Counted from the first letter of the stretch, positions 1 through 64,000 are shown. The stretch: 64,000 bases of DNA from a virus (IMGVR_UViG_3300010340_000930:1653-65652); one strand, 5' to 3'. A program made the numbers and translations. Notes: generated by a model from the letters alone, not told the origin.

Positions 1-63
1 AGTCCCACATTCCCTTGGAGAGCCATCCCACTTTGGCTCTCATTTTTTTCTAAAAATTTCTAA

Positions 64-1143
64 CTATTGAAATAATACATTCTCAATTTTTTTTGCTAAC
101 TTTACATAATCGAATTGCTTAGCCCATTCTTGAGCAGCCAATCTATTCTTATACAAATTACCATAATTTGATAATAATTCACAAACTTTATCAAGATATG
201 CTTTATAGCAATCCACATTCTCTATGTTTGGATATTGGATGATGAATCCTGTTTCATTGTTCTTAATTACTTCATTTACAGCACCTTTATTAGTTGTGAT
301 AGGTAAACATCCGGAAGCTTGACATTGTGTGAAAACCATACCAAATGTTTCATGATATAAATGTGGATGTATATATAGATTGCTTGTTGCAAATTCATAT
401 GCCAATTGTTTCATGGAAACCAAATCATGTAAAAATACATTTTTCATTTTAGTCAAAGTATTGAATATTACTTGATAATCTTCATCTGGTTTATTATCAT
501 TATAATATAATTTCATACTGGAAAAAATATGTAACTCAAGATCATCTCTTTTGGTTTGTATACAAATATCATCGAACAATCTTGGTAAAACCTCTAGCCC
601 TTTATAAGGTATAGAGCTAAAAATTAATTTATTCTTATTTCTTTCAGCATATCCATAATACAATGATATATCAATTGGATTGCCTATAACATGAAATTTA
701 TTATGGAGATTATTTGGAATCATGAAATACCTAAAGAATGTTTTTTTCTGCCATTCAGATACGCAAAAGATTCCATCCAAGAGTTGTATGATCTCATTTT
801 TATACATCCAAGTAGACACCAATGGTTGATCATATGCATCATGTGAAAAATAATAAATCTTTTTCTTACCAACAAAGTTCTCTAATCCAGATGGAAAAGT
901 TCGATTACAAATAATTAAATCACAATCTTTCAAAACATCAATTGTATATAGGATGTTGTTTAAAACAATTCCATCTTGTTCTAATACATTGTAATTATTA
1001 TTGTTACAAATAAAAACTTGATGTCCTAGTTCAACTAATCCTTTAGCCAATAAAATTAAAGAGGTTTCGCTTCCACCCAAAAAAGTTTCATATGGAGTTC
1101 GCAAATCGAATGATTGACCATTATCATATAATAGTATTTTCAT
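64..1143 (-). CDS. GT4-family (GT-B fold) glycosyltransferase
   Basis: N-terminal GGSETS motif; C-terminal ETFGMVFTQCQASGCLPITTNKGAVNEVI matches the GT4 E-x7-E/Q region. Confidence 0.85.
   Translation of the reverse strand: MKILLYDNGQSFDLRTPYETFLGGSETSLILLAKGLVELGHQVFICNNNNYNVLEQDGIVLNNILYTIDVLKDCDLIICNRTFPSGLENFVGKKKIYYFSHDAYDQPLVSTWMYKNEIIQLLDGIFCVSEWQKKTFFRYFMIPNNLHNKFHVIGNPIDISLYYGYAERNKNKLIFSSIPYKGLEVLPRLFDDICIQTKRDDLELHIFSSMKLYYNDNKPDEDYQVIFNTLTKMKNVFLHDLVSMKQLAYEFATSNLYIHPHLYHETFGMVFTQCQASGCLPITTNKGAVNEVIKNNETGFIIQYPNIENVDCYKAYLDKVCELLSNYGNLYKNRLAAQEWAKQFDYVKLAKKIENVLFQ
745..809. repeat. 65-bp exact direct repeat, copy 1 (inside the GT4 gene)
   Basis: tttctgccattcagatacgcaaaagattccatccaagagttgtatgatctcatttttatacatcc is identical to 1829-1893. 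Confidence 0.95.
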
Positions 1144-1367
1144 TTTGTTTTATCGCTTTCTTTCAAAAAAAATAATGAGAAGATTATATAAACAATCAAA
1201 ATAAAAAGCCAAGCTAATAGAGGAGAAAAAACAGCAATCCACGAAAGATTAAGTAAACCGAAAAGTTTTAAAAAAATTAAAAGTATTTGATTGCTCAAAA
1301 CGATCAAATCAAAATCCATACAATAACATGCTTGTTCATCTTTGGTTTCTTCAATTTTGTTATTCAT
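1140..1367 (-). CDS. Small membrane protein
   Basis: 75 aa with two hydrophobic stretches; ATGA stop/start overlap with the GT4 gene. Confidence 0.6.
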   Translation of the reverse strand: MNNKIEETKDEQACYCMDFDLIVLSNQILLIFLKLFGLLNLSWIAVFSPLLAWLFILIVYIIFSLFFLKESDKTK

Positions 1368-1389
1368 TATTTTATCCCATCCTTTTATG

Positions 1390-1796
1390 CTATTCTTTAA
1401 ACTCTGTAAAAATTATACGAAAATTAATTCCACAAAAAGAATTTTTATATCTTACAATAGCAAGAAACAACTCGTTTTTTACACGTTGCTCATAGAGCAA
1501 TTCGTTATATGGAACCAGATAGGGATGAGTTTTTTTCTGTATCTTTTCCGGGGCCATATTTCCAGCCTTCCTTCTGTTTCTGAGCCATCCAATTTTCGTG
1601 ACACTGCTGCGGCGTTATATCGGGGTTCGTCTGAACGGCCAATACGCCCTGGATGACAACCGGCTTTTTGCCATTCCGGCGCTTCATCCCAAGATGGCTG
1701 ATGCAAATCCCCAAGCATTCGGCAATGGGCCCGATTGGCCTCATGCGCCACCTGGGCGATATTTTTAATAATTTTCGAGATCGGCATGATATTCAT
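1390..1796 (-). pseudogene. RyR-domain phage protein broken by two frameshifts
   Basis: SD aggaga before ATG at 1796; joining three frames gives IAQVAHEANRAHC...QPSWDEAPEWQK / QCHENWMAQKQKEGWKYGPGKDTEK / THPYLVPYNELLYEQRVKNELFLAIV, the typical RyR-like phage motif set. Confidence 0.7.
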
Positions 1797-1828
1797 AATC
1801 TTTCTCCTTAATAGTTTGATGAGGTTAC

Positions 1829-1893
1829 TTTCTGCCATTCAGATACGCAAAAGATTCCATCCAAGAGTTGTATGATCTCATTTTTATACATCC
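1829..1893. repeat. 65-bp exact direct repeat, copy 2 (intergenic)
   Basis: Identical to 745-809. Confidence 0.95.
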
Positions 1894-1983
1894 TTTCTTA
1901 AAAAGATAAAATCTTTTTCTCTATATCATTTTCAAATTTTTCGAAATAGAATTTTAAGTCTATCTAACTTATAACAGATTTAA

Positions 1984-2597
1984 TTAAAACATACTATGCA
2001 ATCCCCCGTGATTACCTGAAGCTGCTGAGGGATAAACAACAGCGTGTGTTAAATTTGCACCTGATGTCCTTAATTCAGTTGTAAATGTAATTCTTTCTGT
2101 AGAAGAAATTGCATCTGTACTACCACCAACTATACACAATTCTTTATTGCCGCATGCAGTTATATTGAATTTATTCACAGATAAATATGTACCACTCAAT
2201 GTCATAGTATTTGAAGAAAAGGTATATATTTCGATACTTGAGAGACCTTGACCTGCCTGTCGAGTTCCTCCGATGAAAAATCCTCTGATAACATTAGACG
2301 CACCTGCATGTGTTAATCTCGATTGATTTAATGAAATAGCTGAGGTTATAGCATCCGAAGAATAGTATATTTTTCTGAGGTTCCTAAAAAATCATTTATA
2401 TTTGTAGAAAACCCACCCGAAATAATCCCAACTTCGGGGTTTCCAATCGCAACATGTCCATATCTAGACGTGGTTAAATTATTACTATAGGTAAACGTAT
2501 CAGAACTATATGCATATTTTTGTGTATCTCTTGCATCACAATTACCAGTCTCATGATTTCTCCTGAAATTTTTTAGAAATAAGCTATCCAGATGCAT
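1984..2597 (-). pseudogene. Kelch-like/beta-propeller repeat protein split by one frameshift near 2365
   Basis: Joined frames give repeats such as GNPEVGIISGG...TSEKYTYSSD, SNVIRGFFIGG...SSIEIYTFSSN and GNKELCIVGG...STERITF, the same repeat style as the 50-56 kb proteins. Confidence 0.6.
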
Positions 2598-2602
2598 AAT
2601 TA

Positions 2603-2952
2603 TTATGCTATCCTATTTACGAATCCAACAAGATTTATAACATTTGCGGTACTTGCCGCCGCTTTAACAACCAAGCTATTTTGTAAGAGAATTCCAGGAG
2701 CAACCAAAAATAAACCTTGTTTTGCAGGAACATCAACCAAGATCGTATCAGACGTTCCAGTTCCTCCCCATCCAATAGTCAATGTAACTGCTCCTGTTGT
2801 AACATTTGCTGCAAAAATCCAAATTTCATCCATGCTGGAAGTTCCAGAAACCGCCGTATGAATTGTTGTTCCGGAACCAATCAATGTGGCGGCCACAGCA
2901 ATTGGCCGTCCATTTGTTGAGCCAACAGATTCATTTTTGTGTAAGTAGCCAT
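2603..2952 (-). pseudogene. Conserved small virion/tail-associated protein, frameshifted near its start
   Basis: ATG at 2952 gives MATYTKMNL; a 1-nt shift then gives GSTNGRPIAVAAT...DEIWIFAAN...GFVNRIA; family recognised from memory. Confidence 0.5.
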
Positions 2953-3285
2953 TTTTCATATTCCTCATTTTTATTTTCAAGTAATTTTAAAACTGGATTA
3001 TCTATTTGTAACTCTGGTATATCTTTACCTCCTGTTATTCTGACTATCTCGGGATAAATTTCAGTATTGAAATCAGGATGATTCATCATTGTAATTAAAT
3101 GGTCATAAGGAATTGTACCAGATGAAGCAATCATTTCTCTAGCTCTCTCAATCAATCTCAACTTCCATTCTGGCTGTGGGGATAGTTTGAATACCCACAT
3201 TATCCGTTGGGACATGCAACGTAACTGAATCAACATTCTTGTCCCATGCTAAATCTAAAAAGAAATCGGATGCTTTAATTACCAT
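2931..3285 (-). pseudogene. Hypothetical protein with a probable frameshift
   Basis: ATG at 3285 (MVIKASDFFLDLAWDK...MEVEID stop) continues in another frame as ERAREMIASSGTIPYD... Confidence 0.4.
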
Positions 3286-3403
3286 TTTATATCAACCTAA
3301 AAAATTTTAAATTTATTCATGATCAGATATCCTATTATGGTTTCAAGAAAAAATCTAGAGTAAAAAATTGGAAGTCTCAAAAAACATTCGAAACTTCCAA
3401 AAA

Positions 3404-4237
3404 TCAATAACCAACTTCAAAAAATAGTTTGACGCCCGTATCGTCAAAATGAATTTTATTCTTGATGTGCTCTGGAAAATCATTCATACTCAAATTGGAG
3501 TTCTCGAAGAATGATATATATACAGTATCGAAATAATTAACCATCTTAATTATACCCTCGATATCCGCACGTTCTGATTTACATTCTTCATCAAATATCG
3601 TATAATCTCTATTACAATAACGATAGCTTAACATTAATGTGATACTTTTATCAAGTAACTCAACACTTTTGTCAGCGACAAATTTAAAAAATCCTTTCAC
3701 TTTTTTATAAAAGGGTTGATAATAAAAAATATAATGATTGTCTTTTTGAATTTGCTTTAAACCGTGTATTAAAGTAATAATACTCAGATATACAGATAAT
3801 AATTTATCTTTTCCATCAGTGATAAAAACTTTCCTATCTCCATTCTTATATGATTTATCAACGATATCGATCAATTCTTTATACTGTGTCATTGTTAAAA
3901 AAAGAGATAATTCTTTTAATAATTTAAAAGCTGCTTTGTCTTCGAACATCTCTTCAAATTGTTTCTCGAGATTTATAAAAGATTTAAAATGAAATGACAT
4001 ATCTTGGTCGAAATATTCTGGTGTGCGTTTTAGCAGTATGGCATTCTCGAAAATATTGCAAGCTAATTTATAATAATTAAATAACTGAAAAATCAAGGAT
4101 GAAAAATGTTCATCAAAACGAAAATAAACCTTCGGAAGGTTCTCTTTTAAGACTAGCGAAAGATGAATATCAATACCCAATATGTCTAAAATGTCTTCTA
4201 AGAGAGTTTTCGATTCTAGAACATTGTATGTATTCAT
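3404..4237 (-). CDS. Hypothetical protein
   Basis: 277-aa ORF on the local coding strand; no recognisable motif. Confidence 0.6.
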   Translation of the reverse strand: MNTYNVLESKTLLEDILDILGIDIHLSLVLKENLPKVYFRFDEHFSSLIFQLFNYYKLACNIFENAILLKRTPEYFDQDMSFHFKSFINLEKQFEEMFEDKAAFKLLKELSLFLTMTQYKELIDIVDKSYKNGDRKVFITDGKDKLLSVYLSIITLIHGLKQIQKDNHYIFYYQPFYKKVKGFFKFVADKSVELLDKSITLMLSYRYCNRDYTIFDEECKSERADIEGIIKMVNYFDTVYISFFENSNLSMNDFPEHIKNKIHFDDTGVKLFFEVGY

Positions 4238-4320
4238 CCTGTTTATCTTTTTCGATTTTAAAACTCAACATAATGTATTAATATTTTAACTTATAATTTA
4301 TTCTAACTTTAAAAACTTTT

Positions 4321-6453
4321 TTAATAAAGATGTTTTAAAACCATCCTGATCCTTTCATAAACGTCAAACATCGAATCATTTTTCTTTTGTAATGTATAAG
4401 CTGTAAATAAATAATTATTATTATAAGGATATTGATAAACCTGTATCCAATTGTATATGTATTGATTATAAAGAATGCCTTTATAATCCAATCCAGAAAC
4501 TAGTGCTGAGAAATATTTTCCAAATACCAAAACTGTTTTCTCTTCACTTATTAACCGCTCTAGAGCACTATTTTGGAAACCAATATTTAATATTGCACTA
4601 TCTCGATATATTTCAAAATCATCAAGATCTTCTTGAATAAAAACGTTTTTCCATTCATTATTATTCTTTTTAGATGAATATAAACTAATATAAGGGAACT
4701 GACCATTTAATAAAATGGCATAACGATCAGATCTATCAAAGTATGATAAAACAGTATCCCAAATTATCTGTGTTCCAGATTCTATAGGGTTGGTATTTAA
4801 ATTATCATCAAATATTATATTTATAATAATCTTACCATTAATATTATATGGTTCAGTTGGATTTTCAATTCGAGAAATTATATCCAATACATTCTGACTA
4901 AATAATGGTTGAAATTTTGTTTCATAGTTTTCATATTTCTTGAAACTTCTGAGAATTTCATAAATTAAAGAATTTGTCTCTTGCATATCGACACATATTG
5001 AATTAAATCGTATCACATCTGATGTTTGTTCATTAAAACCATTAATTCCTATCAAACTACCACGGTAAAAGATTAAAGGGTCTTCAAGTGAAGTATTAAA
5101 GAAATTATTCTTTAGAAAATATTGACTCAATACGCTCGAATGAGAATCAATATATAAAGCAACATTTTCAACTGTTTCTTTTGGGTTTATACCGCAGTTA
5201 ATCAACTTATTATTATATATAATATTGTCAAGTTTATCGGCTGCCCCAGCATAACCCCAAATCTGTATTCCAGGGCCATTACAATTCATAATAACATTTG
5301 ATGAAATAAAATTATCATGACATGCTGTATAAGGAGAATAACCTTCTAGGGTAATTCCTTGAGCAGTTTCATCCATACGAAATGAAGCCCCAGAGACATT
5401 CTCGATAATATTATTAAAAACATAATTGTTATTTCCATTAATTTGATTTCTAACGGAGCAATTCACGATATAATTATTATAAATATAATTATTTTCACAC
5501 TCTCCATCAGCACCATCTGTGGAAATTCCTCTCGCATAACTTAAATCAGGAGCAGTAATAATATTTTCAAAGATCAGGTTTCCTGTATTTTTATATCCCG
5601 AAGGATTTCCACCTGCACCAGTAAGATAAATACCAGTGTGCCCAAAATTTTTAATCACATTTCCATAAACCTCCCAATACCAACAACCATAATTTAAACG
5701 TATGCCATCAGAATTTGCGTTTAAATTTTCATAAGAATCATTGAAAATATAACGTGAATCAATAATACAATTACGAATAATTCCATTCCTAGAATTATAA
5801 TCAGGTCTACCGTCTCCATGGGCCAAGATACCCATCAATCCAGAATCTCTTATTATACAATTTTGAATAATATTATAATCACCATAACATTCAACAGTAC
5901 ATGATCTTCCACCGCGAATTTCCAAATTCTGTACTGTGATGTAATCTCTAGAACCAAAAGAGAATGCTTTTACTTGAGTACCAGCTTCCTTAAAAACCAT
6001 ATTAGATGGATTACCACTATTGTATACATATAAATAATTGGAGGAAAATGCCCATCTAACTTGAGACGTGATAGACCCAACATTTTGAGCACGTTGCCAT
6101 TCCACATCATCTACCCAAATTCTCCTAGGATCATGGTCTAATGATAGCCTCCAAATGTTTGATCCCATATCTTGCCAAGATGAGGGATTATCTGCATTTG
6201 TAACAAAGTAAACCACAGTTATTATAGGAAGGGCTCCTTCTCCATAAGCATCAAAAGTTATTCGATTATCATCGTCCGTTCCAGATGCTGGAACATTTAA
6301 TACAGCACTCCAAGTATCTCCTCTTTTTAAATATACGGTATCGCCGGCTTGAATCCCAGCCGAACTTAATTTTCCTAACGTTTTCCAAGGAGAATCAATT
6401 GATCCATTATTATTATCATTTCCGCTAGATTGACTTATATAATATTCAGCCAT
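4321..6453 (-). CDS. Right-handed parallel beta-helix (pectate-lyase-like) protein with an unrelated C-terminal domain
   Basis: YYISQSSGNDNNNGSIDSPWKT...GDTVYLKRGDTW start; many N/I-rich beta-helix repeats (IIQNCIIRDS, GNLIFENII, NYVFNNIIEN). Confidence 0.75.
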   Translation of the reverse strand: MAEYYISQSSGNDNNNGSIDSPWKTLGKLSSAGIQAGDTVYLKRGDTWSAVLNVPASGTDDDNRITFDAYGEGALPIITVVYFVTNADNPSSWQDMGSNIWRLSLDHDPRRIWVDDVEWQRAQNVGSITSQVRWAFSSNYLYVYNSGNPSNMVFKEAGTQVKAFSFGSRDYITVQNLEIRGGRSCTVECYGDYNIIQNCIIRDSGLMGILAHGDGRPDYNSRNGIIRNCIIDSRYIFNDSYENLNANSDGIRLNYGCWYWEVYGNVIKNFGHTGIYLTGAGGNPSGYKNTGNLIFENIITAPDLSYARGISTDGADGECENNYIYNNYIVNCSVRNQINGNNNYVFNNIIENVSGASFRMDETAQGITLEGYSPYTACHDNFISSNVIMNCNGPGIQIWGYAGAADKLDNIIYNNKLINCGINPKETVENVALYIDSHSSVLSQYFLKNNFFNTSLEDPLIFYRGSLIGINGFNEQTSDVIRFNSICVDMQETNSLIYEILRSFKKYENYETKFQPLFSQNVLDIISRIENPTEPYNINGKIIINIIFDDNLNTNPIESGTQIIWDTVLSYFDRSDRYAILLNGQFPYISLYSSKKNNNEWKNVFIQEDLDDFEIYRDSAILNIGFQNSALERLISEEKTVLVFGKYFSALVSGLDYKGILYNQYIYNWIQVYQYPYNNNYLFTAYTLQKKNDSMFDVYERIRMVLKHLY

Positions 6454-6473
6454 TTTAATTTACCTTTCTTATT

Positions 6474-7148
6474 TTAAAATGCGACATCTTTCTTGGTAAT
6501 TAGTTCCAGTTTGGTGCTTATCTCAATGATAGCATCACTTGTTTTCTCAACCTTATTTAATATTCTTTCCAAATTCTCCTTTCCGAGTATTTGAGAAGTA
6601 TCAATTGAGTGAATCATTATATTGACTTCTTTTAAAGACTTCTTTATATCAATCAACTCATCTTTTATTACATTAATGATATTTTTAATTTCGTCAATAC
6701 TAACATTCAATTCCTCTGTATCGTTTTTATATTCATTCATAATCTCTTTTAATTTCTCAATTACAACATCATTTCGTTCTTTAAATTTATTATCGTGAGA
6801 TTCTATAAATCTAGATAGATCTTCCAGCTCTTTCTTAAGTAATCCTATTTTTTTTATTTGTAAACCATACAGACTGGAAGAAACTTTTTTGATATTCAAT
6901 TTTAATTCTGGGTTTATTTCAGTAATAATATTTCTTATCTCTTCTAACTTTTCATCAACCAGATTTCGTAAACCACACTTTGAACATATATCAGAGAATA
7001 TATCATTGTTTTTTTCTTTCTTGAAATATTTATCAAGAATCGCTTTTATATATTCTCTATAGTATATTGAAGCGGAACCACCTATGATAAATAATACAAG
7101 AATCAAATAACGTAAATCGTTCAGTGGAATATCATTTAAGAAACTCAT
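6474..7148 (-). CDS. Membrane-anchored coiled-coil protein
   Basis: One N-terminal TM helix (YLILVLFIIGGSASIYY) followed by a long heptad-rich region. Confidence 0.6.
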   Translation of the reverse strand: MSFLNDIPLNDLRYLILVLFIIGGSASIYYREYIKAILDKYFKKEKNNDIFSDICSKCGLRNLVDEKLEEIRNIITEINPELKLNIKKVSSSLYGLQIKKIGLLKKELEDLSRFIESHDNKFKERNDVVIEKLKEIMNEYKNDTEELNVSIDEIKNIINVIKDELIDIKKSLKEVNIMIHSIDTSQILGKENLERILNKVEKTSDAIIEISTKLELITKKDVAF

Positions 7149-7160
7149 TTTTCCATAGAG

Positions 7161-7433
7161 CTAATATGTACCGCCGTCAACGACATCCAGCTCAAATTCT
7201 TTAAATTTTTGAAATTCTTGCATAATTCTCCATGAGGACCATGTTTTATTAATTGCAATATCATTATCATCCGCTGGCAGAAACATTAAAAGATTATCTT
7301 CCATATCCTTGATATATAAAATCTTTTCAAAATCTCCAAAAATAATTTCTCTACGATCAACTTCAGAATCAATTATCGGGTTGGATACCTTTGTTCTGAC
7401 CTTAATCTTAGAGAAGTAAATTTTTTCACTCAT
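7161..7433 (-). CDS. Hypothetical protein
   Basis: 90-aa ORF with upstream SD-like aagtgag; ends in TAG. Confidence 0.55.
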   Translation of the reverse strand: MSEKIYFSKIKVRTKVSNPIIDSEVDRREIIFGDFEKILYIKDMEDNLLMFLPADDNDIAINKTWSSWRIMQEFQKFKEFELDVVDGGTY

Positions 7434-7649
7434 ATGAACTCACTTCTAGCTTTTAAATTTATTCAAACTCACGAGAAACTTTAATTCAGCATTCAAACAT
7501 TATCATAAAATTCATCTATCTCATTCAGATTATATTTAAGGATATTTTTCACTTTCTTTTTTTCGGTCTTCTTTTTAAAATACTTCTTTATTTTTCTTTC
7601 AAACTTATCGAATTGCCCAGCTACCGAATTCTGTGTATGTTTTTTCTTA

Positions 7650-8027
7650 TTACCGTTCATCTCCTTCACCTTTAATCATACCACGTTCTTTTCTAGAAAA
7701 TAATTTCTCAAGATTTTCTTGAGCAATATCATTCAAGTTCAATCCAAGAGAATCAGCCAAATTACTTATATACCAAAGTACATCGCCTAATTCCTTTGAG
7801 ATTCCTTTTCTTTCAATATCTGTAATTTTGCAATTTTTATCTCGAATAATTTTCTTAATCTTACCAAGAACCTCTCCTGCCTCATTGGATAATCCCAATG
7901 CTGTATATATAATACCTGACATATTCAAGAAATTATTCTCTATTTCATCGAGAGATTCATACCGATCAATGAAAAGTGGATACATCGCTGTCGCTGCTGC
8001 CTTTTCTTGATATTCATTGAAGTGCAT
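7650..8027 (-). CDS. mazG: MazG-like nucleoside triphosphate pyrophosphohydrolase
   Basis: FNEYQEKA..., ALGLSNEAGEVLGKIKKIIRD, KELGDVLWYISNLA, NLEKLFSRKERG. Confidence 0.85.
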   Translation of the reverse strand: MHFNEYQEKAAATAMYPLFIDRYESLDEIENNFLNMSGIIYTALGLSNEAGEVLGKIKKIIRDKNCKITDIERKGISKELGDVLWYISNLADSLGLNLNDIAQENLEKLFSRKERGMIKGEGDER

Positions 8028-8029
8028 TG

Positions 8030-8425
8030 TTAATTAAGATCCTCCTCTTTTAACTTTTTTATAATTTTCAAAAAACTAACATTCTTTTTATTTCTTTTAT
8101 CTTGCTCTTTCATAAAAGAAACATCATCCAATTTACCGAAAGATTTTTCTAGATATTCAATCAGACCCAAGACAATATCATTCAATATTGAAATACTTAT
8201 TTTTCTTTCAAACTCAATTACAAATAGAATTAATGCAGCAGGAGATTTCTCATATTCTGTCTTAAATAAAGCAAGACGAATATTCCTATCTACGCGGATG
8301 AACTTATTTTGTTCTTCAGCTATATCAAATAATTCATATGCAGCGAGAGATGAATCAACCTCATATGGTTTATGCTTAATCTCAATAAAATATCTGTAAA
8401 TTTTATTAAAATGAATGCTGGTCAT
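8030..8425 (-). CDS. Hypothetical protein
   Basis: 131 aa; ATGA overlap with the primase gene. Confidence 0.6.
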   Translation of the reverse strand: MTSIHFNKIYRYFIEIKHKPYEVDSSLAAYELFDIAEEQNKFIRVDRNIRLALFKTEYEKSPAALILFVIEFERKISISILNDIVLGLIEYLEKSFGKLDDVSFMKEQDKRNKKNVSFLKIIKKLKEEDLN

Positions 8426-9462
8426 TTAACATTGCCCCTACCTTCAAAAAAATTCCTATCAAAAGATGTCTTAACTTTCTCTATAGGTAATTTCCCAAAA
8501 TCCTTTCCTGATTTATTCCAATAAATATCCAACTTATTTACAAATGGTTTCTTATTTAAGAATGCATATCTTTTTTCATTTATATCATTATCTGATAAGA
8601 TAACAAAGTTAGCTTTGGTTAATTTACAAAAATCCAAAACAGAAATCGCTGTGTTTTCATAACTATTGTTTAAAGCACAAGCCCAAAAGAAGGATGATTC
8701 TTTCAGATCATTGAAGTAACCCGAAAAATAACTAACCAATACATCAAAGACTCCTTCGCATAGAACGATTGTGTTAATTTTTTCTTCATCATAATGATTG
8801 GTTTTTATTCCATAAAAATCTTTGAAAATCAATTTCTTATCAGTTAATTTTAAATTGTAAAATCTAAAATCAGAATTCTCATCTGTATTTCTGAGAATCA
8901 TCAATGACTCCCGGTTGCACACAAATCCAATAAAGTTTCTATCCAAATATTCTAAAAACTCTGGTTTTATCTCTGTAGTGTTAATATTATTTATTCTTAC
9001 AAAATTCTTTATATTCAAAACAAGATTTGGAATCAATTCAAGATTGATATCGTATCCAATTCTTTGTTTTATATATTGTGACTTCAATTGATAATACTCA
9101 ATACAATCACCTATTTTCTCAAAGAACAATTTATTTGATGGGCTAAGAATATATTTTTCATCAGAAACATTTCTGGAGTATGTATATAAAAGTTTTCCCT
9201 GAATGATTTCATCCTTATTCAGAGAAAGATATTTTATCAAAGTTAAAATATTCCCCTTAAAACCACATTTAAAACAATTGAATACAGGGTGCTCTTCACT
9301 TACTTGTATATATAAATGTCCTTTATTCTTTTTGGATTCTGTCTCACATTTCGGACATTTACAAATTAACTCTGTCCTTCTAGAATCATAATATGCAATC
9401 CCTGTTTTTAATTCCAATTCATCCTTAAGATAATTCCAATTGATCATAATTATTATTATCAC
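8422..9462 (-). CDS. DNA primase (phage DnaG/gp61-like)
   Basis: Zn finger CPKC...GHLYI...FNCFKCG; TOPRIM motifs VLCEGVFD and LSDND. Confidence 0.8.
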   Translation of the reverse strand: MIIIIMINWNYLKDELELKTGIAYYDSRRTELICKCPKCETESKKNKGHLYIQVSEEHPVFNCFKCGFKGNILTLIKYLSLNKDEIIQGKLLYTYSRNVSDEKYILSPSNKLFFEKIGDCIEYYQLKSQYIKQRIGYDINLELIPNLVLNIKNFVRINNINTTEIKPEFLEYLDRNFIGFVCNRESLMILRNTDENSDFRFYNLKLTDKKLIFKDFYGIKTNHYDEEKINTIVLCEGVFDVLVSYFSGYFNDLKESSFFWACALNNSYENTAISVLDFCKLTKANFVILSDNDINEKRYAFLNKKPFVNKLDIYWNKSGKDFGKLPIEKVKTSFDRNFFEGRGNVK

Positions 9463-10418
9463 CTCAATGCTTTACTGAGTTCATTTCCGTTTTGCATAAT
9501 TTGATATAAGCAACTCATGAAATTCATTGAAGGCAACATACAAAATTCATGTTTGTTTGCATACTCATTCAAAACAATTTTTACCCATACGGGAATCTCT
9601 GGATTCTCAAAAGCTTTTTGATAAATGGTTTTATAATCCACTTCATAGTTGCTGATAATCTCTTGTATAGAATCTATCTTTTCTTTCATTGTTTTTTTAT
9701 TCGAGAATGATTTTCCAATGTCTGAAATTAAAATAATAATTTTATGCTCATTACTATTTTCTATGTTATCAATAAATAACTTACCATCATTAACTCTGGA
9801 TTGTAAAAGACCAACAATTCGTCTTATATCTGGATAAAATGAAGATATAATATTGGTAACCGCGCCTTCATTGTATTCTATATTCTCTTCATTTAAAATT
9901 TTTATAACATGATCCTTTATATATTCTTTTGGCAACTGTTTAAATTCATATGTCTGACAACGAGATTGAATTGCATCATTGATTTTTGATATATAGTTAC
10001 AAGTAAAAATAAATCTCGCATTCTCATGAAATGCCTCAATAATATTTCTCAATGCCGCTTGAGCATTATGGGTTATATAGTCTGCCTCATCATAATACAC
10101 AATTTTTATTTTGCCTGAATTAGAAGAGGTACTAACAAAATCCTCAACCATATTCCTGATTATATCCACACTATTTGCTGAACTTCCATTCAATGCCAAT
10201 AAATCCAATTTGGATTCACAAATATTATTAATTAGTATTCTTGCAACTGTGGTTTTACCTGATCCTGGCCCACCATAAAATAATAAATGAGGAATATTTT
10301 TATTCTGTATGTACTTCTCAAAGATATCTCGATAAGTTTTTGGAAGAACTACATCATCGAGTACTTTGGGACGATATTTCTCAACCCATAAGAATTTTTC
10401 GGTAACCTCGTCAACCAT
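9459..10418 (-). CDS. Clamp loader AAA+ subunit (RFC small/T4 gp44-like)
   Basis: LWVEKYRP, Walker A GGPGSGKTT, Walker B YYDEADY, AQAALRNIIE, FIFTCNY, SRC motif, YPDIRR. Confidence 0.92.
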   Translation of the reverse strand: MVDEVTEKFLWVEKYRPKVLDDVVLPKTYRDIFEKYIQNKNIPHLLFYGGPGSGKTTVARILINNICESKLDLLALNGSSANSVDIIRNMVEDFVSTSSNSGKIKIVYYDEADYITHNAQAALRNIIEAFHENARFIFTCNYISKINDAIQSRCQTYEFKQLPKEYIKDHVIKILNEENIEYNEGAVTNIISSFYPDIRRIVGLLQSRVNDGKLFIDNIENSNEHKIIILISDIGKSFSNKKTMKEKIDSIQEIISNYEVDYKTIYQKAFENPEIPVWVKIVLNEYANKHEFCMLPSMNFMSCLYQIMQNGNELSKALR

Positions 10419-10454
10419 AATACAATCTCCTTTCTCAAAAATTACATTTTGGAT

Positions 10455-11027
10455 TTATTCTTCCAAACTTTTTGAATATTCATAAAAACTATGCAACCCA
10501 TTCTCGTTAATATATCGTTTTACATCTTCATAATCAAATATGTGCTTAATGTTTCTGAATTGCTGATTATAATCCAATCCATATCCTACCACAAAGTAAT
10601 CTGAAATTAAAATTCCATATATATGTTCTGGATTATCATAATAACAAATCTTGTCCTCACGAATTTTTTTTAATAATGTACAAGTAATTACATTCTTAAC
10701 TTTTTTCTTTAATGACTCTACGACCATTCCTAATGTAAAGCCTGTATCTAGAATAGAATCAATAATTAAGATTGAATCTTCTTCAAATGTCATTTTTGAG
10801 AATAACCTATCGTATGTTCCATGATCTGGAATTCGAGGGGCTAATTCAATATTATTAATACATGAACCCAATTCATAAAATAAATCATTTGCGAAATTAA
10901 ATGATGATTTTGGAATAACAATGGCATCTATCTTTTCAATATTCAATTGCTTCAGTTTATCAAAAATTTGGATACGAATTAAATTTTTGATTACATTGAT
11001 AATATCATTATATGTTATAACTTGCAT
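10455..11027 (-). CDS. hpt: Hypoxanthine/guanine phosphoribosyltransferase-like protein
   Basis: PRPP loop ILIIDSILDTGFTL and HPRT-typical C-terminus FVVGYGLDYNQQFRN. Confidence 0.78.
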   Translation of the reverse strand: MQVITYNDIINVIKNLIRIQIFDKLKQLNIEKIDAIVIPKSSFNFANDLFYELGSCINNIELAPRIPDHGTYDRLFSKMTFEEDSILIIDSILDTGFTLGMVVESLKKKVKNVITCTLLKKIREDKICYYDNPEHIYGILISDYFVVGYGLDYNQQFRNIKHIFDYEDVKRYINENGLHSFYEYSKSLEE

Positions 11028-11029
11028 AT

Positions 11030-11617
11030 TTATAACCTCTCACATATAATTTCTAGCTCATAAGGCACAATCGAGCTATTGATAATTATTTCTTTACACA
11101 AAGTAACACTCAGCACATGAAATAATTTTTCTTGCTCCAAATAATATTGAACTGAATATTCATCTGTCCATAAAGAATGTCTCCAAAATGTATCTTTCCC
11201 TTCAGAAAATAATTCATATGTCAACCGTCTTGTTTTAAAATCATCAATTGCTTCTTTATTAGCTAACTTTTTAAATTCTTTATGCAATTCTTCACACACG
11301 TGCCACATATTTGGAACAATGCAATGCATGATTGCTTTTTTCTTCATGATGGTATACAAATTAAAGATATACCAATCGATCTTTCTGACTTCCAAATGTT
11401 CCAGTACCCTGAACAACAAAACCACATCAAATAAAGCAAAATTCTCGGAGTTACGATATTTTTCTATCCATTCAACCAAATCAACATTGTTCTCATTAAT
11501 CACGACATTGTTACGTTTTATGTTATATCCAGGGCCAACAACCAAAATTTTCTTATCTGATCCATATGAATCGATGGTTTTTTCGGTATATTCAACATAA
11601 TTTAAAGCACCCATCAT
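11030..11617 (-). CDS. Putative class I SAM-dependent methyltransferase
   Basis: Motif I-like ILVVGPG; FDVVLLFRVLEHL followed by ..MKKKAIMHCIVPN, as in Methyltransf_11/23 proteins. Confidence 0.55.
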   Translation of the reverse strand: MMGALNYVEYTEKTIDSYGSDKKILVVGPGYNIKRNNVVINENNVDLVEWIEKYRNSENFALFDVVLLFRVLEHLEVRKIDWYIFNLYTIMKKKAIMHCIVPNMWHVCEELHKEFKKLANKEAIDDFKTRRLTYELFSEGKDTFWRHSLWTDEYSVQYYLEQEKLFHVLSVTLCKEIIINSSIVPYELEIICERL

Positions 11618-11632
11618 TGAACCCCTTTTTCT

Positions 11633-12820
11633 TTAATGTTTTAATGATAATATATACGATTCGAAAACCTCTAAGAAATAATTTATCTCTTTTGATGTAT
11701 TATATTTACCAAGAGAAATTCTGATCGCTGAAGAAGATTCTTGAGAAGTTCTTCCCATTGCTCTAAGTACATAGGACTCCACAGGTTTCTTAGCTGCACA
11801 CGCAGAACCACCAGTCAACAATATTCCTTTATTATTAAAATATTCAACCGAAGTTAATTCTTTATTCAAAGATTCAGGTATTGAAAAGTTCAACGTGTTT
11901 ACTAAACTTAGTTGATTTGTATTCACAATAATATCAATATCATTACTATGACAAATTGAGACGATTTCCTTATTTAACAGATTTTTTTTAGATAATATAG
12001 ATTCATAATACGATGGGGGTTGCTTCTTGAGTAATGCTATAGCTTTGCCCAATCCAACAATTCCCGGAATATTTTCTGTACCTGATCTAACTCCTTTCTC
12101 TTGACCACCACCAGACATAAAGGTAAATAACTCACCAATTGCTTCCTTTAAATAAAATGCACCAACACCCTTTGGTGCATTAATTTTATGACCAGATAAA
12201 GAAATCATATCAATATTTTTTATATTATTCGTAATAAACTCTTCAGGATATTTTCCGAATAGCTGTGTAGCATCAGTATGAAAAACAATGGAGTTTCTCT
12301 TGCAAATTTCTGAAATTGATTCTATCGGTTGTAAATTACCCGTTTCGTTATTTGCAGCCATAATAGAAGCAAAAACTGTTTCAGGAATAACCGCTTCTCT
12401 AAATTCATCAATATCCACTCTTCCATTTTTATCTACCTTAATATAACTAATATATAAGTTCTCAAAATATTTTTTCAATTCTTGAAAACATTGTAAAACA
12501 CTGGGATGCTCAATCTCGGACGTAATTGCATGAACGACTTTGCCAGAAATCAAAAATGGAATAAGAAAACCTTTTATCAATATGTTATTAGACTCTGTTG
12601 CTCCACTAGAGAAATATATTTCATTTGATTTAACATGCAAGAAATCTGAAATTATTTCTCTAGCTTTTTGCAAAGCAACATCTGAAAGCATACCCAAGTT
12701 ATGAGCACAGGAAGCATTTCCGTAACATTGCCGCATATATCTATATACTTCCTTGGCCACATCCTTATCCACTCTGGTTGTTGAATTATTATCAAAATAT
12801 ATGTACTTTTTACGCATCAT
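11633..12820 (-). CDS. iscS: Cysteine desulfurase (IscS/NifS family)
   Basis: YFDNNSTT, SGATESNN, IEHPSV, NNETG, FHTDATQ, PLP lysine SLSGHK, RSGTEN, catalytic Cys GGSAC. Confidence 0.93.
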   Translation of the reverse strand: MMRKKYIYFDNNSTTRVDKDVAKEVYRYMRQCYGNASCAHNLGMLSDVALQKAREIISDFLHVKSNEIYFSSGATESNNILIKGFLIPFLISGKVVHAITSEIEHPSVLQCFQELKKYFENLYISYIKVDKNGRVDIDEFREAVIPETVFASIMAANNETGNLQPIESISEICKRNSIVFHTDATQLFGKYPEEFITNNIKNIDMISLSGHKINAPKGVGAFYLKEAIGELFTFMSGGGQEKGVRSGTENIPGIVGLGKAIALLKKQPPSYYESILSKKNLLNKEIVSICHSNDIDIIVNTNQLSLVNTLNFSIPESLNKELTSVEYFNNKGILLTGGSACAAKKPVESYVLRAMGRTSQESSSAIRISLGKYNTSKEINYFLEVFESYILSLKH

Positions 12821-12825
12821 AAAAA

Positions 12826-12993
12826 TTAGGCACAGGAAACCACGGGGCTTGCCCCGTGGAGGAATGTGCCCCTCCTTTCAATTAAAGTTGTTGTTCTTGC
12901 AGTTAACCTCGTACAGTTTTTCTTTACATTTACTGACGGATTGATTACTTGCATTAAAGGATTTCCGTTCTTATTGATTACATACACATACAA
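12826..12993 (-). pseudogene. iscB: iscB remnant: N-terminal PLMP peptide fused in frame to the extreme C-terminus
   Basis: SD aaggagg, TTG start, YVYVINKNGNPLM (IscB-type VYVxxKxGxPLMP), then a 41-aa tail ending GASPVVSCA; no RuvC or HNH motifs. Confidence 0.7.
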
Positions 12994-12994
12994 C

Positions 12995-13279
12995 GGCTTT
13001 AAGCCTCCTTGTGTATTAGGATTGTGCGTATTCAAAGCTTCGGAGTTGCTTTGAAATCCGACCTCACCTCGACCAGATATGGAAAGGTTTGACGATACAG
13101 ACACTTCGCCTACCACACAGCGATGTTTAATCTGCATCCGAAGAGGAAAGTGCTGGTGCGACACACTTTCGTTCCTAATTTCTTTCCTATCGTTTACTAA
13201 CAACCTTACCTCCTGTTAGTGGTCTGGTAACCTTGTGACTCTCTTTCAAAAGCCACTGGGCAAGCCCAGTGGTAGGTTA
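12995..13279 (-). ncRNA. omega-RNA/HEARO-like scaffold
   Basis: Lies between the left-end hairpin and the PLMP codons; contains ggttaccagacc, ggatgc and tggtcgagg segments resembling omega-RNA blocks (recognised by eye). Confidence 0.6.
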
Positions 13280-13302
13280 TTATATATATTAAATTATGAA
13301 TT
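13279..13302 (-). promoter_or_regulatory. Conserved 24-bp promoter-like motif, copy 1
   Basis: aattcataatttaatatatataat on the minus strand; 23/24 identical to 40455-40478; ends in TATAAT. Confidence 0.55.
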
Positions 13303-13309
13303 AGTGAGG

Positions 13310-13455
13310 AGTATATTTTTTCTTTCTCCTTTCTTTAATACTCCTCCCAATTCTCTCCTCCTTAGAGGAGAGGGGCTGAATTTTTAGACCCCTCAACCCT
13401 GCTTTTTGACCTCGGATTTTAACCCCCAACCAAAAATGGTTCCCAGTCCGAGGTC
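13310..13455. other. Cluster of GC-rich hairpins (terminator and/or structured RNA)
   Basis: gacctcgga...tccgaggtc followed by a T-run, gagggg...cccctc, ctctcctc-ctta-gaggagag and gaggagtat...atactcctc. Confidence 0.45.
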
Positions 13456-13465
13456 TTTTTTTTGC

Positions 13466-14227
13466 TCAAACTTTCCATGTATTGATATACTTCTCCAATT
13501 CCTCTTTATTCATATTAGAGATTTTTTCCAATTCTTTTACATTATTTTTATAATAAGATGTATGTATCTTACTGTTTATTCCTCTGGGATGATCAAGATG
13601 ATAGAGATTATATTCTTCAATTAACCTTTCAACTTGAAATCCCAATTTTTGAAAACGTACAATTCTCTCATCATCCTCAGCCCCCCAAGCTCTGAAATTT
13701 TCATTCTCCATTCCACCCTTAATATAACTATCTCTTCTAAAAAAAATACATCCTCCAACAGAATTCTTTCTTCTTTTTTTACAGATATTCAAATTTATAT
13801 TATCTATACCTAATTCTTCATTTATTATTTTTTTTGTTTGCATTTTATCAACATTCCAGAAGTCCTTGTAAGGAATTAAAAGATCAATATTAGTATTCAA
13901 TAATTTATTATATGCATCAATGTATGCATCAACGTCCAAAAAAACATCTGAATCATAATTCACCACGATTAAAGTGGTGGCATCAATAATCATCTTATTA
14001 ATTATTTTAGTTCTGTGAAAATATTCATTTCTGGAATAAAAAAATTTATATTTATCCACATCATTCGAAAAAAAACTAAAGTAAGGTCTCACCGCTTCTT
14101 CATATAAAAATATATTGGTTTTGAAATTACTTCTTAAAAAACGCAAAACAAAATTTATGTTCTCTATTCTTTCTTCAGAATCAAATCTTATCGGGATTAA
14201 GAATGTGCAATTCGTTAATTCATACAT
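13466..14227 (-). CDS. GT-A glycosyltransferase with a Glyco_transf_7C (galactosyltransferase-like) motif
   Basis: TFLIPIRFDSEER, NYDSDVF (DxD), GGCIFF...GGMENENFRAWGAEDDE. Confidence 0.8.
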   Translation of the reverse strand: MYELTNCTFLIPIRFDSEERIENINFVLRFLRSNFKTNIFLYEEAVRPYFSFFSNDVDKYKFFYSRNEYFHRTKIINKMIIDATTLIVVNYDSDVFLDVDAYIDAYNKLLNTNIDLLIPYKDFWNVDKMQTKKIINEELGIDNINLNICKKRRKNSVGGCIFFRRDSYIKGGMENENFRAWGAEDDERIVRFQKLGFQVERLIEEYNLYHLDHPRGINSKIHTSYYKNNVKELEKISNMNKEELEKYINTWKV

Positions 14228-14232
14228 GGATA

Positions 14233-15192
14233 TTATTCCTCAATAAAATTAGCCAATCTTGATTCATAAAGATTCCACATATTATATCCAGATACAGCAA
14301 ATGATAAAGTATTTCGTGAAAGTTTCTCTATATTTAAGGATTGTATTTCATTCCAATCAATACCATCTGGATGTAATGTGTTAAACAAATAACCGGTTTC
14401 TTTATGCTTTATATACTCATTCATGGTTGATTCATTTACAGCAAAGCAAACCGAACCACGAGATAGTTGCTCAATAAAAGATAAACCAATTCCTTCTCTT
14501 AATCTTGGGCACAAAAATATATTTGAAACTCTCAATATATTATGATATTCTCTTCTTGAATTCCAACCACAATAAGTTATGATCTTGGTTTTATTATATT
14601 TATTCGGTAATTCAAACATTTTTTCATGCCGGGGATCCAATTTTTCTAGATATAAGAATTTTTCTATATTCAATACTTCACATAATCTCAAAAGAAATTC
14701 TTTCGAATATAAATTCGTTCTATTCCAATATGATAAAATCCTACCACCCGAGAAATTGACGGGGTCATACTGCTGATGAAAATATTGTACATATAGAACA
14801 TTTTTATATCTGTATTTTTTTAATAATAAATACAATCGTTCGCAAAATGAAATTATTTTCATATTCTTAGGAATCAATTCCCAAGTGTTCATTTTCCAGG
14901 CATTTACCCAATCCCACATAGGAACCAAGAAATAAGTATTATTATTTTCATTCGATGAAATATGTTCTCTTACTTTTTCATAATTTCTCATGTAAATCGG
15001 AATAAATAAAAATATAATATATGTATCTCTTACCTCTGAAAATCTAGCTAAGTTAAATTTTTTTACATAAACGGTAAAAAATTTCTTAAGTGGATTTATA
15101 ACACTTTTAAAAAATGCATCACTCTTAGTGAGATGCCAGTCTGAATTAACATAACATATTACTACTTTTTTAAGGGGCATATCTATCCTCAA
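14233..15192 (-). CDS. GT4-like glycosyltransferase
   Basis: NIFLCPRLREGIGLSFIEQLSRG...TMNEYIKHKETGYL. Confidence 0.72.
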   Translation of the reverse strand: MRIDMPLKKVVICYVNSDWHLTKSDAFFKSVINPLKKFFTVYVKKFNLARFSEVRDTYIIFLFIPIYMRNYEKVREHISSNENNNTYFLVPMWDWVNAWKMNTWELIPKNMKIISFCERLYLLLKKYRYKNVLYVQYFHQQYDPVNFSGGRILSYWNRTNLYSKEFLLRLCEVLNIEKFLYLEKLDPRHEKMFELPNKYNKTKIITYCGWNSRREYHNILRVSNIFLCPRLREGIGLSFIEQLSRGSVCFAVNESTMNEYIKHKETGYLFNTLHPDGIDWNEIQSLNIEKLSRNTLSFAVSGYNMWNLYESRLANFIEE

Positions 15193-16915
15193 TAAATTCC
15201 TTTAAGATTCGCAATGGATTGAATCTTTTAACAAAAATCTGTTTGAATGTATTTATATACCCAAGGCGTTTCATATTTTCTTTATCTCTGATTGCTTTTG
15301 TAACTATCTCAAAACTTTCCTCTAAATTGTTTAGTTTTATTCTTATAAAACATCTGGGATCAATAAACTTCTCAAGGTTTGGGCATCCGTCATAGAATGT
15401 CACAGAATCACATAAGATACCACCAAAAGCCTTTTCTGTAAAATAATTTTCTTCATAGCAATTTTCAGCATCAAAATTATAATCAGAATTTAATAAAGCT
15501 TCTTCCTTACTCTCACACATACCCTTATAATTTGAAAGGTTAGTTAACAATGAAGTGCTCTCTTTATCCTTAAATTCAGGTAACATTCTTCCATAAATCG
15601 CGCAATGATCAAGTTTATTTAAATAAGATAAAAATTGAATTCTCTTCAGATAATTCAATCCCTCTATATCACATAATTTATTTGAAACGATAGCTGTAAT
15701 TTTATCATAACCTTTATTTGATAAATCAAGATATCGATTCTTTATCGTTGTATAGTTAGAATCAAATCCATACCAATGAAAATCCAGAGTATGATATTTT
15801 TCAATGGAAAATAATTTATAGCAATTAACTCCCTCTATAGGGTCAATAAATTCTTTCGGAAAAGCAAGTTCTCTATACCAACGTGGTTCCGATTGGATTA
15901 TAATTCCTTTCTTTTTAGCTAGATCTTCCTCTAAATTTATAAATCCATAATTAGTTACTATAAAATCATAATCTTCGGTATCTTTAACTAATTTTAAATT
16001 TTTAAATTGAAAATTATTTTCGGAAGAGTACTTATTTATGATTTGTAATGTAGTATTAGAATCAGAATAAATAGAGAAAAAAGCTATCTTGATGCTCGCT
16101 ATATTTTTAGAAGTCTTAATGTTTGGTAAGTTATCACACCATTCCCATTTTTGAATATCTGATAATAATTCTTCCTTGTTTTTATTTATCACAGTATCAA
16201 ATAATAATATCTTGTTCTTTTGACTTTGTTCAGCGCTTATTTTTTGGATTGTATCATCTCTTTTGTGATATAAATGATAAGCAGGATAATCCATACAATA
16301 TATAACATGATCCAATTTGATCAAACGATTATATCTTTCATCATCTTCATAACCCCACCCCTCAAAATGTTCATTCTCCATTCCGCATTTAATAAATTCT
16401 TGCTTATTAAAAATAAAGCATCCACCTGATGCTCCGTATGTATGAAAGATATAATCATCAGATATCAAATTACTAAAATCAGGATTTTCTTTTCTATCAA
16501 TTATGCTGAAAATCTTTTTGGTATACTTTCCTCTTATCATTCTTATTTGTCTATTGTAAGGAAAAGCAAAATTAATTTTACCAAATTCCAACAATTCATA
16601 TGCTTTAATTATATCTCTATGATCAATAAGAACATCGACATCATAAGAGCATACAAATTTTGTATTGCTTAACTTAATTAGTATATTCAGTATCTTAGTT
16701 TTCTGAAAGTAAGTTTTACTGGTTTTTACAAATATGTAATCACATCCAAAATATTTTCTTAGTTTGGGTCGTTGATCTATTTCACCAATAATAATTCTTA
16801 CATTAAAATTATTTTTTAAATATTTAATAATGTATTTTAAATTCCGAACACGTTGAGGAACGTCAAGGCGGAATGGTATAACAATAGTTAAATTATGTAA
16901 ATTATAACTTTCCAT
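15170..16915 (-). CDS. Fusion of a GT7C-type domain and a GT10-like (alpha-1,3/4-fucosyltransferase-like) domain
   Basis: N-half: SYDVDV and GMENEHFEGWGYEDDE. C-half: ITAIVSNK...KRIQFL...IYGR...AENCYEENYFTEK...FYDGCPNLEKFID. Confidence 0.75.
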   Translation of the reverse strand: MESYNLHNLTIVIPFRLDVPQRVRNLKYIIKYLKNNFNVRIIIGEIDQRPKLRKYFGCDYIFVKTSKTYFQKTKILNILIKLSNTKFVCSYDVDVLIDHRDIIKAYELLEFGKINFAFPYNRQIRMIRGKYTKKIFSIIDRKENPDFSNLISDDYIFHTYGASGGCFIFNKQEFIKCGMENEHFEGWGYEDDERYNRLIKLDHVIYCMDYPAYHLYHKRDDTIQKISAEQSQKNKILLFDTVINKNKEELLSDIQKWEWCDNLPNIKTSKNIASIKIAFFSIYSDSNTTLQIINKYSSENNFQFKNLKLVKDTEDYDFIVTNYGFINLEEDLAKKKGIIIQSEPRWYRELAFPKEFIDPIEGVNCYKLFSIEKYHTLDFHWYGFDSNYTTIKNRYLDLSNKGYDKITAIVSNKLCDIEGLNYLKRIQFLSYLNKLDHCAIYGRMLPEFKDKESTSLLTNLSNYKGMCESKEEALLNSDYNFDAENCYEENYFTEKAFGGILCDSVTFYDGCPNLEKFIDPRCFIRIKLNNLEESFEIVTKAIRDKENMKRLGYINTFKQIFVKRFNPLRILKEFIEDRYAP

Positions 16916-16918
16916 AAT

Positions 16919-17560
16919 TTACTTTAGACTCCAATTCTCCCAAATTGTCGGAAAACAATAAGTTTGCACATGTGTATTTCTTAATTTATTCTGTATAGTA
17001 ATCATTCTTTCTAAGTAATTTTCAACATTGGCGTGAAATTGTATTTGAATATTTCTTATATTATTTACATAATTATTTTCTAATATATATTCCATCAAAT
17101 TATATTCTTCTCCTTCAATATTTACTTTCATCAGATCAATATGCTAAATTTTATATTCCATTATGTAATCAAAGAAATCAATTAACTTTGCCTTACCCAC
17201 TGTTATAGGTTTGTCATTATTAAAAATTATGTTATCATAATGTATAGTTGTTTTATCATTATCAATATATAATAATGTTTCTTTAGTACAGTTAGACAAT
17301 CCAAAATTGTTAATCTTGATTTTATAATTATCTGCAAATTTATTTTTTATATTTATATAAAATTGTTCGCACAATTCAAAAATATGTATCTCACATGAAT
17401 ACATTTGTAAAATTTTTTCTGTCCATTCACCTTTATATCCACCGAGATCAAAAACAATGGAGTGCTCGTTTAAATCATACGCAAACCTATAATTATTATC
17501 TCTATTGAACTTTTCCCATATATGGAACATCTCAGTTCGTTTGATGATCATTTGTATCAA
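16919..17560 (-). pseudogene. FkbM-family methyltransferase interrupted by a single in-frame TAG (17144-17146)
   Basis: VFDLGGYKGEW, IHIFE, NNFGLS, then EYKI-TAG-HIDLMKVNIEGEEY...IQIQFH in the same frame. Confidence 0.8.
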
Positions 17561-17564
17561 TTCC

Positions 17565-18239
17565 TTATTGGAGAAAATGATGCTTTATATATGAATCATC
17601 ATTCAATTCTTGAATTAATTTCTCGGAGAATGTTTTTTTGAATATTTCACGTTTCTCCTCATACATCTTATCATTCAAGAACATTGTCACATTGACTGGT
17701 TCTAGATCACTACATAACTCTCTTACTTTTTCTTTAGTTAGATATTTTTTAATATGATGTAACTTATCAGTATTGAATCTAATTGAGACAAAATCACAAA
17801 TCTTTTTAAATTCATTATCATCCTTTAATAAATTTTCATAAGTTACAGTAAGCATATTACCCTTAAATTCTGTATGCCATTTTTTCAGATGTTTATCATA
17901 CTCATGCAGGAAATAAGAAGCTGCATTGTATGAATCTAACTTATGACGATGATAATACATATAAGAGAAAACAACAGATAAAAAATCAATGCGCTCTAGA
18001 TAGATAATATTACTTCCTTGAATTTGATTTATACGATATTCAATATTTTCTTTTCCATCAAGACATAATCCATGAGCCATCTGAACAAAATATTTATGAT
18101 TTTTCTGTTTTTTTAGATACGCATATTCAGTTCTCAAAGGATGACCTGTATACAATTCCATCAATAGCGCCAAATAATGTCTTCCACATCTGGGATAGCT
18201 GATCAGATATATCTGTTTATATTTTTTTAGATTTTCCAT
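17565..18239 (-). CDS. Sulfotransferase-domain protein
   Basis: PAPS-binding-loop-like LISYPRCGRHYL and the C-terminal LTVTYENL motif. Confidence 0.62.
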   Translation of the reverse strand: MENLKKYKQIYLISYPRCGRHYLALLMELYTGHPLRTEYAYLKKQKNHKYFVQMAHGLCLDGKENIEYRINQIQGSNIIYLERIDFLSVVFSYMYYHRHKLDSYNAASYFLHEYDKHLKKWHTEFKGNMLTVTYENLLKDDNEFKKICDFVSIRFNTDKLHHIKKYLTKEKVRELCSDLEPVNVTMFLNDKMYEEKREIFKKTFSEKLIQELNDDSYIKHHFLQ

Positions 18240-18249
18240 ATTAACAATC

Positions 18250-19755
18250 TCACTTTCTGATTTCTTGGTGATTTTTATTCACAGCAATTATTTTTTTAGT
18301 CAAACCAGAAAGATAAGTATATCCAGTTTCAGGATAACAATATGATGGGGATAATATCTTAGTGGGGCAATTCTCGATAAGATATTTATTCCAATGTGTT
18401 TCATCATGCCAAACCGCAATTATATTTTTCTTCAAATCTTTGTTTATATTTTCTGATAAAATTTTACACGCACGTAAATATGTGTCACGTTTCCCACCCT
18501 GAAATCCTCCAGCATAATACATCTTAACTGTTCTTTTATCCATTATAAATGCTGTAGAATTGAAATTTTTTTCTAAAGGAAATTTTTTTGGACTTTTATT
18601 ATAAAATCCAGGATGTATAACAGCAACCAAATCTGATAATATCTCATGATCCTGTATATCATGAACAAATTTCATATCTACATCAGAATAAAATAAATAA
18701 TCCATATTGCTAAAAATATTTTTATTCTTCCAAATAAAATTGTATCTCAATAAAGTCATAAATGGCCAGGGTTGATGTTCGATAAATATCGGACTCACGT
18801 CCTCATAAAAGAAATTATGTTTGTGATTTGTAAATAAATAAAATCTTACATTATGATTTGTAAGAAAAAAATTTTTTGCTGAATCATACAAAGGTTTGAA
18901 AAAATCTATATATTTGTTAGTGGCAATTAATATTAATCCGATATTAAGTTTTTTATTCGTACGCATAATATTTTTATCTCTTCGTATATAAATATATGTA
19001 TTTAAGTCAAATGTATCAAACCGTTTGGTTAATTTCCACTGTCTCAAAAAAAATCTGTATTGATTTCTTATTCTTTTTTCTTCCTCTGCCATAACCACAT
19101 TTAAGGTTTTGCACATACTATCATCATGCAATCGAATATAATGCAAAACTTCTGGGACGTTTTCAAGTTTATACCCCGCCATCAAACATCTTGCCCACAG
19201 ATCATAATCTTGACACCCCTTTAATTCACAGTTAAAGCCAGATAATGAGGAAAATACCTCCCTTTTCAAAACCATTGAGCTAACTATAAAATGATTCTTC
19301 AAATGAAAATTATGAAAGATATCATTATATTCATATGATATTCTAGGATTTCCACAAACATTATCTGGCGATTCCCTAAAATAGGATCCCAAACAACCAC
19401 AACCATCTAAATCATTATTCTCTATATGCTTAATTATTTTTTCATACTTATTTTCACATGAAATATCATCACAATCATGAAATGCTATATATTGACTATT
19501 ACTAAACTTCACTCCATTATTCCTAGCTGTTGATAATCCTTTATTGCAATCATGTTTTATTATTTTTATTTTTTCTGGATTTTTCTGTTCATAATCTCTT
19601 ATAATATCATATGTATTATCTGTACTTCCATCATCAACAATTATAATGTGAAAATTCTCAAGAGTTTGTTTTAGAAGAGAATCCAACGCTTCGGATATAT
19701 ATTTTCCCCCATTGAGAACGGGAACAATGATATCTAGAAGAGATATTTCATCCAT
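18250..19755 (-). CDS. Fusion of a GT2 domain and a GT6 (ABO blood-group-type alpha-1,3-Gal/GalNAc transferase) domain
   Basis: GT2: IIVVDDGSTD, FHDCDD, DYDLW. GT6: LIATNKY, YSDVDM, IHPGF, YYAGGFQGG, WHDETHWNKY. Confidence 0.9.
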   Translation of the reverse strand: MDEISLLDIIVPVLNGGKYISEALDSLLKQTLENFHIIIVDDGSTDNTYDIIRDYEQKNPEKIKIIKHDCNKGLSTARNNGVKFSNSQYIAFHDCDDISCENKYEKIIKHIENNDLDGCGCLGSYFRESPDNVCGNPRISYEYNDIFHNFHLKNHFIVSSMVLKREVFSSLSGFNCELKGCQDYDLWARCLMAGYKLENVPEVLHYIRLHDDSMCKTLNVVMAEEEKRIRNQYRFFLRQWKLTKRFDTFDLNTYIYIRRDKNIMRTNKKLNIGLILIATNKYIDFFKPLYDSAKNFFLTNHNVRFYLFTNHKHNFFYEDVSPIFIEHQPWPFMTLLRYNFIWKNKNIFSNMDYLFYSDVDMKFVHDIQDHEILSDLVAVIHPGFYNKSPKKFPLEKNFNSTAFIMDKRTVKMYYAGGFQGGKRDTYLRACKILSENINKDLKKNIIAVWHDETHWNKYLIENCPTKILSPSYCYPETGYTYLSGLTKKIIAVNKNHQEIRK

Positions 19756-19759
19756 GATT

Positions 19760-20572
19760 TTATATTCTTATCCAATTTGATGGAATTAAATCCTTAGTTA
19801 CATTCTTATTGGATTGAGAAAACCATTGTACGGGAGCAATAACAATCTTATTTGGATTTTGATTAATCCAAGCCGCCCACCATGAAAAAGTACTATTTGC
19901 AATAATATTATGCTTACATTTGCTCATCAGGAAAAATTCTTCCAAAAATAAACTTGAATCATTTTCTTTTGAGATATATTTCATATTTAAAGAATCATAT
20001 CTCAAATTTTCTTTTGCCCATTTTATATCATCTGAAAAAACAAAGAATGTATAACTTTTTGTTTTTCCTTTCTCTAACAAATGCTTGATGGATTTATCAT
20101 AATAATCCAGAGAACAAACTCCATGAAACTGTATATTCTTACTACACAAATAATCCCCCCTTCTTATATGGATTGACACTGAATCTGAATTTATTATTTC
20201 TTTCTCTAATTCATAATATGAATCATGTAATTTATTTTTTGGTGTAATTTCTTTTAACAGAAAATTTCTTATATCTTTGAAATATTTTTCAGATTGCCAA
20301 TATCCTTTTAAAAAGGAATTATTCTTAATTAAATGTACTAGAGGATCATAATGAAAAAATTTCTCTTTGATTATTTTGAGATTATTAAGTGTTTTTATCT
20401 CTTTGAACTGTGTATTTAAATTATCTAAGCACAAATCACGTTTCGTATGAAAATTTTTTAAATTCTGTGTATATAAATACAGATCCGTTTTATTCTTTAT
20501 GGATAATTTTCTCCCCAAACCATATTGGAACAACTGATTTCCCAATCCTCCACTCAATTGCACAACAATCAT
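19760..20572 (-). CDS. GT11 alpha-1,2-fucosyltransferase
   Basis: GGLGNQLFQY, GYWQSEKYF, SIHIRRGDY, FSDDIKWAK, CKHNIIANSTFSWWAAW. Confidence 0.92.
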   Translation of the reverse strand: MIVVQLSGGLGNQLFQYGLGRKLSIKNKTDLYLYTQNLKNFHTKRDLCLDNLNTQFKEIKTLNNLKIIKEKFFHYDPLVHLIKNNSFLKGYWQSEKYFKDIRNFLLKEITPKNKLHDSYYELEKEIINSDSVSIHIRRGDYLCSKNIQFHGVCSLDYYDKSIKHLLEKGKTKSYTFFVFSDDIKWAKENLRYDSLNMKYISKENDSSLFLEEFFLMSKCKHNIIANSTFSWWAAWINQNPNKIVIAPVQWFSQSNKNVTKDLIPSNWIRI

Positions 20573-21807
20573 TTCACTAACGTTCCAGGATCTTCCTCAT
20601 AAATCATAATGGTGATTAAATCATCTTTTTCCAATCCTCTCAGATTAAATCCCAGCAATTCAATTTGATTTAAAGGAGTTAATCGCCAATGATAATCTCT
20701 ACGCAATTGCCCAAACTTACAATATACTTTCAATAACTCACAGTTCTCAATCGTCTCAGGAATAGGAATGAAAATTGACTTCTCAGTTGGAAGAATTGCA
20801 TCATTATTAACCAATTCATAATCTTCTTGAGTAAATATATAAATAAAATTATCTTTATAAACCAAATCCTTTCTGATATAATTACTATCATCATTATCCA
20901 TATAAGAAACCATGATTTCGTGGGGGGCCAGGATATTTGTTCCTTCAAACTCAGATTCCATAACATATTGAAATCCACTTCCAATATCAATATCAATTTT
21001 ATGACATCTGATAGGAAATTTCTCAGCACAAATTATCAAGTGCGTGGGCAAAGCAGCTTCCCATTCTATGGAGATTGATAATCTGTGCTCACCAATATCG
21101 TCTCCTGGCCCCCCATACTTGTCTGATCCATCACTTATTCCACTCAATTTTATAAATGGTTCAATTGAAAATGGAAAAGTAAAATACAAATCTGATGAAT
21201 CCTTACTTATTGTTTTTATCAATCTGTTTTCACATTTTGAATTATTCCAATCTAATTGATATGATTCACCTGTATATGGATTTTCATATGTATATGCCTT
21301 TAGTTCGTTTGGTAAAATGAAATATCCATTGACTGATTTTGGAATGATAACTCTTCCAATACCACCAAAGAACTGGAAAGCCAATAATCTGGTATCTAGC
21401 AATTCATATATGCTGGAACACCAAATTGTAACCTCAAAAGTTCCTTGATAACGATTTAAAACGGGAGAGATAACAACATTATCATCTTCATAAATCTTTG
21501 GTTCATACATATATGTTCCAATATCTTGCCTGAAATGAGGATATCCATGCAGAAATTTTCCTTCGTATTGCTCTGGTTCAAAATCATACCCAGGATCAAA
21601 TACAATAAAAGGATATCTTGGATTCCAATTCTCACCAGCTTCTTTCTTTCTCTGGCGATAATGCTCTAAAGCTTTTTCATATGTACTAATAATTATATCA
21701 TTGGTTCTCAAGAACCATTCAGTTCGGAAGAAATCTGCAATGGATCTAAAAAAAGAACCCATAACATTATGTATGAACACATTATGATAAGTTGCATACT
21801 CTCTCAT
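20569..21807 (-). CDS. Hypothetical protein, possibly virion structural (tail-terminator-like)
   Basis: 412-aa ORF with ATGA overlap with GT11; structural role is only an impression. Confidence 0.45.
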   Translation of the reverse strand: MREYATYHNVFIHNVMGSFFRSIADFFRTEWFLRTNDIIISTYEKALEHYRQRKKEAGENWNPRYPFIVFDPGYDFEPEQYEGKFLHGYPHFRQDIGTYMYEPKIYEDDNVVISPVLNRYQGTFEVTIWCSSIYELLDTRLLAFQFFGGIGRVIIPKSVNGYFILPNELKAYTYENPYTGESYQLDWNNSKCENRLIKTISKDSSDLYFTFPFSIEPFIKLSGISDGSDKYGGPGDDIGEHRLSISIEWEAALPTHLIICAEKFPIRCHKIDIDIGSGFQYVMESEFEGTNILAPHEIMVSYMDNDDSNYIRKDLVYKDNFIYIFTQEDYELVNNDAILPTEKSIFIPIPETIENCELLKVYCKFGQLRRDYHWRLTPLNQIELLGFNLRGLEKDDLITIMIYEEDPGTLVK

Positions 21808-21827
21808 TTTTTTTTCTCTTTAATTTT

Positions 21828-22400
21828 TCATGAATTTTGATGAATAATATCTCGAAGTACTCTTTCACCACGTCTGGTATAGAACTGAATACAAAGATTT
21901 CTGCTTACTGATTTATTGTATTTCGGACTATAGCACTTTCGTTGAAACATAAAGTATGAGAAATCATTTTTATAGCTTTCAATTTTAAATCCCAATGCCA
22001 AAAGATAATTTGATTCTGTACTATTATTGGTTTCATAGTTATCAGTAATCTGAAAATCCAATTTTTCACCAAAATATTGATAGATATCTTGTTTAAATTT
22101 ATTCTCAATCGAAATAAATTTACCTCTATAATCGCAATTCTCATTTTCTGTATAGTCCAAATTCAAACAGTTAGAAGCAAATTCACTTTTTCTCAAATCA
22201 CGAAATACGATCATATAGACACCATTGTTATTCAAATACATTGGAGCCTCATTAATATGCAAACCCAACGCACTGGTTCGTTTGTGATATAAAATTGTAA
22301 AATTAATAGAAGTATAGTTACAGAAAACTGTATAAGTCGAAGCCCTGTTCAAACTCGGTTGAATCGGAAAACGAATAGCTTTTTTAGGAATGATAATCAT
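21828..22400 (-). CDS. Hypothetical protein
   Basis: 190-aa ORF on the local coding strand. Confidence 0.55.
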   Translation of the reverse strand: MIIIPKKAIRFPIQPSLNRASTYTVFCNYTSINFTILYHKRTSALGLHINEAPMYLNNNGVYMIVFRDLRKSEFASNCLNLDYTENENCDYRGKFISIENKFKQDIYQYFGEKLDFQITDNYETNNSTESNYLLALGFKIESYKNDFSYFMFQRKCYSPKYNKSVSRNLCIQFYTRRGERVLRDIIHQNS

Positions 22401-22449
22401 TTTTCTTTGTCCTTTCTTTTTTTTGAATATTAATATTTATTATTATGAT

Positions 22450-25092
22450 TTAATCATCATCAGCTGTGAAAAACTTTTCTTTAAGAACAAAGCGATCCAG
22501 ATATTCACCAAGCTTATCTCTTTGTTCTTGATCAAATCTTCGAAATCCTTCATCATGGGTTATTGTGGCTAATCGTATATGGTTAAAAGAGGTTTTTGCT
22601 TCTTCTTCCAATGTGAGCATAACATCTTTCTTATTCAATTTTCTTTTTTTATAATCCATCATAATATTATCCATTGCTCTTTTCAGACGCCACATAAGTT
22701 CATGTAATCCAAAATGCTCTTCCAAGAAAGATACAATCTGATTATAGTTTTTAACTTCTTCCTTCATTCGCCTGAATACTTTGATATCATCAAAGTCTGT
22801 CAATAATTCTTCAGCTATCTCGAAAAACAATTTCAGGGCCTCTACCTTACTTTTTCCATAAATTAAATCTCCTTTACTTCTATCAGGTTTAAAATTTGTA
22901 GGTTTAGGCATCTTCAATTCAATAACATTTTCTTGATTGGTTTTACCGTTTTTCTCTCCTTTCCGTTGCAATTTTATATCTTCCGGAAGATTTTTATCTT
23001 CAATTTCATCGGCGACTTCTTGAATATCCATAATTGAATATCTGATTTCATTGGTGGTATTATATTTAACATACTTATCTTTTGGAATATCGAAATATTC
23101 AAATACGATGTTTATATTATCTGGTACTAAATCATAAACTTTGTCATAAATGGTGCAATATACCTGGAAGACCATATCGACAGTTTTGGTAAAGGATTCA
23201 ATATCATATTCAAAGTTGATCTTACCATTGGTTAGCTTTTTATACTGAACAACCAATTCTTTTAACGCACCTGATTCCAAACAATTCTTATGTAGTTTCA
23301 ATACATCAGACTGCAAGATCTCATATTTCTCTGGATTATCTTTTATATGATATGGTTTAATTAACATCTGAATGAAAGGTACATAAAATGTTTTCAAGTA
23401 TTGAATATTCAGATAAAAATGACAAAGGAATGGATTGCCATTAATATACTCATTCAATTCACGTTCTTTCTTAAATTGCTTTTTGTTCTTAATGATTGCT
23501 TTAATATATTCCCAGGAATGCAGATATGCGGATGTAGTATATAGCATACCGACTATCATATTATACAATTCAGGATATTTTTCTTTGGTAACCACAATAT
23601 CCAATTTCGGATAATGGCTGTACCTGGGATGATATTTATCTTTACCATTCTGTTCAAAATATTGATAAACAAATCTCTTATAAATCACCATACTTATGTA
23701 TTGAGAAAAATTAAAGTTCGGATCATTCTCAACATATTCAATTTGCTCATATGGAACCTTAGAGGTTTTCATAACTTCTGTAAATGGTTTAAACAAATCG
23801 TCTTGAGTATTTGGTTCCATGAAATCATAAGCAGTTCTGAGTTCAGAAATTCTGCTCAGGTCATTCTCCAAATAATTATCAATAAATAAATTACCTGTGA
23901 TTCTCTTATTCTTATCAATATGCTTATCCAAATCAGGAATATCTCGATAAAAAACTTCTTCTGGATCAAATGGTTTTATTGGTGACTTAATTTTCTTATT
24001 CTTTTCAATAATCTCATTTATACCCTTTATCTCAATTATCGGAATTTTTTCTTCAACTGTATTTTCAAACGTTTCCTGAATAGAATTATTATCAACATTA
24101 TTATTTTGTTCAACGGAAATATCAATTTCTTCATCTGAAATATCATTGTTTTCATTAGTTTGAGATACCTCTTCGGTAGTTTCTATCGGTTTTGTTTCAA
24201 CAATATTATCACTTATTTGTTCTTCAATCATATCTGAATTGAATTCATCTTCAGATACTTCTTCAGAACATTCAAATTCAATTTGATCATCAATAACAGC
24301 GTTTGTATCATCTGAATTCAGATATGAATTCTCTGGTCTAAAAAAAGTACCATCGGAAAAAGATTTTGAGCTAATCATCATCTTTAAATCTTCAATCTGA
24401 TTCAATATCAATTCAGTTAAGCTTTTCTGTAAGTTAGAAGTAATTTGACCAATACTATCAGTAATTATTGATGTGGATTTCACGGAAATTTCTTCGAATT
24501 TCGAGGTGAAATCTTGAGCAAGTTTCTTAAAATTATTCTCAATTCTGTTCTCATTACATATATTAATATAGTTGGAAGAAATAGACAGATAATTCTTTTT
24601 CATTTCCACAAATAAGTTATACATATTATCAATTTGAGCTGGAGTCAAATAAGCAAACAACTTAATTGCGGAACTATTGGTAGGATCAATTATTTCCACT
24701 CTGCATCTAGCGCCATCTGTTGTTTTGGTGAATTTAAAATTAATCTCAATCTTCTTTTTAGGTAAAGCTTTCACAATTTGAAAGATAAACCCTTGATCAT
24801 AAATCTTATTAATACCATTGGATATCGCCGAATTATACTTGTTTATAAATTGCGAGATCTCGATAAATCCAAAATCAAAAGATATCTTTCCGGTAAATGT
24901 TCCTGGGCGTCTCAAAGTTAAAATCATTTTAGAACTATTATTATTCACGCCCCATTTATCACTTTCAGACATAGAATTATCCAATTGCAACATTATATAG
25001 TTCTTAGTAAGATTATCCTGAATTCCAAAAATATTCAGCTTAAAATTAGTCCATCTAGCTTCATCGGTATTCTGATTTCCATTCGTCATCAT
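22450..25092 (-). CDS. Large hypothetical protein with an acidic low-complexity linker
   Basis: 880-aa ORF with a central E/D/N-rich segment; no catalytic motif recognised. Confidence 0.65.
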   Translation of the reverse strand: MMTNGNQNTDEARWTNFKLNIFGIQDNLTKNYIMLQLDNSMSESDKWGVNNNSSKMILTLRRPGTFTGKISFDFGFIEISQFINKYNSAISNGINKIYDQGFIFQIVKALPKKKIEINFKFTKTTDGARCRVEIIDPTNSSAIKLFAYLTPAQIDNMYNLFVEMKKNYLSISSNYINICNENRIENNFKKLAQDFTSKFEEISVKSTSIITDSIGQITSNLQKSLTELILNQIEDLKMMISSKSFSDGTFFRPENSYLNSDDTNAVIDDQIEFECSEEVSEDEFNSDMIEEQISDNIVETKPIETTEEVSQTNENNDISDEEIDISVEQNNNVDNNSIQETFENTVEEKIPIIEIKGINEIIEKNKKIKSPIKPFDPEEVFYRDIPDLDKHIDKNKRITGNLFIDNYLENDLSRISELRTAYDFMEPNTQDDLFKPFTEVMKTSKVPYEQIEYVENDPNFNFSQYISMVIYKRFVYQYFEQNGKDKYHPRYSHYPKLDIVVTKEKYPELYNMIVGMLYTTSAYLHSWEYIKAIIKNKKQFKKERELNEYINGNPFLCHFYLNIQYLKTFYVPFIQMLIKPYHIKDNPEKYEILQSDVLKLHKNCLESGALKELVVQYKKLTNGKINFEYDIESFTKTVDMVFQVYCTIYDKVYDLVPDNINIVFEYFDIPKDKYVKYNTTNEIRYSIMDIQEVADEIEDKNLPEDIKLQRKGEKNGKTNQENVIELKMPKPTNFKPDRSKGDLIYGKSKVEALKLFFEIAEELLTDFDDIKVFRRMKEEVKNYNQIVSFLEEHFGLHELMWRLKRAMDNIMMDYKKRKLNKKDVMLTLEEEAKTSFNHIRLATITHDEGFRRFDQEQRDKLGEYLDRFVLKEKFFTADDD

Positions 25093-25099
25093 TTTCTTA

Positions 25100-26350
25100 A
25101 TGACCTTCCTTTCTGTAAGGTGAATTTAAATTTTGATTTATCAAATGATGTTTTTTATTTATTATTCATTCCATCCAAAATTTCAAATATTCAAATTGAA
25201 ACAACTTGCAATTGATGACTTTGAAAAAAGTGAGTCGTGTCTAGAACAAATTTTACAGAAAAACTGGAACAGTTAGAAGTTTTTGAAGTTAGAATTTATT
25301 CAGTGAAGTTAACAATATGTTCAATGTTCACAGTCAGGTTGATCGACTAAGTAAGGTCTTGGATTACACTAAGACCATCTAGCTCTTTTAACCCCTACCC
25401 AAAAGGGGGTTAAAAGAGATACAGATCAATTTTAACAGGGTGGTTTAATAACAGTAAGATAACAAGACACAACTGAAAAACAGAAACAGATAAAGAATGT
25501 AATTCAGTTTAAGATAACATATGTATGACTATTGATATCATTTAATTTTGAATATCAGAGGTATCAAAGTAAAGATACCTTCAATTTATATAATCTGACA
25601 GTTTGCTCCGCGCACGGAGCCTTTAAAAAAAATTAAAAATGGAATTTTAAAAATGATTCAAAAAGTGATAATTCAAAATTCGATAAAATTTTTAAAAAAA
25701 AACATATCGAAAATAACTAAATTTTAGAAATGATAAAAATCTTTTACCTTCGCTGAAAGATGATTTTCAGAATAATCCAAAAAGAAAAATAGTAAGACAG
25801 ATATCTTTCTTTAAGCTATATTCAAAGAGAACACCATGTATTAAATATATAAATAATATATCGGAGGCCAACATTTGATAAGCATGAATAATCCTATTGA
25901 GCAAAATAAAAATATTGGCCCCGTATAAATAATTTATTATCTTAATAATCAAAAAAAATCAATTTATGATTTTTTAATTTATAAAAACGTTTATTGTTCC
26001 GCATTTATATAGGGCTACATTGTATTTTAAAAGATTACGCATCTTGATAAAAGAAAAACATCCAAAGAGAAAAAAATTTATTTGATTGAATGAATAACAC
26101 CAAAAGAGAAAAATGTTTTAATAGGTGCTTTTTTGAATGTAAAGTTATTTAAGAAAAAATATCTTTATAGAAATATTCAAAAAGAAAGATATTATTAAAA
26201 TATAAATAGAGATATCGGATCCACGAACATATGATAAAATAAATAATCCTATTTACTTAAAAGGGATGTTCGTTCTCCGTAGTAATTTATTTAATATCAA
26301 ATAAATCAAAAAAAAAAAAAAAAATAAAAACATCTTATTAAACTATTATT
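25100..26350. other. Long, largely non-coding AT-rich region with hairpins (candidate origin/control region)
   Basis: About 1.25 kb without a convincing ORF; hairpins ggtctt/aagacc, ctcttttaacccc/ggggttaaaagag, gaggtatc/gatacct and gctccg/cggagc. Confidence 0.5.
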
Positions 26351-27619
26351 TTAAATTAAGGTGGAGATAACTTGGATGTTTTGGTAGAGATCAATTATAT
26401 CACTCTTTGAATTTATAGTTCTTATAGTAAAGATTTTATTATTTGAATCTGTATATTGATACATCTTCATTTCTGTATTAAAATTTTGATTTGTAAAATT
26501 CTTTTTTAGAATAATGTTATTTAAAAGTAGTACGTTACCGCCCACGATAAGAACATTTTTCCGCTCCTCAATATACGGCAACGGGTCGTCGTTATAGAAT
26601 AATATATTAAGAACAGCATTATTGTGAATTTCATTGTTAATAATATTGTTATTATAATTGTCCATGTCCCTCGCCATTTTCTCTTTTTCTTTCCTCTCCT
26701 CCACCGCGCCTTTACGCATGTAAAATTTTTCTTTCATATAATCTCCCCTTAAAATGACATGATATTTATTATTGTTTGCTAGAAAATTGAAAAACATTTT
26801 CCATGAGCTTTCCATTTGATTTTGCATATATTTTGATGGTATATGATCGGAAACGAAATTGAGTATAATTTTATTTGATGATAAAACATCTTTTTGGTTC
26901 TCAATGCCTGAAGTTTTTATAACATTCTTTTCATTATTTTTTGGAATGATTCCACCTTTTAGTTCTCTGTTATTATTATCATAAATGTTTAATCTGATAC
27001 CTGAATTATTACTTTGAATGATACGCAAGGATAAATCATTTATCATACTTTCGATTAAGCTTTCTTTTGTATTTGGTTTATCTTTACCTTCATATATTTT
27101 TTTTAAATTTTTAAAATGAAATACAGGAACAACATCACAGAGAATTAATTCATTGTTTTTTTCTTTTTTTAAGAATGAAGAATATATTGAGTTAACTATA
27201 TTTTGATGATCCTTATAAGTTAACAAATTAAAATCAGGATCCTTGTTAATCTCCTCATAAACATCTATGAGAAGTATCTCATCTTCTTTTAAACGTTCTA
27301 TACATGAGGCATTCTTAATTGTGCTGATCATTGTATCATCATCAAGTAATAAGATTTTATCATTGTCTGAAATTATATGTTGATGATAATTGATAAATTG
27401 AATTAAGCATTCTTTTAAAGCAAATGTATTACATTTGATAATTAAGGAATTCTTTCTTATATCATCTGAATCATTTTTCATCAACTCATCTAAGATATGT
27501 TGATAATTTTCAGAACCGGAAAAAATAAATTTGATATCAATTTTTTTATAAATCTTTTTTAAGACAGACAAATTACGAACATCGAAATACTTTGAGTTGA
27601 TAGGAAATATACCAATCAT
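26351..27619 (-). CDS. GT-A/GT2-like glycosyltransferase
   Basis: SD aaggag before ATG at 27619; MIGIFPINSK start; ILLLDDDT DxD motif. Confidence 0.55.
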   Translation of the reverse strand: MIGIFPINSKYFDVRNLSVLKKIYKKIDIKFIFSGSENYQHILDELMKNDSDDIRKNSLIIKCNTFALKECLIQFINYHQHIISDNDKILLLDDDTMISTIKNASCIERLKEDEILLIDVYEEINKDPDFNLLTYKDHQNIVNSIYSSFLKKEKNNELILCDVVPVFHFKNLKKIYEGKDKPNTKESLIESMINDLSLRIIQSNNSGIRLNIYDNNNRELKGGIIPKNNEKNVIKTSGIENQKDVLSSNKIILNFVSDHIPSKYMQNQMESSWKMFFNFLANNNKYHVILRGDYMKEKFYMRKGAVEERKEKEKMARDMDNYNNNIINNEIHNNAVLNILFYNDDPLPYIEERKNVLIVGGNVLLLNNIILKKNFTNQNFNTEMKMYQYTDSNNKIFTIRTINSKSDIIDLYQNIQVISTLI

Positions 27620-27629
27620 ATTTTTCTCC

Positions 27630-28529
27630 TTACCATCTATGAAATTTTTCTTTATATTTCTCAAAGATTTGATATACATTCATTTTAGCTAATTCTTTTT
27701 CTTTCTCTTTTAAATATTTCTTGAATTCTTCATTGTATTGATTGGATTGCAATTTGTTGCATAATGATCCAACCTCTCCGCCCAGATGTATTAATAAACG
27801 TTCATCATTGGGTGGAATTATAGCCGTTACATAATTGATTTTACCTTTTTCTTTTTGGATGATGCTCCAGGTTCCGGTATCATGCCTTTTATTTACGTTA
27901 AAGGTTTCACTAAAATGATAATAATTCCATTTCAAAAGTTCCAGCATCTCATATGTCATAAACCACATACCAGATGATCCTGCTTTTGATGAGAAATATA
28001 TTTTAAATGATCGATTGTTGAAATTATTATTTAAGGTTACAGAATTTGTTGTATCAATAGTCTTGGCATGAATTCCACTTGGATACTTCACAATAAAATG
28101 TGTCTCTGGATTGTATATCTTGATATTATCTGCTGTGGTTATGAAATATGAATCCCAATTGAGACCAAATATAAAATCATTATCCACCAGCATATAATAA
28201 TGCTGAAATTCTTTATCCATATGCTGATGATCACGTACCTCTTTTTGTATTTTCATCATTTCTATCCAACGTTGGAATACCACAGACTTCCCGAAGCAAT
28301 TAAACATGGTATGAGATGTATCGTATGAATAATATTGAATCTGATTATTTTTTAATAAATTTTGAAATACTATAAATCTTTCTCCATCCAGATCAGACTT
28401 ATTATCAAACACATAAATAAAAATTTCATTGAATAGCTTTGTGGTTTCCCATATGGATTCGATACATTTCTGGGTTAAGATAATTCTATCTCGACATGGA
28501 ATACAAACATATAATCTTCTTTTAACCAT
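27630..28529 (-). CDS. GT2-family glycosyltransferase
   Basis: YVCIPCRDR...TQKCIESI, YVFDNKS, MLVDNDFIF. Confidence 0.72.
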   Translation of the reverse strand: MVKRRLYVCIPCRDRIILTQKCIESIWETTKLFNEIFIYVFDNKSDLDGERFIVFQNLLKNNQIQYYSYDTSHTMFNCFGKSVVFQRWIEMMKIQKEVRDHQHMDKEFQHYYMLVDNDFIFGLNWDSYFITTADNIKIYNPETHFIVKYPSGIHAKTIDTTNSVTLNNNFNNRSFKIYFSSKAGSSGMWFMTYEMLELLKWNYYHFSETFNVNKRHDTGTWSIIQKEKGKINYVTAIIPPNDERLLIHLGGEVGSLCNKLQSNQYNEEFKKYLKEKEKELAKMNVYQIFEKYKEKFHRW

Positions 28530-28649
28530 AGTTCAAAACCCAAAGATAGTGAATTTATTTAATAATTTAATTCTGATTATGTGATTTAATTTCCATAATA
28601 TTGAATTAAATTAACAAAATGAAGTTGATTTTTTGAAAGAGAGATTATT
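28530..28649. promoter_or_regulatory. Divergent promoter region at the strand switch
   Basis: Very AT-rich gap between head-to-head genes; left block is minus strand, right block is plus strand. Confidence 0.5.
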
Positions 28650-29948
28650 ATGTTCTTAGAGAATCCTACCATAAGAAAAATCTTGGATAAGAAAAGTGCA
28701 AGAAAGAAAGTGATAGAATCCATGCTTATAAAGGATTTTAGGAAGTTTGGTTTTAATAAGCAGTTTCTAACCAGGAAATATGAAACTGTTGAAGAAATGA
28801 AAAAAAGTATTCCCGGTGTTGTTTTAGCTGAATCTGTCAGTAATGCTGAATTACGGGTAGGATCGGAAGTAATTAATCTTAAATCAGGTGACTTATATAT
28901 TATGCCATTGGATTTCTATATAAGGGGTTTTACCAATGGAGAGTTCTTTTATTTGAAGCCTTATAAACAAAGATTTGAAGAATATTTTCGAAGATATCTT
29001 GGTTATGATTTAAATAATAAGAAGATCCTGATCTGGCGTGTTGGTGGATTGGGTGATTTAATCTTTTCTCAACCTCTTGTGCAATTTCTTAAAAAGACAT
29101 ATCCATCTTGTTATATTGGATTTGCAACTGCACCTGAGAACAGATTTTTATTTAAGGCTTGGCCTGATGGATTGATAGATGATATTTCAATTATTCCATT
29201 TAAGCTTGATTATTTTTCGAAGTTTGATTATCATTTGACCTTTGAGGGAGCAATTGAGCGTTGCAAGGAAAGTGAAAAAGTTAATTGTTATGATATCTTT
29301 AAAAGAGTAGCTAACGTCGATTTCGATGTTAGAGATTATTTACCGAGATTGATTCTAGATCAAGAGGAAGTTAATAAGTTCAAGCGGTTCGTTCCTGATA
29401 ATACTATTCTTATTCAAATGAGAGCATCTTCTCCATTGAGAATGATGGCAACGAGAAAATGGATAAAAATAATAAATAAATTAGCAGAATTGGGATTCCA
29501 TGTTGCTGTAATTGATTCTCAAGATAATCAAAAGATGTATGATGAATTTTTAATTCAGCAATTTGGTCTTAAGAATAAACTTACCAACTTATCCAAATTC
29601 TCAAAAACCATATATAACGGAATTCATATGCTAGCCAACTGTAAAGGATTTATTGGAATCGATAGTTCCTTCACACATATTGCTCCAGCTATAGGTATAC
29701 CCTCAGTTGGAATATATGGACCATTCCTGGGGGATTTGAGAATGAGATATTATAAAAATGCGGATTGGGTTGATGCTTCAAATTATGATAATATATGTGG
29801 TAGATATCCTTGCTTCTTTCATCGAAGCGAGGTAGAGATATGTCCATATTATAGTGATCATCAACCTGTTGGATGTCTAAATAGTATTTCTGAGAATGAG
29901 GTTATAAATAAATTATTGAATCTTTTAAACTCACAAAAAGAAAAATGA
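28650..29948 (+). CDS. GT9 (heptosyltransferase-like) glycosyltransferase
   Basis: KILIWRVGGLGDLIFSQP; FIGIDSSFTHIAPAIGIPSVGIYGP. Confidence 0.85.
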   Translation: MFLENPTIRKILDKKSARKKVIESMLIKDFRKFGFNKQFLTRKYETVEEMKKSIPGVVLAESVSNAELRVGSEVINLKSGDLYIMPLDFYIRGFTNGEFFYLKPYKQRFEEYFRRYLGYDLNNKKILIWRVGGLGDLIFSQPLVQFLKKTYPSCYIGFATAPENRFLFKAWPDGLIDDISIIPFKLDYFSKFDYHLTFEGAIERCKESEKVNCYDIFKRVANVDFDVRDYLPRLILDQEEVNKFKRFVPDNTILIQMRASSPLRMMATRKWIKIINKLAELGFHVAVIDSQDNQKMYDEFLIQQFGLKNKLTNLSKFSKTIYNGIHMLANCKGFIGIDSSFTHIAPAIGIPSVGIYGPFLGDLRMRYYKNADWVDASNYDNICGRYPCFFHRSEVEICPYYSDHQPVGCLNSISENEVINKLLNLLNSQKEK

Positions 29949-30190
29949 AAAGAGAAAATAGAATATATTTAGAGAAATTGAAAATTGAATTTGGGGATTT
30001 TATTCAGTTATGTGAATCATGCAACAATAGATATGGATTATTTAAAGTAAGAAAAGCGACCATGAAACTCAGAAATATGCTCAAGATATTTCGAAAAATG
30101 TTGATTGAAGAAGACAAAGAATTAAATGAAATTACCAAACAATTTAATGAAAAAATACAAAATGACTTTTTCAATAAAGAGATTGATTAG
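29945..30190 (+). CDS. Hypothetical protein
   Basis: 81 aa; ATGA overlap with GT9. Confidence 0.55.
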   Translation: MKRENRIYLEKLKIEFGDFIQLCESCNNRYGLFKVRKATMKLRNMLKIFRKMLIEEDKELNEITKQFNEKIQNDFFNKEID

Positions 30191-30206
30191 AGAAAGGAGT
30201 CAGACA

Positions 30207-30998
30207 ATGAAAAGAGTTATGTTGTTTTCTCCGGGATTAGATTCATATCTCGCGAATTATTTATTAATGCATTCATTGAACGAACCTTTGACGAGAGTCT
30301 ATTTTGATTTGGGTTCCAGACGGTATTCACTTACAGAGGTCAACTTTTTACAAAAACTATATAATAAAAAATATGTAAAAATTGATGGGAGAGTGTTTCT
30401 TGGTGATCTTGAATATGCTGATGCACATATTCCAAACAGAAATGCTGTTTTATGTACCCTAGCACAAGCAGTATACAATGCGGATGTGGTTTATTTAAAT
30501 GGTGTTAAGTGTGATCGTGTAAGTGATAACAATTCTCAATTTAGAAAGAGTATGTCCAGATTACTTACAAAAAGTGCTGGAAAGATTGTACTTGTTTCAA
30601 GCGTTTTATCCTCCAAGGAAAAAGTTAGCTGGTGTAAATATTATGCTGAGCAAGTAAAAAGTATTGATGAAAGAATGAAATTGATCATAAATACATTTTC
30701 TTGCTTCACTGAAAATGAAAATTTATCTTTTAAAAAAGTACCTGTATATATGTATAATGAACATGATGATGTATATGAAGAGTTGACTGATGTTGAATAT
30801 CCTGGATGTTTAAGATGTGATGCTTGTTTCAGAAAGGTGTGCGCATTGACTGGGGCGAATTTATATATTGATATGTCCAAACCGTATAAATTTAGAGAAA
30901 AGTTTGATTCGCTATTAAATGATAAGACATTTTGTAGGAAATATCCTGCAAGAACGAAATCAATTAAAAGATATATTGATTTTTTAAATTCTGTTTAA
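30207..30998 (+). CDS. queC: 7-cyano-7-deazaguanine synthase-like PP-loop ATPase
   Basis: SD aaaggag before ATG at 30207; LFSPGLDS PP-loop, IPNRNAVL, D...F motif, TFSC, Zn site GCLRCDACFRK. Confidence 0.8.
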   Translation: MKRVMLFSPGLDSYLANYLLMHSLNEPLTRVYFDLGSRRYSLTEVNFLQKLYNKKYVKIDGRVFLGDLEYADAHIPNRNAVLCTLAQAVYNADVVYLNGVKCDRVSDNNSQFRKSMSRLLTKSAGKIVLVSSVLSSKEKVSWCKYYAEQVKSIDERMKLIINTFSCFTENENLSFKKVPVYMYNEHDDVYEELTDVEYPGCLRCDACFRKVCALTGANLYIDMSKPYKFREKFDSLLNDKTFCRKYPARTKSIKRYIDFLNSV

Positions 30999-31008
30999 GA
31001 GTTTTATT

Positions 31009-31530
31009 ATGAGTCCATGGACTAAATTTCAAATTTGGTTAACGGATAATGATATAAAGAGCAAGTTAGATCCAGAGATTTTGAAAGTTGTTAATATCAG
31101 AAGTGCATTGCTAATGTTTTGTTACATGGATGATATTACTATTTACCTTAATAAATATTTTAATACATTCGAAAGTTTAAAATTGGATCAGAAAGATGTA
31201 TTTGTATTCTTGAAAAAGATTTGCATGAGGAAAAATATTAAGAGGCATCAACTTAGTTTTATAAAGTATGAAAAGAAAGATAATATCTTAAATAAAGTTC
31301 AATTGAGAATACCATTTTTAAAGAAGGAGGAAATTAAATATTTTCTTGAGAAAATAAAAAATACAGAATATGAGGAACAATTGTTAGAGTCATTCGGATT
31401 AAAGAAAACGGAGAAAAAGAAAATCTCTAAAAAAGAAATGAAGAAAATGGAACAGCAGTTGAAAAATGAAAATTTAATTTCTTCGGTTGTTAAAATTCTA
31501 ACTTGGAAGCAATGGGTAAATCAATTTTAG
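31009..31530 (+). CDS. Hypothetical protein, possibly clamp-loader A subunit (gp62-like)
   Basis: Size and helical K-rich pattern loosely resemble gp62; weak. Confidence 0.35.
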   Translation: MSPWTKFQIWLTDNDIKSKLDPEILKVVNIRSALLMFCYMDDITIYLNKYFNTFESLKLDQKDVFVFLKKICMRKNIKRHQLSFIKYEKKDNILNKVQLRIPFLKKEEIKYFLEKIKNTEYEEQLLESFGLKKTEKKKISKKEMKKMEQQLKNENLISSVVKILTWKQWVNQF

Positions 31531-31545
31531 AAGGGAGTTATAAAA

Positions 31546-31731
31546 ATGGATGAAATTCGGAGATTCGATGAAGAGGAAGATATCTTTGGTGAGATGACGG
31601 ATGAAGATTTTGATGATGCAGATGATGATTTGGATATGATTAATGAATATAATTTTGAAGATGAAGAAGATGAACTCGAGGATGAAGAAAAGGAATATGA
31701 AGCCGATGAAGATGGGGAAATTATCTTCTGA
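31546..31731 (+). CDS. Extremely acidic small protein
   Basis: SD gggag; about 34 of 61 residues are D/E. Confidence 0.7.
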   Translation: MDEIRRFDEEEDIFGEMTDEDFDDADDDLDMINEYNFEDEEDELEDEEKEYEADEDGEIIF

Positions 31732-31766
31732 GTGAATCATCAATAAATTAAACCCCGATAATTTTT

Positions 31767-31800
31767 GAGGGAGGTTCTCTATTGAGCCTCCCTCATTTTT
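31767..31800 (+). terminator. Rho-independent terminator
   Basis: gagggagg...cctccctc stem followed by a T-run. Confidence 0.7.
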
Positions 31801-31879
31801 CATTTAATTATATATATTAAATATTGAACAATAGTAGTTTATATTTTAATTTTATTTTTTTAAGAAAGGAATCACGTAA

Positions 31880-32227
31880 ATGACAAACAAAAAGAAATTA
31901 AGTTTGATTGGGACGAAGCTTAAGATATGTCTTAATTCACCAGTGTGTGTGAATAGCGTATTAAAATTGTTTGGAATGTTAACTATAATTTATATTTTTA
32001 TTAAGGAAATGTGTAAAAGAATTTCACGTATTGTTCCAGATAACGAAGAAAGATTTGTTTACATCTGGAAAACAGCAGTGATGAATAAAAAGATGTATGA
32101 GAATTATATTGCTGAAATCCTGAAACTGAGACATCAGAAAAAATATTCTGATGTCAATTTAGAGAAAATCTCAAGAATTTCCAAGAGATTTACCAATTTG
32201 TATTTTGACAAGAAAGGAGTATTTTAA
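31880..32227 (+). CDS. Hypothetical protein
   Basis: SD aaagga; 115 aa. Confidence 0.55.
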   Translation: MTNKKKLSLIGTKLKICLNSPVCVNSVLKLFGMLTIIYIFIKEMCKRISRIVPDNEERFVYIWKTAVMNKKMYENYIAEILKLRHQKKYSDVNLEKISRISKRFTNLYFDKKGVF

Positions 32228-32230
32228 CAA

Positions 32231-32422
32231 ATGGAATTGAAAATTTATGAGAATAACGGAATGATAAAGTATTCAAACCATGAGTTAGCAATTCACAATG
32301 ACGCAATGATTGAAATGTATGAACAGCTAGAAGATGAACTAAAATATAAATCTGAAAAAAATAAGAGACTCTGGAAAAGAAAGATCATAAATAATATTAA
32401 GGAGGATGATATTATGTTATGA
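32231..32422 (+). CDS. Hypothetical protein
   Basis: SD aaggag; 63 aa. Confidence 0.55.
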   Translation: MELKIYENNGMIKYSNHELAIHNDAMIEMYEQLEDELKYKSEKNKRLWKRKIINNIKEDDIML

Positions 32423-32685
32423 GTATTCAGAAACGTAACAGAAAAAAGGAAGCTTTCTTTCATTGTAAAGACAGAGCTAAAGAAAGATATGGTTTGATAT
32501 TGACTAAAGACATATATGAAAATATGGTAAGATCAGTACATAAAGTTACATATGACTCGGAGGATTTTTATGTGATCTATCATAAAAATTTAGATGGTTT
32601 GGTCACATTTTTACCAAAAGATATGACTATGAATAATATTAGAGAAGAAACACGAATGATAGAGTACTTTAATTTTGTTGTATAA
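32419..32685 (+). CDS. Hypothetical phage protein
   Basis: SD aaggagg; HCKDRAKERYG and VTFLP motifs are common in small phage proteins. Confidence 0.6.
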   Translation: MSIQKRNRKKEAFFHCKDRAKERYGLILTKDIYENMVRSVHKVTYDSEDFYVIYHKNLDGLVTFLPKDMTMNNIREETRMIEYFNFVV

Positions 32686-32970
32686 ATCTTTTAATGTTAA
32701 TAGAGGAGAGGGCTCTCATATAGAGATATCCAAGAGATCAAATGTTGATCCCCCTCTCCCAAAAAAAGGACCCTCAATTATGAGCGAAGAGTATTAATTG
32801 TGATTATTATATGTTTATTGTGGTTGCTCATTGGAATTATTTATTTTATACCTTCTTTGAATAAATTAGAAGGTTTTAATAAATTTTAAAACGGTTTTTG
32901 AGATAAACTGCGTGTTGGGGTTGGATCCATTTTCGGTTTACATCTCTGAAAACATCAAGGAGATACTTCA

Positions 32971-33648
32971 ATGGTAAAAGTAAAAGAAAAGGAATTCATC
33001 TTGAATGAGGAGAATGGGACGCAAAGTCTTGAGCTTGAGAATTATATCAATTTGATAAAATGGCAAATCAGAAAACTGAGAGAAATTTATAAGATTGATT
33101 ATAACCACTTGTATACAAAAAATGATGCTTTGAATGATGGGATTTTGGCTTTTTATGAAGCTAGAAGCAAATATAATCCCAATATTGCAAAATTCTCAAC
33201 TTATCTTTTCTATTATGTTAAGAGAAATTTCTTGGATGGATTTAAATCGAGTGCAGCAGTTTACATGCCGAAAGTGAAGAAGACACCATATATTAACAAT
33301 CCAAGTTTCTTAATTAATCTCAATGATATCAATGAGCAATATGAGAATGGTGAGACATTTAATTTTGATGACATGGTAAGGATAAGTGATATGGATAGAA
33401 AAGATAAAATACATGATGAATTAATTTCTGAAGAAATATATGATATTATTTTAAAAGTGTTAGATATTTTGTCTGGCCAAGAAAAAGAAATTATCAAATT
33501 ATATTATGGAGTAAATTGTAAACAGATAAATCTTTTTCAGATTAGTAAGAAGTTTAATATTACCAAACAAGCAGTCTCATATCATATCCATCATGGTCTC
33601 AATAAAATAAAAGAATACTTAGTAAGAGAATATCCTGGTATTATTTAA
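32971..33648 (+). CDS. Sigma-70-family RNA polymerase sigma factor
   Basis: Region 2 DALNDGILAFYEARSKYNP...KFSTYLFYYVK; region 4 LSGQEKEIIKLYYG...LFQISKKFNITKQAVS. Confidence 0.85.
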   Translation: MVKVKEKEFILNEENGTQSLELENYINLIKWQIRKLREIYKIDYNHLYTKNDALNDGILAFYEARSKYNPNIAKFSTYLFYYVKRNFLDGFKSSAAVYMPKVKKTPYINNPSFLINLNDINEQYENGETFNFDDMVRISDMDRKDKIHDELISEEIYDIILKVLDILSGQEKEIIKLYYGVNCKQINLFQISKKFNITKQAVSYHIHHGLNKIKEYLVREYPGII

Positions 33649-33777
33649 ATTAATGGGAGCACTTAATTTTAAAGACTTTGATTGTAGAAAAGATAATTCT
33701 CTGATTGTAAATATAAATATAGGGTATCCAACGATATTGCGATAAGCAGTACATATTCTTTTTGAAATAAATGGATT

Positions 33778-33851
33778 GCACCCGTGGCTCAAGTGGTTAG
33801 AGCGCTCGCCTTATAAGCGTGAGGTTGTTGGTTCGACTCCAACCGGGTGCA
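33778..33851 (+). tRNA. tRNA-Ile (anticodon TAT/UAU), CCA not encoded
   Basis: Acceptor GCACCCG/CGGGTGC plus A73, D arm GCTC/GAGC, anticodon loop CT-TAT-AA (33812-33814), T arm GTTGG-TTCGACT-CCAAC. Confidence 0.9.
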
Positions 33852-33879
33852 TTTTTTAATTTTTAAGAAAGGATAAATC

Positions 33880-34243
33880 ATGCAAGACAAATACGAAAAG
33901 TTTTGGGATGAATTGGTACTTAGAACTACAAGTATGATATTCCATGTGGATAAAGGAGAAAGTTGATCCGTTTTACCGAAACATTATAAAAAGTGCATTG
34001 ATTGGCACAGGTACCCGAACGTCTTTGATAGAATTGAAGGACGAAGAATGTGACGAGAATATCTCGGATGTATATGATGAATTTTGCAGAAAATTGGAGT
34101 TTGATTTAACTGTTTGATGTTTGGAATACCCATGGCATACAACCGATCTTGCCAGGAAATCATGAGAATTTGCTTTAGTTGACGCGAACATGTGGTCATT
34201 GGTGTATGATTTGAGAGATTCCAAACTTGATGATGAGAATTGA
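33880..34243 (+). pseudogene. Disrupted hypothetical gene (one frameshift, two in-frame TGA)
   Basis: SD aagaaagga and ATG at 33880; continues in a shifted frame as KVDPFYRNIIK...DLTV*CLEYPW...RKS*EFALV...DDEN*. Confidence 0.4.
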
Positions 34244-34265
34244 TTAAGAAAGGATATATAAACAG

Positions 34266-34496
34266 ATGCAGTCCGAGAATGTCTCTACGATAAGAAAAGG
34301 AGTTGGATCAAAATTATCTGAGTTGGATGAACAATTGAGAATGTTACGTCTCGTTAAAAATGTCTGTATGAATTATTTCATACGTTATAAAGAAGACCTA
34401 GAGTTGATTAAAATGTTGGTGGAATTAGATGAATATTTAATCCAGAAGATTGATGACATTGAAAAAGAAATAACGGAGATTAAAAATCTTGTTTAA
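34266..34496 (+). CDS. Hypothetical coiled-coil protein
   Basis: SD aaagga; 76 aa. Confidence 0.55.
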   Translation: MQSENVSTIRKGVGSKLSELDEQLRMLRLVKNVCMNYFIRYKEDLELIKMLVELDEYLIQKIDDIEKEITEIKNLV

Positions 34497-34523
34497 AAAA
34501 ATAGAAAGGATAATTGAATTATT

Positions 34524-34832
34524 ATGAAGCTCCATATCAATGATGATTATAGAATCATTACAGATAAATATTGCTGGGTCTTGCAACGCAAGAAATACAA
34601 AAAGAACAAAAAAGAATTTGTATGGAAGAATTTTTATTATTGTAATTCCTTGGAAAGTGTATTGAGGAATTTATACGAGCTTCAGATCAGGTTGATAGAT
34701 AATAATAAGGATGATAATATTAATATCATTCAAGAAAAAATTGAGAAGTTTGAAAGAGAAATCAGAGAATTGATTAAGAATATCTCTATTAAAATGATCT
34801 CTGCTGAAAAAACTCCTCCACTCATTATTTAG
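34524..34832 (+). CDS. Hypothetical phage protein (DUF5405-like N-terminus)
   Basis: YRIITDKYCWVLQ...WKNFYYCNSLESVL pattern. Confidence 0.55.
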   Translation: MKLHINDDYRIITDKYCWVLQRKKYKKNKKEFVWKNFYYCNSLESVLRNLYELQIRLIDNNKDDNINIIQEKIEKFEREIRELIKNISIKMISAEKTPPLII

Positions 34833-34844
34833 GAGATGATAACA

Positions 34845-35030
34845 ATGGAATCTGGTTGGGAGAAAATTAGAGAATTAGAAGAAAAAATTTCCATTCTTGA
34901 GGAGACATATAGTTATCTTAAGGTGTTGTGTCTCCAAACTGTTAATCCTGCAAATAAAGATATTTTATACACATATCTTAAAGATGTGATAAATATGGTT
35001 ATTGATAATCATGAAAAAAAGAATGAATGA
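34845..35030 (+). CDS. Hypothetical protein
   Basis: SD aggag is well spaced for the ATG at 34845. Confidence 0.5.
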   Translation: MESGWEKIRELEEKISILEETYSYLKVLCLQTVNPANKDILYTYLKDVINMVIDNHEKKNE

Positions 35031-35060
35031 GATTCAAAAAAAAATAAAAAGGAAAGAATT

Positions 35061-35444
35061 ATGAATTCAAAGAAAATCCCATTGAACAAATATCACTTTG
35101 TATATTTTAAAATAAGGGTTCAATACTGGATTGATTATTTTGGTTTGAGGGAATGGTTATGTTCATTTGAATTTGAGGATAACGACGAAATGCATGCACG
35201 AGTATGGTATGATCTTGAATCCTATACCTGTAAATTTTATCTAGCTAAGAATTTTAATGATTCGATTGAAGAAAAACTTGAGACTTATATTGATAAATGT
35301 GCATTCCATGAAGTTTTTCATTTGTTGCTATCTGAATTCAGTTCATTGGCTTCCAAGCGATATTGTACTCAATCGCAATTGGATGCAGCAGAAGAAAAAT
35401 TCGTACGAAAAATGGAAAATTTGGTGTGGAATAAATTGGTGTAA
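35061..35444 (+). CDS. Putative HExxH metallopeptidase-fold phage protein
   Basis: AFHEVFHLLL motif; SD aaaggaaag. Confidence 0.55.
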   Translation: MNSKKIPLNKYHFVYFKIRVQYWIDYFGLREWLCSFEFEDNDEMHARVWYDLESYTCKFYLAKNFNDSIEEKLETYIDKCAFHEVFHLLLSEFSSLASKRYCTQSQLDAAEEKFVRKMENLVWNKLV

Positions 35445-35541
35445 ATAACAATATTATATAATTTTCATATGGTTTGATCTCTTTGGTTTTACCTTTTATT
35501 TTTTTGAGAGAGATGTTATAAAGAAGGGTGGTTTTGAGATC

Positions 35542-38500
35542 ATGAAAAAGAGTTATGCTAATTGCTCATTATGTCCTTTGTATGAGAAACCAATAGTAAT
35601 TGGTGAATCCAGTCATAATGAATTAGACAAAATAAGATTATTGGTTTTAGCGGAAGCACCTTCCAAAGAAGAGGTGAAGAATAATAAACCGCTCTGCGGA
35701 CCAGCGGGTAAAATTTTTAGAGAAGTATTTAATGGATTAAAATTAAATCAAATTCCACATATAATTACCAATGTTTGTCTGTGTGCTAATTTGGATAAGA
35801 ACAATAAAAATTCAAATCCCCCACTTGAGGCATTGGAATGTTGTAAAATTAATTGGCAGACACTTATCAAAAATTTGCCTAATTTGGAACTTATTTTGAT
35901 TATGGGTTCTATGCCGATGAAAGTATTTAATATTGCTGAAAGTGGAATCTTAAAATTAAGAGGTAAATTTTATACTTATAATAATATTAATGTAATGCTT
36001 ACTATACACCCAAGTTATATTTTAAGAAACGGTGGTATAGGATCAGAATCATATAATTTGTTTGAATCAGATTTAAAGTTAATAAAAGAAAATTTAAATA
36101 AACACGTATTTGTAAATGTAAGTAAATCAGAGGATGTAAATATAGAATCGGCCCGGGGTATAAATGAGAATTATTTATATTATTTTACCTTACCATCTGA
36201 ATATTATAAAGAAGAATATTGTTTATTTGATGTGCAATATTTAAGAAATAAGCATACCATATTATATATTTTTCTTGATAACAATGGAAATAAAGTATAT
36301 TATAAAATTAAAGATGATATACAGTATTATTATACTAAGGAAGGTAATGCTTTGGATTATGAAACAATACTTCCTGCATCAAATGTAAATTTACATCTTA
36401 ATTTTTATGATATAAAACCTGCCGATAAAGAAAAATATACATTCTTTGAGCGAGATGTTAAATTGGAATTTAAACATGTAATTGATTACAGAATAAAACG
36501 CGAGGTAGAAGAAATACCTTGCAAATTAAAAATTCAATTTATGGATATTGAGGTATTCAGTGATGGAAATCTGGAATTTCCAAGACCAGAAATTGCAAAC
36601 AAACCAATAAATGCAATTTCATTTAAAAATGGAGATGGTCAGACCAATGTTTATATTGTCAGATTTCCTCAAATGGATCAATCAGCTATCCAAGAACGGG
36701 ATGATGTGAATATTAAATTGTTTGATACAGAAAGAGAATTGTTGTTAGCATATTGTGAAGAGATTAAAAAATATGATCCTCATATCATAACAGCTTGGAA
36801 TGGATTGGGGTTTGATTTGCCTTATATTTATAACAGAATGCAAAAAAATGGAATTGATATCAATATGTTATCTCCTATTGGAGAAACCTCATTTGATTTT
36901 GAAAGGTATGGAAATCATTTTATTTACGGATTGCATTTCTTGGATTTGTTAGAAGTATATAAAATGTTTACGTATAATCAAGAATCAAGTTATAAATTAG
37001 GATCAATTGCAAGAAAAGAATTGAGCAAAGATAAGGTTGCATATGAAGGAACACTGGATAACATATATATCAAAGACATCAATAAATTCATTGAATATTC
37101 AAAAGTTGATACAGAATTATTATTTGAATTAGAGGAGAAATTGAAATTTATTGAATTGCTATACGAAATGATAAGAATTTGTTCTTCAACTTGGAATGCT
37201 AGCAAGAGTACCATGGGATTGATTGATCCTCTAATTGTATCGTACGCCAAAAAGAATGGATATGTTTGTAAAGATGCTATACATGAAAGAGATGGAGGAA
37301 GTGAACCTATAAAGGGTGCTTATGTGAGAGAACCCATTTCTGGTTTGCATAGTTATATTGTTGATTTTGACTTTTCATCTCTATATCCATCAACCATTGT
37401 TACTTATAACATGGATCCATCCATAACCATGATCGCTAGTATTGATGACAAGTTGGCATATAAATATATCTATAAAAAAGATGAAATGCCTGAAAAGTTC
37501 ACCATAATTTTATATCCGTATAAAAAGAATGTAATAAGTAAAACTATTACATTAGAGAAGTTCGATAAATTCTTGAAGAAGTATAAAGGAATTATTAATA
37601 TAAATGGAACAATCTTTTTAGGGCATGATTATAAAGAATCATTTATTTCTCAAGTAGTTAAATATCTGTTGGATTCAAGAAAAGAATATCGGCAGAAAAT
37701 GAGAAAATTGGATAAGAAGAGCAATGAATACCATGTCTGTTCAAATAGACAATTAGTTTACAAAATTACAAATAATTCAATTTATGGAGTTCTGGCTAAT
37801 AAGCATTTCAGATTCTTCAATGAGAGAATGGCTGAGGCAATTACCAAAACAGGTCAAGAGGTTAGCAAGTTTGTTCAATATCATCTGGGTCATTATTTAA
37901 AAACAGGTAATAAAGATATTGATTCAGATTTTATAATTAAAAGTGAGGATCAGATTCCATTTATATGTTATGGTGATACTGATTCTATATTTGTGAATAT
38001 TTATGATTATTTGTATAGTAAGAATCTTATAGCGAAAGATGATCCAGATATAGTGGAGAAAGTTTTATCCTGTTGTAAAGAATTAGAGAACTACCTGAAT
38101 AATGAATTATTGGTTAAGTTTGTTGAATTACATAATATTAAACCAGATAATTCTTTACTAAATCTGAAGCAAGAGGTAGTTGCTGATCGAGCATTGTTCC
38201 CCAATGTTAAGAAACGGTATTGTTTACATATAATAAATAAAGATGGTAGACCAGTTGATGAGTATGACATTAAAGGAATCTGTTTGAAGAGATCGGAATA
38301 TCCTGATAAGACTAAAGAATACATAAAACAACTATTGGATCTGATCTTAAAACCGAAAACAATTAATTTTCATGAGATAAAAGATTTTATTGAAGAAAAG
38401 AAAAGAGAAATATATGATTTGTGTGCTGAAGGCGATGCGTCAATTGCAAGAATGGTTAATTTCACTAAACCAATATCTGAATATAAGAATAATAAAGTTC

Positions 38501-38784
38501 CATTCCATATTGAAGCAATGTTGCTCTGGAATAAATTAGAATATGAATGCTTTTTCCATGGAACAAAAGGTAAATTGTTTTTTATAAAGGGCATTGATGA
38601 AAATAGAGCACCTGAACATATACAGAAAAGAAAACATTTATTGAGCAAAAAAAATACAAGTATTGTTATACCAGAGGATTTGGAACGATTACCAGATTAT
38701 TATATTGTTGATGTTGAAAAAATGATTGAGTACTGTTGGATAGAGCGTTATAAAGAAATAACAGAATGTTTACAAAGAAAATAA
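35542..38784 (+). CDS. polB: Family-B DNA polymerase with an N-terminal family-4 uracil-DNA glycosylase domain
   Basis: UDG4: CxxC, AEAP, GPAG, NVCLC, ECC, HPSYILR. PolB: DIE, WNGLGFDLPY, YSKVD, DFSSLYPS, KITNNSIYG, YGDTDS. Confidence 0.93.
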   Translation: MKKSYANCSLCPLYEKPIVIGESSHNELDKIRLLVLAEAPSKEEVKNNKPLCGPAGKIFREVFNGLKLNQIPHIITNVCLCANLDKNNKNSNPPLEALECCKINWQTLIKNLPNLELILIMGSMPMKVFNIAESGILKLRGKFYTYNNINVMLTIHPSYILRNGGIGSESYNLFESDLKLIKENLNKHVFVNVSKSEDVNIESARGINENYLYYFTLPSEYYKEEYCLFDVQYLRNKHTILYIFLDNNGNKVYYKIKDDIQYYYTKEGNALDYETILPASNVNLHLNFYDIKPADKEKYTFFERDVKLEFKHVIDYRIKREVEEIPCKLKIQFMDIEVFSDGNLEFPRPEIANKPINAISFKNGDGQTNVYIVRFPQMDQSAIQERDDVNIKLFDTERELLLAYCEEIKKYDPHIITAWNGLGFDLPYIYNRMQKNGIDINMLSPIGETSFDFERYGNHFIYGLHFLDLLEVYKMFTYNQESSYKLGSIARKELSKDKVAYEGTLDNIYIKDINKFIEYSKVDTELLFELEEKLKFIELLYEMIRICSSTWNASKSTMGLIDPLIVSYAKKNGYVCKDAIHERDGGSEPIKGAYVREPISGLHSYIVDFDFSSLYPSTIVTYNMDPSITMIASIDDKLAYKYIYKKDEMPEKFTIILYPYKKNVISKTITLEKFDKFLKKYKGIININGTIFLGHDYKESFISQVVKYLLDSRKEYRQKMRKLDKKSNEYHVCSNRQLVYKITNNSIYGVLANKHFRFFNERMAEAITKTGQEVSKFVQYHLGHYLKTGNKDIDSDFIIKSEDQIPFICYGDTDSIFVNIYDYLYSKNLIAKDDPDIVEKVLSCCKELENYLNNELLVKFVELHNIKPDNSLLNLKQEVVADRALFPNVKKRYCLHIINKDGRPVDEYDIKGICLKRSEYPDKTKEYIKQLLDLILKPKTINFHEIKDFIEEKKREIYDLCAEGDASIARMVNFTKPISEYKNNKVPFHIEAMLLWNKLEYECFFHGTKGKLFFIKGIDENRAPEHIQKRKHLLSKKNTSIVIPEDLERLPDYYIVDVEKMIEYCWIERYKEITECLQRK

Positions 38785-38787
38785 ATT

Positions 38788-39063
38788 TTAAAAGAAGAAA
38801 TCCAAGATTTCATAATCATTATTAAAGTATTTACCCAATTCTTCTTGATACCATTTATCAAGATGTATCAAATATTTAAATTTGATATTTGGTTCATCCC
38901 TCAAGGTTAATAATTTAAACTGGTTATTATGAAATGTTGTTATCTGAGCTATTTCTGAATTCTTATTTATTTTTTTGTTAAAGGTATAGACTTTCTTAAT
39001 ATACTTAGAGGTTCTCACGGTATTAATAAGTTTGGGCTTTCTCCTGAATTCTTCTTTAAGCAT
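38788..39063 (-). CDS. Hypothetical basic protein (counter-oriented)
   Basis: SD ggagg before ATG; fills the gap between polB and queE. Confidence 0.5.
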   Translation of the reverse strand: MLKEEFRRKPKLINTVRTSKYIKKVYTFNKKINKNSEIAQITTFHNNQFKLLTLRDEPNIKFKYLIHLDKWYQEELGKYFNNDYEILDFFF

Positions 39064-39093
39064 TATTAAATACCTCCCAGAAAGGATTTAACT

Positions 39094-39906
39094 ATGAATA
39101 CTTTGAATCAAACTTTGAATGTTGTTGAACATTTTTTTTCAATTCAAGGTGAAGGATCATTCTGTGGTACACCGTCATATTTTATCAGAATGGGGATTTG
39201 TCCTTTACGTTGTTTCTTTTGTGATTCAAAATTTACCTGGAAGAAACGAAATGAAGAATGGTCATTGGAAAGTTTATATAATGCTGTATTAAAAAATAAA
39301 TGTAAGCATGTGGTTATCACTGGTGGAGAACCTTTCTATCGAGAAAATTATGATCAGTTGGTAAAAATGGCTTCTTTCTTTGCTAGAGATTTCATTGTAA
39401 CCATTGAGACAACAGGTATATATGACCCAGAACAAATATATATGAATACATTATTTGATAATTTAAATAAATTTGAAAAAGACATATTGGATTATTCTCT
39501 TGAAGATGATATTGATGAAATGGATAATATTTATTTTTCCATTTCTCCCAAACTTAATATTGAGGCTTATTCAGAATGTAATAACAAAGTAGATATCTCA
39601 ACAGTTTATGAGTTTTATAACCTGAGAAAATTCTCAAAAAAAATGAAAAAGTTCAATTATAAATATTACTATAAATTTGTTTATAGTTCTGAGATGATGG
39701 ATTCGATAGAATCTTTTTTGAACAAATATGTTCCCGATAGATTATTACATGATAATATTTTTATTATGCCAGAAACATTTTTGGTTGATTCAGATAGAAC
39801 AAACAGAAAAAATAAAGAAGAAGCAGCGGAGTTTTGTAAAAGAATGGGAGTACGATATTCTCCAAGGATACATGTTGATATCTGGGGATTACAAAGAGGA
39901 AAATAA
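39094..39906 (+). CDS. queE: 7-carboxy-7-deazaguanine synthase (radical SAM)
   Basis: EHFFSIQGEG...FIRMGICPLRCFFCDS (CxxxCxxC), VVITGGEP, IETTG, SISPK, RYSPRIHVDIWG. Confidence 0.9.
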   Translation: MNTLNQTLNVVEHFFSIQGEGSFCGTPSYFIRMGICPLRCFFCDSKFTWKKRNEEWSLESLYNAVLKNKCKHVVITGGEPFYRENYDQLVKMASFFARDFIVTIETTGIYDPEQIYMNTLFDNLNKFEKDILDYSLEDDIDEMDNIYFSISPKLNIEAYSECNNKVDISTVYEFYNLRKFSKKMKKFNYKYYYKFVYSSEMMDSIESFLNKYVPDRLLHDNIFIMPETFLVDSDRTNRKNKEEAAEFCKRMGVRYSPRIHVDIWGLQRGK

Positions 39907-39921
39907 TATTATAAAAATAAA

Positions 39922-39950
39922 AAGAGGAGGATTTACTCCTCCTCTTCTTT
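39922..39950. terminator. Bidirectional intrinsic terminator downstream of queE
   Basis: aagaggagga/tcctcctctt stem flanked by A- and T-runs. Confidence 0.7.
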
Positions 39951-40095
39951 GCCTTCGGCCCGGATGGTATCCTTTACAAGGATCCCATCCTCGGACTGGT
40001 TCTGGGGAAGAGACCCCAGAACCAGATCAGCCAGCGCCGGCGAATAGCGCTGGCTTATTTCTTGCCAATCTGACAACAGCGTCCCTGACGAGGTT
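39951..40095. ncRNA. Candidate structured RNA (GC-rich, multi-hairpin) overlapping a possible 58-aa minus-strand ORF (39933-40109)
   Basis: Stems ggatgg.atcct/aggat.ccatcc, ctggttctgggg/ccccagaaccag and agccagcgc/gcgctggct. Confidence 0.45.
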
Positions 40096-40180
40096 ATTAT
40101 GATATACATCTCTCTCCTCCTGATAAATATCAAATCAATAATTAATATATATAATAAAAAATAAAAAATTTCGACAAAAA

Positions 40181-40374
40181 CACATTATATATGGAGCAGA
40201 AGTGCCCCATATATAATGTGCTGAAATTTTTTATTGTTTCCATGGGTTTTAATGCAAAATAGATTGGAGTCAATAATATTCTTAAGTAATTCTGCCATTA
40301 AAAATATCATTGACTCACCTCGTAAAATTGCATTTATATTAAGGAGCACCCATGGAAGCCCTTAATATAAATGC
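40181..40374. other. Two long perfect inverted repeats
   Basis: cacattatatatgg/ccatatataatgtg (14 bp, 40181-40220) and gcatttatattaagg/ccttaatataaatgc (15 bp, 40330-40374). Confidence 0.7.
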
Positions 40375-40454
40375 TAACGAGGAATTTGGGTACTGCGATA
40401 CGTGTCTGTGTCCATGATATTTCTCCTTTTCTTATAAAAAGGATATATTTCCAC

Positions 40455-40478
40455 AATTCATAATCTAATATATATAAT
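40455..40478 (+). promoter_or_regulatory. Conserved 24-bp promoter-like motif, copy 2
   Basis: aattcataatctaatatatataat directly upstream of the ssb SD. Confidence 0.55.
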
Positions 40479-40496
40479 GAAAGGATATGAAGAAAA

Positions 40497-40838
40497 ATGA
40501 ACAATCATGAAACAAAAAATTTTTTGAATCAAGTTGTTTTAGAAGGAATTATTTCTTCTGAGGTAAGAATCTTCGAAATAGACAATTCCAAAAATGCGGA
40601 ATTCTATCTTCTTAGCAGATTCTCAAGAAAAGATTCTGAAGAAAAAATTAAAGTCATTTTTTGGAAAGCAGATAGATATCTGCATGTATTGAAAAAGGAT
40701 AATCATTTGCTTATTATTGGGGAATTACAAAAAGATAAACATGTTAACAAGAAAGGTGAGAAAGTTAATACGTTTAAGATATCGGCAAACTATGTTCAAG
40801 AGATCTTCAAGCCTCTCTTTTTAGAATTACCTATTTAA
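40497..40838 (+). CDS. Single-stranded DNA-binding protein (OB fold, no acidic tail)
   Basis: NQVVLEGII...IKVIFW...LKKDNHLLIIGELQ...Y/F.I.A pattern of bacterial SSB. Confidence 0.65.
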   Translation: MNNHETKNFLNQVVLEGIISSEVRIFEIDNSKNAEFYLLSRFSRKDSEEKIKVIFWKADRYLHVLKKDNHLLIIGELQKDKHVNKKGEKVNTFKISANYVQEIFKPLFLELPI

Positions 40839-40868
40839 AAATAATTTTTATAAAGGAGGATAATAACC

Positions 40869-42218
40869 ATGAGTTCATCGTTCGTTTCTGCTGCTTTACC
40901 CAGTGTGCAAAATCATATTGATGCTGTTATAAGAAAGCATTCTGATTATTTAACTAATGAAAATGTGAATAAGTTCTTGCATAACAATGTTGATAAATTC
41001 TTATCATCAATTGGAATTTATGTCGTAAAGGGTTGCAAGGTAGAGAAAAAATTGATTCAACGTTATGTGAAGCTATTAACAAGAATGCGTAATAAAGAAT
41101 ATATGAAGGATATAGAGATTATTATTGATAGCGGAGGATATTCAATACAGCAAGGATATGTAGAGAATAAGGATATACCCCATTTTATTAAGCTTTATCA
41201 TGAATTCTTAAATAAGAATGATTACTTATTTAACTATGCTTTTACATTGGATCTATCTGCTGGATTCAAAAGTTGTCCATTTAAAACATGGAAAGAATTG
41301 GAAAATTTGAATATCGAATCATATCAATTAGCAGTCAACTTGCCTGAGCATATAAGAAATAAAATTTTGTATATTCATCATTTCAGAACACCAAAGTTAT
41401 TTCAGATATATAAAAAAATGTTTTATGAATTGGAATTTCCAAAGTATTTTAAGAATTTCGCTACTGGTGGTTTGGTGAGCTTGGCCAATACCAAGAATAC
41501 TCCCCCATGTGTTATGTATGTTGTTCCTTTAGTTCATGTTTTATCTTATGCTAAAAATAATAATATTAAGAAATTGAGATTTCATGTTCTGGGCGAGACT
41601 GAATTTAAATCTATTTTGGAGCATTGCTTTTTTGAAAAGCACATTAAAGAAACTCATGGTATTGATATCGAGATAACATATGATAGCTCATCTATTTTTA
41701 AGATTCTTGGGATGGGAAGATATATATACGTTTTGGATAAGTTTAATATCATAAGAAAAATGACTTTACGTTCAGACTCTTTGGATATGATGTGGAGAAA
41801 TGAGGGAATTATAAAGGATTTATTTTATGATATAATCAACAAATCAATAGATGGATATGGAATAAAGAAGTTGAATAAAATTGATGACCCACTTTATTGT
41901 AACGGACGGATGAACAAAATTATATATACATATGGAATTTTTCAGATGTTTAATTTATTTGCCACCTTTCAAGATTTGTGCTATAAGATAGTCGATAAGC
42001 TATATCCGTATTATAAAAATAAGGAATTTTTCAGATTCAATGACGAGATTGATAAGTATATGATTAAATTTAATGGTGGTAAATTTTCCAGAAAGATTGA
42101 TTACAGAATAAATAACATTCAGAATTCCTTGGAGGTGTTGGAATCATTGGATCTGGATTATATTGATTACTTGGTAAATAACTATATGGTATCGGAAGAA
42201 TTTCAAAGCCTGATATAA
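40869..42218 (+). CDS. TGT-fold base-exchange enzyme (DpdA-like)
   Basis: Ordered TGT motifs IDSGGYS, FTLD, ATGGLV, FHVLG and YDSSS; genome also encodes QueC and QueE. Confidence 0.65.
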   Translation: MSSSFVSAALPSVQNHIDAVIRKHSDYLTNENVNKFLHNNVDKFLSSIGIYVVKGCKVEKKLIQRYVKLLTRMRNKEYMKDIEIIIDSGGYSIQQGYVENKDIPHFIKLYHEFLNKNDYLFNYAFTLDLSAGFKSCPFKTWKELENLNIESYQLAVNLPEHIRNKILYIHHFRTPKLFQIYKKMFYELEFPKYFKNFATGGLVSLANTKNTPPCVMYVVPLVHVLSYAKNNNIKKLRFHVLGETEFKSILEHCFFEKHIKETHGIDIEITYDSSSIFKILGMGRYIYVLDKFNIIRKMTLRSDSLDMMWRNEGIIKDLFYDIINKSIDGYGIKKLNKIDDPLYCNGRMNKIIYTYGIFQMFNLFATFQDLCYKIVDKLYPYYKNKEFFRFNDEIDKYMIKFNGGKFSRKIDYRINNIQNSLEVLESLDLDYIDYLVNNYMVSEEFQSLI

Positions 42219-42230
42219 AAAGGATGAATT

Positions 42231-43949
42231 ATGATTGGTGATTATTTCTTAAACAGAAGCCTATTATTTACTTGTACGATTAAAGAAATTGAGAACGAAT
42301 ATTCTGACTTCTTTGTTGATCTGTTGTTTATTCTTGAATTGTATGATAAAGAAACCAAAAGGGATGATTTTTCTTTGGAGTTTAAGCAAAAATTTGATTT
42401 GGTAAAACATATGGTACGCAGGAGAATGCAAACTCCTGATATAAGTATTGATGAATTGATTGATGATTTATATGTTGGTAAATTTAAAGAGTTCATATCT
42501 TATCTCACAGAATTAAGTCAGGAGAAAATTAATAAAGAAGATATCATTACTTTTTATAATAAGATTTTGAAAAGAAGAAAAATGTATGAGATGATTTTTG
42601 CAGAACGAGAGCTGACAACTATTCTTAATGATATCAGAACAGAGAATTATGAAAGTGAAGATATAATACTTGAAAATTATGAAAAATTATTAGTGAATTT
42701 ATATGATAAGCTAATTGAGAATAAAAATCGTCAAATGCATAGGCAGATCTCTAAATTAAGTTTGTTGGAGGATGATTATACTCCTGTTCTCAATAAATTA
42801 CGTGAGGTATCTGATACCAAGCGAAGTGTAAAAACAGGATTTCGCCTTTTAGAGGATAGGTTTACTGCGGGGGGATTTGAATCAGATCGTTTATATCTTA
42901 TCGGTGGGGAATCTGGTGTTGGTAAATCGATGTTATTGATTAATTTAATTTGTAATGCTTTAATAATGAATCAAAAAGCTCCAAGAGAGGATGGGAAGAC
43001 TGATGTATTATTATATATTAGTGCAGAAAACTATTTGCATGAAACATTCTCTAGATTTTATTGCTGTCTTACCGGGACATCTGTAAAAAGTCTAAGTAAG
43101 AGAATAATGGAAAATGATGATGTGAATATAATGAGTAAGATTAAGGAGATATCTAAACAGAATAATTGTGATATTAAATTTTATTATTATGAGCCAGATA
43201 AAACAAGTGTCAATGATATTGAGGCATTGATTAAAGAAGTCACTAATAATCCAAATTATAATTTGAAGTGTGTCTATATTGATTATCTTGATAAAATCTC
43301 AAGCGGTGAGTTTAAAGGAACAAAAGAAAAGTCAGAAAGTAATAGATTTGAGCAAGGTATGGTTGCAAAGAAGTTTAAATTGCTAGCAAATAAATATTCA
43401 ATTCCAATTGTGACTTGCACACAATTGAATCGCTCAGGATATAATGTGGATTCAAATCCCGATTTAACCCAAATGGGAGAATCCATGATTAAGATAAATG
43501 AATCAGATGTAGTTATATTCTTGCAAAATGTATCTGATCCTCTATATAATATAAATACGAAGTATGGTATATATCAATATAAAAAGATCAGAATGACTTT
43601 ATTAAAAAATAGAAATGGAGCAATAAGTGAGCCTAAGTTGGTGGTTGTAAAACAACAAATAAATGATCAGAATTGTTTTAATTTCAGAATTTTAGAAATT
43701 GATGAGAATGGAAATGAGCTATATTGCGGTGAAATGATAAAAGAAAATAATTTACAGAAAGATATATTCGAGGATTTGTCAATTTCAGGTGATTATGATC
43801 AATTTGAAATTAAAAAAGATACAGCAATATATTATGATGGGGATGATGAGTTAAGAATTGAGGAGAATGAAAACCTAGAAATAAATTTAACGAAGGAGGT
43901 AAAAATTCGGGATCCAGATGATTATGATTCAGGCAATGTTCCTTTCTAG
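42231..43949 (+). CDS. Replicative DnaB/gp41-family helicase
   Basis: KTGF...GGFESDRLYLIGGESGVGKS, YISAE, IDYLD, TQLNR, ESMIK...SD, KNRNG. Confidence 0.9.
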   Translation: MIGDYFLNRSLLFTCTIKEIENEYSDFFVDLLFILELYDKETKRDDFSLEFKQKFDLVKHMVRRRMQTPDISIDELIDDLYVGKFKEFISYLTELSQEKINKEDIITFYNKILKRRKMYEMIFAERELTTILNDIRTENYESEDIILENYEKLLVNLYDKLIENKNRQMHRQISKLSLLEDDYTPVLNKLREVSDTKRSVKTGFRLLEDRFTAGGFESDRLYLIGGESGVGKSMLLINLICNALIMNQKAPREDGKTDVLLYISAENYLHETFSRFYCCLTGTSVKSLSKRIMENDDVNIMSKIKEISKQNNCDIKFYYYEPDKTSVNDIEALIKEVTNNPNYNLKCVYIDYLDKISSGEFKGTKEKSESNRFEQGMVAKKFKLLANKYSIPIVTCTQLNRSGYNVDSNPDLTQMGESMIKINESDVVIFLQNVSDPLYNINTKYGIYQYKKIRMTLLKNRNGAISEPKLVVVKQQINDQNCFNFRILEIDENGNELYCGEMIKENNLQKDIFEDLSISGDYDQFEIKKDTAIYYDGDDELRIEENENLEINLTKEVKIRDPDDYDSGNVPF

Positions 43950-44041
43950 AATAAGATATAATTAATTCTATTAAAGAGAATAAATTACAAATTTCAAGAT
44001 TAAGAAAAAGATTTTTTAATTAAATATGGAGGATTACTAAA

Positions 44042-44716
44042 ATGGAAGATAAGAGCTATATAACTTTTTTGGAAGAAGCTGTTGGTGGATTGATCGGTAA
44101 TAAGATGAATTATTATAAATCATCGGTTGATCAGATTATTGAGTGGCAAGATGAAAATAAGCCTCTGAAACATTCCGAAACCTCATCTGCATTAACTAAT
44201 ACAGTTCAGAAAATTCTCGATAATAAAGTCGAGAAAATACAAGAAGATCTCCAGGATGCTGATGAAATAATTGATGAAATTTATGATCAAAAATTCGATA
44301 TCAATTTAAATGAGGATGAAGAAGTCATCCTTAATAAGTTGTTATCGGAAATTGAATCTATTGAAGATTTAGATAAAGCTTTGGTAAATGAAGATGAATT
44401 TTCAGAAGAATTAGAGGATGATGAGAGTATCATTAATGATATTATCGATGAGGATAATAAAGAAGTTGATTTAAAGAGAGAACTCGATTCGATATTCACC
44501 GAGGACACAGAATTGATGCTTGAGAAAGTAATGGATGATGATGAGGAAGACGAAGAGGATTTAGAAGACGAACTTGAAGATGAGGAAGACGAAGAGGATT
44601 TAGAAGACGAACTTGAAGATGAGGAAGACGAAGAGGATTTAGAGGATGAGGACGAATTCGAGGACGAAGAGGATTTAGAAGACGAACTTGAAGATGAGGA
44701 AGACGAAGATTTTTAA
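44042..44716 (+). CDS. Very acidic protein with a C-terminal tandem-repeat tail
   Basis: SD gggagg; D/E-rich throughout; DEEDEEDLEDELE repeats. Confidence 0.7.
   Translation: MEDKSYITFLEEAVGGLIGNKMNYYKSSVDQIIEWQDENKPLKHSETSSALTNTVQKILDNKVEKIQEDLQDADEIIDEIYDQKFDINLNEDEEVILNKLLSEIESIEDLDKALVNEDEFSEELEDDESIINDIIDEDNKEVDLKRELDSIFTEDTELMLEKVMDDDEEDEEDLEDELEDEEDEEDLEDELEDEEDEEDLEDEDEFEDEEDLEDELEDEEDEDF
44540..44710 (+). repeat. 39-bp coding tandem repeat
   Basis: gatgaggaagacgaagaggatttagaagacgaacttgaa: two exact copies (44540-44617) plus degenerate copies. Confidence 0.9.
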
Positions 44717-44759
44717 ATTTTAAAATAAACTTGTTTATTGTAGAAAGATCCACTCAAAG

Positions 44760-44809
44760 TAACCTACCACGGGGCAAGCCTCGTGGTTTCCTGTGCCTAA
44801 TTTTTATGA
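44760..44809 (+). mobile_element. 50-bp miniature derivative of the IscB element (left end fused to right end)
   Basis: taacctaccac (left-end start) plus a 43-bp right end that is 42/43 identical to the reverse complement of 12817-12859. Confidence 0.78.
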
Positions 44810-44857
44810 CTTGGGTGGATCTTTTTCCATCAATATTAGAGAAAGGAATATGATTTT

Positions 44858-45373
44858 ATGAAGGTACGTATATCTTATTATTTAAAGAATCAATCCAAGC
44901 CAGTTGTTTTTCAATCCTCGGACGAACGATCGTTATCTGAAATCGAAGATAGCTTGATTTCCAGTTTGAAAACAATGGGACTTAGTTGTGTATCTGATGA
45001 GCAAAAGGCGTTAATAATAAAAAATGATGATGTTTCAGCAATTTTTATTGAGAGTACGGAGCAAAAGAATAACGCTCTCAAAATAAAAGGTAAGCACAAA
45101 GGAGAAGAAAATAAAAAACCTGAAATGAAATCTAAAAAGAAAGAAATTGATACCAATGTTACTATTATTGATAATATCCAAGAATCAGCAGAGAAAGAAG
45201 AAAATGATAAGATACCTGAAATAATTTTGGATCTCCCTGAAATAAATGAAGCCGAGGTACCTCAAATTGTTTTGAGTTCAGATAAAGATGACGAGGAGGA
45301 TTTTAGTAATGATAACCACAACAATGATAGTGGCACTGATAGTATTTTTGACGATACAGATAATAATAATTAA
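44858..45373 (+). CDS. Hypothetical protein with an acidic C-terminus
   Basis: SD aaagga; 171 aa. Confidence 0.6.
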   Translation: MKVRISYYLKNQSKPVVFQSSDERSLSEIEDSLISSLKTMGLSCVSDEQKALIIKNDDVSAIFIESTEQKNNALKIKGKHKGEENKKPEMKSKKKEIDTNVTIIDNIQESAEKEENDKIPEIILDLPEINEAEVPQIVLSSDKDDEEDFSNDNHNNDSGTDSIFDDTDNNN

Positions 45374-45746
45374 TTTGCTTATTTATTCTTGGTTAAAACA
45401 TAAGATTGCTGTAGAGAAACGTGATCTTTTATATAGAAATTCAGAAAAGCTTTTATTAATTTTGGAGGGAATCAAAACTCAAGCATATGACAAAACATTT
45501 AAAGAATATGTTTTAATTAAAACGGCTGATCGCATCAAAACAAATCATCAAGAATTACAAGATGCTGCCACGAATTATGTGAAGCTGATTGTTGAATATT
45601 GTGGCCCAAATTTGCTTAATGACATGATTGAGATATATGGAAGTAAAGATAGTTTTTATAAACTTCTTATGGATGGGTTTGTAACAAAAATTATATTGGA
45701 TGAAAGTCAAATGATTGAAGATAAAATTAATATAGAGGAAATTTAA
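45324..45746 (+). CDS. Hypothetical membrane-anchored protein
   Basis: Likely ATG at 45324 gives the N-terminal TM segment MIVALIVFLTIQIIIINLLIYSWL. Confidence 0.55.
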   Translation: MIVALIVFLTIQIIIINLLIYSWLKHKIAVEKRDLLYRNSEKLLLILEGIKTQAYDKTFKEYVLIKTADRIKTNHQELQDAATNYVKLIVEYCGPNLLNDMIEIYGSKDSFYKLLMDGFVTKIILDESQMIEDKINIEEI

Positions 45747-46268
45747 TTTCCATCTTTCCAAACATAAATATTATTTCTACAATCCCAAATTCTATCATAG
45801 TTATTCAATTGCATGTTTACCCATTCTGTCAATTCAGGATCAAATTACTGTAACTTATTTTCTAGCAAATGTTTTTGAAATTGTAAACGAGATATTCTTT
45901 GTAGGTTTTCATTTAGGTAATAATAACCAGGGACAGTTCTTCCAATGTATACAAAATTAATTTTATGATAAGCTTTCCCCTCACCATATCTTAAATCAAC
46001 ATATGTAATAACAGTTCTTGGATTATTTTTTTTCTTGAAATAATTAAATAGTTTTGATAATTCGCCATCTGGTTTTCTTTTTACATAACCTACGCAATAC
46101 AGGATCTGAATCATTTAGTAAATAAATATAAAACTCGAGGGCGTTATTTTTTGCTAAATCTTCGTTAATGTAATCAAAAAGAGGTTTATTGTTGTAAATT
46201 AATTTTCTGAGAAATGGAACAAAAGACCTTTCTAATTTCCATATAGTTTTTAGTTTTATATCTCTCAT
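45743..46268 (-). pseudogene. Degraded acetyltransferase-like domain of the type often attached to phage endonucleases (frameshift plus premature TAA)
   Basis: ELSKLFNYF...VITYVDLRYGEGKAY...F...G...PGYYY...RLQFQKHLL, TAA, then FDPELTEWVNMQLNNYDRIWDC in the same frame. Confidence 0.65.
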
Positions 46269-46471
46269 TTATTTTATCGAATATAAAATTTCTCAGTTCA
46301 TCATACATTTTAAGAAGTCTCATTTCTTTTTTTGAAGTTTATTAATTTTTTTATATATCATATAATTATTTTCGTTACAATCTTATAACGATATTTTTAA
46401 TCTGAAAAGGAATAAATTTGTAAATAAATCAAATTCGTTATCATAATTATTTTTCTATATTGGAGATCAGA

Positions 46472-48481
46472 ATGGCTGGTATATTGAATAAGATTAAAAC
46501 TTCAATTTTTGGTATGAAGGTTGATAATTCCGCAGATGAAAATATAGATAAGACACTATATTCAATAAGTCAGAAGTTATTAAATAAAGATTCTTTGAAT
46601 TCTGTTGATCTGGTTAGAGATTTAATTTCAAAAAGTAATTTGGCGTTATCTAACGCAAATATTTCTTCAGATTTTTTCCAAGGAATTACCTCAAGCACAT
46701 TATTATTACATGATAATAAAGATAGAATATATAGATACATAAACGCAGAAGAAATCTGCGATGCAATTCCCTACTGCGCTAAAGCATTGAAAGTTCTTAC
46801 AGATCAAATTATATCTCCAGATGATATAACCAAAAAAATCATTCAGATTTTTGGATTTGATACTAACGAAGAAGAGAATGATGATATAAAGTTTATAAGA
46901 GAAATAAATGAGCAATTGAATCTGGATGATAGTATGTATGAAATTGTATATGATACATTAAAGTTTGGGGATCAATTTATTGAGATATGTGATATCGAAT
47001 CATCAGAAGTACCAATCACTCAGACAATATTGACAGAAGATGGTTCCGATATATTCGAAGAAGATGAGGAATTTACTGTTAATGTACCCACTGTTGTTTT
47101 GAATGAGAATGGAGAGCCTGAAATTACAAATATAGAGAAACATATAAATCTGGAGCTGGTTATTGAAGACGATTCCAATAAGAAAGAATTATCTCTTGAT
47201 AAATTATCAGATAAAGATAAAAAGAATGGGATTGATTTGTCTAACTTAAGATTAATTATTCATGATCCCGCATATGTAATTAAGATACAATCCAATCGTT
47301 TTAAATTATGCTTGGGTTATTTGGTTATTCCAAAGACAGATCCTAGCAATTCTCCAATGAATCTCTTGACGGGATCAGGTAATATTGGTGCTCAAATTCT
47401 GAAACAAACCAATCTTTATTATAATTATACAGGAACAAATAATGATTTCTTTTCAGGAGTGAATCAAATATATAAGCAAATTATTGATAAACTAAAGAAG
47501 CATCTTCTTTCAAAAGATGAAAATAAGATTCGAGATAAAGAAGATATTTCTATTAATAAAAATGAAGCATTGAATATCTTAAGTAGAGCAATAAAAGATA
47601 TTGATGACAATTCAAAATTGTTTCGAGTAAGATATGTTCCTCCGGAAAGAATGGAGCATTTTGAGATTTATAATAAACGTTTCTTCCCTTATGGAGAATC
47701 AATTTTATATAAAAGTACGTTCCAAGGAAAATTGCTTATTGCTTTGGAAACTGCTTTGACTGTTAAAAGACTATCGGATTCAACTGAGAAGAGAATTATT
47801 TATGTTGAATCGGGTGCCATATCAAGAAATGTTAAAAATACTATTGAAATTCTTAAAGAAGGATTCAAAAAGAGAAAATATAGCTTGGATTCATTTGGAA
47901 GTATTGGAAGCATTCCAAGTTATATAAATACATATGAGGATTATTATATTCCACAGAGAAACGGTAAACGTTATGTTGAATTTGATACATTAAGTCCTCC
48001 AATTAATATCAGAGATATATCTGAGGAGTTAAAATTTTTCAGAGATCAATTAGTTGCTTCTCTGGATGTTCCTCCTTCATTCGTAAGTTTGGAAGAGAAT
48101 TCTGTTACAAAAGCCAATTTAGCTCAAGAATCAAATGTATTTGCTAGAACCATAATAAGCTATCAAGCATTGTTTGGTAAATGTATACAAAGATTATTTT
48201 CAAAGATTTATCGTTTTTGTCGTAAAGAAAAAATGCCAGACGTTAGAATTAGTTTGTCACCACCGAAATTATTGCAATCTGAAATTTATGCTGACTTTCT
48301 TGATATTGTTATGCGTATTGCTAACTCATACAATGAATTGGGAATTCCAAAGGAGCATGTTGTTAAGGAATTGCTATCCTTAGAATGGGAGAAAATTGAG
48401 CATTCCAAAGTTGAAAAAGCATTAGAGGATAGATTAAAATCCTCTAAAGAAGGATCGGAGTATGGTGGAACTCAATTTTGA
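46472..48481 (+). CDS. Portal protein (T4 gp20-like)
   Basis: RLSDSTEKRIIYVESG, YEDYYIPQRNGKRYVEFDTL and ELKFFRDQLVASLDVP match gp20 conserved blocks; ATG at 46472. Confidence 0.82.
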   Translation: MAGILNKIKTSIFGMKVDNSADENIDKTLYSISQKLLNKDSLNSVDLVRDLISKSNLALSNANISSDFFQGITSSTLLLHDNKDRIYRYINAEEICDAIPYCAKALKVLTDQIISPDDITKKIIQIFGFDTNEEENDDIKFIREINEQLNLDDSMYEIVYDTLKFGDQFIEICDIESSEVPITQTILTEDGSDIFEEDEEFTVNVPTVVLNENGEPEITNIEKHINLELVIEDDSNKKELSLDKLSDKDKKNGIDLSNLRLIIHDPAYVIKIQSNRFKLCLGYLVIPKTDPSNSPMNLLTGSGNIGAQILKQTNLYYNYTGTNNDFFSGVNQIYKQIIDKLKKHLLSKDENKIRDKEDISINKNEALNILSRAIKDIDDNSKLFRVRYVPPERMEHFEIYNKRFFPYGESILYKSTFQGKLLIALETALTVKRLSDSTEKRIIYVESGAISRNVKNTIEILKEGFKKRKYSLDSFGSIGSIPSYINTYEDYYIPQRNGKRYVEFDTLSPPINIRDISEELKFFRDQLVASLDVPPSFVSLEENSVTKANLAQESNVFARTIISYQALFGKCIQRLFSKIYRFCRKEKMPDVRISLSPPKLLQSEIYADFLDIVMRIANSYNELGIPKEHVVKELLSLEWEKIEHSKVEKALEDRLKSSKEGSEYGGTQF

Positions 48482-48512
48482 AATAAATTTTAAAAAATAA
48501 TGGGAAAACATA

Positions 48513-49115
48513 ATGAAGACATTAATTGAAAAGCAATATATTTTGAGTGAGCAAACTCCTCTCGGGCAAGATCTTCCAAAACCGAAAGAAAATGAACCTA
48601 TCCCAACAATTAAGCAACGGTCAAATGAACCCCCAAAAGAAGATTTTACATATAATAAAAATATGTCTAAAGAAGATAATTATGGGGAGGATGAAGGTCA
48701 ATATCAAGAAAAGCAAGAATTTGATAACGAAGATACTGGAGATGAAAATTTTGATGAAACAAAAGATGAACAGGAAGAGCATGAATTTAGTGAAAGAGGG
48801 GGAGATGAAACACCACCATCGTCGATTGACCTATCAAAGATATATAAATTGAGAAAGATATATCAAAAATTAAAAACCCTATCAATGTTGCTTCTGAAAT
48901 TCAGTGATCATAGAATTGAAAGATTGAGAATTGAATTGAATGAAGCAATATTTTTATTTCAGAAACTTCTGATTCCAAATTTAGATAATATGGTGGATCG
49001 TCTTGATGAGATTACCTCGAATTATCAGAAGTTGCTTAAAGATTATTTTATTAAATTACAAAAAATTTATGATAAAAGAATAAGTGAAAAAAAGGAAAAA
49101 ATCCGGAGGAAATAG
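48513..49115 (+). CDS. Hypothetical head-assembly protein (acidic N-half, helical C-half)
   Basis: Lies between portal and prohead protease, where T4 has the gp67/gp68 core genes. Confidence 0.5.
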   Translation: MKTLIEKQYILSEQTPLGQDLPKPKENEPIPTIKQRSNEPPKEDFTYNKNMSKEDNYGEDEGQYQEKQEFDNEDTGDENFDETKDEQEEHEFSERGGDETPPSSIDLSKIYKLRKIYQKLKTLSMLLLKFSDHRIERLRIELNEAIFLFQKLLIPNLDNMVDRLDEITSNYQKLLKDYFIKLQKIYDKRISEKKEKIRRK

Positions 49116-49119
49116 ATCG

Positions 49120-49821
49120 ATGTATTTCTTAATTGAATCACCTCAAATAATGCAAATTCCAAAAATTACCAAAAAAAATCCAGATAGAATTCGTATGGAG
49201 TGCTGTCTCCAAACGTTGGGAGTTTTAAATAGGAATAAACGAAGATATCGTGAGAAAGATTTTAAAGAAGCATTGGAAGGTATTAAAGATCGTATTCAAG
49301 AAGGTGGCTTTGTTGGAGAATTGGATCACCCCACAAAATTTGATGATATGAAAAGACAATTGACTGTTCTTTATTCAAGATCATCTCACAGAATTCTAGA
49401 AATTGGAATTGATGGAAATAAAGTTATAGGAGTAGTTGAGACTTTAAGAACGCCCATGGGTAAAATACTTAAGAATTTAAGTGAGGATGGTATTCCTGTT
49501 GGATTTTCATTTAGAGGAGCGGGAGAGGTTAACAGAGTAACAGAAAGTGGAAATTTTTATTTTGAGGTGACAGCTCCTCTGCACATTGTAACCTGGGATT
49601 CGGTTTCATACCCCTCGCATAAAGAGGCTAAAATTGTCAGAATTAGTGAAAACACATTTGATAATGTGAGAGAATCACTTGCCCCTTTATGCGAATCTAC
49701 CGAGATTCAAGAGCGTGAAGGAATGATTTGTACTAGTGAAGGTATTTGTTATTTGCCAAACGATTTTGATAGATTAGTTAAGAAAAGAATAATACAACTT
49801 AAAAATAAATTTAAAATTTAA
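49120..49821 (+). CDS. Prohead maturation protease (T4 gp21/peptidase S77-like)
   Basis: NRNKRRY, GELDHP, SHRI, TPMGKIL, GFSFRGAG, TWDSVSYPS; SD ggagg before ATG at 49120. Confidence 0.88.
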   Translation: MYFLIESPQIMQIPKITKKNPDRIRMECCLQTLGVLNRNKRRYREKDFKEALEGIKDRIQEGGFVGELDHPTKFDDMKRQLTVLYSRSSHRILEIGIDGNKVIGVVETLRTPMGKILKNLSEDGIPVGFSFRGAGEVNRVTESGNFYFEVTAPLHIVTWDSVSYPSHKEAKIVRISENTFDNVRESLAPLCESTEIQEREGMICTSEGICYLPNDFDRLVKKRIIQLKNKFKI

Positions 49822-49835
49822 GGTGAGAATAAGTT

Positions 49836-50405
49836 ATGCCTACCGCACCTACTCAAGAACGTTCTGTTGATCCTTATAGCAATAATCGTTTTTCTTCGGT
49901 AATTAACCGTTTAACCAGAGTGGTTACCGGAGGTAAAAACGTAATTATTTTTCCAGGTACATCTTTTCGTATTCAAAAATCAGAAGATCCAGAAAAAGAA
50001 TTTACAAGTATTGTAATTACCAGTGGAGTTGCTGTTAAAGATGATGTATTGATTCATATTACGCAAGATGATTTTGAATTGGATTTGACCGATGAAAGTA
50101 ATTATATTGATCAAGATGGAGGATTGGATACCGCTGGTTTTTATTACATAGTATTATATTATTTTTACGCAAGACGGTATCCTCACCCTCAAGCTTATTA
50201 TAAGATATTGAAAAATATCAATCTCTTTGATCCAACAAGATATCTTTTCATAGGTGGGATTTATATCATTGAAGAAAATAGTGATTATATAATTGATTGG
50301 GTTAACAGCCCAAAATATGTCGATCCCTCTAATCCAAATGTAAGACGAGAAGGATTTGAGATAAGTCTTGAGTGTATTGATGGTGGTGTCTTACCTATAG
50401 AATAA
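49836..50405 (+). CDS. Putative virion structural protein, paralogous to the N-terminus of the next gene
   Basis: ITSGVAVKDDVLI...LDL...NYID...YYIVLYY aligns by eye with LTRGIFIINEVMI...LEL...SYYD...IYFAAHY. Confidence 0.55.
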   Translation: MPTAPTQERSVDPYSNNRFSSVINRLTRVVTGGKNVIIFPGTSFRIQKSEDPEKEFTSIVITSGVAVKDDVLIHITQDDFELDLTDESNYIDQDGGLDTAGFYYIVLYYFYARRYPHPQAYYKILKNINLFDPTRYLFIGGIYIIEENSDYIIDWVNSPKYVDPSNPNVRREGFEISLECIDGGVLPIE

Positions 50406-50431
50406 AATAAAAGAAGGAACATAAATTAATT

Positions 50432-52843
50432 ATGGAAAAAAATATTAGAGATTTGGAGAATTTTCCAATTCCTGAGCAATATCAGGTATTGGAAACCTTT
50501 AGTAGTAATGAGGCAACCAACATAAATAAAATTCTTCGGACTATGTTGGTTTCCAAGTTTCCGCTAACCAACCCTATTAAAGTTCCAAACTGCGTGATAA
50601 AAAGTTTTCCAGGGTTTGATTATTCATTTAGTAATTTAAATAAAACCGTTACCTTAACAAGAGGTATATTTATAATTAACGAAGTAATGATTCAAACATA
50701 TGAAAATGTAACATTGGAATTGAATAATTCTTCAAGTTATTATGATTCGAAGCCCAGCGGAAGTTTTAGTAATAAGGTAATTTATTTTGCTGCTCATTAT
50801 AATTATGAACAGAGTGAAGATGTAACTCTTGGGATTATCTCCAATATAGATACATATAATGCGGATAAAGAACATTATTTATTGATATTGGATATTACCG
50901 TTGATGGATCGGGAGGTAATATCACAGATATTGATGATGTTGTTTGGCATGATGGATATTCTGATACTCAAGAAAGTATACCATTCTCTTTAAAGGTCGT
51001 TGATGATGGTTGGTTAGAACCAATTCCAGATTATTATGTGGAAGCTGCTAACAATGAAGAACATCCATTTTATGATCCAACAATTATACCTCTTAAAGTA
51101 ACGAAAATAAAATTGAAAAGAGGAAATCAATATGATATAAATAATTATACCCCAGAAGATGGAGAATTAGTTTGGGGAGAGAATACAAAACGTTTGAAAA
51201 TTGGTGATGGCTCGACTAGAGGGGGAATTGATATACTGGAAGGTAATGTTGATTTCTTATCTCAGCAAAAGTATTATGGAACTGATTTCAATGGGAATAA
51301 AGGCTTTCATAATATTCCCCATTATGTTGATCTGAATTCTTACAAGTTTTATACAGAATCGGGCGAGATAGATTATTTAAATAATTATATTCCAAATATC
51401 AAATTTTCAGATTCAACTAATAAATATGTAAGCGTTTTTATTCCAATTTCATATGATAAATTACAAACGCGAGATATTGGTCTGAGAATTACCTATGCTT
51501 TATCTGGAACAGGTCCTGAAGGAGCAGATAAAAATATAAGATTGGGATTTGTTACACAAAATTTTATACGAAATTCTCAATTGAACAATCATATGGATAA
51601 AAGCTATATAGAAAGAACTCTTATCAGCACAAGTGATAATATTGGGAAAATCTCAACATTTCATCTTGCTATAAATCCATCTGAATTATATTGGGCATAT
51701 CTCGACCAAGATAAACGTAATGAGTTAGTTAGCAAACTAAGTGATCCTTCTACCAGACAATCTTATAGAATTTCGAGAATACAAGATTATTTGAATTGGG
51801 GAAGAAAAATTGGCTTTGAAGGTATTATTTTAACATTATATAGATTGGGAGAAAGAGATGAAGATACATATCCAGGAGATTTTCATTTAATTGATTTGTA
51901 TGCATATCCAATAAGCAAAGGTTCAGAATATGCATATCTAACCGGTAGTTATTTAAACGCTACCGCGCTTCCAAGCGAATGTCTTCATTTTTCTTTTGAT
52001 GAAAAAACCACAGCTCTGGATATTGATATGCCCAATCGGTGTGTGCATTTTTGTGGTTTCAATTCTTCAACTCATGGAATAATAGCAGGTGGTTCTCATC
52101 AAATTGCTGGAGTTTATACAAACAGTGATAAAATTTATAGAATCGAATTTCCTTTTAAAATTTCTGTTGCTGAAGAAGTGAGTAAATTAAGTCAGCCAAT
52201 AACTTTTTCTGGAGGATGTAACTCATCTTCTTCGGGATATAGCATGCATGGAACAAATCAGCTATCTGGATCACATAGTTATGTTGAAAAATATATATTC
52301 TCATTGGAATCCTCTGATGCATCTCGAATTATGGAAGGAAGTACATTTTCAGGTGATTTTAAGAAAACTATTTCCTTCAATTCTTCTACTCATGGATTTG
52401 CTGTAAGTAAGCATAGCGTTAGAAGGATGACTTTTTCTTCTGAAGGAGATAGTTTAGTTACAACTAATAAGGGTTCATCCTATTTATTGGGTTTTCAAGG
52501 TACAGGATTTAATTCTTCACAGATAGGATATACTGTGGGAGGACTTTACGAGAGCAATGGATTATCAACTTGTTATAAATATCAATTTCCTTTTAATTCG
52601 GGTGAGTGTTCTTTGGGTGGAAATTTAAATTATGGAAGATTTGTATGCGGTGGGGGAAATTCTTCCATAGCTGGGTATGTTATGAGTGGAATGAGCTATC
52701 AAATATCTCCTTATAAAGCTATTGAGAAAGTTATTTTTCCATTTGATTCTGGAACAGCAGTAATATGCGGAAATACAATGTTCAGCGATACCATGCAAGG
52801 TGTTGTTATAGATGGAACAGATTTCGTTAATTTATTTACATAA
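50432..52843 (+). CDS. Tail fibre/receptor-binding protein with Mtd_N-like domain and C-terminal kelch-like repeats
   Basis: IKLKRG...PEDGELVWGENTKRLKIGDGSTRGG; about 5-6 NSSTHG-type repeats; ends DGTDFVNLFT. Confidence 0.72.
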   Translation: MEKNIRDLENFPIPEQYQVLETFSSNEATNINKILRTMLVSKFPLTNPIKVPNCVIKSFPGFDYSFSNLNKTVTLTRGIFIINEVMIQTYENVTLELNNSSSYYDSKPSGSFSNKVIYFAAHYNYEQSEDVTLGIISNIDTYNADKEHYLLILDITVDGSGGNITDIDDVVWHDGYSDTQESIPFSLKVVDDGWLEPIPDYYVEAANNEEHPFYDPTIIPLKVTKIKLKRGNQYDINNYTPEDGELVWGENTKRLKIGDGSTRGGIDILEGNVDFLSQQKYYGTDFNGNKGFHNIPHYVDLNSYKFYTESGEIDYLNNYIPNIKFSDSTNKYVSVFIPISYDKLQTRDIGLRITYALSGTGPEGADKNIRLGFVTQNFIRNSQLNNHMDKSYIERTLISTSDNIGKISTFHLAINPSELYWAYLDQDKRNELVSKLSDPSTRQSYRISRIQDYLNWGRKIGFEGIILTLYRLGERDEDTYPGDFHLIDLYAYPISKGSEYAYLTGSYLNATALPSECLHFSFDEKTTALDIDMPNRCVHFCGFNSSTHGIIAGGSHQIAGVYTNSDKIYRIEFPFKISVAEEVSKLSQPITFSGGCNSSSSGYSMHGTNQLSGSHSYVEKYIFSLESSDASRIMEGSTFSGDFKKTISFNSSTHGFAVSKHSVRRMTFSSEGDSLVTTNKGSSYLLGFQGTGFNSSQIGYTVGGLYESNGLSTCYKYQFPFNSGECSLGGNLNYGRFVCGGGNSSIAGYVMSGMSYQISPYKAIEKVIFPFDSGTAVICGNTMFSDTMQGVVIDGTDFVNLFT

Positions 52844-52858
52844 GAAGGAGTATTTCAA

Positions 52859-54586
52859 GTGTCTGTATGTATCTCTCCTGTTTTAATTAAGTTTAAACGA
52901 GGTATACAAGCCTCTGTTGATAATTTTTATCCTGATTATGGTCAAGTTGTTCTCGCGATAGATACAAAACGTATATTCATAGGTGATGTTGCCACCCCTT
53001 CTGGGCATGATATTTTAATTGGCAATGTTTCAAATCTGGATAAAGCAAGATATTATGGAAGTAATTCAAGATATATAAGAGGATTTCATGATTTACCTTC
53101 CGTTGTGAATATTGGTCCCAAAGATGTGGAAGTAATTGGAACGGGGAGCGGAGTTTCTCTCACGAGCTTAAAATTTAATTTGGAGATGACAGCTGTTGTT
53201 CCAGTTCTCTCTTTTTCAAAAACCGACAACCAGTTTATAAATTTCACATTCAAGAAACTTCCATCTTGGAATCCAGATAAAGAGTTGAGAATGAGAGTTA
53301 TCTTTATGACTAATGCTGCTATTACAAATGATTATAATGTGAAGTTATTAACCAGAATCAGACGACTGAATTTACAAGATGATCCTCAATTTACACTCGG
53401 TTTGGAATTTATCTATGAGAATTTTTATGAAGACACAATTGATATTTCGAAAACGCCAAATTGGCCAGCATGTAACGCAATCACTTTATCCAATGCTAGA
53501 ATAAGGCTTATAGATTCAAATAAAGAAGGTGAAAAAATCACAATTGATTTACAGCGGGATTGGGAAAATGATAGTCTTCCAAACGATGTCGTTTTTTATA
53601 TTCTAGGTATACAAATTTATCAACCTGTCAATGGGACTGAGAATGCTTATTTTATGGGCGGGGGAAATCTTGACGATACAGCCTATATAGATTCTATCGA
53701 GAAGTTAAATTTTCCATTCGAGAATGCTTTAACTTATACAATAAATAATTTGAATATTCAAAAGAAGAATGGCGGCGGATGTAATTCCACAACGCATGGA
53801 TATTGTATGGGTGGGGCAAGTGCCGCTACCACGTTTTTATCATCCATTGACAGATTAAATTTTTCTTTTGATACAGCCAGGATTCAAGCAATTGGTACAT
53901 TAACAGTTAATATAAATGGAAATTCAGCTTTCAATTGCAGTACACATGGATTTAGTATAGGCGGAGAAACAACATATGGTACTTCAATTTCCTATATTGA
54001 CAGATTGGAGAAAGTCCCATTTAATATTGATACTGTCTTTACAAGAACTTTTGCTTCTTTAAATACAATGGTAGCTTTTTCAAATTGCGTTAATTCTTCA
54101 TCAAATGGATATATAATCGGTGGTTATAATACAGGTTATACATACAATATGTCAAAGAAAATGGAGAGAATTACCTTCCCAGGTGATTCAGGAAAAGCTC
54201 AATTACTTGGAGAAGTTACGATATTAGATTCAGGTGAAAATAATAGAGGAGTATATGGATCACATTGCTGTAATTCTTCAACAGATGGTTATATAATGGG
54301 TGGATATAATGTGAATACTATTTTTCAATTTTCTTTTGCTGATCCATTGGTTACCACCAGAACTATGAATTTGGTTTCCAGCAGATTACATGGGGGAGGA
54401 TGTAATTCAAGTGAATATGGATTTAGTTCTCGAGGATATACAACTGAAAGTGTCTTTGTTAATACTATTGAAAGAATGAATTTCTCGATGCCTGGAAGTA
54501 CATCTGTAGTTAAAGGACAAGCAGTTGCGATATATGGCTGTCCATCAGTTTGTGATGGAACAGATTTTCTAACATTATTTGCGTAA
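52859..54586 (+). CDS. Tail fibre/receptor-binding protein paralogue 2
   Basis: GTG start with SD aaggag; IKFKRG...PDYGQVVLAIDTKRIFIGD...PSG; NSSTHG repeats; ends DGTDFLTLFA. Confidence 0.72.
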   Translation: MSVCISPVLIKFKRGIQASVDNFYPDYGQVVLAIDTKRIFIGDVATPSGHDILIGNVSNLDKARYYGSNSRYIRGFHDLPSVVNIGPKDVEVIGTGSGVSLTSLKFNLEMTAVVPVLSFSKTDNQFINFTFKKLPSWNPDKELRMRVIFMTNAAITNDYNVKLLTRIRRLNLQDDPQFTLGLEFIYENFYEDTIDISKTPNWPACNAITLSNARIRLIDSNKEGEKITIDLQRDWENDSLPNDVVFYILGIQIYQPVNGTENAYFMGGGNLDDTAYIDSIEKLNFPFENALTYTINNLNIQKKNGGGCNSTTHGYCMGGASAATTFLSSIDRLNFSFDTARIQAIGTLTVNINGNSAFNCSTHGFSIGGETTYGTSISYIDRLEKVPFNIDTVFTRTFASLNTMVAFSNCVNSSSNGYIIGGYNTGYTYNMSKKMERITFPGDSGKAQLLGEVTILDSGENNRGVYGSHCCNSSTDGYIMGGYNVNTIFQFSFADPLVTTRTMNLVSSRLHGGGCNSSEYGFSSRGYTTESVFVNTIERMNFSMPGSTSVVKGQAVAIYGCPSVCDGTDFLTLFA

Positions 54587-54597
54587 GGAGTTTAAAC

Positions 54598-56409
54598 GTG
54601 CCCACGGTTATTAAAATAAGAAGAGGCCCGAAAAGCCAAATAGATCAATATATTCCTAAAATTGGGGAATTTGTTTACGATAAAACAAATGGAAAATTAC
54701 TCTTTGGAGATAATTTCACTCCTGGGGGATACCATGTCATTTTTGGTAATCAATTTGTTGTGGAGAATAATACATATTATGGAAGTAGTACTTATGGAGT
54801 TAGAGGATTTCATATCTTTCCTTCAGGCGTTGATATTACCGCCAAAGCATTAAATTCGAATTCATCTAACAATGGATATGCTGACCAATATTTTGAAATC
54901 ATTGATGGGGAAGAATCAACCACTTCCTTTGGATTTAAATATGATCTACTATGGGATAAGACTAAGGATGTAAATTTTAAAATTTCATATTTCTTGGAAG
55001 ATAGTGGAAGTGAAGGCACATATGTTGAAATAACTACTAAGGTATATCTATTGTATAAAGGAGATTTGTCCTCATCTGTGACATCTGGTGATGGGGTTCT
55101 AGAAGATGGGGTTGATACCATCACTGCATATGATAATGAAAATATTGGTAAGATTGATATTATAACCTTGATGAATGGAAGAATACCTTGGCAAGCAACA
55201 TATAATGAATCAAATCCACCAGAATATGTAATTGTAAAATTTATACGTTCAGATAGTGATACATATGCAGGTTCATTAAAAATTCTGAATATTTTTGCTT
55301 ATCAAATTGCAAACGGGAATGAATATGGATATTATCTTGGGGGTGTAAATGGATCAGACTATGAAACTGGATTAAAAAATACAATACAGCAATTTGTATT
55401 TCCTATGAATTCAGGTGAAATACGTGTTTTAAGTCAGACTTTAAGTGAATCTAAATTCAGAATGTCAGCATTCAATTCAAGCACCCACGGATATAGTGTG
55501 GGTGGTCAAATTGATGAGTCATCCGACTCTTTATCTACCATAGAGAGTTTTAAATTTGCTTTTAATAGTGGTCAAGCAAATGTTTCAGCTACTTTGATGG
55601 ATAAACGTGCTTCTTCATATGGTCTAAATTGTTCCTCTTATGGATTTACTATTGGTGGATTGGATAAAGGAAGTTCAGGCGTGGGTTCCTTCTATAGTAG
55701 TATTGAAAGAATTAATCTGAGTTTTTCTTCAATAACTTCTAAAAAAGGGAATTTGCTGGCATATGAAGATAATCCATATTCTTGTTATCGTGCTCATATT
55801 ATGGCATTTAATTCTTCTGAATATGGATTTTGCTTAGGTGGATTCGGGTTTAATGTCAGCGGTGAGGATTTATATATGACTCCTTTTAGTTATATAGAGA
55901 GGTTTAGTTTTCCATTTGATGTTGGAAACTGTTTGGAGGGAGGAAGATTAACAATGAGTTATGATGTTAATCCTCAAATAGAACCTGAATTAGATCCCAA
56001 TAATACTAAAGGTACTCATGGAGCGGGTGCTTGTAATTCTTCCACATATGGATATTTATTTGGGGGGCACGCCGTTGGTGTAGCTGGTGGTTATTCAGAG
56101 GATAGAGGAGAAACGGTTTCAAAATTTGATTTTTCCCAACCAAATGGCAATTCAACGGTGATAAGTGATGTAAAAATAAGTGATATAGCTAGATCTCAAG
56201 TGTCAGGATGTAACTCAACAATTTATGGGTATGCTATTGGAGGGCATTATAATTTACAGGTGTTTTTCCAAAAAATAGATAGGGTTCTATTTCCTTTTGA
56301 TGGATCGGGAACGGTTGATAGTGTAAGGATTTGCGGAAATCTCTCTGGTACAAATCATAATTCTGGTGTATCTTGTGATGGAACAGATTTTGTAACTATG
56401 TTCCTGTAA
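54598..56409 (+). CDS. Tail fibre/receptor-binding protein paralogue 3
   Basis: GTG start with SD aaggag; IKIRRG...PKIGEFVYDKTNGKLLFGD...PGG; NSSTHG repeats; ends DGTDFVTMFL. Confidence 0.72.
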   Translation: MPTVIKIRRGPKSQIDQYIPKIGEFVYDKTNGKLLFGDNFTPGGYHVIFGNQFVVENNTYYGSSTYGVRGFHIFPSGVDITAKALNSNSSNNGYADQYFEIIDGEESTTSFGFKYDLLWDKTKDVNFKISYFLEDSGSEGTYVEITTKVYLLYKGDLSSSVTSGDGVLEDGVDTITAYDNENIGKIDIITLMNGRIPWQATYNESNPPEYVIVKFIRSDSDTYAGSLKILNIFAYQIANGNEYGYYLGGVNGSDYETGLKNTIQQFVFPMNSGEIRVLSQTLSESKFRMSAFNSSTHGYSVGGQIDESSDSLSTIESFKFAFNSGQANVSATLMDKRASSYGLNCSSYGFTIGGLDKGSSGVGSFYSSIERINLSFSSITSKKGNLLAYEDNPYSCYRAHIMAFNSSEYGFCLGGFGFNVSGEDLYMTPFSYIERFSFPFDVGNCLEGGRLTMSYDVNPQIEPELDPNNTKGTHGAGACNSSTYGYLFGGHAVGVAGGYSEDRGETVSKFDFSQPNGNSTVISDVKISDIARSQVSGCNSTIYGYAIGGHYNLQVFFQKIDRVLFPFDGSGTVDSVRICGNLSGTNHNSGVSCDGTDFVTMFL

Positions 56410-56456
56410 CAAATTTTGAGAGTGTAGGTAAAGTTTAATGAGAAAGGAATACTTCG

Positions 56457-58385
56457 ATGGGAATAGTTCTCAGACATGCTTTCAATATCTCTATTATAAT
56501 TCCAACTGTTAATCATTTAGAGAACTGCTTAAAACCGTGTATTGAAAGTATCTTGAAATATACTGATTTCTCTAATTTGGATATTCAGATTGTAATTATA
56601 GCAAATGGATCAGACGAAGATACAATCAAGTATTTACAAGAATTGTATCAGAAATATATTTCTTTTATAAATATTATTCATATCGATCAACCTATAGGAT
56701 TTCCAAAAGCAATTAATGAAGGATTGAAATATAGTTTTGGTAAATATATTGTTATTCTAAATGACGATGTTGAGCTATTGCATCAAAGACCAAATACCTG
56801 GTTAAATCTTTTATATAAGCCATTTATAGAAGATCCTATGATGGGTATTACGGGATGCCATAGCCTGATTTGTCCAGTTACCAATGAGGAATTTATTTTA
56901 TTCTTTTGTGCAATGATTAAAAGAGAAGTTTTTTCTGCAGTTGGATTGCTAAACGAGGCATTTAGTCCAGGTTATGGAGAAGATATTGATTTTTGTATCA
57001 GAGCAAAGAAATTCGGATATAGTATAAGAAATGTGAATACCAATATACATTATCCCAATGGAAAAGATTATGTGGTTGGAGATTTTCCAATTTCTCATAA
57101 AGGTGAAATGACAGTTCATGACATATCCAATTGGGAAGAAATAAAACAAAACAATAATGAATTACTAAGAAAATTTTACGCTCAAGATAATATCAAAAAG
57201 GAAAATATTTCATTGTCCAAATTGATGGAAGAAAAGAAAATTACAAATGAGAATATATTGATCACGCATATCAATTCAAACAATGTGACTGTTGGGATTT
57301 CGACCAAGGATCGCTATAACATATTACCTTTAACATTGGAAGCTGTTATCAATCAAACAGTTATGCCCAAGAAAATATTTATATTTGATGATAGTGATAA
57401 TGAGATTGATATAAAAAGTGATATTCTTTACACAAGTCTCCTTCATATAATGAGACATAAAAATATTGAATATGAAGTATTGAGAGGAAGTAAAAAAGGT
57501 CAGGTACACAATCATCAAACTTGTTTGGAATTATCCTCCACTGAATTTATTTGGAGAATTGATGATGATAATATACCTGAACCTAACGTATTGGAAGCTT
57601 TATTAAATGAAATGAATAAAGATAAAAATATTGGGGCAATTGGAAGTTTAATTCTGGAAACAAATGCAACGAATAGAAGTCTACCTTCATTTGTAACCGG
57701 AGATATTCAAGATATCTATTTTGGATTGAATCCACAATGGTTTATCCATAAAGACCCCAGAATAATTGAAACCGATCATTTGCATAGTAGTTTTTTATAT
57801 AGAAAAAGAGCAGGGTTTCCAAAAGGATATTGTTTGGAGTTAAGCAGGATTGGATTTCGAGAAGAAACCATTTTTACTTATGAAATGAAGAGAAATGGTT
57901 GGAAATTATTTATTCATCCAGATATTATTACCTGGCATTTGAAAACAAAACATGGAGGAGTTAGAGATTTAGATATCAAATTAAAGAATGAGGATGAAGC
58001 TTTATTTTATCAGAAACTAACTACAGAATGGAACATCAAACCAAGATATTTAAAATCATATGTATTGCATAATGGTATTGGGGATCATTTTATGTTCAAA
58101 ATGTTATTACCTGAGATAAGAAAAAAATATCAAGATAAATATAAAATTATTATAGCTTGTTGCCATCCCAAGGTATTTTCTGATATAAAGAATGATGAGA
58201 CAATACAGATAGTTAATGTTGAGGATGCTATCAATGCCTTTGGATCATCCTGTATACAAAAGAATTGTGTTTACACGTGGTGTAAGAAAAATAATTGGGA
58301 TGGTAGTTTGTTGGATGCTATGAGGATATTATATCTTGGAGAATATACAAATGAAGAAAATCATAATCAGTCCGTATTCAACTAA
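56457..58385 (+). CDS. Multi-domain glycosyltransferase (two GT2 domains plus a short GT9-like N-lobe)
   Basis: ISIIIPT...ILNDDV...GEDIDFC; VTVGISTKDR...RIDDD...FREET; C-terminal HNGIGDHFMF. Confidence 0.8.
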   Translation: MGIVLRHAFNISIIIPTVNHLENCLKPCIESILKYTDFSNLDIQIVIIANGSDEDTIKYLQELYQKYISFINIIHIDQPIGFPKAINEGLKYSFGKYIVILNDDVELLHQRPNTWLNLLYKPFIEDPMMGITGCHSLICPVTNEEFILFFCAMIKREVFSAVGLLNEAFSPGYGEDIDFCIRAKKFGYSIRNVNTNIHYPNGKDYVVGDFPISHKGEMTVHDISNWEEIKQNNNELLRKFYAQDNIKKENISLSKLMEEKKITNENILITHINSNNVTVGISTKDRYNILPLTLEAVINQTVMPKKIFIFDDSDNEIDIKSDILYTSLLHIMRHKNIEYEVLRGSKKGQVHNHQTCLELSSTEFIWRIDDDNIPEPNVLEALLNEMNKDKNIGAIGSLILETNATNRSLPSFVTGDIQDIYFGLNPQWFIHKDPRIIETDHLHSSFLYRKRAGFPKGYCLELSRIGFREETIFTYEMKRNGWKLFIHPDIITWHLKTKHGGVRDLDIKLKNEDEALFYQKLTTEWNIKPRYLKSYVLHNGIGDHFMFKMLLPEIRKKYQDKYKIIIACCHPKVFSDIKNDETIQIVNVEDAINAFGSSCIQKNCVYTWCKKNNWDGSLLDAMRILYLGEYTNEENHNQSVFN

Positions 58386-58815
58386 ACTACAAGATAAACC
58401 CAATCCCAAGAATTATCCTTATTGGAATGAGATAACCAAACTTTTGAAGAGCATGAATTACTTTTTGATTCAGGTTGGGGTTGATGGTGAAGAAAGATTA
58501 AGAAACACTGATTTTTTCAAGATTAATCTTGATTTTAATACCGAATTGAAAGAATTGCTTGATTCTTGTTTCTGTTGGTTTTCTGTAGATAATTTTTTTC
58601 ATCATTTCGCTACATATTATAAAAAACCTGGCGTGGTTATTTTTACTGTCTCAAATCCAAAATTATTTGGCCATACTCAGAATCTCAATTTACACAATGG
58701 TGAAGAGCATTTTCGTAAAGATCAATTTGGTGTATGGTCAAAATCTGAATACAATAAAAAAGCATTTATTGACCCAAAGAAAGTAATTGAGGAGTTTACT
58801 AAGCGATTTCAATAA
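58351..58815 (+). CDS. GT9-like C-terminal-lobe protein
   Basis: IIISPY...KNYPYW...LIQVG...WFSVDNFFHHFA...KPGVVIF. Confidence 0.7.
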   Translation: MKKIIISPYSTKLQDKPNPKNYPYWNEITKLLKSMNYFLIQVGVDGEERLRNTDFFKINLDFNTELKELLDSCFCWFSVDNFFHHFATYYKKPGVVIFTVSNPKLFGHTQNLNLHNGEEHFRKDQFGVWSKSEYNKKAFIDPKKVIEEFTKRFQ

Positions 58816-58858
58816 TTGAATAAATTTTAAATTTCTCTTATAAAAAGGATATAATTCT

Positions 58859-61800
58859 GTGGTAGTCGTTAAGATTCTTCTTAAACGCGGTTTTGAGATA
58901 AATAGAGAGTCGTTTGTACCTAGTTTAGGAGAACCTTTAATTTCAATTGATAAGCATCGTTTTTATATTGGTGATGGGGAGACCCCGGGCGGTCGTATAC
59001 CGATTTATTTTTTAGATGATCTCGAAGATGTAATTATAAATTTATCATATTATAAAGTTATTCAGGATCATTGGAATTATGATTCATCAGCCAGATACTT
59101 CCTGGGGATGGATTCATCGAATATATGGCGTAATTTTCTTATTGATCAAACCGATTTACCATATCATATTAATGTAAAACGATTAGCCGATGGATCGGTT
59201 ACTAATGAAGAATTTCAGTATTTGAAAGATACAACCGCTAATATACAATGGCAATTGAATTATAAAGCATCAATTTATGGTACACCCAATTATTATTTCC
59301 AACTTGAGAGAAAGAATTTTGGTCCTCTATTTAAGAATGCTCTTTATACAGATATTGATTCAAGCAGTACCTCAATAATTGGAAATTTTCCAGAAATTAT
59401 TGATCCATATAATCCTCTTGTTGAATTAAGAAACTTTATTGATGATGATTATGGAAGTTTGAGAGTCAAGAGTTTAATTGTTGATGGCACGATTGGATTT
59501 ATAAATATTTATAATCTTGATTATTGGGATACCTGGATTTATCTGTCTCGAAATACCACAGGTATTCCAATGGTTGATTGCGGAATTAGAGTCGTTAGAG
59601 GAGTTGAAGCAGATGCTCGACTATATTGGGATGAATCAAATAATATCTGGAAAGTTGGTACTCTTGGTAATGAATATGAAATTGTAAATACCCACAAAGT
59701 TCAGAATATTTATAATAAAACATTATTTTCTCCAATTTTGGTAACTCCTCGTATTAATGATTATAGATTTGCTCAGCATACGCATATCAATGCTGTACAG
59801 GGTGGGAAATTAACGGATGAGGCTTTAAGTATTCCGGTAAGACCAATTAAAGGTGGAACTGGAAAGGATTCCAGATATTGGAATGGAATTGTAAAAGTTG
59901 AATATGGAAATTGGTATGCTGAAGAATTGAATGCAGAGGATCTTCCACCACATATTCATGATCATGATAATCTTATAAATGTGACAGAGGATCAGCATCA
60001 TCCAAGATTACATGATTTAGATAGTGATCAAGATCATTATGGTATATTAAGTTCTGAAAAGGGTGGAACCGGATTTGATTGGTATGGAAATGGTCAGTTC
60101 CTTATGGGCAATACCCAAGGAACATTGAATAAAGTACAGTTAATAACCCTCGGTAATATTTTCGTTACATATGATGGTACTTTCTTTGGATTGGGTGCTT
60201 ATGCTGGATATGATACAATCAAGAATGATTTCTGGACATTTCCAAAAAGAACCACAATTCGATTTAGTGGATCTGGAATCTTGATTAATGATGATGAAGA
60301 TAATACTCATATAAGAGTACATGACAATTTGGAATCCATCGCCGCTATGATTGACGAAGAGGGTATTCTGGTAAGAAGATGGGATACTGTTCTTCATAAA
60401 TATGAAATAATAACCAGAAAAATTGAAACACCTTTATCGATCAGTATAAGTGATACATATCTTGATATTGCAAATTCTGAAGGAAGAAGTGGTGATATCA
60501 GATTATATATTGGGCAAAGAGTTGTTACAACAGATACTGATCAATATATATCAGGATTAAAAACAATTTTATATCCAATTTTAATTAGACCTGATATAAA
60601 GGATTTCTCAGATGCCACACATTCACATGAAACTTCGATACAAGGTGGAAAATTAACCGAGAAATCTCTCAAACCTTCAATTCTAGGTCAAAGTGGTAAA
60701 TTCTTAGTAGTTCACGATGATAATAATATTGGATTATATGGATTAGTTTATCGAAGCAATCCAGATGAAAATTTAGTATTACAAATTGATAGAGATGCTT
60801 TAAATAAAGAAATACAACTTTCATCTTCCTGGACTGGTTCGTTATCCATAACACGGGGCGGTACAGGATCAACATATCGAGAAGGAGCATTAAATAATTT
60901 ACTTCCTCCTCAAACTAATAATGCTGGAAAATTCTTATCTACCGATGGAGTAAATGCGAAGTGGGATACCCGTGTGGGTATTTTATCAATAAATGAAGTT
61001 ACCTGCATGGATCAATATTTGATTGTCGATAGTAGTTCGTTACCATTTTTGGAGATAATCTCAAATACAGATACATGTGAGCATATATTTAAATGGAAAG
61101 GTGGGTATTTAGATACCTCTAAGGGTGGTACAGGTAACTTTTCTTTCTTACCTGGATCTGTTATTTTTTCAGATGGAATTAGATTAACCGAAGACAATTC
61201 CAACTTGTATTGGAATTTCGTTGATAAGAAACTGGGTATCGGAACGGATGATCCTATTTCGCCTCTAACTATTGTAAGCCAGGGAGGATATGAAAGTGGT
61301 TTAACCATAAAATCTTTAAACCCAGAAGAATATTCCTCTCTCGATTTTCTTACACCCTCTGAAGGATTGGGATTTAAAATTGGTTTATATGGGCCTGATA
61401 ATTTTGAACCGAATAAAGCATTTCTTTATAATGAATTGGGCCCTATCAGTTTTATTATATCCAATTATGAAGCTTTAAATATAACTAAGGATGGAGTTGG
61501 AGTTTTTGTTGATTATCCAACCGCTTATTTGGAAATAAAAGCGGGTGAATCAGATATTGCTCCATTAAAAATAAATGATGGTGAATTATTAACTTCCCCT
61601 CAAGAAGGTGTAATTGAGAGATATCAAGATAAATTATATTTTACTACCTCTGAATTAGAAAGAAAAGAAATAGTTTTATCTCCTCCTCAAAGTGGAAATG
61701 CTGGGAAAGTCTTAATAACCGATGGAGAAAATACTTCTTGGGGGGATTATACGCAATATTGGGACGAAGATATCCCATCCGATACAATTTATAGTGTATT

Positions 61801-64000
61801 TGTTGATAAAAAGTTAGCTATTGGGAAGACTGAAGCAATATATAAATTTGAGGTTGTTGGAGATATTAATATACCGGAAGGATATAACTATAAGATAGAT
61901 GGTGATAATTTATCATATACACATGTTGGTGCTGCTCCAGAAGATCATAATCATGGAACAGGTACCACGAATTATGTGCCAAAATTTTTAAATGGACAAG
62001 AGGGTACATTACAAAATTCATTATTATATAGTACCTCACTTGGGGTTTCGATTGGTAAAACAGATCCACAGGGGTTATTGGAGGTATTCTCGAACCCCGA
62101 TAGAAAAGGTTTTGTCCAAAGTACCTCTAGTGGAATTAAATTCGAAACATATATTAATGCCTCAGATCAAGGTCGTCTTAGATTACATAATCAAACTGGT
62201 GAGGTAAGAATACAATTACATGCCTCTGGAACTGGTTCCAATTCCTCCTTTGTTTTGGGGAATTTAGGAGTAAATATTTCTAATCCGGCTTATACCTTAG
62301 ATGTAAATGGAAATATAAATGTAAGCACAGGTAATCGTTATAAGATAGCTGGAACAAATATTAATGTTGTTGCTGGAAACGGATTGACAGGAGGAGGAGA
62401 TCTAGAACCAGGAACAACTATTACATTGGGTACTCCTGGAACACTCACATCCACAACAACGAATGCAGTCACTTCAACTAGTCATACACATTCTATAAGC
62501 GGGTTTGCACTGTCTATAAGGAACGTTTTTGCAGGAAATGGTTTGACAGGTGGTGGTGACCTGAGTGCGGACAGAACGATTACGTTGGGAACACCGGGAA
62601 CGTTAACCGCTTCAACATCAAACGCCGTCTCGACCTCAAGTCACACGCACTCGATAAGTGGATTCGCGGCTACTCCACATGCGTTAGTTGGATCAGATCA
62701 CTCTGCTTCTGGTTTAACGGCTGGGCACTTCCTGAAAGCGACTAGTGCAACAGAGTTCGGGTTTGCAGCACATGGGCTGACCGCCCCTGATGTTGGAGCA
62801 GTTCCGACCTCGAGATCAGTTATCGCTGGAAATGGTTTGACAGGTGGTGGTGCCTTAACTTCTGATGTAACTATCACTATGGGCACCCCAGCAACGTTGA
62901 CGTCCACGACAACGAACGCGGTGACAACTTCGAGCCATACGCATTCCGTATCTGGGTTTGTAATCACTGGGAGAAATATAACTGCTGGAAACGGACTTAC
63001 TGGAGGTGGTGATCTAACCGCTGACAGAACCATCACTCTTGGTACACCTTCGACGCTGACTTCTACAACCACGAACGCTGTAACTACGTCTAGTCACACT
63101 CATGCGATTAGTGGGTTTGCTAAAGATCCTCACGCTCTGGTTAGCTCTACGCACACCGCTTCAGGATTACAGGTTGGCCACTTCCTGAAAGCGACTAGTG
63201 CAACAGAGTTCAACTTTGTGGCACACGGATTGACATATAATGATGTACAAGCCCCACCCGCCTCTAGAATTATTACCGCCGGAAACGGGTTAACTGGAGG
63301 TGGAGATCTAACCGCAAACAGAACTATTACACTTGGAACTCCAGGAACGTTGACGTCCACGACCACGAACGCTGTAACTACGTCTAGTCACACTCATTCT
63401 ATTAGTGGGTTTGCTAAAGACCCACACGCTCTGGTCAGTACTGTTCACTCTGCTTCAGGGTTGACCATCGGTCATTTTTTGAAAGCCACGAGCGCTACGC
63501 AGTTCAGCTTCGCGGCTCATGGATTGACATATACTGATGTAAGTGCCGCTCCAACTACGCATGCATTAGTCGGGTCAAACCATTCCGCATCTGGATTAAC
63601 CGCGGGTCATTTTCTCAAAGCTACCAGTGCTACACAGTTCGGGTTTGCAGCCCATGGGTTAACATACACCGATGTAGGAGCGCCACCTACATCCAGAACG
63701 ATTACAGCAGGAAACGGGTTAACTGGAGGTGGAAATCTAACCGCAGACAGAACTATTACACTTGGAACTCCAGGAACGTTGACGTCCACGACAACGAACG
63801 CGGTGACTACGTCCAGCCATACGCATTCCGTATCTGGGTTTGTAATCACTGGGAGAAATATAACTGCTGGAAGTGGTTTGACAGGTGGTGGTGACCTGAG
63901 TGCGGACAGAACGATTACGTTGGGAACACCGGGAACGTTAACCGCTTCAACATCAAACGCCGTCTCGACCTCAAGTCACACGCACTCGATAAGTGGATTC
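58859..64000 (+). CDS. Giant tail fibre protein, partial (more than 1713 aa, open to the window end; not in the ORF track)
   Basis: SD aaaagga and GTG at 58859; Mtd_N-like ILLKRG...PSLGEPLISIDKHRFYIGDGETPGG; same frame verified at multiple spot checks to 64000; HTH, GGTG, LGIGT and GNGLTGGG fibre motifs. Confidence 0.85.
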   Translation, partial: MVVVKILLKRGFEINRESFVPSLGEPLISIDKHRFYIGDGETPGGRIPIYFLDDLEDVIINLSYYKVIQDHWNYDSSARYFLGMDSSNIWRNFLIDQTDLPYHINVKRLADGSVTNEEFQYLKDTTANIQWQLNYKASIYGTPNYYFQLERKNFGPLFKNALYTDIDSSSTSIIGNFPEIIDPYNPLVELRNFIDDDYGSLRVKSLIVDGTIGFINIYNLDYWDTWIYLSRNTTGIPMVDCGIRVVRGVEADARLYWDESNNIWKVGTLGNEYEIVNTHKVQNIYNKTLFSPILVTPRINDYRFAQHTHINAVQGGKLTDEALSIPVRPIKGGTGKDSRYWNGIVKVEYGNWYAEELNAEDLPPHIHDHDNLINVTEDQHHPRLHDLDSDQDHYGILSSEKGGTGFDWYGNGQFLMGNTQGTLNKVQLITLGNIFVTYDGTFFGLGAYAGYDTIKNDFWTFPKRTTIRFSGSGILINDDEDNTHIRVHDNLESIAAMIDEEGILVRRWDTVLHKYEIITRKIETPLSISISDTYLDIANSEGRSGDIRLYIGQRVVTTDTDQYISGLKTILYPILIRPDIKDFSDATHSHETSIQGGKLTEKSLKPSILGQSGKFLVVHDDNNIGLYGLVYRSNPDENLVLQIDRDALNKEIQLSSSWTGSLSITRGGTGSTYREGALNNLLPPQTNNAGKFLSTDGVNAKWDTRVGILSINEVTCMDQYLIVDSSSLPFLEIISNTDTCEHIFKWKGGYLDTSKGGTGNFSFLPGSVIFSDGIRLTEDNSNLYWNFVDKKLGIGTDDPISPLTIVSQGGYESGLTIKSLNPEEYSSLDFLTPSEGLGFKIGLYGPDNFEPNKAFLYNELGPISFIISNYEALNITKDGVGVFVDYPTAYLEIKAGESDIAPLKINDGELLTSPQEGVIERYQDKLYFTTSELERKEIVLSPPQSGNAGKVLITDGENTSWGDYTQYWDEDIPSDTIYSVFVDKKLAIGKTEAIYKFEVVGDINIPEGYNYKIDGDNLSYTHVGAAPEDHNHGTGTTNYVPKFLNGQEGTLQNSLLYSTSLGVSIGKTDPQGLLEVFSNPDRKGFVQSTSSGIKFETYINASDQGRLRLHNQTGEVRIQLHASGTGSNSSFVLGNLGVNISNPAYTLDVNGNINVSTGNRYKIAGTNINVVAGNGLTGGGDLEPGTTITLGTPGTLTSTTTNAVTSTSHTHSISGFALSIRNVFAGNGLTGGGDLSADRTITLGTPGTLTASTSNAVSTSSHTHSISGFAATPHALVGSDHSASGLTAGHFLKATSATEFGFAAHGLTAPDVGAVPTSRSVIAGNGLTGGGALTSDVTITMGTPATLTSTTTNAVTTSSHTHSVSGFVITGRNITAGNGLTGGGDLTADRTITLGTPSTLTSTTTNAVTTSSHTHAISGFAKDPHALVSSTHTASGLQVGHFLKATSATEFNFVAHGLTYNDVQAPPASRIITAGNGLTGGGDLTANRTITLGTPGTLTSTTTNAVTTSSHTHSISGFAKDPHALVSTVHSASGLTIGHFLKATSATQFSFAAHGLTYTDVSAAPTTHALVGSNHSASGLTAGHFLKATSATQFGFAAHGLTYTDVGAPPTSRTITAGNGLTGGGNLTADRTITLGTPGTLTSTTTNAVTTSSHTHSVSGFVITGRNITAGSGLTGGGDLSADRTITLGTPGTLTASTSNAVSTSSHTHSISGF
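62369..64000 (+). repeat. Modular coding repeats in the tail fibre
   Basis: AGNGLTGGGDLxADRTITLGTPxTLTxTTTNAVxTSSHTH and HxASGLxxGHFLKATSATxFxFxAHGLT modules; 62539-62665 is identical to 63874-64000 (127 bp); 62893-62990 matches 63775-63872 (3 mismatches). Confidence 0.9.

Follow-up and report, generated by a model that had tools for sequence, protein, structure and literature searches.

We found that seven packed genes of an uncultured wastewater/activated-sludge myovirus probably form a conserved accessory glycan-assembly cluster, a reading to which we give, for the enzymology alone, a probability of about three in four. The genes lie on IMGVR_UViG_3300010340_000930:1653-65652, a stretch of 64,000 nt that was analysed as a whole and is called the window here. 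Among the genes are relatives of the enzymes behind the human H, A/B and Lewis blood groups. The likely product, as predicted from the encoded enzymes, is a fucosylated, GalNAc-capped (A-like) oligosaccharide.

The contig is of low GC and represents an incomplete myovirus genome. The predicted T4-type portal, prohead protease, PolB and tail terminator mark the element as a phage, in agreement with the earlier note; the PolB shares just 27% identity with T4-like phages. The phage is not a cyanophage and originates from sludge and wastewater metagenomes. The seven co-oriented, tightly packed genes described in the earlier note were all found between 13466 and 20572 on the minus strand (Table 1), spaced by 3–10 nt or overlapping, in the order GT11, GT2-GT6 fusion, sulfotransferase, FkbM-like methyltransferase, beta4GalT-like GT-A/GT10-like fusion, GT4 and a second GT-A paralogue. 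At one edge, the start of GT11 overlaps by 4 nt the stop of the tail-terminator gene, whose AF2 model (pLDDT 84.7) matched in Foldseek the phiKZ neck (2.8e-8), the T4 portal-neck-tail complex (6.9e-5), the P1 tail (2.8e-4) and T4 gp15 (4huh); beyond the other edge lie iscS, a clamp loader and a primase. The GC content of the cluster equals that of the remaining contig, and no convincing terminator was found inside the cluster run. DNA-modification genes (QueC-like, radical-SAM QueE-like and TGT/DpdA-like) are also present in the window.

Table 1. Genes of the cluster, the adjoining tail gene and possibly related glycosyltransferase genes in the window.
Gene	Position	Strand	Matches and remarks
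Further GT4 glycosyltransferase, possibly related	64..1143	-	PF00534 1.5e-14, PF13439 2.5e-9, phrog_2170
Stand-alone beta4GalT-like GT-A	13466..14227	-	PF02709 4e-9
GT4-type (GT-B fold) glycosyltransferase	14233..15192	-	PF00534 (Glycos_transf_1) 2.5e-10
beta4GalT-like GT-A + GT10-like fusion	15170..16915	-	PF02709 (Glyco_transf_7C) 1.4e-8, N-terminal half only
FkbM-like SAM methyltransferase gene	16919..17560	-	PF05050, read through; interrupted
Sulfotransferase	17565..18239	-	PF00685 (Sulfotransfer_1) 2.8e-6
Bifunctional GT2-GT6 glycosyltransferase	18250..19755	-	PF00535 2e-35 + PF03414 1.5e-43
GT11 alpha-1,2-fucosyltransferase-type gene	19760..20572	-	PF01531 2e-34
Tail-terminator gene (T4 gp15-like, myovirus)	20569..21807	-	Directly upstream of GT11, overlapping
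GT9 (heptosyltransferase)-like gene, possibly related	28650..29948	+	PF01075 2.4e-9
Two-GT2-domain protein, possibly related	56457..58385	+	PF00535 1.2e-30, two stretches

Among the families named in the earlier note, GT11, GT2, GT6, sulfotransferase and GT4 were recovered by Pfam and GT10 by profile and fold, while GT7 was not established and FkbM was borderline; in a domain HMM check of the kind that the note had proposed, here with Pfam, GT6 and GT11 passed the Pfam cut-offs and the GT10 half failed PF00852. The GT11 protein, 58–67% identical in relatives, scored 119.6 bits with PF01531 (cut-off 23.9) and has the GDP-fucose motif HxRRGD as IHIRRGDY. In the GT2-GT6 fusion, residues 1–255 form the GT2 domain (PF00535, 122.4 bits, cut-off 23.3), in which alignment A1 shows D96 and D97 to be invariant, and residues 266–500 form the GT6 domain (PF03414, 149.2 bits, cut-off 25), which reached 190 bits with NCBIfam NF041524, under the subfamily cut-off of 250. 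The closest PDB match of GT6 was human GTA (1.4e-33), with which DVD (358–360) and WHDE (449–452), the segment holding the equivalent of GTA Glu303, are aligned; DVD, His233, Gly235, Gly268 and WHDE of GTA are retained and Leu266 is replaced by Ala. By its DVD motif the enzyme is of the DXD type. Because of Gly235, Ala266 and Gly268, small residues at GTA positions 235/266/268, its donor pocket is predicted to be A-like and to take GalNAc, and since Asp326 of GTA is Pro here, acceptor binding may differ from that of GTA. The GT2-GT6 architecture is also found in the homologues P0002 and P0003. Among uncharacterised metagenomic proteins, GT6 homologues are often multi-domain glycosyltransferase fusions, with partners including GT11, sulfotransferase, FkbM, GT8 and GT29, and GT6 fusions with GT2 and FkbM are present in IMG/VR viral loci. 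Beyond its own lineage, no IMG/VR homologue exceeds 50% identity to the GT6 domain; the nearest cellular homologues of the domain are from Chlamydiae, Dependentiae, CPR and DPANN.

The GT-A/GT10 fusion consists of an N-terminal GT-A half of about 258 aa and a GT10-like C-terminal half of about 323 aa. The assignment of the latter to GT10 rests on profile and fold and not on Pfam, in which no match, PF00852 included, was found even at E<=1. A phmmer match to plant FucTA (1e-4) was obtained, the homologues P0161 and P0162 carry PF00852, and over the FENxxxxYxTEK region profile A3 matched the Helicobacter pylori alpha1,3-FucT 2nzw (4e-12). Foldseek ranks 1–7 were taken by 2nzx, 2nzw, 2nzy and 5zoi, with a model reliable only for residues 160–305. 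Both the alpha1,3-FucT motif and an H. pylori FucT-like fold are thus seen. The H. pylori enzyme, a GT10 of Lewis-antigen mimicry, was the best profile and fold match and its nucleotide-binding motif ENxxxxxYxTEK is retained, but only the C-terminal Rossmann half aligns, and the domain is here fused to GT-A and poorly modelled in its N-terminal half.

The GT4 protein scored 40.6 bits with PF00534 (cut-off 26.4) over its C-terminal half only and has a 52% identical counterpart at the same position in the related locus L085. The stand-alone GT-A is a paralogue of the N-terminal half of the GT-A/GT10 fusion (33% identity) and belongs to a family of 1966 representatives at E<=1e-3. The best match of its profile A4 was K4CP, a chondroitin synthase of GT2 (1.6e-8); beta4GalT1 and beta4GalT7 came next. 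PF02709 was found and PF13733 was not, and because the best match is a GT2 enzyme, GT7 membership of these domains is not established; both PF02709 proteins are predicted beta4-Gal/GalNAc-T-type GT-A enzymes.

The two tailoring genes are less constant. The sulfotransferase scored 27.4 bits with PF00685 (cut-off 22), has a 5'-PSB-like PRCGRH loop near its N-terminus and gave no NCBIfam match. It is lineage-specific, being 100% identical in L081, a strain 99.7% identical to the window, and absent from L082, L084, L085 and L137. The FkbM-like gene is split into two ORFs (17144–17560 and 16919–17131) by an in-frame TAG at 17144–17146, a stop that falls within the domain; in L081 this codon reads GAG (Glu), and the L084 copy is intact. 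Against a PF05050 cut-off of 22.7, the window sequence read through scored 21.1 bits, L081 20.1 and L084 22.7, exactly the cut-off, and the intact L081 copy reached 31.6 bits with TIGR01444 (cut-off 37.7). The gene thus resembles an FkbM-type SAM methyltransferase, with borderline formal membership; in the window it falls under the curated cut-offs and its ORF is interrupted.

Comparison with two relative lineages at 58–70% amino acid identity showed that the core order is kept and not shuffled, which agrees with what the earlier note would expect of a functional series. The sulfotransferase is absent from both lineages and FkbM from one, and both genes are dispensable in relatives. Across lineages, the glycosyltransferase genes have diverged about as far as the phage genes on either side. 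The L084 cluster is interrupted by 3 kb of inserted sequence, which carries genes on the opposite strand. GT11 was co-oriented with GT6 and no more than 10 kb away in 58 of the 80 IMG/VR GT6 loci; in 33 the distance was at most 1.5 kb. The GT11/GT6 pair is thus widespread in viruses, and this strong genomic linkage backs the functional link drawn in the earlier note. PaGT6 of Parachlamydia, a metal-dependent GalNAc transferase, strictly requires a Fuc-alpha1,2-Gal acceptor (Thiyagarajan et al. 2012, PMC3516806), and the DXD clade of GT6 includes it together with the GT6 of cyanophage P-SSM2 (PMC3516806). The GT6 of the window falls in this clade, sharing a minimal catalytic domain with DXD, and differs by its fusion to GT2; its function is a prediction. 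By contrast, BoGT6a and other GT6 enzymes of the bacterial symbiont type are NXN and metal-independent.

Annotations of similar clusters in marine cyanophages go back a long time, and the GT11/GT6 pair also occurs in cultured ones such as P-SSM2. We compared the 'LPS/cell-surface' clusters of the T4-like cyanophages P-SSM2 (PSSM2_257-271), P-SSM5, DSL-LC03, B3/B23, S-CAM9, ACG-2014f, Bellamy and S-SCSM2R, which are likewise co-oriented, densely packed multi-GT clusters in myoviruses, with putative functions. The P-SSM2 cluster has GT2, GT1/4, GT11 (29% identical to that of the window), a methyltransferase and GT6 (41% identical), a co-oriented set shared by the window; GT11 is immediately upstream of GT6 in DSL-LC03 and adjacent to it in B3/B23 and others, and the S-SCSM2R cluster lists GT10, GT11 and GT2. 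The implication of the earlier note that phages are known for single GT6 or GT11 genes only is therefore wrong. Unlike the cyanophage clusters, the window has the GT2-GT6 and GT-A/GT10 fusions and a sulfotransferase, and it adjoins a tail terminator where those adjoin hli/psbA-type AMGs. It also lacks the epimerase/dehydratase genes found there: as the earlier note had remarked, no nucleotide-sugar synthesis domain was found among window ORFs of at least 250 aa, on an incomplete contig.

From these genes we infer donors, step order, timing and acceptor as follows. Soluble enzymes would work in the cytoplasm, taking nucleotide sugars, PAPS and SAM from the host, and make a short branched oligosaccharide. 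A GT-A enzyme, either the GT2 half or one of the two beta4GalT-like proteins, would lay down a beta-galactoside, GT11 would add alpha1,2-fucose to give an H-like structure, and the DXD-type GT6 half would add alpha1,3-GalNAc as an A-like cap. A second fucose would probably come from the GT10-like domain and an inner sugar from GT4. Optional, lineage-specific tailoring would consist of sulfation and O-methylation, the latter knocked out in this genome. The full series from precursor through H, A/B and Lewis to sulfation and methylation, as proposed in the earlier note, goes beyond what the genes bear out, with FkbM broken and both tailoring genes dispensable in relatives.

The sequence gives no pointer to the acceptor, for which virion proteins and host LPS/LOS compete, the virion being slightly favoured. 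We hold weakly that the phage's own virion proteins could be glycosylated late in assembly, as the virions of mycobacteriophages and chloroviruses are, and the full explanation with this acceptor is tentative, somewhat short of even odds. We counted for it the GT11/tail-terminator overlap, the lack of an internal terminator and the position of the two-GT2-domain gene, which is flanked by fibre genes with Mtd_N domains. Freeman et al. reportedly described, in 2023, virion glycosylation by virus-encoded glycosyltransferases in mycobacteriophages (cited in PMC12619734). Chloroviruses have multi-domain glycosyltransferases that glycosylate the virion. Both resemble the present system in their soluble virus-encoded enzymes, some of them multi-domain and linked to methyltransferases, without membrane export machinery, but they use different enzyme families, and virion glycosylation by the window system is putative. 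Against virion acceptors, the tail-terminator adjacency may merely mark a module boundary (compare the split cluster of L084), the GT9-like gene hints at LPS core, and, to our knowledge, every bacterial GT11, GT6 or GT10 enzyme that has been characterised works on lipid-linked glycans.

The glycans might instead remodel the host envelope, a contender that we also place below one half. Working at the inner membrane face, the soluble enzymes would extend glycans that are linked to Und-PP or belong to the lipid A-core (LOS-type), with export via host MsbA/Lpt or Wzx/WaaL, and infected cells would show a new fucosylated glycan, so that superinfection would be blocked or adsorption of progeny to infected cells or debris stopped. 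Such a role is what is usually proposed for the homologous clusters of cyanophages (PMC12801897), and the characterised bacterial relatives all act on lipid-linked glycans. In Escherichia coli O86, WecA, WbnH (GT4), WbnJ (GT2), WbnK (GT11) and WbnI (GT6) build stepwise a blood-group-B-like pentasaccharide (PMC4506291); the four glycosyltransferase families are shared with the window. O86, however, assembles its glycan on Und-PP and carries genes for Wzx, Wzy and GDP-fucose, which the window lacks. Against an envelope target, no initiating phosphoglycosyl transferase, flippase (Wzx) or polymerase (Wzy), which mark a Wzx/Wzy-dependent O-antigen cluster, and no ligase was found by Pfam and hydrophobicity in the 64-kb window or in 78 viral loci; no hydrophobic or membrane segment was seen in any cluster protein or neighbour, and none of the 78 IMG/VR GT6 loci of at least 10 kb had an ORF with at least 6 predicted TM segments. 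Since the contig is incomplete, membrane components could sit elsewhere in the genome, and LOS-type extension is compatible with their lack, as it can do without a dedicated flippase or polymerase. The GT9-like gene fits an envelope target, at 2e-10 to NCBIfam LPS heptosyltransferase I/II, far under the cut-offs. Host remodelling is harder to reconcile with a phage that looks lytic (T4-like replication module, no integrase in the scanned ORFs), with the coupling of the first cluster gene to a late structural gene, and with the occurrence of the module in phages of many habitats, presumably with many hosts that would all need a suitable acceptor. Transfer of the glycans to modified phage-DNA bases, for escape from restriction, appears highly improbable. 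Phage glycosyltransferases can decorate DNA with diverse glycans, as Pyle et al. are said to have reported in 2024 (cited in PMC12619734), and the QueC-, QueE- and TGT/DpdA-like genes would suit such a role, but GT11, GT6 and GT10 are glycan-on-glycan enzymes for which we know of no DNA substrate, a hydroxymethyl-pyrimidine synthesis gene was not seen in the window, and the 7-deazaguanine pathway yields no glycosyl acceptor. The nonsense codon in FkbM and the variable middle of the cluster could point to a decaying or passenger island without present function, or to misassembled bacterial DNA; we give this very little credence, as the tail terminator-GT11 and GT7C-type gene-iscS junctions recur in independent assemblies (L081, L083–L086), the other six genes are intact and 52–69% conserved, as are the phage genes that flank them, the protein is present on dozens of contigs, and GC does not set the cluster apart.

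Returning to virion acceptors, the most far-reaching form of this explanation is that the tail, neck or fibre carries a mucin/blood-group-like glycan that is fucosylated, capped with GalNAc and in part sulfated or methylated, and that owes its synthesis wholly to the phage's own soluble enzymes, and that the GT11-GT6 module is not a host-LPS modifier; we consider this unlikely. If it were true, this module, widespread among uncultured phages, would be a general kit for virion glycosylation.

The contig of 65,652 bp, which is nearly fully covered by the window, carried no terminal repeat, and the genome is therefore incomplete. Its claimed phage origin was borne out by a family-B polymerase (phrog_262 at 4e-125, with only 27% identity to T4-like polymerases), a DnaB-type helicase, a T4-type portal (PF07230, 1e-18), a prohead protease, and three fibre genes with Mtd_N domains. 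GC content was about 30% throughout, and the cluster was compositionally not foreign. It was located at the junction of the structural and replication blocks and shared its strand with both. Past a 645-nt downstream gap, in which several strong GC-rich hairpins were observed, were a class-V aminotransferase (IscS-like), a methyltransferase, a phosphoribosyltransferase, the clamp loader, and primase. The same phage was found in public data as dozens of contigs with 98–100% protein identity, and more distant relatives came from activated-sludge assemblies.

Positions of the features in and around the glycosyltransferase cluster
Feature	Position	Strand	Remark
Further GT4 gene	64-1143		
Gap downstream of cluster	12821-13465		
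GC-rich hairpins in gap	12840-12859, 13252-13273, 13351-13374		
Glycosyltransferase cluster	13466-20572	-	seven genes
FkbM-like ORFs	17144-17560, 16919-17131	-	same frame
TAG between them	17144-17146	-	
Tail-terminator gene	20569-21807		412 aa
orf880	22450-25092		
Stretch upstream of orf880	25093-26350		1.26 kb
GT9 (LPS heptosyltransferase)-like gene	28650-29948	+	first plus-strand gene at the contig's divergent point
Mtd_N fibre genes	50432-52843, 54598-56409, 58859-64000		
Two-GT2-domain gene	56457-58385		between Mtd_N fibre genes
GC rise in last fibre ORF	62001-64000		GC 0.47

The seven genes of the cluster were co-oriented and tightly packed, as the earlier note had described, all on the minus strand and separated by 3–10 nt or overlapping. 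The GT11 (Pfam, 2e-34), sulfotransferase (Sulfotransfer_1, 27.4 bits, exceeding the cut-off), and GT4 (Glycos_transf_1, GT4 type) labels were confirmed, and GT2 (Pfam, 2e-35) and GT6 (Pfam, 1.5e-43) were indeed combined in one 501-aa protein. The label GT7C stood in part: Glyco_transf_7C domains were present in the 253-aa protein and in the N-terminal half of the 581-aa protein, but membership in GT7 was not demonstrated, and the profile of this large family (1966 representatives at E ≤ 1e-3) best matched the GT2 chondroitin synthase K4CP, followed by beta4GalT1 and beta4GalT7. Judged by these profile matches, the proteins are predicted to be beta4-Gal/GalNAc-transferase-like GT-A enzymes. No hydrophobic segment was detected in any cluster protein, and among window ORFs of at least 250 aa no phosphoglycosyl transferase, flippase, polymerase, or nucleotide-sugar enzyme was recognised, the last in agreement with the earlier note. 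A terminator scan found no convincing terminator inside the cluster, and neither the combined sigma-70 promoter and terminator scan nor the T4 late-promoter motif TATAAATA gave a useful rise over background, so that the timing of expression cannot be read from the sequence.

The best solved relative of the GT6 domain was the human blood-group A enzyme GTA (1.4e-33). The metal-binding DVD, His233, Gly235, Gly268, and the WHDE segment with its Glu303 equivalent were kept, and Leu266 and Asp326 were replaced by Ala and Pro, respectively. The domain belongs to the DXD clade defined by the enzyme of cyanophage P-SSM2 and by Parachlamydia PaGT6, which transfers GalNAc with Mn or Mg to fucosylated acceptors only (PMC3516806). 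The small residues found at both 266 and 268 favour GalNAc as the probable donor, that is, an A-type activity. The nearest cellular DXD-type GT6 genes in genome_contigs (loci L163–L216) were from Chlamydiae, Dependentiae/Babeliaceae, CPR (Nomurabacteria and Saccharibacteria), and DPANN, and these taxa carry no information on the host of this phage. These nearest homologues of the phage-type GT6 fall mainly in obligate symbionts and ultra-small cells.

Support for the GT10 label is indirect. The C-terminal 323 aa of the 581-aa protein had no Pfam match, even at E ≤ 1, but phmmer aligned this half to plant FucTA (1e-4) across the fucosyltransferase motif, two of its few database homologues carried PF00852, and a six-sequence profile matched the alpha1,3-FucT of H. 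pylori at 4e-12. An AF2 model from the six-sequence alignment was poor (pLDDT 54.5); its confident C-terminal half, used alone, returned H. pylori alpha1,3-FucT at Foldseek ranks 1–7. On this combined evidence the domain is termed GT10-like.

The FkbM-like domain, also proposed earlier, extends across two ORFs that are separated here by a TAG, so that the gene is broken, and the read-through scored 21.1 bits, just below the cut-off of 22.7. Global recoding of TAG was considered and rejected: the codon terminates seven ordinary ORFs of the window, including the helicase gene, and reading it as sense lengthens ORFs little. The corresponding codon is GAG (Glu) in L081, a near-identical metagenome contig (99.68% identity across 11.1 kb), and the gene is also intact in L084, a relative with about 60% identity. 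The TAG is therefore either a single natural nonsense mutation in this assembly or an artefact of assembling.

Comparisons with other lineages of this phage type divided the cluster into stable and variable parts. In L083–L085 (about 60% identity), orf880, orf190, the tail terminator, GT11, and GT2-GT6 were followed by a 3-kb insert and then by FkbM, GT-A/GT10, GT4, GT-A, iscS, the methyltransferase, the phosphoribosyltransferase, and the clamp loader; the sulfotransferase was absent. The insert, at 11567–14570 of L084, lay between GT2-GT6 and FkbM, where the window has the sulfotransferase, and contained four small opposite-strand ORFs, a 143-aa ORF, and an RNA ligase (PF09414, 5.6e-22). In L082, L086, and L137 (65–70% identity), GT-A/GT10 directly followed GT2-GT6, and both the sulfotransferase and FkbM were absent. 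Across lineages, the glycosyltransferase genes were 52–69% identical, similar to the flanking phage genes (30–77%). These gene orders and identities support a stable core of GT11, GT2-GT6, GT-A/GT10, GT4, and GT-A interrupted by one variable slot, presumably for tailoring enzymes. That the island is functionless or misassembled is unlikely.

Multi-enzyme glycan clusters with GT11 and GT6 are already known in phages, cyanophages among them, and annotations of the GT11-GT6 module in cyanophages date back to 2005. Among cultured phages, many Kyanoviridae carry GT6: P-SSM2 has one cluster with GT2, GT1, GT11, a methyltransferase, GT6, and four epimerases, and in DSL-LC03 GT11 immediately precedes GT6. 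S-SCSM2R encodes 13 glycosyltransferases, including GT10, GT11, and GT2 genes (PMC12801897), and survey papers count both GT6 and GT11 among phage AMGs (PMC12016548, PMC12053484). A single-protein scan of IMG/VR and a scan of genome_contigs with profile alignment A2 returned no matches. A profile scan of IMG/VR found GT6 relatives on at least 327 IMG/VR contigs, with identity never above 50%. When ORFs within about 10 kb of GT6 were classified by iterated profile searches in the best 80 of these loci, GT11 was present in 58, GT2 in 50, FkbM-like genes in 38, GT-A (7C type) in 23, and GT10-like genes in nine; the sulfotransferase was found in none. In these 80 loci, GT11 was always on the strand of GT6, 33 times within 1.5 kb, gene order varied, and GT6, GT11, GT-A type, and GT10-like genes occurred together only in L006 and L009. 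GT6 was fused in metagenomic proteins to GT2, GT11, sulfotransferase, FkbM, GT8, GT29, or an epimerase. Among the multi-enzyme accessory modules of uncultured phages, GT11-GT6 ranks with the most recurrent. This cluster adds the fusions and the sulfotransferase to the known kind, lacks sugar-nucleotide genes, and has a non-cyanophage setting.

The reading of the cluster as a glycan assembly line is partly supported. Its best-supported part, the enzymology, would begin with a GT-A enzyme making a beta-galactoside, which GT11 would fucosylate at O-2 and the DXD-type GT6 would cap with alpha1,3-GalNAc, in parallel to WbnJ, WbnK, and WbnI of E. coli O86 (PMC4506291). Capping of the GT11-fucosylated product by GT6 would explain the tight linkage of the two genes. 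The remaining steps are proposed from family analogy only: a second fucosylation by the GT10-like domain, the GT4 reaction, and, as options, sulfation or methylation.

The gene next to GT11, whose stop overlaps the GT11 start, bears on the acceptor. Its product had no Pfam or PHROG match, but its AF2 model (pLDDT 84.7) matched the phiKZ neck (2.8e-8), the T4 portal-neck-tail complex (6.9e-5), the P1 tail (2.8e-4), and T4 gp15 in Foldseek, and an ESM Atlas lead was consistent with these. By its fold, the product is a myovirus tail terminator (gp15-like), of a family with about 50 metagenomic clusters. Weak matches of its profile to E2 ubiquitin-conjugating enzymes (residues 85–139, 0.003) are probably due to chance, since the fold search yields tail terminators. 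Upstream, orf880 had no lead from Pfam, PHROG, PDB, or Atlas, and the stretch beyond it had no ORF of at least 100 aa on either strand.

We lean slightly towards the phage's own virion proteins as the acceptor, because all enzymes are soluble, translation of GT11 is coupled to that of the tail terminator, the multi-domain enzyme architecture is virus-style, and no export parts were found in the window or in 78 viral GT6 loci of at least 10 kb, where no ORF had six or more predicted TM segments. Rewriting of host LPS/LOS is almost as likely: LOS-type extension of the lipid A-core requires no dedicated flippase, the characterised bacterial homologues all act on lipid-linked glycans, and the window contains a GT9-like gene, which scores far under the NCBIfam equivalog cut-offs. 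Glycosylation of DNA by the cluster enzymes is unlikely. The two-GT2-domain protein encoded between the fibre genes is a candidate enzyme for glycosylating fibres. The last fibre ORF is 3'-open (>1713 aa, Mtd_N at the N-terminus), and its GC content rises from about 0.31–0.33 towards the end.

The cluster is compact, its enzymes are all soluble, and it requires no sugar-nucleotide genes itself. With its natural variants, which have or lack the sulfotransferase or FkbM, and with the FkbM nonsense allele, it lends itself to reconstitution in a heterologous host. The two bifunctional enzymes, GT2-GT6 and GT-A/GT10, may be useful for synthesis of A- or Lewis-type oligosaccharides. The identity of the acceptor would tell whether phages in the environment use host-like glycans to shield or target themselves, or whether they rewrite the LPS of their hosts.
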